A stretch of DNA of 64,000 bases from Zootoca vivipara. Its lineage: Eukaryota. A program made the position numbers and the translations under genes. Below are positions 1 to 64,000 of the stretch, in pieces (positions within the stretch are counted from its first letter, which is position 1; the number at the start of each line of letters is the position of its first letter). Below the pieces are notes generated by a model. The model ran no database searches and was not told the origin of the DNA. It was given only the letters and a program-made list of their open reading frames with translations. The stretch is taken from contig NC_083288.1 of NCBI RefSeq assembly GCF_963506605.1, positions 33,852,001 through 33,916,000 of the forward strand. Reading direction: 5' to 3'.

Positions 1-14600: not shown

Positions 14601-15988
14601 GCTGAGTGTTTCTGGAACAACAACAAAACCTGTATTTGGAGCTGCGCTTGTTGTTGTTGTTTTCTGACATGGAAATTGAGGCCCTTTTGATTGTCCAAGG
14701 TTAATCAAACAGGTCAACAAGACACTGATTTAATGCCTGTGGTTTTTTATAGAGTAATATAATCGTCACTATAATGTTGATGATGTTGACACTGAAGCAA
14801 GCAAAAATAAGTGTCCCACTGAGGTTTTTTAGCCATTTTCAGGCGGTTTACTGAGGGAGCAGTGTTTTGAGAATCACCAGTGGAGGGTAGCCCTGTCCCA
14901 GGCTTCATCTATATGCCACATTAGCACTTAGCATGGATCAAGTAAGGGGCGGGGCTTTTTACACAGTGGCTGTGTTGCATTTTAAATGTGAGGTTTGCAT
15001 TCATTGATTTCATACCTTTTAACCCAGTTTGCAGACAAATACTGTCTCCTAAAGTACAGTAGTATATCATTAACCAAACAAAAAGATGTAGAGAGGCCCT
15101 GATCTGTGGCTTACAAACCAAAAAAGGCAACACGAACAAGGGAAGGGGAGTAGAGGGAGATCAGTCCCTGAACAAAGGGGTAAGTTGCAAACATACATTT
15201 TTGTCCCGATGGAGCCAGAGTGATCCACCCTTGCAGGCTGTCGTGCTTGGATAGAAGTGTTGCAGTGGACCCACCAGCCCTTGTTCCTCTGACTGGTGGC
15301 AGAGGTCGGAGCGTGCCGCCCTTCTGACCCAGGGCATTTGCTGCACACAATTGCACATATTTCAGTCATGCTCAAATGATTGCTCAACTTATATTATTGT
15401 GGAAACGAATACCCAACCCCCACTCTTGCCCCCCCCCCAAATCTAGCACATCCATCACCATCAGACTATGGCAGGGATAGGGAACTTGCGGCACCTCCAG
15501 ATGTTGCTGGACTGCAACTCCCACCATCCCTGCCCACTGGTCACGCTAGTTAGAGCTGAGGTCCAACATCATCCGGAGGGCCGCAGGTTGCCCACCCCCT
15601 GGATTCTGCCATCAACCATCAGCTGTGGCTGTTCCATGGCAGCACATTTCTGAATACAAGTTTGAGAACCTGCAAGCTGTAAGCATTTGCCTGACCTCTA
15701 TTGGAAACAGGAAGCTGGTCTAGATGATCTCAGGTTGCATGACTCAATGATAGTTGGTTTTTAGGAAGGAGATGGAAAGGGTTGGTTGGATGCAGGAAGA
15801 AGAGATCTGGGGGGTACAGCCTTCTGCTTTCTCTGATGCGTTGCCTTCTCTTGCTTTGCTGCCAGAGCACGGGGGTCCTGAATGACCTGCCTGGAGGTGT
15901 CTACAGTACCCATGTCAGCCCCCGTGGGGTCCTAGCTGCTACTTCCAACAATAATTTGTACCTCGCACAGACTCCAGTGAGACCTTGA
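5617..15988 (+). CDS. Uncharacterised WD40-repeat (beta-propeller) protein, 10 coding exons, 353 aa
   Basis: Exons with AG/GT ends and compatible phases: 5617-5744, 7810-7894, 8783-8918, 11126-11315, 11427-11535, 13126-13157, 13342-13441, 13921-13986, 14242-14334, 15866-15988 (1062 nt, ends TGA). WD40 signatures: VAAGLRTGAIKVF, SGGKVKLWHV, MDGHMSRVYALTF..FISGGWDDTVQFWS, GPHICGDAVSID..ILTGSWRRNNTLQIWE. The first exon and ATG are the least certain part. Confidence 0.88.
6764..7195 (+). mobile_element. L2-type LINE 3' fragment
   Basis: Degenerate ORF2 end (LHWLPV..LTFKALNGLGPVYL..RAFSVVAPILWNALP) followed by 3' UTR and a TAAA/TTA tail. Confidence 0.8.
8458..8661 (+). mobile_element. Sauria SINE, 5'-truncated
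   Basis: Matches the 3' half of the copies at 18472 and 31058; ACCTTT tail. Confidence 0.85.
9166..9294 (-). mobile_element. Short 5'-truncated retroposon/L1 3' end
   Basis: Flanked by a 21-bp direct repeat CGGTAAAAAGGATTTTTAAAA (9145-9165, 9295-9315); T tract and TTTATT at the left end. Confidence 0.6.
9628..9818. mobile_element. Tc1/mariner-type MITE
   Basis: TA-CAGTGGTAC...GTACCACTG-TA. Confidence 0.8.
12052..12187. mobile_element. hAT-type MITE (same family, opposite orientation)
   Basis: Same TIRs; 8-bp TSD CTCTAAGC. Confidence 0.9.
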
Positions 15989-17690
15989 GCTCGGCTTGAA
16001 ACTCTCACTACGGAATTGTGTCACCCACACCTTCCCATCATGCTCTGCTTCAAATGATTGTTGAAACCTTCCCATCATGCTCTGCTGTTTAAGGACATGC
16101 CGACACGCCCGGCTATCCTCTGATAATTCTCTGCTCTTGTGGACAAACAAAATCATGGTCTGCCACTGGAGACTGGATGTGGCCATCCCAGCGTGCTCTG
16201 TTTGTATCAGCAGCTTCTCATCATGCTTCTGCTGGTGATGAATGCCAACGACGCTTGTAACCTTCTCATCATGCTTTGCTTCTATGGATGCCTTCCTGGT
16301 TTGATCCAATGCCAAGCTCACCATGACTACATCAGCAGTTTTGTCTTCCGGGGACCATGTACTAGCACCAGTCTTTGCTCCTAGGGAATTATGACCAACT
16401 TCATCATTTCCCAAGACTGCAGTTACTTTCCCATCATCCTCTGCAGCAGCTGTGGCTACTCCCACCATCCTCTGCTGCTGTGGGCCTGTGGTCTCGTTGA
16501 CTGCTGCTGTCATGCAGTTCATGGGCTTGTTCCCAGAACCCTCTGGGGCTTGAAACATTCCCCATAATCCTGTATTGTAAAGAATCATGACAACCTAACA
16601 AAAGAAGCCAATCACTCTTTGGGACCAGAACCACCTTCCCAACAGACGCAGAGATAGGTAGCCCTTCGTGTTTCTGCATTGATTTGACATCCCTGCTCAG
16701 GGGTTAAAAATGAAAGTACATTTCTCTCTCTCTCTCTCTCTCTTTTCCCCACATCCCAGCTTGGCTACCCTAAAACACTGCCTTGGAGCCAAATTAAACC
16801 ATCATGGCTGGGTCTCTTTGTGTGTCCAGGACTCCTGGGTTCTTTGGGAGAAGAATGGGATCTCTGGGCCATACAGGAGTGGGGTAGATGGGAGTTAAGA
16901 CTGCTGGATTCTCTGAAAGAGGCCAAGATTTCACCCACAAAATTATTTTCCCCGATGGTGTATGTGAAGAGGATAGTGCCTCTGGGCATGTGCAGAGTGC
17001 ATTTCCCTCACCACTTACTAAAAACAGCTCTTCACCATAGCTTTGGGATCGCATGGAAGATCTCCCAGGCCACAGGAGGTTCCTTAGAGAATCTTAGAAA
17101 TCCAATGCCTGAAATTTTCCTCCCATGAAACACAAGGCAGAACTGCAAAAACAGCCTCAGTTTATTCTGTGAAGAACAGTTTTCAGCTTGTTGCGACTCA
17201 TGTTGAGGGCCTCACTCAGGGACCTGGGATGCTAGTTAGAGATGGAGCAGAAATTAGATTCAGTTCACATTCCAAGGTGAAGTTAACAAATTTGCCCTTT
17301 CCAAAACAATATGCAAATTGAAACAAAGCCATCCTTGGACATTGGCGCTTCTCCAAATTTTGCAATGCAGTTTTCCAACCAAGTAACATGTAAAAGAATG
17401 CACATATTATGGCAAAGTGTACCTACAAATGCAGGTGTTAGTGAAAAGCAACATTACAATAAGGGAAATTGCTTTGCAGAAAAATACAGTACGTCTATTA
17501 GGGGAAATGACATACAAATGTATTATCAGGTGAAATTCTCGCTAAAACACTTGATTAATTTTCACAAGGACTGTGCAATGCACAGATCATAAATTAGTGT
17601 GGAAATGTGAAGACCTGAAATTATGATTTGAGAAAAAACCAAAATCAACAGATTAGTGCATCCTTAGATGCTAGGCAGCAGAAAGGTCTT

Positions 17691-26259
<8,569 letters not shown>

Positions 26260-27754
26260 GCTGGGGGCTGCTGAGCTTCCTCTCGTCCCTTCCAGGCTGG
26301 TTCTTGCAACAGGCCCCTGGCCGTCCCCTTCCCCCTCCGGAGGCTGCTGCCTCAGCGCTTTCCAAGCTAAGCGACACCCAGGTTGTACCCCAGCCAGAGT
26401 CCAGTGGGAGGCTCTTAAAGCGAAAGCCCCTCGGCTCGGCGTGTATTTTCCGCGTGCCTCTCTTGGCGAAGGAGCGAGTGGGTCAGACTTGTGCCTTTAA
26501 CCAGGAGTTGCATTTCCCCAGAGTTTAATTCGTGTTTGTGTGTGTGTTTTTTCTCTGTGTAATTGAAAAAATACAAGAGTGCCTCTTTCTGAGTACTAGC
26601 CAGGAGTACCACACCATGGGAGTAGCCAGGATTTTTGTTGGGGGGTGGGGCAGAACCTCGGATTTGTATTGATTTAGGGGGGCAGCTCGCTCCTCCTCTT
26701 GCCCCAGCCCATGTAGCGCACTTAGAGAATGCGGGACTGACATAACGCTAGATTCATATCAAATGAATTTGACCACGTGTCCATGGAGTCCAAAAATTGG
26801 TTCTTTATCAATGGTCAGCCAGAACACACTCGAAAGCTCAAAAGCAGGATGCATAATACCATGAGGTTGCTGTTGTGCTCAGAGCCTGATTGCAGATCCC
26901 GACCACTGTGAGAACAGGTCTGTGCTAGGTAGACCACTGGCCTTGATCGAACAGAGCTATTTTTATGTTCTTAAATAACTTCTCTAATGTTGTTTTCCAA
27001 AAGGAGTAATGCATGCTGTCCGCACAGGTCATTGCCAGATTTATAGGTGAAGATGAAGGGTTTATTCTATTTGAGTCAGCTATGGATAGTTGAGCAGATC
27101 TAGAAACAACACACACGCACCCCCCATCATACCATTTGGGGGTTCGATTCAGTCACATCCCAGTAAATTTAGGGTACATAGTTACAGTGGATTGGGAGGT
27201 CTTGTGCAAGAAACCTACTTCTAATAAAAGATTGGGCTTCTTACCATAAGGAAGGTGATTACTGGGGAGCAAATGCATTGGAAAGTGTGAGGTGACAAAT
27301 GTCTCCAGTCTCTCCTCAAATAAATCAGCATGGGTGGTCAACAAGCAGGTAATCTGCAAGCACCCAGGCACTCCTCAAGGTTGGCGCCCTCAACAGTTCC
27401 GTGTTGCCTCCTGTTTAATCCAACTCTGTCTCTACCCCACCAGGTTCCAGGCCCTGAGGCACTCAGAAATAGTAGATTCAGTCCCCCCCTCTCCACTGCC
27501 ATTCAGTACTGTACATGCAATGCCCTTCAACACAGTATTAATTCTGAAGCTGGTTTAATGGTTATAACATCCCCCCAGGGAATCCTGGGAATTAAGATGA
27601 TTTGTCAAGAGACTCTAAGCCCTATCACAGAGCTACAGTTTCCACATTTACTTGGATAATACGGTAAGTTTAAGCTAAATGGGTTTCAAGCCTATTTTGA
27701 TTTGCAGCAGTGCAGAAATGTGATCAGCGTGAGGGCTCTGGCGGGGGCAGGGGG

Positions 27755-27844
27755 CATAGCTGCCAAGTTATCCCTTTTTTAAAGGGATTTTCCCTTATGC
27801 TGAATAGGCTTCCTTGCGAGAAAAGGGAAAACTTGGCAGCTATG
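27755..27844. mobile_element. 90-bp hAT-type MITE inserted in the last exon of the IgV gene
   Basis: Same TIR as 25927-26016; perfect TSD GCAGGGGG (27747-27754 and 27845-27852). Confidence 0.9.
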
Positions 27845-29066
27845 GCAGGGGGGCAGCTTCAGGACTGCATCTTGTGGCACTCTTGCTGCTCACGAGCTCC
27901 TGGAGCTTGGCCTCAAGTTGCTTCACAGCTTCCACAATTTGACCCAGCTTGCTCAGGATATCTGGACGGCTGAGACATGGGGATGAAAGGGAATCTTCCA
28001 GCTGTTCCTCAGGGTCTGCAGGGAATTAAGTAAGATCAGCATCCAACACAGTAGGGTTAGAAATGAATTAATTAAACACCAAAATCAAAGCTGAGACTCT
28101 TGCGATGGACCCATCACCATCTTCTGTACTTCTCCCATGTGGAAACACAATCCATACAAATTCCGAAAACTTGATATTGCTACGCAGAATTACAAGGCAC
28201 CGTAGTAATGTTTAGGCATTGGCAAGTCTTTCTCCACCTCTGTTTGATATGGCTTTGTTAATAGCTACCGTACCTGCCTAGTCACCTGGGGTGATAAGGC
28301 ACACCACCTGCAGGCAAATCAAGGCAGGAGCTATTTGTATAGAAGAGAACAAAAGCCTTTCTTGTATGGTGCAAAATGTATGCCTTTAATGTACCCCAAA
28401 TTACTAACATTATGTGGGGAGCAGGGGGAAGACAGGTGAGTGTCTTTTTTTTGACATCTAAGATTTATAGATGTTAGCTAGGCTGACTTAATTTTTAAAA
28501 TGTGATTATAAACCCAATTAAACTGGAAATAAAATGAACCAATGTAGAAGGTAAAGGCTGCATATTGGAAGTTTCCAGAGGAAAACAAGCCTCCCTCTTT
28601 CGAAAGAAATGAAGGCTAGGAATAGATATTTACTGAAGGGGGTGGGAGTCAGAGAAAGAGCAGTGAAGAATGGGTGGAGATGGGTTTCTAGGATAGCCAC
28701 GCAATTCTGTGTCAACCTGTGGCTATTTGCTATTGATTGTAAATTATTTCACTTGGAATTGATGGGTGCGGTTTTGTTTGATTCTTTGCTGATATTGTGT
28801 AGATAATATCATCTTGTGGCTGTGTGTGAAAGGGATTCTGCAGCTGTTATACTCTGAATTATAAGAGGATGGCAAGGTGACTTTTGTTGTACATTTGGAT
28901 AATAATTGCCTTCAATCCAGCAATGTAGGAAATATAACTTTAAAAATGGAGCTGGGGAGATGAAAAAAAAATATATTATCGCCTGCCCCAGTAAAGAGTG
29001 CTGCATGATCCTGGGGCGTATTCCGAGGCAGCCAGACCTTAAAAGTAGTCCTGCTGGTGCTTGGTT

Positions 29067-29103
<37 letters not shown>

Positions 29104-31805
29104 ACCTGCCACACCATCCACCTCTCTTACCTGCAACTTGCAAAGTCACTTCCCGGATGCGCACTTCCGGCGTGTATGTGACGTAGCATCTGTAGTTGCC
29201 AGAGTTTCCAGTGCCAACCCGGGAGATGAGCAAGGACGCGTTGCCATTCCCCAGCTCTTCCCGGCTCAGGCTGACACCTTCCCTGGAGGTGGTCACCACA
29301 TCGTCAAATTCCGCCAGCTGCCTGCCCCGGTGGAACCAGAGGATTGTGAGTCGGCTGAGGTCCACGGTAGGCTCATCCACGGTAAAGATGCAATTCAGCA
29401 AGACATCATCTCCAACCGCAGCTTTCACCAGAGAGGGCTCGGCCTGCACTTGCAGCTTCCCGGCTGGGTCAAGCAACACAGAACAGACACATAAGAAGAG
29501 CACTCCTCTTCTTAGGAGTCAGGTCTCACAGTCAGCTGCCGTTTGGCAAGTGCTGAGAAATCAATGAATATGCAGGCATGTGCGAACTGGCCTTAGGGTG
29601 GCAGGCAGCGCATCCTACTTTATCGTTCCGTCTGGGTTGCTGCCTGCTTAACTGAGAAAGTACAACCATTAGACACCTGATAGCTCAGTTGGTTAGAGCA
29701 AGGTGCTGATGACACCAAGGTCGCAGGTTTGATCCCCATATGGGACAGTTGCACATTCCTGCATTGCAGGGGGTTGGACCATTGGGGTACCATTTCAGCT
29801 CTACAATTCCGTCTTCCATGTGACAAGGGCCTTGAAATGGACCATCAACACAGGTCAACAGTCTTCCCCAGGATGTTGAGATGGATTGCATTTTTGTTTC
29901 AATTATAGTGATTGTGTCTAGATTTTCATCCAAACATACAAATTAGCACATGCAGATTTTTACACAAATATATCTTTTTTAAAAAAAAGTTATGTGTTTC
30001 CTCTTTATCAGTGATGCCTATGTGGCTCTAAATAGAATGATTGGGGAAATCTAAGGACCATCTTAAACGGCATCAAACTGAGAAGCCATACAGCCAAAGA
30101 TCATCCGGTGATCGGTCTTCCATGGGCCATCTTGCTTAAATAGCTCAGTAAGTGAGCAGATCTCTTACTTGTAGACTGTCCTGGGTTCAATCCATGCATC
30201 TGTATCTAAAAGCCTACCAGCTAAGAGGGTCGAGAAGAGACTTTTTCCAAATCCTTGGAAGGCTCTTGCCAGTCAAGTTACCGTACGCACCAACAGGCTC
30301 CAATTCAGATAAGCCAACTTAACTTCATTCAGGGGGTGCTTCCAGGCTTTCACTGTATTTGGGTGGGATATAGTCACATACTGTACAGGTAAATTCAGGT
30401 CCCACAACTGCAATGGATTGGGAGGTCTCGTGCAACAAACCTCCTTCCCCAAAAGGCCAGACTTCTTGCGATAAGGAAAGTGACAAGGAAAGGCATCGAA
30501 AGCGTTGGATTGCACTTGCTTCGGTGCAAGGCCATCTAAACACCTCTCAAACAAATCGGGACAAATGAGCAGGTCATCTGGAAAGACCTTGAGTCACCCC
30601 AATGGTGTTGATTTGAAATAGGTTCAGGGCAAGCAAAAGTTTTTCTTTATGAAACACACAGTTTACTTAATTCCACATTAAAAGACTGCCAAATTATATT
30701 GATAATTGCCTAGCAGCAAAAACTGCCCACAAGATTGCAATCTATTGATATATATTGATGTATATATAACTGGGAAAATGGAATCCCCATGTTGAAAGGT
30801 AATGTACCTGTGTTAAAGTACTGAAAGGCTGGGAGCACCAGGTTGCTCCCCAGATGACTGACAGTAGTTAAAAACAATGTGTCTGGTGGTTCACAAGCAA
30901 GTCACAAAGACAACACTGTCCACCCCCTCCTCTCTGCTCCTTTCTCCAGCCCAGCAACACTTCATGCCAAGTGCCAGCCCCTACAACCACTCCACTTAAG
31001 TGGTTGCACATTGCTTTCCAGAATAATGGATAATTGTGAATAATACTGCTGTATTAAGGGACGAGGGTGGCACTGTGGGTTAAACCACAGAGCCTAGGGC
31101 TTGCTGATCAGAAGGTCGGCGGTTCGAATCCCCGCGACGGGGTGAGCTCCCGTTGCTCGGCCCCTGCTCCTGCCAACCTAGCAGTTCGAAAGCACGTCAA
31201 AGTGCAAGTAGATAAACAGGTACCGCTCCGTCGGGAAGGTAAACGCCGTTTCCGTGCGCTGCTCTGGTTTGCCAGAAGCGGCTTAGTCATGCTGGCCACA
31301 TGACCCGCAAGCTGTACGCCGGCTCCCTTGGCCAGTAAAGCGAGATGAGCACTGTAACTCCAGAGTTGTCTGCGACTGGACCTAACGGTCCGGGGTCCCT
31401 TTACCTTTACTGTTGTATTAAGACTGACTTCTTTGGGAAGTGGTGGGCACTCCTTGGCTGGAGTCTAGAGGACCATCTGCCCAGGGTGCTGCAGTCTGGA
31501 GATGGATAACCCATGGCCCTGCAGATGTTCTTGGACTCCCATCAGCCCCAGCCAACACAGCCAATGGTCATAGATGATGGGAATGTAGCCCAGACACATC
31601 TGGAGGGCCACTGGTACCACCAGCGACCTTGCAGTAGTGTCATCCTGCATTGAGCAGGTGGCTGAACTAGATCTTGGCCTCTAAAGTCTCTTCCAACTCT
31701 TAAGATGCCTTTGCTGCCCACCTCCTTCAATTTCAATGCAGGCAACTCACCGGCTTTTCCAAGGAAGCAGAAGGAGGTGAGGAAGATCAGTGTGAAGAAG
31801 CCCAT
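27840..31805 (-). CDS. Secreted single-IgV protein (B7/NCR3LG1-like V domain) with C-terminal coiled coil, 3 coding exons, 187 aa
   Basis: Exon 1 31805-31751 is a signal peptide MGFFTLIFLTSFCFLGKA (phase 1). Exon 2 29463-29131 is an IgV domain (VLLNCIF, ILWFHRG, GNASLLI, NSGNYRCYV; phase 1-1). Exon 3 28015-27840 reads DPEEQLEDSLSSPCLSRPDILSKLGQIVEAVKQLEAKLQELVSSKSATRCSPEAAPLP*. AATAAA on minus at 27061-27066. Exons 1-2 are solid; exon 3 is a strong prediction. Confidence 0.8.
29069..29101. repeat. (CA)n microsatellite
   Basis: Direct read. Confidence 0.95.
31058..31410 (+). mobile_element. Sauria SINE, full length
   Basis: Same family; TSD-like actgctgtattaa/actgttgtattaa. Confidence 0.9.
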
Positions 31806-32460
31806 CCCTGCAAGCAGTGGCTGTTCTTCTGGAGATTGTGGCAGTCCCTTACAGCACAGCAAAACACAGCCAAGGGGGCACGGCTTACGTGCCTGCTTCC
31901 ATTATCAGCAGAGACAGCAGAGTGTGTGGGCACCTCAACACTCTCTGGCACCCCAAGATAACGGGGTGTTTGTGCTTGCCTGGCACTGCCCCTGTGATCT
32001 CAACCCTTTCTATCTCGGTTGTTGTCCCTACCCAGTATTCCCGTGGTTATTATGCAAGAAACATCTGGCCTATCTTGAATGCCAGTGGCGACTTGGGTGG
32101 GGAATAAAAATGGCATTTGCCTCAGGCAGATATTCAGTTCAAGAACCTGGCTGCAGGGCATCACCCTCTGCCCCAAAGGTCTTGCGCCAAGAGGCTTGTG
32201 CTTACGAAACATATGGAAGATAAGATTAAGAGCGGCAGGGGCTGTGACTTGTTCCATATCCATCAGTGCATCCCAACTCCACGTAAGCAGAAGAGGTTCC
32301 CCCAACCAACGTTCCACTTAGACGCGAATGGAGGTGGGCAGGTGTGGGTATTATATGACTCTTGTTCACAAAATGAGCAGCAATACCTTCAGGACTCTGA
32401 ATTCAAGGAAAAGCAAAAATAAAATAATCCAGTAGCCTGCATCCCCATCATCCTCTACTG

Positions 32461-32598
32461 CAGTGTTTCTCAACCAGTGTGCCTCCAGATGTTTTGGGAC
32501 TACAACTCCCATCATTCCTGACCACTGGTCTTGCTAGCTAGGGATGATGGGAGTTGTAGTCCCAAAACATCTGGAGGCACACTGGTTGAGAAACACTG
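32461..32598. mobile_element. hAT-type MITE, same core with different TIR
   Basis: TIR CAGTGTTTCTCAACC; TSD CTCTACTG. Confidence 0.88.
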
Positions 32599-32928
32599 CT
32601 CTACTGTGTTGCACAGAAGGCAAGTGTTTCTCTGGAGTTTAGAAGGCACCCATACATTTTCTTTATTCTGATAAGCTTTTGGCCTCCTTTAATTTCCATC
32701 TCCTAGTGGATCTGTTTGATCGGCTTGATTTAATGCTCTCTTAAAAAAAAAAAAGACTTGTTACCAGTGCTTTCTTTCCTTAAAAAATGTCAATTCCCTA
32801 CTCATATTGAAATACTGCCCCTCAATGAGGCCAAACTTAAATTCACAAAATGTTAGGGGTATGCGTACCCCTGCATACCCCCAGAAAAAAGCACTGCTTG
32901 TTACTTTAATGATGGAAACTGCCTAGGT

Positions 32929-33649
32929 TAGGGTTACCAGACACCCCCCGTTTCCGGCGACAGTCCACAGATTTGCAAATCTGTCCCCGGACAAATTCCG
33001 TCCCCGGAATGTCCCCAGATTTGCAAATCTGTCCCCGGGAAACGTGGCAGCGGCAACCTCAGCAGCCCAGAGCCAGCCTGGTAGCGCAGTTGGCTCTGGC
33101 TGGCTGCGGGCTGTTGGCTGCCACTGCCACTGCCGAAGGCGAACCAGGGATGTCTGGCGGTACAGCTCTCCTGCCCCCTTCCCCCTTTGTTTTGACTGAT
33201 GGGGGAGGCTCGGGAGTTGCAGGCAGGTGGCTGTTGCCCAGGAGGGGCGCAAGGCACGTGGTTTCTCTGCCGGGCAAGGTGCAAATCCCTTCTTTCGCAC
33301 CCTGTGAAACATAAATGCGCAGTTTTTTTAAAAACTCGGCAACGGCACACTGCCCACCCATGACTCCCGAGCCTGCCCCTGCCCTCTTCCCCCTTTGTTT
33401 TGACAGAACGGGGGAGGCTCGGGAGCTGCAGGGCGGGCAGCCATTGCCCAGTTTTTTAAAAACTCTGCGCATTTATGTTTCACAGGGTGCGAAAGATGGG
33501 CTTTGCTCGTTTATACAATATGCATGTGTGCTTGGGCCCAGGGTCTTTTCCTCACCATCCCCACTACTGACTCCCTGTTGCTACTCAGCTTCAAAAAAAG
33601 AAAAGAAAAAAGTGCCCTCGGATTTATTGAAAAAAATCTGGCAACCATA
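32929..33649. mobile_element. Non-autonomous hAT element (~720 bp) with internal duplications
   Basis: TIR TAGGGTTACCAGA / TCTGGCAACCATA; TSD GCCTAGGT/GCCCAGGT; repeated subterminal blocks. Confidence 0.75.
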
Positions 33650-34480
33650 GCCCAGGTGCCACGCTTTTGAAAACTGAAAGATGGAGCATAAATAAGAGTG
33701 GATGAAGCACAGTGAGTCCACATAAAAAGCCTTTTGTGCAAGCACCCCAAGTCGAGGAAGCAAGAGTAAACTGTTGGGAATTGTCTCTAATACTCTGTCA
33801 TCCCAAGTAACTGAATGCAGGCTGAAGTGCTCAAGGAAGCGAGGAACCGCTAAGGTTCATTTCAGTTGAAGTAGAAACCAAAGTTAGGATCCCAGTGCAC
33901 TGTTTAGCGATTGCCAAGACTTATCTGTTCACCTGACCCCTGCAGACTCTGTTCAGACCCTTCTAGGCATCTCTCCCCATCCATAATCCTGCACCCATTC
34001 CCTTTCAAGTACAACAATGATGGAATTACCAGTTCTTTATTTAGCCAAGAGACATAAACAACCCAGAATGCTTTGCGGGCTTTGTGGGGAGGAAGTGTTA
34101 GAAGACCAGTTCCACATGGACAGTCAAGCTTCTGAATCTTGCTACCAAGATTCTATAGTATTGTGGAAAAATCTCAGGATGTGTCAGCCAAAGTGCAAAG
34201 GAGGGCAATAAGTTACGGCAATATTTGAAGATGACTGGGAAGACAGTGTCCTTAGGTCAACAAGGTAATGAATCCTGCATATAGGTGACTGGAGCAACCG
34301 GCAAATGAACCTTTCAACCTAGGGAGAAATAAATGTTGGTTAAGAGTCTACAAATGCTCAGAGGTAATTGCTGGCATGCAGGTTCTAGGGTTGCCCTCTA
34401 TCATATATATGAAGCCACACCCCCACCCCCACACACCCCACCCGTACCCCACCCGAAACAGACACCAGAATCCAGATACC

Positions 34481-37400
34481 TCAGACATTCTCATAGTCCG
34501 GAGTGTCATCTTCACTTTCCCGATCACTGGTGCCACTGCCAACTACAGGAAAATGTAAGAGGACTTAAAATTACGACAGGGAGATATACGGCCCCACTCA
34601 TAGCCCTCAGGCAATTAGCCAGAGAACTGGATAATGAGGGGCTATAGGGAAATTAAATGAGTGTGTTGCTGAAGGGAAGAACTTCCTAGCAGGCCCACAC
34701 AGCAGGCTTTTTCTACTCACCAAAACAAGGACCCAGGATGGTAGCTTCTGGTTCTAGTACGTTGACATATTCACCTTTGACGGCGAGAGAAAATGGAAGA
34801 TTTAATTAAGGTTTAATGAAGGCAGGGAGGTCAACAGTAGGGGGAGCCAGACCCAGTGATGGGTGGAACCAACTCATTCTAGTTTTCTCCACACCCTTCC
34901 TTCCTGCTGAGTTTGACAAGGGCAACCCTGAAATTAAGGCAGAAGAGTCTAGCAGATGGCGATACCTCTTGGACCACTTGTAAGGAAGGAGGTCATTAAA
35001 AGGGGTTGGGCTGAGGACAGACTGAGCTTAGTGGGGAAGTGCTCTGCTTGTCCTGACAGACCACCCTTCACTGCACCCACCTCAGGAGTGCCTCTCCCTT
35101 GCTCAGTCACAGCAGAGACAGCATAAAGGAGCTGGTTTAACTCAAGAAGACCCGGTTTCAAGTCCCCTTTCACAACCACAAAGCTCCTTGATTCAGCCTC
35201 AGGGATGGACACATAAGCAGTAGTTTATGTGGGCCATCTGCTCAGCACAATTAAACCTGCAGCACCCAGCATTTTTATGATTTTTGCCAAGAAGGTGTAC
35301 TGCTTTGCAGGAGCTATGCAAATTATTATACTTTCTTCAAGAAATTGGAAGCAAGGGTGCTCATAGAAAGGTTTTTAAATATAAGTCTCCGGCAACTAGT
35401 GCAAAAGGGTTGGATCCAGCATTGGCTGGATCTTTCAGTTAGTTGCTTCTATCTGCAACCCTAAATGCCCTTACTAGGGAGTAAGCTCGACTGAATGCTC
35501 TGGGACACCAAAAAATGAACCTTCCACCCACCCGATTCTGCCTGGCCCTGATTCTGCCTAATGATACATCTAGCTGTGCCCGGCATGGCGTGTACAAACC
35601 CACCTCCATTTTCAATGCCATCCTATGCCCTCATTCCTGACTACCCGGGCCCCATAGATCTACTTTCCACACTCACCGGGCGAATTCCGCTCACACTCAA
35701 GCACATTCTCATACTGCCCCCCTAGGGAATCTGAAAAGGAAAAATCGGAAGCACTTTAAACACTGCCCTTTCCCAATTGTGTCCCATGTTACTTTCTCAT
35801 TTAGAATCACTGTGATGCAGCAGTGATGGCCAAACATGGCCCTCCAGCTGTTTTGGGACTACAATTCCCATCATCCCTGACCACTGGTCCTGTTAGCTAG
35901 GGATGATGGGAGTTGTAGTCCCCAAAACAGCTGGAGGGTCAAGTTGGCTATCACTGGGTTAGGGTGTTGCAGCAGGACCTGGGAGACCAGGGTTCAATCT
36001 CCACTCAGCCAAGGGGCTTATTGGGTGACCTTGGAGCAGGCACTGTCTCTTAGCCTAGCCTACTCTGCAGGGTTGCTGTGAGGATTGAATGGGAGAGGGG
36101 AGGAGCCGTTTACATCTGAGTTCCTTGGATGTAAGGTGGGAGAGAGATGAATGCTACATTTAGATGACCCTGAATTTTAAGACAGATAGGTTACCACCAT
36201 GCCCTCCAAGAGAACCCCAGCCCCGATGCCAGGAGGGAGTCAGTCCATCCCACCTGCTGCCAACTCACCTGTGGAAGCACCGTCTTCATTGCCTTGATCT
36301 GTAAGTGGTGCATCTGGCAGCACATCACTGGGGAAGAGAAGGGAAAAGAATCTTTGGTGCTGCGCTGATTCAAGAAATAAGCAGTTGACATGCTGAATGA
36401 AACCCAGCATTGCCTGCTCTGACTAGCAGCAGTTTTCTGAGGTCGAGGGCCAACACTGCTTATATATCTTCATTTGTACTGGAATTGCATTTTTAAGGTG
36501 TTTTTAGATGTTTTAGACATTTTATCGTTTGTGTCTTGCCATCCATTTATAACATATTAACTGCTGCTGGTTGAACATTTTTCATATTCCCCTGCCACCT
36601 TCCCTACTGCAAAATGCGCAATTTTTTTCCAAAGTGGATTTGATGTGCGAAAGCAGCGAAGTGCTTTGGTCCGCTGTAGTTGTGCAAATGTAAATTTGCC
36701 AGTATGCAGATTTAGAAAATGGAATCCGTTCTGCACAGTAGTGCAGATTTGGCTGGACTACAACTCCCATCACCCTTGGCCTTTGGCTGTGCTGGCTGGA
36801 GCTGATGGGAGCTGCAGTCCAACAACCACACATTCCCTATCCACTGCTTTAAGCAGTGAACAACACTGATTGAGCAAGCAGAAGAAAGGTGGTATATAAT
36901 CCATCAAGCAGAGATGCTGGGGATTTTATAGATGCAGAGTACGTAGTGTGCCAACAGGTTCCTATGAATGACCCAGCTAAAATCCATTATAAGGTTTGAC
37001 CTCTGACTCCCCCCCCCCAAAAAAAACACCAGACTTACATGTATGGAGGGACATAGTTGTCATCATTATCTTCATCATCAGTGGCACCAGCTTGTACTGG
37101 AAGCACAGAGACCGGATATGCATATGAGCTTACATTCACATATACTGGGAGCCCCCACCCCAACATTGAGCCAAAACCAGCCTGCGGAATCCAGTCACGA
37201 TGAGGCACAGTCAAGTCCAAGAGCACTGCAAAACTGCAGAGCGAGTAGATGACTCATGCAAGTGAGCTAAGCTGTATATTCCAGAAAGTGGCCTTAAAAC
37301 CAATAATTCCTACTCACCTTCACCTTGGTTTTCATAACTGGGAATGCTTTCTGAGATGGGGACATGCCACAAAGAGAAAAGGAGGGCACTGATTAAGCCT

Positions 37401-38096
37401 ACCGAGTGCCTGCAGCTTCCCAGACCAATGCCATTTGCCCCTCCCCCCCGTTTCTATTTCATAGAAGTAGACCTTCAAAAGGCTATTCATCCCAGTGGCT
37501 AGATTCCCTGACCTCAGCCTTTAAAGGCTTTGGTAGGAAAGAAGCCCCCCAATCCCTCCACTTCCTAAACCTTGCAAAAAGAAAAAAAACCCATTTCCTT
37601 CACAACTCACCATTATCCCTTTCAACTTTGTATGATGGTACTGGATAGGAAATACTGCATGGGGGGCATCTGCTGTGATTGTGAACAAAGAGGGAAAGGG
37701 GTTAATACAGGTACGAAAGTGGCCATGGAATAACAAGGGGACCAAGATGATGCTCCCAACATGCTTTTCTTATTCCAGCCATCACCCCCACTTTGACGAG
37801 GAATCCATAGGTGGTGGAAGAATGCCAACTGGAGATATTCTCTGAAGCTGAAGGCAAGTGATGCTTTTGCATCTAAATGTACTGTATATTCCTGCGTATA
37901 AGACTACATTTTAACCCAGGAAAATCTTCTCAAAAGTCGGGGGGGGGGTCGTAGGTTTTTTTAAAATTTTCTCTTATCAACTGCCCCGTGTGAAAGATAT
38001 TAGGGAGGTTTTTTACGTTTGATGTTTTATCATGTTTTTAATATTCTGTTGAGAGCCACCCAGAGTGGCTGGGGGGAAAACAAGCCAGATGGGTGG

Positions 38097-38136
<40 letters not shown>

Positions 38137-38331
38137 GGTGATGCACTGGGAAGGGTTCAGAGTCAGGCTCTTATTTGCCCAAGCATTTTGGAGGACCTCT
38201 GAGCTAGAATTCTGCCTTACTCTATGATGTAAACATCAGAACAGTTGGATGCATTTCACACCAGGGGGTAGGGAGGGAGCATGGATGTCTTTACATGGTT
38301 TATGTTTTCAAACCAGATCAGAGCTGGTTAG

Positions 38332-38386
<55 letters not shown>

Positions 38387-41300
38387 TTTCTCAAGAAACT
38401 ACAGGATCAATGTGGGCAGTGGTGAACATTGTACGCATACAGCTTTACAAACCTGCGGTGACTGACATGCTGATGTTCCCCCACATGCAAAATACATTTG
38501 CTTGCGTGCAGACATACAGTGGTACCTCTGTTTCCAAACATAATCCGTTCCAGAAGACCGTTCTGAGTTCTGAAACATTTGAAAACCGAAAACTCAATAG
38601 CCAACACCTAGGCCTCAGGATCAGCCGCGTGGCATGTTCGACTTCCGAGGCGTGTTCGAAAACCAAAGCATTTACTTCCAGGTTTATGGCATTCGAAAAC
38701 CGAAATGTTCATCGACGGAGTTGTTCGAAAATTGAGGTACCATTGTAATAGAGGGGCAAGGCTTTAAGCACATGTGCTCACTCACAGAAACAAGCTTATT
38801 CTTTGCTCAAAACAGAAGTGTATGGTGTTGGGGATGCCTGGGTGGACAGATGCTCAGCAAGCAGCTCGCAAATTGTTCAGGAATTGCTTACCTCCACACG
38901 TCTGGTTGGGATGAAACGGCAGGCCAAGGTGGGGCTGAAAGGTTGAAGAAAGAGAAGAATGCAGATGCCATCACCTGAGAGGATTACATGAGATCCTAGC
39001 TTTTGGCTCACCTCCCATGCCCCACCCCCACCCCCAAAAAGCAGCAGCATCACAAAGGCCACACTCAAGTCTTTAATGGCTTGGGAGGACCAGGTAAATT
39101 GAAAGGTTATCTTCTCCCACATGCACACCCACTCAAACCTTAAGTTCCTCTCTTCAGAGCCAGAGGCCCTACCTCATTGGCCCTGCCAGGCTACAGGAGG
39201 GGGCAGCTTCTAGGGAGAAGGCCTTTTTGATGGTGGCACCTCTGATCCAAAAGGGCCTCCCCAGAGAGAGCTGCTTGCCCATCAGGTTTGTGGCCTTTTT
39301 GGCACAAGGGGAGAAATTTGTTTTTATCCATCCAGGCCTTTAAAAACAATTTGAATTTTAAAACAACACAAGATCTGGGCTCTAATGGTGTAAGCTGCAT
39401 TTGGTAAATTCCTAACAGAACACATTTTCCTCCAATTTTTTACGCTGTGTTGGCACAGTTTTAAACGTTTTAAAATTATGATGTGTTTTATTTTTGTTTC
39501 ACAAACCACATAAGGGAATATGTTTTGATGGGCAGCCATGGGCATCTGGTAGCAAAGTTTTTCAAAAGTTTTAAAGAAGATACAGGAGACCTCAATACAT
39601 TAATCAGGACTGCTGTTTGATAAGTTTACAATCCCAATTAAAATTGCTTTCCCCTGCACTGTTGTGAATAAATCCTGCTCATTTCACCAGTTTTTCAATG
39701 CGTATTGAATGGTGTGCTTTGTCATTTATATTCTGATGTACACTGCAGTGTGTTTGGTGGGGGAAGTCTTCTTTCTGGTCAGGTAAAATCTGGTTTAACT
39801 GTCAGTGGGGGACCTTAACTGACAGCGGAGGAGGGGCTGGAGATGGAACTCTCAGTATGCAAAAGAAGGATAGAAGATATGCATATTCTGGTTGGTGGTT
39901 GCAGGTTTAGAATGTTTAATTATACAGTGTGATTGGCTGGGGCTAGACTGGGGGACTATAAAGCTGGGTGCTGGCCAGTCAAGGAGCTCAGTCCAGGCTG
40001 GATCACGGAAGAGGAAAGAAGAAGACCTGAGGGGAAGGGAGAGTGGCCAAAGACTGGCTGGGGTAAGTCATGTGAATCACTTGGCTTAGGCTGAAGAGCA
40101 GAGAGGAACCACTCAACATTTACAGCACCAAGAGGCAGTGGCGGAGGAAGAGGGGTGTGGTGGGGGCTGTCCGCCCTGGGTGTCATCCCTGAGGGGAGGG
40201 GACACTGCCCCCCGCCCCCTGGGACATTTGCCATGGGCCCAACTAGCCCCGCCCCCAGCTTGCCCCACCCCCGGGTGCACAGCATGTTCGCTGCTCCGGG
40301 TGCCAGAGCAGCTAGCTCCGCCTCTGCCAAGAGGGCAGGGGTACATGACACTTTTGGCTGCTGGACTCTGGTGTCTGGAATGAAAGCAAGAGTATAGATT
40401 CCAGTACAGTAAAAGAAGACATGTGCTTCTCAGTACATCAGTAGGGGTTAAAACAAAGGCTTCAGTGAAAGTCCTCAGTTATAGTGTTGGTGAGGCACAA
40501 CCAGGGCGAAGTAAATACAAGGGCAATCTGGCAAAAGTGTTTTAATGGGGTAACTAACTGCTTTCTCAAAGCTGTAATAGTAGTGCAAAGTAAGCTTTTG
40601 GAATCAAAGTAAAGTGGTACCTCGGGTTACGAACACGATCTGTTCCGGGACGCAGTTTGTAACCCGAAATGGTCGTAACCCAAAGCGCCATTTTGCGCAT
40701 GCGCAAAGCGCAATTTCTGCGATTTTTGTGCTTTACGCATGCGCAAACCGTGCGCGCTGCTTCTGTGCATGCGCAGAACACGCGCACAGCGAAAATACTT
40801 CCGGGTTTGCGGAGTTCGTAACCCGAGGTGCTCGTAACCCGAGGTACGACTATAACACTAACAAATTAGTACAGTGTATAACCATCTAAAAAGACAGTAC
40901 TATATTAAAGTTACCCCATAAGCTGGTGTACTATAGAAGCTTGCAATACATAGATGTTAATACCTTTGTTAAATATAGTAACTACGGACCACGCCTATAT
41001 CGCAGTTACCATTAGGATTATTGGTGCGTTAAAGGTGCAAAGGGTATAAGTGATATTAAATGCTGGCAGTGGTAAGGTTTTAGGAAAACCACTAAGTGGG
41101 AGTTGGGTTTTGTTAATACAGTCATACCTCCGGTTACGGCCGCTTCAGGTTGCGCGTTTTCGGGTTGCGCACCGTGCTGAACCCGGAAGTCCCGGAATGG
41201 GTTACTTCCGGGTTTTGGCGCTCACACATGTGCAGAAACACTAAATCACACTTTGCGCATGTGCAGAAGCGCCAAATCGCGACCCGCGCGTACGCAGATG

Positions 41301-43247
41301 TGGCGCTGCGGGTTGCAAACGTGCCTCCCGCACGGATCACATTCGCAACCCGAGCGTCCACTCTAAAATAAGTAAGGAAATAGGCCCTATCGCCTCACCA
41401 CAGCTATTATATTAGTCTGAGGGAGGGGGTTCCCAATGAAAATTTGGAGAGGGGAGTCACATGCACAGCAGCTCATGGCTATTAAATAAACAAAACAAAA
41501 CAAAACCCCTGACATTCTCACAAATTAGTATCACATGTAGTTTGCTTCTGACTGGCAATGGGCCAAAAGATCATGCCGTGTTGAATTTAAGAGTATCAGA
41601 AGAGCCTACTAGATCAGGCCAATGGCCCATCTAGTCTGGCATCCTGTTCACAAAGTGGTCAACAGCACTTTCACTTCCTGTGGTTTCCAGCAACTGGTAT
41701 TCAGAAGCATTGTTGCCTCCAACTGTGGAGGTAGACCATAGCCATCAATGGCATTTCAGATCTAAAAGCTGTAAGTTTGGAGCAGAGGATATTGTTAGGA
41801 ATCCTGTAAGATTGTGGCTTGTCAAGGTGGTGGTGGTGCTGAGGCAGAACAGTGGGGCAGATTTGTTCAATGAGACCCCATATGGCTGTATCAGCTTCCC
41901 AGAGNNNNNNNNNNNNNNNNNNNNNNNNNNNNNNNNNNNNNNNNNNNNNNNNNNNNNNNNNNNNNNNNNNNNNNNNNNNNNNNNNNNNNNNNNNNNNNNN
42001 NNNNNNNNNNNNNNNNNNNNNNNNNNNNNNNNNNNNNNNNNNNNNNNNNNNNNNNNNNNNNNNNNNNNNNNNNNNNNNNNNNNNNNNNNNNNNNNNNNNN
42101 NNNNNNGAGACTACAAGCCAGCCTTTCAATTTAAAAATAGTACTGAATGGGCAGCTACTCACAGGGAGGACGTCGTATGTTGAAGGTTTTACTCCGTGCA
42201 CTAGTTGAAGGTCTGTGGGGGCAATGCATTAATCATTCTTCTTTTCACGGACAGTACAGGAATCATGCTTGAGAGACATATCACTCTGCTCCCCAAAACA
42301 GCACAAGAAACTCTCCCCTTCCAGGTTTTGGATGAAACATCAGAAGCTATTTTCTGCAGAGCCAGGCCATTGGCCAACCTCACTCTGTAGAGAACGGCCT
42401 GCACCATGGATGGGGAACCCCGGGCTCTCCAGCTACTGTTGGGACTCCCAACGTCCACCAGCCTCAAGCCCCACCCTCCCAATAGCCAGGGAGTATTATA
42501 GTCTAGCAACTTCCGGAAGGCCACAGGGTTCCTTATCCCTGGGGTCTACACTGACAGACATGGGCTGTACAAGGTTTCAGATCAGAGGCTTTCTCAGCCC
42601 TACTAGGAGATGCCAGGGACTGAACCTGGGACCTTCTGCATGCAAAGCACTTGAAAGAGTAGCATGCTAACACCACAAACAATTTCCCTTTCCTCCACTG
42701 TATCAAAAAGTGGCCTTCATGCAGTATCCATGTGCTTTGCGACTTTGGGAATTGTATATTAGAGTTGGGGTGAGGGGAGTAGACAGAAGGCAGGACCTCT
42801 GTACCTTCCTAGTGGTGCAAAAGAGAAGAAATGCACCTTTTCCTTCTGGGGTAGAAGCTGCCCGTTGCATCTGGCCACCTTAGAACATGCATCCATTTTC
42901 CAAACCCCTCCCCAAGCTCTGGTTTGCGCGCGCACACACACACACATACATTTTACCCCCAAAGTAAACCCCAATCAGTCACTAACTTACTTACTTGTAC
43001 TGGTAATCATCAACAGATGGTGCTGTTGTGAGAGAGGGAAAGAGACACCAATGTAATTAAGAAGTTCACTGGGGGGAGAGCAATGAATGGAGAAGTCGGG
43101 AACTGTTTGCTCCTCAGGGAAAGGAAGTTTGGGGAGGGCAGAAGAGACTTAACTGTCTAATTCAGGGTCCTGGCAGTCAATGCAAAGCACAAGTAGAATC
43201 GCCAGAAGTGGGACAGTAAATGCCAGCACCCAGAAGATGTCATCCAT
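34481..43247 (-). CDS. LAT: Linker for activation of T cells, 11 coding exons, 198 aa
   Basis: Exons (minus): 43247-43154, 43022-42995, 42212-42163, 38934-38892, 37672-37611, 37350-37318, 37096-37039, 36327-36269, 35730-35677, 34774-34721, 34542-34481 (597 nt). N-terminal TM plus CxxC (MDDIFWVLAFTVPLLAILLVLCIDC), then SQPD, SYENQ, YIDVLPD, YENV, YVNV and PDYENV*. Lies directly downstream of SPNS1 on the same strand, as in mammals. Confidence 0.93.
35821..35956. mobile_element. MITE with the same core, third TIR type, beside a SINE remnant
   Basis: CAGTGATGGCCAA...TTGGCTATCACTG ends around the shared ctacaattcccatcatccctgaccactggtc core. Confidence 0.75.
38099..38383. repeat. (AAT)n at 38099-38134 and (CA)n at ~38338-38383
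   Basis: Direct read. Confidence 0.9.
38515..38747. mobile_element. Tc1/mariner-type MITE
   Basis: TACAGTGGTACCTC...GAGGTACCATTGTA. Confidence 0.75.
40136..40326. mobile_element. GC-rich hAT-type MITE
   Basis: CAGTGGCGGAG...CTCCGCCTCTG ends; TSD CCAAGAGG. Confidence 0.8.
40610..40853. mobile_element. Tc1/mariner-type MITE (related element at 41117-41365)
   Basis: GTGGTACCTCGGGTTACG...CGTAACCCGAGGTAC inverted ends; CpG-rich GCGCATGCGC core. Confidence 0.75.
41905..42106. other. Assembly gap (N run) in LAT intron 3
   Basis: About 202 N. The flanking exon phases join without needing a hidden exon. Confidence 0.98.
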
Positions 43248-46200
43248 GCCACCTGCAAGGGGGACAGTAGCAGTATCTTGGAGTCAGGGCAGGTGCAAAC
43301 TCCAAGGCGAAAAACAGCATTGAGCAGCTTAGCGGCACAACATGTCAATAGCCCTGTGGGGAAACAGCCAAATTCAAGTTCTCGGTGTGTGTTAAACAGA
43401 TAATGAAACCAAATATAACTGTTTGTCCCGGTCCCTATCCACCCAGAAAATCCAGCTTATTGAAATGTCTTATTCAGAATTTGAGTTTTGACAGTGTTTG
43501 GGTGTCATAGTGGGTTTTCACACTATGTAGTAGCAGCAGCATGCCACAAAAGATAGCGGAGTGGGGGGGAGGAGAACAGCTTGGGCTTGCTTACATTGTG
43601 ATGTGGTAGCAGCCCCTTCGCTAGGCCCGATGAATGCTGGAATGTTAGGAGACAGGGCAGCAGAGAGGCATTTGTTCTCTCTTCCTGAATGGGAACTTGA
43701 CCATTCAGTATCCAACAGGTAGAGGAAGGAGCGTCTTGGTTGCTGTTCTTCAGGCCAAAGCCTTAGCAGGTGTGGACGTCTCAACTGGTAGACCATGGAA
43801 TGATTGGCAATAGATTGGCAAGTGTTTTTCACTCCAGACAACAGTTAACAAAAAGATTCCCCCCTCCAAATTTAGGTTGTTAGAATCCCCGTTCTACAGC
43901 CACGTGCTAATTTTTATTCATATATGTTCATATATATGTGTGGCTCATGGGGTTCAAGAAATAACTGGCTCCACCCCACTGGCCACTATTTTGTGTCTGA
44001 CTCTGACCCAAGCTACTGTTTTGTGTCCGCCTCTGGCCAGTGAACTGTGGGGTTCTAGCAAAAATCCAAAGTAGATTCTAAAAAAACGCAAAGTTTGCCA
44101 GGCCTGCACTACAATAATGCTCTTCAAATTTCCTATCACGGAATCCTTTTTACAGCCTTCCACTTGCCTGCCAATAATTATTGCCCAATCTGCCAATGAA
44201 GCGCTGGCAAATCACAAAGGAAAGCGCAAGGCTTTTTTTCTGCCTTGGTCAAATTTAAAAGCCCTCCCTCATTTTTTAAAAAAATTTGAGTAGCGCATCA
44301 TGTTGTCTCAGTGAATGCTCTGCAAATTTATACAGTCTAAATTTCATTTTGGCATTTCAGTAAGCAACTCACTGATAGTCTTGTGCACTGTGTTCTGCTC
44401 TAGCTAGACTAACGACTTATCCCAAACTCCTAGGGTATAAACAGATATAAGAATCCCAGTTTAGCCAATGGCTGGCATCCGTCTGTGGAAGCAAAGAAAA
44501 AAAGAGGGGGAGAGAACTCCCAAAATTGTAGCAAAAAGTTATCTTCATGATACTTATATAGCTTAGGCAGGTGCCCCAGCAGGCCTGCATAGCTTGTCTG
44601 AGGCCGGGGCGGGAGTCCTTGGTCGGCTGAGAGGCCCAGGGCGTTTTCTGCATGACAGCTTAAGTCTTTCAGGGCTCCCCAGCTGGCTTAGCCCTCCGAG
44701 ACCTTGGCTGCCCCCTTCCTCTGCATCAGCCTGCGTTCTGGGGGATTTGAGTCCCAAAGAGTTGCTGTTTGACTCTGTGGGTAGGTTGGCTCTAGGGAAA
44801 CATTCTAGGGCTAGGCTGAATACTCTGTTCACTCAGGGCGGAACAACATGGCCTATAGGGCCTCACCATTGCCCTGTGTGCACAGAGATATACTGAGCCT
44901 TACGCAACCTTGTTCCCTTATGATTTGCAGCTGGAAGGCAATCAATAGTGCAGAGAGAACTCTCTTTCAAATGCATGTGCTAATCCCATCGTTACTGATA
45001 GACCACAGAGATCACCACATATCAGCCAGGGAGGCGAGAACAGGAGGGAGCACAACAGAGCGAGCAGTGGTCCTGTGAAAATAACCCAATTGACAGGCCG
45101 CTTAACTGCATGCAGCAGCAGGGTGCACAAGAAATCTCCAAGATGCTGGGCCAAAAGAAAATGGTTGAGGTGGGTGGGTCAAGGCGGCTTTAGAAAGAAG
45201 GGATCCCCCAAATTCAATACAAGCTTGGAGATACAAATGGGGTTCTAGGCTATGATCCACAGTACCTTTCAGCAGGATGCTAATTCACAAAGTCAAGGCA
45301 GGTATACACATTCTGGAGTTGAGCAAGAGACAACAGACAGACAACAGCATCATGGTTTGCCGCAAAAGTGACCACGACGGGGAATAGATAGGGAAGTTAG
45401 CTAACAGAATTGCTTTCAGATGTGTCTATTAGGAGACATTTGCACTCAAATCAATTTTCTTGAGGCTTTTTTTTAAAAAAAATTGCAAATTAATGTGGAG
45501 AACTGAACATAAGACTAAAAATGAGAAAAAGAGAGAAACCCAAATTGATAGGGTTTTGCCATCCCCAGCTGCCTGAAAGGAGCAGTGTATGTTTGTGTGT
45601 GGAGATCTCACTCATTTCCCTAAATACACATAGTTTTGCAATGCAGTTTCCCCATATACAATGCCTTTTCCCTTGTACATGCCTTTTAAATGCAAACATT
45701 ACCCCAGTATACACATTTTGTTATGCACTGCTTGGTTAGAGAATTGCATTGCAAAATTCAGAAGAGTGCGAATTTCAAAAGATGGCTTTGTTTCAGTTCA
45801 TGTACAGCTTCAGTAAGTGTGGATTAGGTAGGTTCACTTAATGCCAACAGAGAAAAGCCAACTGAATTGGATTTCTCCCCCACCCCTAGTCTGTAGGCAC
45901 CTGAGGCAGCCACTGTGTTGAAGCCAAACTGGCCTGGGTCTAGGAACCCTCCCCACGCCTCCTTGAGCACCAGGGAAGAGAGACAGATGTAAACAAAATA
46001 ATTTAAAAATGGACATAGGTTTTGTCAAGGTACTCCAACTAAAAAGATTGCTGTGGACTAGAAACTTAAGTGGATTAAATTGCTGGGTTAGGAGGTATAG
46101 TGGAGACAGCTCAGTTGTGAATGAAACAACATCATAGAGCTGACACTTCTATACTTGGGTGTTGGCATGTCCTGAGACACTAGAAGTGGCTTTTGCCAGC

Positions 46201-46854
46201 TGCACATGGTACAAAATGTGCTTTGATCATTCCTGGTCTAGGAGAATTTACAGTAATTCAGGCACTGGTGACTTCAAGATTGGATTACTGCAATGCACTT
46301 TATGTGGGGCTTCCCTTGAACTGAACCTGCAAACTTCGGTTAGTGCAGCACAGTTGCTGGCAGGAATGAGACCCTTCCTGCAGCCAATCAGAAGCCACGC
46401 TTTGGTTTTTGAACATTTCGGAAGTCAAACAGACTTCCAGAATGGATTCCGTTCAACTTCCAAGGTACGACTCTATCTCAGTGATGGAGAATCTGCTTTG
46501 CATGCAGAAAGTTCCAAGTTTAATCCCAGGCATCTCCAGGTAGGGCTGGGAAACAAACCCTGGGGAGCTGCTGCCAGTCAGTGTTGACAGTAATGGGCAA
46601 GATGGACCAATAGTCTGATTCAGTCTAAAGCAGCTGCCTCTGCGGCTCCTATTTGGGGTATAAATGTTGTTAATAAAAACCTCCACACACAACCATCCAA
46701 ATGTTTTACCAGATACTACATTCCATGCCACATTTCCTACAGAGAAAACCTGTTCCAGAACCCCGAGGTTGTAAGTGAAGGTTCTTTGATGTGCCCCTCC
46801 CCCAGCATAGAAAAAAAGTGTGTGGGAACAGCCGTGGGAGCAAGGGTGACTCAC

Positions 46855-47118
46855 GCCAGTGACAGCAACCCACAGCCGGATTTGGGCGCCAGTGCAAAAA
46901 GCCTCGCTCTGTGTTGTGGGTGCCGTAGGAGGGAATTTGCAGCTGCAACTCTGCAGCTGCAAGGCTGCAATGTCTTGCTTGGCGGAGGGGGAGAAGAGAA
47001 GTTAGCAGAGACCTTCTAGGCGCCACTCATGATTCAGTAGGTGGGAGGGGGCAGGGAAAGGGATGGGGCCTGCGATAAACCTATGGTTTGACACCTCTGA
47101 ATAATGCCAAACTCTCTC

Positions 47119-47170
<52 letters not shown>

Positions 47171-47330
47171 GTCTCCCCACTTCTACTCCCTTGATTGGAG
47201 CACTGGCAACAAGCCAAAGTGACCACAAACCACGAGTTCCGTTACTGGGTGGAAACTGGCTTGTTGGAGGGAACTGGAGGAAAATGGCAAAACGAAGGGG
47301 TGGGAAAGTTGGTTGGGGGCGGAGGGTGCC
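46855..47330 (-). promoter_or_regulatory. Candidate LAT promoter and non-coding first exon
   Basis: Minus-strand donor GGC|GTGAGT at 46854. Upstream lie a GATA site (~47075), a CA repeat, CCAAT (~47194), two RUNX-type sites (ACCACA/ACCACG, 47222-47233) and a GC box (~47315). LAT coding exon 1 begins with an acceptor at 43252, so an upstream exon is expected. Confidence 0.4.
47122..47168. repeat. (CA)n microsatellite
   Basis: Direct read. Confidence 0.95.
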
Positions 47331-48842
47331 AGGCCAAAATTTGAGGGAGGTTGTTATGTGGATGCGTCTGTCCTATTTCTTTCGCCCTCTTCTATGTAGC
47401 GTTACTCGTTTATTATGCCCCACACCCTTCAAAGCGAACCCAGTTTCAGAGATGGATAAAACGGAGGGAGGGAGGGAGTGAATGCAGTAGCAAGACAGAA
47501 AAAAGATTGTGATCAGAACAGGGGGTGGGGGAGGCACAGAGCAGGAAAAGAAGCACTTTGCGCAATGAAGAAAAACAATTTATTGCTTCCCGCTGTTCAT
47601 CTGGGTTTGAATTTGCATTCCTACGCACCCTGGTGGGGCAATGGGCACAGCCTAGCTAGCAACAAGGGCCATGGACCCAAGATTATAGCCAAAGTGAACT
47701 AAACAGTTTACTGGTGTATGACTACACCACCTCCAACACATCGTTTTCAATTCTCAATTATTTCTATATTTTGCAGTGTCAAAACTGAATTTTTACAAAC
47801 TTGAGTCGGTGGTCCCGGTCACTGGTTACGCTACACTCACTGGGACGCTTGGGAGGAAAAAAGTCAGACTCCAAACTAACACCCACGTGAAAAAGTCTTT
47901 TCCGTCTCCCCCCAGAATCCCACCCCCCCTCAGCCCAGCCATTTGCACTGCCATTCCTGCCTCTTTGTGCCCCCTGCACAATTCCAGAAGCTGGAACTCA
48001 GCTCCTTCTGCCATGGGACCCAGGGACCAGAACCCAACCACCTAGAATATGGCATTGCCAGGACAAGGGTCAGCACCTAAGTACTCCTCCTGCACCACCA
48101 CTGCCTCCACCTCCTCCTCTTCCTCACTCACATCAGTGAAAACTCACATCTGGGGTTCCCAGTTCACGCCTGGATGGAGCCTTCTTTTCTCTGCTGTCGC
48201 TGAGGCGGTGCTGCTGTTTGATTGCTTAGGCAGGAAGGAAGCACCACAGCCGCCAGCAGGAAGTCGAAGGGCAGGTGCACTAAAATATGACATTTGGGGG
48301 AGGAAGAGAAGGCACATCTTCTTGGTAAATCTGTCGCATTCAGAAGCTCTGGAGATATCAGCCAGACGTCGGGGGCCTCTAAGACTTCGCCAATCCTTAG
48401 TCTGTACCAGATCCAACTGCAAGACACCCCAGAACTTGCACTGAGAAATGTGCAACTCCTAAGTTCTCTCCCAAGTACAGAAGGGGCCTTGTATGCACAT
48501 ATACCAGAGGACAAGTTTTATATGCTCAGTAGAATCAAGTGGTGAAGCCTTTTCTGGGCTGTACCATTTCAGGCTGCAGGGGTGTGTGCGCAATTTGCAC
48601 ATGTCAATGCTTTTCTGATGGTGGGGAGCCTTCCCATACATAAAAGAACGAATGACATCTACATGCCAAGCTGGATGCAGTGAGGCCTGTGCATTTTATC
48701 CAGATATGTGCCCCATCTATATATGATGTGAGATTGGAGGGGCATCTATTTTTATAGGAAATAGAAAATAAAAAGAAACCCACTTCTCCTTACCTGACTG
48801 CACCCTGGCTTGCAAAGCATGTTAAACATACTTCTTGTAGAA

Positions 48843-48844
<2 letters not shown>

Positions 48845-48890
<46 letters not shown>
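48845..48890. repeat. (CA)n microsatellite
   Basis: Direct read. Confidence 0.95.
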
Positions 48891-48893
<3 letters not shown>

Positions 48894-50844
48894 TGGGAAG
48901 ATGGGTTTGACCTAACCTGTCAACCTGCTGTTTTTCAATGTGCAGGGAAGTTTACAACCCTCTCCCTACTCTTCTTCAAGAAAGATGGTACAGTCCAGGA
49001 AAAGGCATTTGGCGCTTCTGCCGACGACATGAAATAAATCTATGGGAAAGAGATTCACCAGCTTCTTTGTGCATTGAGCAGTGGAAAAAACAATGTATCT
49101 CACCCTGCTTTCCCCCACCCCACTGGCAAAGAAACATGGCTGATATGAAGTTCGTACTAATCAAGAGACTCTCATTCTTCCATTAAGCCCCTGGGGGTTT
49201 CCTTCAACCTCTCCACAAGGGCAGTTCAAATCTCATTTCCATTCTTTGCTTCTTTGCCACCTGCAAATGCTACAGATCGTTCATTCCTCAAGGATTAACA
49301 GGCATGCAAATCATCACACACACCTTTGACCTCAAGCCAACATCTGTTCCGAAGCGTAGAAGAGCAGCTATAGGTGGTGGTGGGACATCTTTCAAAACCA
49401 GTAATAAACCATACCAAAGCAATCCATGAAGCAAGAAACTCATTTTGATCTGAATGCAAGAACCTCAAAAACCAGTATGTTTATTGTAGCATAAAGCTTC
49501 ATGGGCCAGAGCTCACTTCCTTAGTTGCATGGCATGTTATCCTCAGCTGACAGATCTATCTATCTATCTCACATAGGCCCTTCTAGTTTGGGCCCTGAAT
49601 CTGTTGCAGCAAAGAGCAACAACCCAGCTATTCCACTGGAATGTCTCTACAGAAGACACCTGGTTTAACATTCCGGTGCGCCACAATCTGAAAACAGAAG
49701 AAATAATTTCAGGATAAGTTGTATCACATGAAGGTCACTGCAGCGCAATGCAGCTTCACTTGATGAATCAAGCACGTGAGCCAAACCACTTATGAAGGGG
49801 TGCAAGTCAGATGGCTACAGGGTCCCCAAAAATGCCTTCCAACCTTGCAATTAGGCAGATTTCACAAATGCATGCCCCCCTGCCTCAAAGGACAGCCATC
49901 AAGTGATGGCATGCATGTGCAGAACAGCCAGCCTTCATCCACCAAATGTGTGACACCACCTCACTGCACTACTTCCTTAGCTGAGATGGGCTCCAATGTT
50001 CAGTAAGCATTTAAAAAGTCAGAAGCAAAAACACACAGAAAACAAGGCACCTTATCCTCTGGATCTCAAAAAGAAACTTTTGACTACACCCAATTTCTGA
50101 TTGCACATGTTCTTGATGCTTCAAAGGAAGACAACACAATCTTAACAGGCAAGAACCTTTTGGCCACCAAATAGGCCAAAACAGAGGCTTCAGGATTTTT
50201 TTTTATTTTTAAAAGTATCCCTCATGACCAACTCTGTTCTGAAGTCAGTAAGATGTAGTCAATACTACTAAAGCAGAGGTTTCTTGATAAAAAAAACATT
50301 TTCTGATTTCTTCCCTAACATTTATTAAAAGCTTATTTAGAGCCATTTCTAGTTCTTTTTCCCTGCATAAAAGCTTTTGAAAACTCTCCTGCTGCCACAG
50401 CTAATATGCCCCCGTTTACCCCTTACTTTACAGACCAAAGCCTTCTCCTAGACGTCTTGTGACATACAGGAAACTCCGCATATATGAGGGGTTACGTGTT
50501 GAGGCACCATAATGTAAGTGAAATCACATATATTGAGAACGCCATTGAAAGGGCCTCTGGGAACCCTTGAAAAACCATTGAAGCCATTCAAAGTAGCAGG
50601 CAGAGATGGGGGAAGGGTTTCATTGTTTCATCCTGTTCATCTGAAAAACACCACAACTCTTAATAAAGTTAGTGCTTTATAAAAATCCCAGAAACACAGA
50701 CACAAAAAACTGATCTTCCCCTGTCGCCCACAAAATCACCCGCCTGGGTCCATTCAAAGAGTCCATCTCCCTGTGAGTGCCATGCGCAGCAGATCACAAG
50801 TCCATCATTCTTTCCCAGATTGGAGGAACCAAGTGGGACAGGCT

Positions 50845-53800
50845 TCAGATCAGGACACTAGAAACAGGGACTTTGGTGGGTCGCCCACCCTGAGGAACAA
50901 CAATGCGATCTTCGCCTTCAGGTGACTCGTGAAATTGCCCTGCAGGGAGAAAGAGTATGGCAGGGTCAGAGGCTGTTTGTCCATGTTAGAGGAAAGGAGG
51001 CTCCTGGTTGTTTGTCCTCCCTTGATTTCCTACATGGTCATACACACTTCCTAACACACAGGACTTATCAAGACTTAAGACATGGGCCATCCCTGCTACT
51101 CAGAAATTGCTTTTGTTGCCACTCAGCTGCAGCCACTACAGCAAAGCCAAAAGCCTCCTCATGTAATTGCCCCAAAAGGTTTCTTCGTGGGGGACAAGGC
51201 ATTCTAAATCAAAAAGATGCTTCCAAAGTGAGGTGATAACAATTGCCGTCTCTTACAAACACTTTTTGGGCAATTTAAAATCACACAGGGAAGCTCCCTG
51301 GACACCCACATTTGGCATTGCCTTCCCTTTCCATCCTAACTCATAACTGGCTGTTACACCACACCATCCTTTTTCCAGGAAAGTTCTATTGTGCCACAGG
51401 AGAGGAGTGGCTTCCTCATGGCACAGAGCCACAATTGTTTTTGCTACTGGGGTGCCTGTTTGGTGCAGCAGTTCCGTGCCAGGCTTCATGGACCTTGACA
51501 TCTCAACTCTGACTGGCCAATGGAGGGAAGAGGTTTTACCTTGTACATACAGCTCTGTGCGCTTACGGTCTGCCTGGATGAAGCAAGCCGTAGCCAGGAA
51601 GAAGCCGCCACCAATAACCCCAACAAAGGCACAGACCATGAGCGCATATTCTAGGCTTCGGAACTGCGACAGGAATGTTTGGGGGCGATCATATTGGATT
51701 CGGTCACTGATCTGGAGAAGGGATTCAGCAAAAGAACACACACAACACACCATTATGCAGTGTCAAGTGGAGCGGCACAACTAATAGGAAAGCTGGCAGA
51801 ATTGGAAATTGGTGGTGTTTCCTAGCACATAGCAATTGATCACAGCTGAGGCAATGAGTGGAAAAAAAACCCACCCCTACTACTCAACCACTCTCTCTCT
51901 CCTCTGGTTTGTTGTGTGCTATTGCTCAAAACTCACTTAAAGGAATCGCAGCTGCAGTAGTTCTAAACCAACAAAATTCTTTCCAACATGTGGAAAACAG
52001 AGTATCTGCTAATGTTGTACAGTATATGTATCATTTATATCGATGCTGGCTTTTAACAAGAATGACTACAAAGTGGTTGACAGGCAATAGAACTATTTTA
52101 ACATTTTTCAAAGCCACACAGTAAATGCATATAAAATAAAAAATTATTTAATACGAATTTGAGAGCACACTTCCAGTTAACTCTCATAAGACCTGGCAAG
52201 ATAAACACATTTTTACACGCCTCCAAACACAGATTGGCAGGCAACATACAAGTAACATTTTGAGAGAGCCTTAGCTTCGGAGTCGCTATTAAGAAGGCCC
52301 TGCTCCCAAATGGAAAACAGTCTGTTCTTAAGATGATCACCCCGAAGCAGAGCTTCATCAGCTGAGCTTAGGTCTTGGGAGGTTAATATTGCACAAGGTT
52401 GCAATGCATCAATTTCCCTTGGCCTGAACAAACATTGCAGGATCAGCCTGGGCTGTTTTGGCCCAAGAAATACAGCTGTGAGAGCCAGTGTGGTGTAGTG
52501 GTTAAGAGCGATAGACTTGTAATCTGGGGAACCAGGTTCGCGTCTTCGCTCCTCCACATGCAGCTGCTGGGTGACCTTGGGCTAGTCACACTTCTTTGAA
52601 GTCTCTCAGCCCCATTCACCTCACAGAGTGTTTGTTGTGGGGGAGGAAGGGAAAGGAAGAATATTAGCTGCTTTGAGACTCCTTAGGGTAGTGATAAAGC
52701 GGGATATCAAATCCAAACTCTTCCTCTTCTTCTTGCAAAGTATGATCTAAGTGTTGGGAAAGAGAGCAAGCAGCTGATGGCAGAGAAAAGAGGAGCTGCT
52801 TGATGGGTAGAATGCCTCAGATGTCGCAAGCTTTGAAAAGCTGATCAGAAGTGCCTTCTCGCTGTCCCAAGCACTTACCAGGCCAATGAGATAAGGACTC
52901 CCAGCATCACCCAGAAGATGCGACAGCAGGATCTGAAAAGCTTCAGCTGTGGATCGGCGTGTGGGGATGACAACATACTGGGAAGAGAATAAAAGCTGAT
53001 TTACTGGTGCCCTCTGCTGGACAGCAAACAAGTTTTAAGGTCGCTTCCCCACATAACTATAAAGCCATTACAAGCCACTCTCTCACACACATTGCTAAGC
53101 CTCTTCTGGTTGCCCTTCACCTTGCTTTTATTCTATACCCGCTTTGGTGTCTTGCACACTCTTGCCAACTGAGGATTTCACTTAGCACATTTGACAAAGG
53201 GGACCAGAAGCCCCCAGAAGCTCATGCAGTCCTCTGTAGAAAAGCAGCAAAGAGGTGCAGTCCTGTATACCATGCCAACTGCCATACCAGACAGTAATTG
53301 TGGTAGTATAGCTATACACCGGTGAACCGTTGCGCCAGTGGATCTATGACACAGTGATACAGCCAAAATGGGATAGGGATTTGGGCAGGACAAGGGAGGA
53401 GAAACCATCATGTTGGAGCTGTAAGAAACAGTACACTGACTACCCTGCTATCTGCCATGGGCACAGAAGCCCTGGAGGGATGCCCAAGGTGCACACTTGC
53501 AGCAACACTTCTAACTCCTCCCTAGAGTAGGCCAGAATTATTGTTTCATTAGAGGGAAAGAGATTTGCCTAAGGATATCTTGTGAATTCTCAGCAGAACT
53601 AAGTTCTTTTTTTAAAAAAAAACCACTGTCAATGGACAGTTAAACTCAGGGCTGGCTCACTCTACTTGATTCACTCTGGCTACCACCACGTGAGAAGGCA
53701 AACGAGAACGGTGCAATTCTGCAACTGAAATAAAAGTCTAATGTTTTGCACACTGCCTCTTCCCCACAGTCTCACCAGAAGGATGTCCGCCACTATGGCC

Positions 53801-56800
53801 CAGTTGAGGGAGAGGAGGGTCTCACCAATGAAGATAAATACCTGCAGAGGAAGGAGGAGTGAAGAGGAGAGACGGCATTATTTTTGTTTTAAAAATCCTT
53901 TTAATTTTTTTTAAAGATTCCAAAGCAGTGTACAAAAGTTTAAAAAGAAGAAGAGGAGTTTGGATTTGACATCCCGCTTTATCACTACCCAAAGGAGTCT
54001 CAAAGCGGCTAACATTCTCCTTTCCCTCCCCCCCCCCAGCTGCATGTGGAGGAGCGGAGACGCGAACCCAGTTCCCCAGATTCTACTGCTCTTAACCACT
54101 ACACCACACTGGCATAGGACAGGCAATGGTGGGACAGGCAACGGTACCCACCATGCCACACCATGGACACTGCCACAAGAAAGCTGGCAGCACCCTCGGT
54201 GGCTGTACCAAATTAACAATTGAAACTTGGGGCAAACTCACGTAGGTGGCAACGATGCTCTGCTTAGCGGTCACCACTGCTAGGAACAGGAAGGGGACAG
54301 AGCCCAGCAGTCCAGTTGCACACACCAGGGGATCAGCACGAGGGTTGGTGCGGCGCCAGCGCCGGGAAATCTCCACCCCAGCACTGACACCCAGCACACC
54401 AGTCACACAAGTGATGACGCCAAAGGTGAGGCTGCAGAGATAACGATATGAAGAATTAATAAAAGCACCGCAGAGAAGGCTCAGAGCACTTCACATATGG
54501 TACACCCCACATTGCAGATGGGAGGATGAGAGACAGCAGCATGCCTAAGGCCATCTAGCAAGTTTACTGCAGGGGCAAGATTCAAGATTTGGGGCATCCC
54601 CATTTGTGACAGTCTCTTAGCCCTTATACTACAAACAGCTCAGAGTTAAGAAACACAGAGGTTTCAAAAGACAGCAGTGGTGAACCTCCACTGCTCAGCC
54701 AAGTGTTCCTCAAGAGAGAGCTGAACTGATGTCATGACTGAGGGCTTTCTCGGCTACTAACTCACCTATCAGAGTCAGAAGCATGTCCTGAGGGAGAAGG
54801 CAGGAGAGTGCCAGCTGCCAGGCGTGAGCGGTACAGGAAAGTTGGTGTCCACAGAGCCAGGGAGCCTGTCACAAAGGCCACAGCTGTGAAGCCTAGTGAT
54901 GACAATATGAAACTGCGACTGTCCATGGGGGGGGGGGAGAGAGAGAGAGAGAGGAAATGTGAGCATAAAACAATAGCCCTAATCATTCCTGCAGTCAAGC
55001 AATTGGAACCATCACAGATCTATTGCAACATAACTTTCCTATGACCTCACCTACAAGAGAGTTGGCTCACCTATTCACAGCTGTAAAAATACAGAGAAAT
55101 CGAACTATAGGCAACCAGGGATGAGCCAGTCCTTAGAAACACTCAGTCATCCCATGGCAGGATCTCTTTTAGGTCACAGTTTGCCCACCTGTAATAGTGA
55201 TGGCACAAGTAGCAAGGTGTTCTCCAGCTCAGGTGGTTACTAGGAGAAAATAACCATACCAGGGAACTGCAACTGGGGACAATTTGTGAAACGCAGTCTG
55301 TAGTGTGCCACTGCCTCCTACAGAGAACATTGCTGATGGCACATCACATCTGCAGAGGGCCACAACCCTAGGCCTAAAGCCTGGGCAGGGGAGAACATTT
55401 TCTGTCAAGGGCTTTATATTCTTGGGTATAAGCTCTTGGGGGCCACATGCCAGGTAGGGTCAGGGCCAGAGGCAATGATGGACAAGGCTACCCCTTTCCT
55501 CTCTCCTTCTCCTCACCTTGTTTCCTATCTAGCAGGCTACTGCAGTGAGGACAGAGCACTCTTATCAGAGGGCTTTTATCACTTCCTCCCTCACTCCATT
55601 TCGCCCTTCCCTCAGTCCCCATTTCCCCACTCCAGCAGTGGCAGACTTTGGGCACTCAAATTTCAGCAGTGCCCTGGGTGCTAAATCTGGCGCCCCCTGT
55701 CTGCCACAGAATTGTTCTACAGAGTAGCACCCAGTACAAACACACCAGTCATACTACCCTAAAACAACCTCTGCCGCAGGACTTCTTTTCTCTAATCATA
55801 TGAAGCTGAGAGCCTCATGAAATTAGGTCAAAGGCTGCATAATGGGCCTTGGACCACAGGCTCCCCACCCCTGTCTTAAAGCAACTCCTTTTCAAGCTAC
55901 TGCACTAGCCTGTTGGCCCTTATTATGTTACAAAGAATGCTGGGGCACTTTCTCGTGGATTAAACAAGTCATCGGCCAGGCCTGCTGGACCTGGTGCGAT
56001 TTAAGCACACACCCTAGAACACATCTCAAGTCTCAACATCTGCTTATAACTGCAGGGGAAGACTGATAATAGTGGACAAGCTTATGCTCAAGGGAACCTT
56101 CGCTGCCATTACCAATTTCCTTAATTAAGTTCCCCAATACTCTGAAGAACCAAATTTCAAAACCACCTCCATAAAGCACTCTGGATAGGTACCTGTCAGT
56201 ATTGCTTTAAAAGCTGCCACAAGAAAGAAGACTGTACAGATTTTCCCTAAGTGGTTTGTTTTGCTTCTCAGTTTCTTGTCCTTTCGCTATCACTAAAGAG
56301 AATATCTACACTGATCTGGAATCAATGAAACTAGGGCAAGAAAGCTACACCTCGGTTTACGAATTTTCGGTTTACGAACGCCTCGGACCCATCTGGAACA
56401 AATTCACTTTCCATTACTTTCAATGGGAAAGTTCGCTTCAGTTTATGAACGCTTCAGTTTATGAATAGACTTCCGGCACCAATTACACCCATGCTTCAGG
56501 TTAAGTACACTTCAGGTTGTGTACTCCGCGGACCCATCTGGAACGGATTAATACACTTTCCATTACTTTCAATGGGAAAGTTTGCTTCAGTTTATGAACG
56601 CTTCAGTTTAAGTACTCCGCAGCAAGCCTGGAACAGATTAATCCATTTTCCATTACTTTCAATGGGAAAGTTCGCTTCAGTTTATGAACGCTTCAGTTTA
56701 TGAACAGACTTCCAGAACCAATTGTGTTCATAAACCGAGGTACCACTGTATTCCGGAGCAATGCAGAAAAGAAAGGTGGGATGTGGCCTACATGGCAGCA

Positions 56801-59120
56801 GTGCATTAAACGGCACCCATTACTCACTTGCGGCTCAGGGCCCGCAGGTCAGCTGCCCAGGAAGTATACTGCAGAGGGGCATCTGAGTGCGTCTCCACAG
56901 TTCCCCGAGGCGGCTCACGCACCACAGTTATCAACAGTATCACCGCCAACGCTCCCAGGGCTGGTGTCACCTGTATGAGAAGATAATGATCTAAGTTGGA
57001 GGCATTCTAAACAGAAGAAAATAAAAACATGTATGCATAGGTGCACAGCAGACAAGCTTACTACAATGTGATGAAGATGAGCTGAACTGCAACATCATAA
57101 GGCAACAAACACCAACCAGTACAATTGTATCCCCACCCTACTCACCCGCAGGGCCCAATGCCAGTCGTCAGCCACATCTTTCACCTTTGAACCCACTATG
57201 TAGCCCAGTCCACTGCAGGTGAAAAGGGAGAACAGTCAGACCCCCCACTCAGGCAGGCTCCCCTCTTTCTGTGAAAGCCAATTAGGTTTGGTCATTGCAA
57301 CAATGGGGGAATGCCAGAGATCAGCGGTAGAGCACCTGCCTTGCATGCAGAAAATCCCAGGTTCACTTTCCAGCATCTCCAGGTAGGGCTGGGAAAAGAG
57401 CCCTGCTTGAAAGCCTGGAGAGCTGCTGCCAGTCAGTGTAGACAATACTGAGCTAAATGGGCCAATGGTCTGAATCAGTTATATAAGGCAGCTTCCTATG
57501 CTCCTATTCCATGGCTTATGTCATGAACACACACATTGTGCTTTGATTGTTGCATAATGTGCTTTGATTGTTCCATAAGCCTGATTGTCAATTTACAGTA
57601 AACAGATTAGTATCTCCAGTTCAACTTCACTACAGTGCATACCCCACCCTAAAACAGACCACAGGGTGTTCGCACCTGCCCACAGGTATGGCGAAGTAGA
57701 AGATGCTGAGCATGCGGGATCGGCGGTCACCCACAAACAGATCAGCAATAATGGTGGGGGCAATAGTTGAGTAGCTGGCCTCTCCTACACCCACCATGCC
57801 TCGTGTCAGCAGCAACAGCCAGAACATCTAATGTGGAGAAAACAAACAAACTGAGGAAATGTAATAGTGTAGCTATAAATCTGAAACACACCCCTAAAGA
57901 ACCTCAGGACATGCAGTCATGTATGGGTGCAAAGAATACTTTGTCAAGTACTGTATTCTTAACCCTTCTCAGAATTACAGTTCCTAGGATTCCTTGTTTG
58001 GTAGCTGTGAGTGTCAAGAACAGGTTTCAAACCTGTTCAGCAGTACTTTATAAATAGCCACTTTTCTGTGGCTTGTGACAAGTCAATCATGCACAAGGCC
58101 TTCCAAAACCGTTTCTTATCGGCTAGCAAATGTTTGTGATTTTATCCAGAGTTCAGCTTAATGACACACAGCTTAAATTGAAGGAAAGCATTGCATCTTC
58201 CCAATCTCAGAGGGCAGCTGTGCCAGATCTCCCCTGCCCCATAAGCCTCAATGCTGGGGGGTGGAAGGGAAGACACACAGATCCCAAACCCAAAGTTCTT
58301 CCCCATGCCTGGGTGAAAACTAATCTACAGAATCTTCTCCCCTGCCCCCATACCTCCTTGGGAATGTAGCTGCTCCCCAGCGTCACTATTGACCAGAAGG
58401 TGATCCCAATGCACATCAGGTATTTGCGATTATAGCGATCCCCCAGGTAACCGAAAATTGGTGCAAGCACCATATAGCTACTAATAAAAACTGAGAAGAA
58501 ATAAATAATTATTTCCAGTGGCAAACACTCCTGCTTCAATAGCACTGCCCTTACGAAGTGCCTGGGTTGCGGGTGGGGAAGAACCAAGCCCCATCACCCT
58601 ACTCACCTGTTTGTAGGAGCCCTGATTTGCTATCATCAATGTTAAAAAATGCCTCAATGTCAGGAAGAACGCCTGAGGTAAGGAAGAAGGATTACAGCAT
58701 TAATACTTGGGAAAGACAACTAAGTATCCTCACCCCAAAACAATCCATCATGCCCATAATTATTTAAAATTAAGGATTAATGTTTTTGGGGAGAAAACCA
58801 ACCCCTCATCGCTTTAAAACTTACAGCGCCCACCCTCCTGACACAGCCAGGAAGAGAAGCCTAAAGTTCCAGCTACCGTCCCATAGCACCCCAGCACCCT
58901 TACCAGCCACAGTGAAGCGGTCCATGTAGTTCAGTAGGTTAACAAAGCAGAGAACTCCCACAATGAAGCCAGCCCGTGTAGAGGAGATGCCCGTGAGGGT
59001 CTGTACCTCTTCTTCCCCTTCATGCCCAGTTTGCAGACCATCCTTTCCCTCTTCCTCTGTGTCATCTGCCTGGGTCAGGATTGGGGCTGTATCCACGTAA
59101 GGTTGCCGCTGAGATGCCAT
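50845..59120 (-). CDS. SPNS1: Protein spinster homolog 1 (lysosomal MFS transporter), 12 coding exons, 518 aa
   Basis: Exons (minus): 59120-58904, 58672-58607, 58490-58354, 57827-57676, 57212-57146, 56970-56828, 54918-54766, 54431-54242, 53841-53776, 52977-52879, 51711-51540, 50939-50845 (1557 nt). Motifs [63 protein letters not shown], and SPNS1-type C-terminus [20 protein letters not shown]. Confidence 0.97.
52480..52732 (+). mobile_element. tRNA-derived SINE (second family)
   Basis: GAGAGCCAGTGTGGTGTAGTGGTTAAGAGC head, GGTTCG B box, CTT-rich tail. Confidence 0.8.
53948..54112 (-). mobile_element. Internally deleted copy of the second SINE family
   Basis: Aligns to 3988-4230 with the middle missing. 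Confidence 0.75.
56346..56750. mobile_element. Tc1/mariner-type MITE with three internal repeats
   Basis: ACCTCGGTTTA...TAAACCGAGGTACCACTGTA ends; TTTCCATTACTTTCAATGGGAAAGTT-type block occurs three times. Confidence 0.75.
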
Positions 59121-59599
59121 GGCCAGCGGCAAGAAGAACCCACTGGAGAGACAATATGAGATAGCCAGCCCCTTACAAACCCTAAAGAACTGCAGGGGAG
59201 AACAGCAAAAGGTCGCCTTTGGCAAGTAACCAGTCTTATGGCAGTTACTGAGGAGCTTAACTAGGGCGAGAAAAGCAGACCAGAAGAAGACGACCAGAAG
59301 AGAAAGTCAGTCAGTAATACAAATGCAAAACACACCCACTGTTCAGCATTATATTCTCATTTCCCACTCCTTTATTATTTTTATTTTTTATTACATACAT
59401 ATATTGCTATAATGTAAACAAAGCCAGAGATGAATTTAAGCGTAGTTACTCAGAGTCACATCTCGGACTGAAGGGAGAAAAATGACAACAGGCCCCTTAC
59501 TCCGCCAAGCCTGACCTCACCCTGAAGCTATAATTAACCTGTAGCCCCCCCGAAACCCCCTTTCCCCTCCAATTCTAACCTGAGAGTTACCTAGGGAGG

Positions 59600-60200
59600 G
59601 AGTCCCGTCGCCCGCTCTCCCCGGCCCTACCAAGGCCCCGCCAGCATCTCACACGCCGCCCTCGCCGGCGACGGACATACCCAGCCTGCCACCCCCTCCC
59701 CACTCAGCAGAGCGGCTCGGCGGGATCACGTGACGGCTCTTTTCCTTGCCCTCCTTTCACGAGCTTTGATTATCATGTGACTCTTCTTCGTCCCCGCCCT
59801 TTCCGCCTCCCGATCCCTGGGTGCCATGGGAACAGAGCCGGTCGCCTGATCGCCTTCCGCATCACCAATACAAATACCGGACGCGCCGCGCGCTCTCTCC
59901 CGTCCCTTAAGGCGTCAGAGAGGCGCGCGCCCGCGCGTGTGTCGGTAGCGGCGGGATGAGGGCTTACTTCGGTTGCCATAGTTACCAGCCCAAGCCCAGG
60001 CTCCTTGCCCCCTCTGTGGAAATTTGACCGACCCATAACGGGTCCCTGCCCTTCTCGAGGCGCGTTCCTTCGTCGCCATGGTTACCAGAGCGCTGCGGCC
60101 TGTGCTTCCCTGTCCCCTCAACACACCTGGCGCCTTGTTTACTGCCACCGCCTCGCTATCGGGAAAGCAGTCAGCTCGCCTTCCGTCACGTCTCCAAAGC
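59600..60200 (-). promoter_or_regulatory. SPNS1 CpG-island promoter with CLEAR/E-box, M-box and X-box motifs; non-coding exon 1 donor at 59680
   Basis: CpG-rich. TCACGTGAC at 59726-59734, TCATGTGAC at 59773-59781, GTTGCCATAGTTAC at ~59972, GTCGCCATGGTTAC at ~60072. Donor TGG|GTATGT at 59680 and acceptor at 59189 ahead of the ATG. Confidence 0.75.
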
Positions 60201-61011
60201 CTTTGACAGCACATTAAACTCCATAATAACCTCCCGTCACACGCCTCCACCCCATAATCTGTGACACACACTCCCTCGAGTAAGAGAGGCGACATGATAG
60301 ACGTTTGCCAACACCGTGCATGGACGGCATGGAATGGATAGAGAGAAGGGCTTCTCCCTCGCAGCGCTCTTGGGCATCCCTTGAAGCTGAACGCTGGGAG
60401 GAATCAGGAGGGGGAAAATAAAAAGTACTGACAATTCCCCCCAACACACGATTAAAAAGTTTGGAACTCCCGCCCACAGGAGTAAAGAATGGCCACAAGC
60501 TTGGATGGCTTTAAAACAGGATTAGGCAAGTTTGTCGAGGGCGAGGCAATCAAAATGGCTGGGTTCACCAGCTGCTGGGAACAGGAGACAGGAGGTGGGC
60601 AGGGTGCTGTGGTGCTAGCTCCTGACCTGCTTGCAGCTTCCCACAGGCCCCTGTGAGGATCGGATGCTGGACTACATGGGCCCCTGGCCGGATCCAGCAG
60701 GCATTTGCGTTATGAGTCACTATCTTGAACGTGAACGCTTTATGAGAGATCCCACACACAACCAAGAGGATTGGTAACGTCTAGAAGTGGTTAACCTGTT
60801 CAGTCTGTTACAAATAAAAGTCTTGTTATGGTACCTCAGATGTAATAGGTTTGTTGAGGCACCAGAAATCCTGTTTGTGCAACCATCTAGTCCAAACAAA
60901 CCTACTTCACAATAACTCTTTTTGTCAGTCTTTCAGGATGTCATAAGAGCCTTTGTTGTATTTGGTACAGCAGACATGCACGGCTACCCTTATGAAATCT
61001 ACACCCTAGGT

Positions 61012-61230
61012 CAGGGGTCAGCAAACTTTTTCAGCAGGGGGCCGGTCTACTGTCCCTCAGACCTTGTGGGGGTCCGGACTATATTTTGAAAAAAAATATG
61101 AACAAATTCCTATGCCCCACAAATAACCCAGAGATGCATTTTAAATAAAAGGACACATTCTACTCATGTAAAAACATGCCGATTCCTGGACCGCCCGCAG
61201 ACCGGATTTAGAAGGTGATTGGGCCGCATC
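61012..61230. mobile_element. Left part of a hAT-type non-autonomous element, interrupted by CR1
   Basis: CAGGGGTCAGCAAACTTTT TIR-like start after CCCTAGGT. The right end is not in the window. Confidence 0.6.
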
Positions 61231-62330
61231 CATGTAGTAATGGGGGATTTCAACTATCCTGATATTTGTTGGATGTCAAACTCAGCCAAGAGCATAAGGT
61301 CGAACAGATTCCTCACTGGCCTTGCAGACAACTTCATTGTCCAGAAAGTGGGAGAAGCAACAAGAGGATCAGCCATTTTAGATCTGGTCCTAACCAATAG
61401 TGATGACTTGGTTAGTGGGGTAGAAGTGGCAGGATCATTAGGTGGGAGTGACCATGCTCTTCTGGAGTTTATTATCCAGCGGAAAGGAGCAACCAAGCAT
61501 ACTAAGGTCCAAATTCTAGACTTTAAGAAAGCCGACTTCAGAAAACTTAGGGAAACGCTGGGTGAAATCCCATGGACAGTAATACTAAAAGGGAAGGGAG
61601 TTCATGATGGTTGGGAGTTTGTTAAAAGGGAGATATTAAAAGCACAACTTCAGGCAATACCAATGAGACGGAAACATGGAAGGTGCCTAAAGAAGCCAGG
61701 CTGGCTATCTAAAGAACTTTTGACTGAGTTAAGATTTAAAAGGGATATGTACAAAAAATGGAAAAGGGGGGAAATCTCCAGAGAGGAATTCAAACATATA
61801 GCCAGCACGTGTAGAGACAAAGTCAGAAAAGCTAAAGCACAGAATGAACTCAGGCTTGCTAGAGAGGTTAAAAGCAACAAAAAGGGCTTTTATGGGTATG
61901 TCCGTAGCAAAACGAAGAACAAGGAAACAGTGGGGTCACTCAGAGGAGAAGATGGTGAAATGCAAACAGGGGACAGAGAAAGGGCAGAACTCCTCAATGC
62001 CTTCTTTGCCTCAGTCTTCTCCAAGAAAGAAAACAACGCCCGACCTGAAGAATATGGAGCAGATGATTCAGCAGGGGAAACACAGCCCAGAATAAGTAAG
62101 GAGGTAGTACAAGAATACTTGGTTAGTTTAGATGTATTCAAGTCTCCAGGGCCAGATGAACTACATCCAAGAGTATTAAAAGAACTGGCAGAGGTGATTT
62201 CAGAACCACTGGCAATAATATTTGAAAATTCCTGGAGAACAGGCGAAGTTCCAGCAGACTGGAGGAGGGCAAATGTTGTCCCTATTTTCAAAAAGGGGAA
62301 AAGAGAGGACCCAAACAATTACCGCCCAGT
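61231..62330 (+). mobile_element. CR1 LINE ORF2 fragment (endonuclease C-half to start of RT)
   Basis: Open frame with VMGDFNYPDICW, AILDLVLTN, SDH, KSPGPDELHPRVLKELA, WRRANVVPIFKKG..NYRPV. Confidence 0.95.
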
Positions 62331-64000
62331 GTGAAAAAGGTGAAATACCTAGGAGTAAATATGACATCAAAAAATCTGAATCTTTATAAGGATAATTATG
62401 AGAAGTTATGGAATGAAATTAAAAGAGATCTGGAAATATGGTCAAGGTTGAAATTGTCCTTAATGGGCAGAATAGCAACTGTTAAAATGAATGTATTGCC
62501 GAGAATGTTGTTTTTATTTCAGGCTCTTCCGATAGTAGATAAGATGAAATGCTTTCAAGAATGGCAGAAGACATTGTCTAAATTTGTCTGGCAAGGGAAG
62601 AAACCTAGGATTAAATATAAACTTTTGACAGATGTAAAAGAAAGAGGAGGATTCTCTTTGCCAGACTTAAAGATTTATTTTGAAGCTGCAGCTTTTTGTT
62701 GGCTGAAGGAATGGTTTTTGCTAGACAATGATGATTTGTGGGTTTTGGAGGGCCATGATAATGCATTCGGGTGGCATGCATATTTATGGTATGATAAAGT
62801 AAAGTTGCATAAAGGTTTTAAAAATCATATAATTAGGAAATCATTGTTTAATGTATGGATTAGATATAAAGATTTGTTGGAAAGAAAAACTCCTAGGTGG
62901 ATTTCACCACTTGAGGCAAAGAAACCTAAAAGGACAAATATGGATGAGAATAGGCTGAAATACAAAGACATTTTGATGGAGGAGGGAAGCCAATTTAAGT
63001 TAAGGCCATATGAACAATTGAAAGATAGGTTGAGTGATTGGTTTCAGTATGTGCAGATAAATGAAGCATTCAAGTTAGATAAAAAATAGGATTCCAATCA
63101 GAAAAGTCGAAATTAGAAATAGAATTATTAGATACAGATAGCAAGAATTTGTCCAGAATGTATAATTTGCTGCTAGAATGGCATTTGAAAGATGAACAAA
63201 CAAAATCGGTTATGATTGAATGGGCCAAGGATTTGGGTCATAATGTGATGATGTCGGATTGGGAAAAATTGTGGAAGAAGGGTATGAAGTTTACGGCATG
63301 TACTGTGTTGAAGGAGAATCTGATGAAAATGATGTACAGATGGTATTTGACGCCGGTTAAGTTAGCGAAAATGTACCACAAAAGTGACAACATATGTTGG
63401 AAATGTAAAGAGGATGTTGGCTCATTCTACCATATGTGGTGGACATGCCCTAAGATAAAAGGCTTCTGGGAAATGATTTATAATGAAATGAAAAAGATTT
63501 ATAAAAATACATTTCTGAAGAAACCGGAAGCCTTTCTACTTGGAATAGTAGGGGAAGAAATTCCCAAAGACGATGTTACTTTGTTCATGTACGCCACCAC
63601 AGCTGCTAGGATTTTAATAGCAAAATATTGGAAAAAAGAGGAATTGCCCTCGTTACAGGAATGGCAAATGAAAATGCTGGACTATATGGAACTGGCAGAA
63701 TTGACAGGAAGACTCCGGGACCAAACAAGTGACAAAGTTGAAAAAGAATGGAGGAGGTTTAAAATATATATAGGGAAAGTATTTGATAATTAGGATTCTG
63801 AATATCCAGGGAAATAAAGAAGTTAAGGCAATAGGGAGAAAATATGAGGTTAAAAGTAGTAAATTTTGGTGGATGGTAGAAAGATGAAAATAAGAAGAGT
63901 TAAAGGGATTATGCGATGGGTAAGAAAGATGAAATAGAAACTGCTACAGATGTATATAAAAAAGGAAAATCAGATAGTGGGGAATTGGGGAAGCCAAAAG
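62331..64000 (+). mobile_element. 5'-truncated L1 LINE (ORF2 C-terminal half plus 3' UTR) joined to the CR1
   Basis: VKYLGV, LSLMGRIATVKMNVLPR, FVWQGKKPRI, ERGGFSLPD, CWKC..HMWWTC zinc knuckle. One frameshift at A6 63081-63086; ORF2 stop at 63793. Confidence 0.93.

What the first reader, a model, noticed from the sequence alone, without database searches (positions are those of the whole stretch)
27840..31805. Unnamed secreted B7/NCR3LG1-like IgV protein with a cysteine-flanked coiled coil, directly downstream of LAT
Seen: three phase-1-linked exons encode a signal peptide, one IgV domain and a 58-aa tail. The tail has an uninterrupted 4-3 heptad (I-L-I-V-L-L-L in DILSKLGQIVEAVKQLEAKLQEL, 27959-27894) bracketed by two extra Cys. 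I found no IgC, TM or GPI-signal exon before the polyA signal and the ADPRH promoter. Known: B7-family ligands (CD80, NCR3LG1/B7-H6) are normally IgV-IgC-TM membrane proteins, and I recall no such gene beside mammalian LAT. Inference: a natively soluble, probably disulfide-stabilised oligomeric IgV, acting as an avidity-enhanced ligand, decoy or serum pattern-binding protein. This would be a reptile immune component that is poorly described or undescribed.
Basis: partly seen in the sequence, partly recalled or inferred. Interest (0 to 1): 0.85.

Follow-up and report, generated by a model that had tools for sequence, protein, structure and literature searches.

The report
Secreted B7-like IgV with helical tail
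This lizard gene is real, expressed and spliced as predicted, and it encodes a small secreted B7-type immunoglobulin domain with a conserved helical tail; it belongs to an uncharacterised protein family found in amphibians, turtles and lizards but not found here in mammals or birds.

Summary
Three minus-strand exons (31805-31751, 29463-29131, 28015-27840) have canonical GT..AG borders. RNA reads from two runs and a 559-nt spliced contig from a third join them exactly as predicted. No read joins the IgV exon to another exon. The window holds no IgC exon.

The IgV is B7-type, nearest to CD276, then PD-L1, then VTCN1.

The same build (signal peptide, one IgV, acidic linker, roughly 25-30-residue amphipathic helix) recurs in about 25 proteins from lizards, an amphisbaenian, turtles (two paralogs), frogs, salamanders and caecilians. 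RefSeq gives them at least seven different automatic names. I found no paper on them.

Seven heptad core positions are 81-100% hydrophobic across 16 species. AlphaFold2 models a confident long helix. Every member has at least one cysteine beside the helix, but the pair is not conserved.

Self-association is inferred, not shown.

The family is older and wider than "reptile". The stop codon lies in a 90-bp MITE that removed only six residues.

Verdict: a new variant of a known kind, of moderate to high interest.

The parts
31751..31805 (-). Exon 1, coding part: start codon and signal peptide (MGFFTLIFLTSFCFLGKA plus the first base of an Ala codon). The donor GTGAGT follows.
   Evidence: RNA joint 29463|31751 in X21 and in the X1 contig. 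84% identical to the N-terminus of the Podarcis lilfordi ortholog.
29464..31750 (-). Intron 1 (2287 nt, GT..AG). It carries multi-copy SINE-like repeats at about 31066-31410 and 29602-29798.
   Evidence: 'skips 2287', ends CT..AC on the + strand. Very high read depth with many loose ends over the repeats.
29131..29463 (-). Exon 2: one B7-type IgV domain (111 codons, phase 1-1) with the conserved GNASL glycosylation motif and the YRCY F-strand.
   Evidence: 95.5% identical to P0152. RNA depth in X20, X21 and X1.
28016..29130 (-). Intron 2 (1115 nt, GT..AG). A (GT)n microsatellite at 29057-29111 lies just after the donor.
   Evidence: 'skips 1115' in X20, X21 and X1..
27840..28015 (-). Exon 3, coding part: acidic linker (DPEEQLEDS), Cys14, amphipathic heptad helix, Cys50, short Pro/Ala end, TAG.
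   Evidence: 87.5% identical to P0152.
27891..27962 (-). Heptad helix DILSKLGQIVEAVKQLEAKLQELV. Position a holds L24, V31, L38. Position d holds I20, I27, L34, L41. Position e holds L21, V28, V42.
   Evidence: period 3.5; core columns 81-100% hydrophobic in 16 species. AlphaFold2 helix with block pLDDT about 90 in the ortholog.
27975..27977 (-). Cys14 of the tail, five residues before the helix.
   Evidence: Present in most but not all orthologs.
27867..27869 (-). Cys50 of the tail, eight residues after the helix.
   Evidence: Conserved in all squamates sampled, absent in turtle type-A proteins.
27755..27844 (.). 90-bp MITE with 24-nt inverted ends (96% complementary) and an 8-bp target duplication CCCCCTGC. 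It supplies the TAG stop and the start of the 3'UTR.
   Evidence: Hundreds to more than a thousand read loose ends per run exactly at 27754/27755 and 27844/27845. Without it the frame would read ...PLPPPEPSR*, which matches the ...APEPSR* end of P0152.
27045..27839 (-). 3'UTR of about 0.8 kb; the end is approximate.
   Evidence: Reads with first mate on + from 27041 to 27828 in X20 and X21, and an X1 contig at 27133-27780.
27061..27066 (-). AATAAA polyadenylation signal.
   Evidence: RNA cover stops just beyond it.

Best explanation
This is a functional three-exon gene for a secreted protein of about 187 aa. The protein has a signal peptide, one B7-family IgV domain, a short acidic linker, and a C-terminal amphipathic heptad helix flanked by cysteine. 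It belongs to an uncharacterised orthologous family found in amphibians, turtles and squamates. Shown: the exons, their splicing, strand-specific expression that differs between samples, the lack of any IgC, TM or GPI part, the B7-type V domain, and conservation of the helix's hydrophobic seam across amphibians and reptiles. Inferred: the helix forms a parallel coiled coil that joins two to four chains, locked by interchain disulfide(s) through the flanking Cys. The resulting multivalent soluble V domain binds a cell-surface IgSF receptor through the conserved C-C'/F-G face. It would act as a humoral co-signalling ligand or as a blocker of a membrane-bound ligand.
For: Splicing, strand and absence of other joints come. 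No IgC exon is in the window. The IgV is confirmed (CD276 6e-22, PD-L1 about 3e-14, VTCN1 7e-10, PD-L2, B7-H6) and by Foldseek, where the top hits are PD-L1 IgV with target-normalised TM 0.87. About 25 proteins of about 170-255 aa share the architecture. A tail-only HMM finds the tail in all of them, including 10 not used to build it (E 1e-5 to 1e-27), and in none of the other proteins fetched, about 155. Heptad score: 0 of 500 shuffles reach it in 11 of the 17 tails scored (the window's and 16 orthologs'), and at most 17 of 500 in the others. Seven core columns are 81-100% hydrophobic, and the periodicity peaks at 3.5. AlphaFold2 gives IgV pLDDT above 90 plus helix 146-176 (block pLDDT about 90) in the Podarcis ortholog, and helix 140-182 in a frog member. 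At least one Cys flanks the helix in every member. The three nonsynonymous variants seen among individuals in the RNA (Q4E, Q32R, A54V) spare the core and the Cys. The most conserved stretch of the family is the C-C' hairpin (QWFHRGxQxAEFD) and the F strand.
Against: Oligomerisation is not demonstrated. The helix has only about 3.5 heptads. The Cys pair is not conserved. The e positions are partly hydrophobic, so the number and orientation of chains cannot be read from the sequence. No receptor is known. The tissues of the RNA runs are coded, so an immune role is assumed only from family resemblance. Tail sequence identity is low between classes (22-27%).
Confidence: 0.55

Rival explanations
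1. The helix is a docking element for a different protein, not a self-association domain. The partner could be a membrane-anchored or matrix protein, or the adjacent paralog product in turtles. The secreted IgV would then be displayed on a surface or work as a heteromer.
For: The hydrophobic face is wide (a, d and e positions). Turtles keep two adjacent paralogs with different helices. Cys positions vary between lineages.
Against: Squamates and most amphibians sampled here show one gene of this type, so a paralog partner is not general. No candidate partner is known.
Confidence: 0.2
2. The protein is secreted but is not an immune co-signalling molecule. It could be a tissue-specific secretion (gland, reproductive tract, skin or egg) that reuses a B7-like V domain as a binding module.
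For: Expression differs strongly between samples: none in X19, low in X20 and X21, and depth 65.8 in the small X1 data set. The tail evolves quickly. No immune context was tested.
Against: The V domain is closest to the co-signalling B7s, and its C-C'/F-G face is the best conserved part. The gene sits beside LAT, but linkage is not function.
Confidence: 0.17
3. The gene is a truncated remnant or minor soluble splice form of an ordinary IgV-IgC-TM B7 gene, and exon 3 is an accidental open frame.
For: The nearest coelacanth relatives are IgV-IgC-TM, and the nearest lungfish relatives are multi-IgV arrays or end in a hydrophobic segment. Soluble splice forms of mammalian B7s are known (general knowledge).
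Against: Exon 3 is used in every spliced read and contig. No IgC or TM exon lies in the 64 kb. The tail is conserved from frogs to lizards with heptad-specific constraint.
Confidence: 0.03

Closest known systems
B7-H3 (CD276), PD-L1 (CD274), B7-H4 (VTCN1): B7-family co-signalling ligands
   Same: The membrane-distal IgV is of the same sequence type. It shares the GNASL motif before strand E and Y-x-C-x-(V/I) in strand F. The signal and IgV exons are phase 1. The family profile matches CD276 at 6e-22, PD-L1 at about 3e-14 and VTCN1 at 7e-10. Foldseek gives target-normalised TM 0.87 to PD-L1 IgV.
   Different: It has no IgC domain, transmembrane segment or cytoplasmic tail. Instead a dedicated terminal exon encodes an acidic linker and a heptad helix. 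Solubility is built into the gene, not produced by shedding or alternative splicing. It is not an ortholog of any named B7; identity is about 25-30%.
Disulfide-locked coiled-coil oligomerisation modules of secreted proteins (matrilin C-terminal coiled coil, COMP/thrombospondin N-terminal coiled coil, C4BP C-terminal core, collectin neck)
   Same: This is a resemblance in working principle, taken from established knowledge of those proteins. A short amphipathic heptad helix next to cysteine(s) turns a binding domain into a covalent multimer and raises avidity.
   Different: No sequence relationship was detected. Pfam (which includes the matrilin coiled-coil family, PF10393, by my recollection), the PDB sequences and the ESM Atlas gave nothing for the tail. 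The Cys number and position differ and vary between lineages. The oligomer state is unknown.
Coelacanth and lungfish 'tapasin-related protein-like', 'CD276-like' and 'PD-L1-like' genes (P0056, P0060, P0036, P0075, P0007)
   Same: These are the closest V domains outside tetrapods (39-46% identity). In the lungfish protein P0075 the D-P junction after the V domain is the same.
   Different: They continue into IgC domain(s) and a TM segment, or into a hydrophobic C-terminus (P0075). None has the helical tail.
Butyrophilins (BTN/BTNL)
   Same: They have a B7-related IgV, and they contain heptad-repeat segments (PMC12841164).
   Different: The butyrophilin heptads are cytoplasmic and lie after a TM segment, and the proteins have IgC and B30.2 domains. 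None of these is present here.

Membership tests
B7 family (CD80/86, PD-L1/2, B7-H2/3/4/6/7) | N-terminal IgV domain of B7 sequence type | tested here: met
   Single sequence: CD276 (about 1.3e-5 for each of its two IgV domains), PD-L1 1.3e-5, VTCN1 1.2e-4. Family profile: CD276 6e-22, PD-L1 about 3e-14, VTCN1 7e-10, PD-L2 2.6e-9, B7-H6 5e-9. The top Foldseek hits are all PD-L1 IgV.
B7 family | Membrane-proximal IgC domain (IgV-IgC ectodomain) | tested here: not met
   No IgC exon is in the transcript or in the 64-kb window (tblastn with IgV-IgC relatives). Orthologs are 170-255 aa with a single Ig domain.
B7 family | Type I transmembrane (or GPI) anchoring | tested here: not met
   The open frame ends in exon 3 with a hydrophilic ...RCSPEAAPLP*. 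The orthologs' C-termini have no hydrophobic stretch.
B7 family | Exon plan: signal-peptide exon and IgV exon joined in phase 1 | tested here: met
   Both junctions are phase 1 and are confirmed by RNA.
B7 family | Binds a CD28-family or other IgSF receptor on lymphocytes | not testable with these tools
   No receptor candidate was tested; this needs binding experiments.
Coiled-coil oligomerisation domain with interchain disulfides (matrilin, COMP or C4BP type) | Uninterrupted heptad repeat of at least 3 heptads with a hydrophobic a/d core | tested here: met
   3.5 heptads. The a/d positions are I, L, I, V, L, L, L. 0 of 500 shuffles reach the score. The pattern is conserved in 16 species. AlphaFold2 models a helix.
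Coiled-coil oligomerisation domain with interchain disulfides | Conserved cysteine(s) next to the coil | tested here: inconclusive
   Every member has at least one flanking Cys, but which side varies, and only some have both.
Coiled-coil oligomerisation domain with interchain disulfides | Sequence homology to a known oligomerisation family | tested here: not met
   No hit reached significance in Pfam; the best were noise at E 0.08-0.2. PDB sequences gave nothing, and the ESM Atlas gave nothing for the orthologous Podarcis tail.
Coiled-coil oligomerisation domain with interchain disulfides | Self-association | tested here: inconclusive
   The one complex job (two copies of exon 3) returned 'no answer'. 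This is evidence neither for nor against.
Butyrophilin | IgV-IgC-TM-B30.2 architecture | tested here: not met
   The transcript and orthologs hold only one IgV and no TM or B30.2.

The most novel reading that the evidence does not exclude
A soluble B7 dating at least to the tetrapod ancestor: a dedicated, covalently multimerised secreted B7-family ligand kept for more than 300 million years in amphibians, turtles and squamates, and lost, or changed beyond recognition, in mammals, birds and crocodilians. It would act as a humoral co-signalling ligand. Its receptor could be one of the CD28-family members reported as present in non-mammalian vertebrates but missing in mammals (PMC11599192).
Probability: 0.3. 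Interest if true: 0.8.

Novelty: new variant of a known kind. Interest (0 to 1): 0.62.

Why it matters
B7 ligands are the textbook membrane-bound partners of CD28-family checkpoint receptors. Their soluble forms in mammals are by-products of shedding or alternative splicing. Here the solubility and a probable multimerising tail are built into the gene and conserved from frogs to lizards. That points to a humoral arm of B7-type signalling that the mammalian models lack.

The finding also gives a single identity to a family that genome annotation currently scatters over at least seven unrelated names: PD-L1, PD-L1-like, CD276-like, VTCN1-like, NCR3LG1-like, tapasin-related-like and obscurin-like. 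Some of these could mislead comparative studies of PD-L1 or B7-H6.

The tail itself is a compact exon of about 60 residues with no detectable relative. If it does multimerise, it would be a new natural oligomerisation tag.

Tried and rejected
1. Complex prediction with two copies of exon 3 returned 'no answer' (score 0.02). It is no evidence for or against binding. Only one job was allowed, so 3- to 6-mers were not tried.

Synteny of the orthologs (LAT/SPNS1 or ADPRH neighbours in other species) could therefore not be tested. The only indirect hints are shared contigs and consecutive accession numbers for the two turtle paralogs.

3. The joined, spliced protein of the window was not built or searched. 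The exons were searched separately by reference. The Podarcis lilfordi ortholog P0152 (95.5% identical in exon 2, 87.5% in exon 3) stood in for the full-length protein in alignments and folding.

4. For the tail, Pfam, PDB sequences and the ESM Atlas (queried with the orthologous Podarcis tail) gave nothing.

5. Five literature searches, two full-text look-ups (PMC12151841, PMC11599192) and one look-up in the butyrophilin paper (PMC12841164) found no mention of this family. Flajnik et al. 2012 (PMC3709836) is not held, so a mention there cannot be excluded.

6. CD80 orthology was considered because human CD80 lies beside ADPRH (from my memory). It was rejected. CD80 and CD86 do not appear among the significant PDB matches shown, whereas CD276, PD-L1 and VTCN1 do. 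The architecture also differs.

7. The chance-ORF and pseudogene readings are rejected.

Full report
**Anatomy**

The minus strand between 31805 and 27840 carries three open segments.
- Exon 1 (31805-31751) starts at GCAGGGATGG, encodes the hydrophobic leader MGFFTLIFLTSFCFLGKA, and ends one base into a codon before GTGAGT.
- Exon 2 (29463-29131, 333 nt) follows a pyrimidine-rich ...CCCAG acceptor. It completes an Ala codon, encodes 110 residues, and ends one base into a codon before GTAAGA.
- Exon 3 (28015-27840) follows ...CCTGCAG. It completes an Asp codon and encodes PEEQLEDSLSSPCLSRPDILSKLGQIVEAVKQLEAKLQELVSSKSATRCSPEAAPLP, then TAG.

Exon 2 matches Pfam V-set, I-set and ig above their cut-offs.

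**Expression and splicing**

One reads call was allowed. Three stranded RNA-seq runs of the same species label and one set of Logan contigs were laid on 26450-32350.
- Joint 28015|29131 (skips 1115, GT..AG on the minus strand) is seen in X20 (6 reads, 3 starts), X21 (5 reads, 4 starts) and an X1 contig.
- Joint 29463|31751 (skips 2287) is seen in X21 (6 reads, 5 starts) and the same contig.
- That contig (559 nt, depth 65.8) runs from exon 1 through exon 2 and exon 3, past the stop, to 27820.
- All supporting reads have the first mate on +, as expected for a minus-strand RNA in a standard stranded library.
- No other joint leaves the IgV exon.
- X19 has no reads on the exons, so expression differs between samples. 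Their tissues are coded and unknown to me.
- Reads continue through a 3'UTR to about 27041, just past an AATAAA at 27066-27061.

tblastn with coelacanth IgV-IgC-TM relatives finds only the IgV exon in the 64 kb. The protein therefore ends in exon 3. It has no IgC, no TM and no hydrophobic C-terminus.

**Neighbours**

LAT-type exons with YxN motifs (YENQ, YENV, YVNV) lie at 34716-37453 on the minus strand. MFS-type exons that I read as SPNS1 lie at about 51300-59300 on the minus strand; only one was tested, below Pfam's cut-off, so the name rests on my reading. The first coding exon of an ADP-ribosylglycohydrolase (PF03747, E 1.9e-10) lies at 24387-24659 on the minus strand. From memory, its sequence looks like ADPRH.

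**What the V domain is**

- Against PDB sequences, the exon-2 peptide is closest to CD276 (about 1.3e-5 for each of its two IgV domains), PD-L1 (1.3e-5) and VTCN1.
- A profile of the family gives CD276 6e-22, PD-L1 about 3e-14, VTCN1 7e-10, PD-L2 2.6e-9 and B7-H6 5e-9.
- The AlphaFold2 model of the ortholog superposes best on PD-L1 IgV domains (target-normalised TM 0.87, rmsd 1.6 Å, 28% identity).

It is a B7-family V domain but not an ortholog of any named B7.

**The family**

An exhaustive HMMER search of 1.84 billion representatives with exon 2, two word-indexed searches and cluster look-ups found about 25 proteins of about 170-255 aa with the same build. They come from:
- Squamates: Podarcis lilfordi, Anolis carolinensis, A. 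sagrei (two), Elgaria, Hemicordylus, Sphaerodactylus, and the amphisbaenian Rhineura.
- Turtles: Emydura, Gopherus, Dermochelys, Malaclemys (complete tails); the Chelonoidis model (P0176) lacks the tail. Two paralog types occur; where both were seen (Emydura, Gopherus, Dermochelys) they lie on the same contig or chromosome.
- Frogs: Ascaphus, Pelodytes, Mixophyes, Rhinophrynus.
- A salamander (Pleurodeles), plus an unnamed Logan contig (P0020) closest to it.
- The caecilian Geotrypetes (two proteins).

P. lilfordi P0152 is 95.5%, 87.5% and 84% identical to exons 2, 3 and 1, so the window comes from a close lacertid relative.

RefSeq names for these proteins include 'PD-L1', 'PD-L1-like', 'CD276 antigen-like', 'VTCN1-like', 'NCR3LG1-like', 'tapasin-related protein-like', 'obscurin-like' and 'uncharacterized'.

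An HMM built from the tail alone recovers every member, including ten not used to build it (E 1e-5 to 1e-27). It recovers none of the other proteins fetched, about 155.

Nothing with the tail came from birds, crocodilians, mammals, snakes or fishes. This is absence of detection, not proof of loss; one search scored only the 8000 best candidates. The nearest coelacanth relatives are IgV-IgC(-IgC)-TM. The nearest lungfish relatives are multi-IgV arrays, or an IgV followed by a hydrophobic end.

**The tail**

Aligned across 16 species, the tail has three parts:
- a nearly invariant D-P start and an acidic linker;
- usually a Cys;
- an amphipathic helix, usually followed by a second Cys.

Seven columns are 81-100% hydrophobic while the columns between them vary freely. 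The hydrophobicity profile peaks at a period of 3.5-3.6. In 11 of the 17 tails scored (the window's and 16 orthologs'), none of 500 shuffles reaches the observed heptad score; the others have at most 17 of 500.

In the window protein, position a holds L24, V31 and L38. Position d holds I20, I27, L34 and L41. Position e is also partly hydrophobic (L21, V28, V42). The seam is therefore wide, and the number or orientation of chains cannot be read from the sequence.

AlphaFold2 gives a confident IgV (pLDDT above 90) and one long helix. The helix spans residues 146-176 (block pLDDT about 90) in the Podarcis protein and 140-182 (pLDDT 60-72) in a frog protein.

Tail identity is lower than IgV identity: 54% against 66% within squamates, and 22% against 40% between squamates and amphibians. 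What is conserved is the pattern, not the letters.

The two cysteines are not a conserved pair. Hemicordylus and Sphaerodactylus lack the first. Turtle type-A proteins and Pelodytes lack the second. Turtle type-B proteins other than Emydura (which has two) have three. Every member has at least one.

Variants among the RNA runs give three nonsynonymous changes in exon 3 (Q4E, Q32R, A54V) and three synonymous ones. None touches the core or a Cys.

**Mechanism**

Shown: the protein is secreted by design, with one B7-type V domain and a conserved amphipathic helix.

Inferred: the helix self-associates as a coiled coil and the flanking Cys forms interchain disulfide(s). This would give a covalent multimer whose V domains bind a cell-surface receptor with raised avidity, as agonist or blocker.

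A parallel arrangement fits best with the lineages that keep only one Cys, because an antiparallel dimer would need both. The C-C' hairpin (QWFHRGxQxAEFD) and the F strand are the best conserved parts of the V domain. In PD-L1 that sheet is the receptor-binding face, from established structural knowledge.

The one complex prediction allowed gave no verdict and counts for nothing.

The rivals are hetero-association through the helix, a non-immune secretory role, and a truncated remnant. The last is contradicted by the data.

**The stop codon**

The stop lies inside a 90-bp MITE at 27755-27844. The MITE has 24-nt inverted ends (96% complementary) and an 8-bp duplication CCCCCTGC. A second copy sits at 25927-26016. 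Hundreds to more than a thousand reads per run from other copies end exactly at its borders.

Without the MITE the frame would read ...PLPPPEPSR*, which matches the ...APEPSR* end of P. lilfordi. The insertion replaced the last seven residues by one Pro, a net loss of six, well after the helix and Cys50. This supports the scan's note s1-855506.

**Novelty**

I found no paper on this family. One relevant review of B7 evolution is not held. The tail has no match in Pfam or the PDB, nor (tested with the orthologous Podarcis tail) in the ESM Atlas.

Gene models exist in RefSeq, so the gene is annotated but unrecognised as a family. I class it as a new variant of a known kind: a B7-family V domain in a natively soluble, helix-tailed architecture that dates at least to the tetrapod ancestor.

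**Limits**

- No codon-level selection test was possible.
- The tissues of the RNA runs are unknown.

Noticed in passing
window 27755-27844 and 25927-26016: Two copies of a 90-bp MITE with CATAGCTGCCAAGTT... inverted ends. The first supplies the TAG of the IgV gene, is flanked by an 8-bp duplication CCCCCTGC, and replaced the last seven residues by one Pro (a net loss of six). The second lies just upstream of the ADPRH-like gene. RNA reads from many other copies end exactly at the element's borders.
   Followed up: yes
window about 31066-31410 and 29602-29798 (intron 1): SINE-like multi-copy repeats. Read depth is up to hundreds, with many variants, back-joints and loose ends, so the reads come from copies elsewhere in the transcriptome. 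This explains most of the 'share of words' held by small RNA runs.
   Followed up: partly
window 29057-29111: A (GT)n microsatellite begins about 20 bases after the exon 2 donor. The reads tool skipped it as a repeat.
   Followed up: no
window 27853, 27919, 28004 (exon 3): Fixed differences between the RNA runs and the assembly give A54V, Q32R and Q4E in the tail, alongside three synonymous sites. Exon 2 shows only two synonymous differences. This fits a faster-evolving tail, but the numbers are small.
   Followed up: partly
P0016/P0051 (Emydura), P0158/P0180 (Gopherus), Dermochelys LOC119857454/LOC119857210: Turtles carry two paralogs of the family on the same contig or chromosome. Type B has a longer helix; it has three cysteines in Gopherus, Dermochelys and Malaclemys and two in Emydura, and a GC-rich, Ala/Arg-rich sequence. 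Heteromers are conceivable.
   Followed up: partly
P0006 (Elgaria isoform X2), P0013 (Rhineura isoform X2), P0015, P0017, P0021, P0024, P0176 (turtles): Several database isoforms replace the helical tail with unrelated, low-complexity sequence directly after the IgV. They look like intron-retention or mis-spliced models rather than real alternative tails.
   Followed up: no
window 11095-11592 (+): Two open stretches with WD40 beta-propeller matches (weak, below Pfam's cut-offs) look like exons of a WD-repeat gene on the plus strand. The gene was not identified.
   Followed up: partly
window 61219-63790 (+): Long open frames of 371, 287 and 236 aa look like a non-LTR retrotransposon (endonuclease and reverse transcriptase). 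They lie in an AT-rich stretch at the window's end.
   Followed up: no
window 41905-42106: A run of 202 N (assembly gap or masked stretch). It was left untouched.
   Followed up: no

Follow-up and report, generated by a model that had tools for sequence, protein, structure and literature searches.

The tyrosine of LAT that recruits PLC-gamma1, Tyr132 in human and Tyr136 in mouse, is preceded by a glycine (Gly131 and Gly135, respectively) whose conservation is described with differing breadth in three papers: as high across mammals and frequent among other vertebrates, on the basis of 43 mammalian and 16 further sequences (PMC5089863), as holding in "nearly all" tetrapod LATs (PMC8085316), and as holding in "all known" tetrapod LATs, with Asp or Glu in some fish (PMC10079008). 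The latter two use this conservation as an argument for a selected, slow phosphorylation of Tyr132. PMC5089863 reports that phosphorylation of a human Tyr132 peptide is improved by "virtually any other residue" at position 131, 16-fold in the case of G131D. Altered selection and self-reactivity are described for G135D mice. PMC9768323 places the mouse -1 residue in exon 7, as it is in the lizard gene described here.

Compared with mammalian LAT, the LAT of Zootoca vivipara is the same gene, with a Y[I/L]xV-L-P-D site and three downstream YxN sites, but it has Pro at -1 and Asp at +2, and its upstream tyrosine lies at -4 without YxN, where the mammalian YxN tyrosine lies at about -5. With Pro at -1, the site has neither the Gly of the Gly131 type nor the Asp or Glu of the fast fish type. 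Fish LATs of the latter kind and the engineered G131D and G135D proteins resemble it in that the -1 Gly is replaced, naturally or by design; their acidic residues, however, speed the step, which the uncharged Pro of the lizard is not predicted to do. Other squamate LATs share the -4 tyrosine, the lack of YxN before the site (32/32) and the downstream motif, but most keep Gly, and the Lys of Varanus and the Asn of Eublepharis are separate changes. No earlier report of Pro at this position was found in the literature searched, which lacks most subscription papers, Lo et al. 2019 among them. That study is said to contain a cross-species alignment of LAT, so a lizard with Pro may already appear in its figures. 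The substitution has apparently gone unremarked in print, although the sequences have been public for years.

The window, by which we mean the whole stretch of 64,000 nucleotides analysed, holds a LAT gene of 11 coding exons running from 43247 to 34481 on the minus strand, in which every intron is GT-AG (Table 1). Its 198-residue product is identical at 198/198 residues to the database LAT of Z. vivipara (P0031), and the sister isoform P0036, which contains all 198 residues plus a 2-residue insertion, reaches 45.3 bits with Pfam PF15234, above the curated cut-off of 27; a Pfam search with six single LAT exon pieces gave no match. PMC5089863 characterizes LAT by a hydrophobic anchor with CxxC and by a Y[I/L]xV site. 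Exon 1 encodes a hydrophobic N-terminal run followed by C-I-D-C and, used as a query, found the LATs of Zootoca and Podarcis, and the four distal tyrosines comprise one Y[I/L]xV site (Tyr122, YIDV) and three YxN sites (Tyr149, YENV; Tyr163, YVNV; Tyr195, YENV). One exon among those at 51-59 kb matched spinster homolog 1 with an E value of 3e-21, and a LAT-SPNS1 neighbourhood is recorded for other vertebrates in PMC10079008. The identification of the gene as LAT in the earlier note is thus upheld by the identical product, the Pfam score and the SPNS1-like neighbour. Alternative acceptors of exon 5 (37672 in the window; P0001, P0031, P0036 and P0038) give isoforms that lie 1-3 residues apart.

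Table 1. Coding exons and key codons of LAT in the window, with the basis of each assignment.
Feature	Position	Strand	Basis or remark
Coding exon 1 (transmembrane segment, CxxC)	43154..43247	-	finds Zootoca and Podarcis LAT
Coding exon 2	42995..43022	-	product identical to P0031
Coding exon 3	42163..42212	-	product identical to P0031
Coding exon 4	38892..38934	-	product identical to P0031
Coding exon 5	37611..37672	-	joint to exon 6 in X1 and X3
Coding exon 6	37318..37350	-	joints in X1 and X3
Coding exon 7 (Tyr118, Pro121, Tyr122)	37039..37096	-	joints in X1 and X3; genome search
Tyr118 codon, 4 residues upstream of Tyr122; Pro121 makes Y-V-P-P (YxxP) instead of Y-x-P-G	37053..37055	-	translation, cross-species comparison
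Pro121 codon CCA, -1 of the PLC-gamma1-site Tyr; Gly in most tetrapods sampled	37044..37046	-	present in 5 lacertids and in Rhineura
Tyr122 codon TAC, counterpart of human Tyr132	37041..37043	-	Y-I-x-V-L-P-D motif
Coding exon 8 (completes the motif, I-D-V-L-P-D)	36269..36327	-	joints in X1 and X3
Coding exon 9 (YENV site)	35677..35730	-	joints in X1 and X3
Coding exon 10 (YVNV site)	34721..34774	-	joints in X1 and X3
Coding exon 11 (YENV site, stop)	34481..34542	-	joints in X1 and X3

The minus strand from 37058 to 37041 translates as N-Y-V-P-P-Y, and the phase-2 GT donor that follows 37039 joins the AG acceptor that precedes 36327 to give P-Y-I-D-V-L-P-D across the joint. Both the Pro before the PLC-gamma1-site tyrosine and the Y-I-x-V-L-P-D motif that had been proposed for exons 7 and 8 are therefore present, in a region that is a short acidic linear motif. 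Two runs from separate studies, X1 and X3, both presumed to be RNA, each have one contig that carries this joint and the other five between exons 5 and 11; the short side of the support for the exon 7/8 joint measures 58 letters, the entire exon 7. Because Pro121 and Tyr122 lie within one exon, the -1 residue is immune to alternative acceptors, and none of the eight other GT/GC donors listed in or just after exon 7 exchanges it: the four upstream of the tyrosine remove it, and the four downstream reach a stop. None of the alternative splice sites listed puts another residue before the tyrosine, which had been named as a possible undoing of the Pro. An in-frame AG lies at 36351, 24 bases upstream of exon 8, and is absent from the exon joints listed in the sequencing contigs. 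Among the sequencing rows listed, all but 16 of lower support, no other letter occurs at the Pro121 codon. Searching the lizard's own genome with exon 7 gave a single match besides this locus, a weak one (E 3.1), with no second, Gly-bearing LAT copy seen. That the Pro is an artefact, whether of faulty sequencing, of mis-splicing or of confusion with a divergent paralogue, is next to inconceivable: the codon is without raw-read backing (run X20 has <1x depth over the LAT exons, and none of the listed pieces of X19, a DNA-like run, covers the codon), but its recurrence in database proteins from five other species already excludes a sequencing error, the exon joints occur in contigs of two studies, the genome has one LAT locus and the adjoining gene is SPNS1-like, as with LAT of other vertebrates.

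The -1 residue was surveyed with one protein per species, taken from homologue searches and cluster look-ups. The word-indexed protein search is lossy and missed turtle and bird LATs that another search found; the proteins retrieved do not include teiids, gymnophthalmids, other amphisbaenians, tuatara or crocodilians, nor human LAT, for which the motif quoted in the earlier note was used in comparisons. Thirty-three squamate species were sampled, 32 of them with the motif and one, Phrynosoma, with a model that lacks it. Among the 32, Gly stands at -1 in 24, Pro in 6, Lys in 1 (Varanus komodoensis) and Asn in 1 (Eublepharis macularius), with Pro confined to five lacertids (Zootoca, three Podarcis and Lacerta agilis) and the amphisbaenian Rhineura floridana. 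All 13 snakes sampled have Gly, as do 28 of the 29 named non-squamate tetrapods, the remaining one being a model without the motif; amphibians and turtles sampled have it in 8/8 and 2/2 species, and the fishes sampled have Gly in many cases and Asn in a catshark and an arowana. A departure from the tetrapod Gly norm, as first noticed in Zootoca, is thus borne out, but not the view of this ectotherm as a special case, since Pro is common to six species and other lizards also depart from Gly. A change specific to Zootoca was rejected on the Pro of the four other lacertids and Rhineura.

A tree was built from 31 rows (28 squamates with a tortoise, a duck and a caecilian), leaving out Sceloporus, Lerista, Phrynosoma, Thamnophis sirtalis and Notechis because their sequences are partial, aberrant or near-duplicates. 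A branch with support of 96/93, which occurs in 96% of 200 bootstrap trees, separates the six Pro rows from the rest, and three changes suffice for all four -1 states on the squamate tree. Judged from these sequences, Pro is a clade trait of lacertids and Rhineura with a single origin, likely fixed once in their common ancestor. As teiids and the other groups named above are unsampled, this origin is bracketed: at or before the lacertid-Rhineura ancestor and after the split from Toxicofera. Lacertidae and Amphisbaenia together constitute Lacertibaenia, and they split about 150 Myr ago according to a review (PMC8622242), so Pro is likely at least that old. Lacertid and Rhineura LATs are identical at 145/198 residues.

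Several database models show peculiarities of their own. One Rhineura LAT model has 12 extra residues two positions after the PLC-gamma1 tyrosine, which would break the motif. In the E. macularius models (P0013/P0025/P0039), an apparent 4-residue deletion removes the upstream tyrosine together with the Gly and leaves Asn at -1. The V. komodoensis models (P0006/P0026), on which the Lys at -1 rests, are without the upstream tyrosine. A mammal-type LAT cluster (Logan proteins P0095/P0113/P0114) has an Arg between Gly and Tyr, and hence Arg at -1, in 3/3 members, and Erythrolamprus reginae (P0053-P0057) has two LAT-like models on contigs that differ in length, which may reflect a duplicate or an assembly haplotype.

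Two tyrosines precede the PLC-gamma1 site in amphibians, turtles and birds, one at -9 within YxN (15/15) and a second at -4 without YxN (14/15; Y-I-P-G in the tortoise). Most rodents sampled have kept a single one, a YxN tyrosine at -5 to -8, and monotremes have neither the -9 YxN nor the -4 tyrosine. Among squamates the -4 tyrosine is present in 27/32 and absent in 5/32, no tyrosine was found at -9 in the aligned stretch, and YxN within the eight residues before the site occurs in 0/32. From this comparison, the ancestral tetrapod LAT seems to have had both tyrosines, of which squamates kept only that at -4. Because the -4 position is the only one retained in squamates and is without YxN in the other groups, the YVP tyrosine (Tyr118) likely corresponds by descent to the -4 tyrosine seen in turtles, birds and amphibians, and human Tyr127 is likely not its homologue. 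The claim that a Y127 equivalent had lost its YxN in Zootoca is therefore half right: YxN is indeed absent, here as in all 32 squamates, but the comparison was likely made with a tyrosine other than the homologue of Y127. Homology of the YVP tyrosine with Y127 was rejected as a likely misalignment, the match being to a -4 tyrosine that never had YxN.

On the basis of motif homology, the lizard site once phosphorylated would recruit PLC-gamma1 and limit the responses of T cells to weak ligands. How the Pro would affect its phosphorylation was predicted from two substrate matrices. The -1 values for human ZAP-70 are R 0.40, K 0.50, P 0.59, G 0.75, N 1.20, E 1.95 and D 3.39 (supplement of PMC11136658), and those for AncSZ, the reconstructed ancestor of Syk and ZAP-70, are K -0.24, G -0.23, R -0.21, P -0.05, N -0.05, D +0.34 and E +0.39 (supplement of PMC10065799). 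Both matrices place Pro among the disfavoured residues and far below the acids. They differ in sign, with Pro slightly below Gly for ZAP-70 and above it by about 30% of the Gly-to-Asp gap for AncSZ. The two lowest ZAP-70 values at -1 belong to Arg and Lys, and Lys is among the two worst in both. With the ZAP-70 matrix, the Tyr122 site scores -1.67 (log2) with Pro, -1.34 with Gly and +0.84 with Asp, and its predicted score is the lowest of the four distal tyrosines in Zootoca; the unphosphorylated tyrosine at -4 accounts for part of this, as phospho-Tyr there brings the score to +0.94. The PLC-gamma1 site scored lowest of the four in 3/3 Pro-bearing species scored, and in 16 of the 22 species scored altogether, with 2 ties and 4 misses at a one-decimal reading. 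In Eublepharis it scores 2.2 and is not the lowest (others 2.1, 2.0 and 1.5). The Asp/Gly ratio of the ZAP-70 matrix is 4.5-fold against 16-fold measured, and the matrix therefore understates context effects.

We lean, by a small measure, towards the Gly-to-Pro change being a conservative swap that would keep Tyr122 a poor and slow substrate of ZAP-70. The kinase would favour an acid at -1, and Pro, like Gly, offers none and scores low; the delay before PLC-gamma1 recruitment would persist, altered at most a few-fold and falling far short of the fish-type or G131D state, and selection in tetrapods would act to keep a non-acidic, unfavourable -1 residue and not glycine itself. The slow step is predicted to persist because Pro lies near Gly and far below Asp in both matrices. 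Four departures from Gly were found among tetrapod-type sequences (Pro, Lys, Asn and Arg), none of them acidic though Asp and Glu are one base from Gly. This accords with selection acting on slowness and not on glycine as such, but four events are few, too few to test whether acids are excluded.

The result that nearly any replacement of Gly131 is better phosphorylated in the human peptide (PMC5089863) counts against a conservative swap and in favour of a retuned rheostat, in which Pro shifts the rate enough to alter ligand discrimination or temperature dependence in these lizards. We regard this as unlikely. Its further support comes from the AncSZ matrix, with Pro above Gly, and from the genetic code, by which Gly-to-Pro takes two base changes or an indel pair and is less likely by drift alone. 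The retuned discrimination that the earlier note had put forward does not sit well with the place of Pro below Gly in the ZAP-70 matrix, nor with its distance in both matrices from the Asp and Glu of some fish. The link to temperature is unsupported because most ectotherms sampled keep Gly (24/32 squamates, 8/8 amphibians and 2/2 turtles). Temperature adaptation as the reason for Pro was accordingly rejected, ectothermy failing to predict the -1 residue. The Pro clade also covers species of cold climates (Zootoca) and of warm ones (Podarcis and Rhineura).

Pro121 is at the same time the +3 residue of Tyr118, a position at which Pro is the best residue in the ZAP-70 matrix (2.61, against 0.84 for Gly), and the predicted score of Tyr118 is 2.52 with Pro and 0.88 with Gly. 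Phosphorylated YxxP motifs are read by SH2 domains of the Crk, Nck and Itk type. Lacertids and amphisbaenians might have rebuilt LAT proofreading, with one Pro keeping the PLC-gamma1 tyrosine slow and creating a YxxP site that would be phosphorylated first, so that recruitment would become an ordered, primed two-step process or proceed via a new adaptor; we hold this to be quite unlikely. Lower still is the chance we give to an effect of Pro through the upstream tyrosine, where Y-V-P-P as a better ZAP-70 site could bind an SH2 protein that reads pYxxP, or phosphorylation there could prime the tyrosine of the PLC-gamma1 site and so put an ordered step before it. The motif is identical in 6/6 Pro-bearing species, and the predicted rise of Tyr122 on phosphorylation at -4 would suit such priming. 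The -4 tyrosine is, however, missing in the five squamates noted above, and priming from it would hold for Gly-bearing squamates too, in which it scores 2.4-3.0 in 5/6 species scored and 1.4 in one, so that no net gain is predicted from Pro.

Just as improbable, in our estimate, is relaxed constraint, under which the -1 position would drift in squamates because the proofreading step matters less there. Three independent departures in 32 squamates, against 0 in the 28 named other tetrapods with the motif, are in keeping with such drift, and the segment that precedes the site has been remodelled in Varanus, Eublepharis, skinks and Anolis carolinensis. Yet Gly is kept in three quarters of the squamates, all 13 snakes included, none of the squamates has an acidic -1 residue, and Pro has been retained in both Rhineura and the lacertids, although at their level of identity the retention of any one site is unremarkable.

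The Gly-to-Pro change is of interest because lacertids and amphisbaenians, which have likely had Pro ever since they split from each other, separate two readings of tetrapod conservation, selection for glycine itself and selection for any slow residue. Should Pro, Lys and Arg all prove slow, they would provide independent evolutionary support for the proofreading model; should Pro or the gecko Asn prove fast, some amniotes, a laboratory lizard among them, live without the brake. If proofreading was indeed rebuilt around the YxxP site, squamates would form, together with the Komodo Lys and the 4-residue deletion of the leopard gecko, a natural series of alleles of the timer by which T cells discriminate ligands. 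As a candidate for a released brake, the Asn of Eublepharis, a laboratory species, ranks above the Pro of lacertids by its matrix values, with a predicted release that is modest. The lacertid Pro itself is predicted to be of small effect, a useful natural single-residue variant of a known step and not a new mechanism.

The remainder of the window contains further features around LAT. Upstream of the gene lie the exons of a spinster-1-like transporter (51253-59306, minus strand), and just downstream is an immunoglobulin-domain exon (29042-29518, minus strand) with Pfam I-set/V-set matches above the cut-off. A weak match to ADP-ribosylglycohydrolase at 18040-18456 on the minus strand (E 5e-5, below the cut-off) is probably an exon of an ADPRH-like gene. 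Open frames resembling pieces of LINE retrotransposons occupy 61219-63793 on the plus strand, which we take to be a CR1-like endonuclease region followed by an L1/L2-like C-terminal part.
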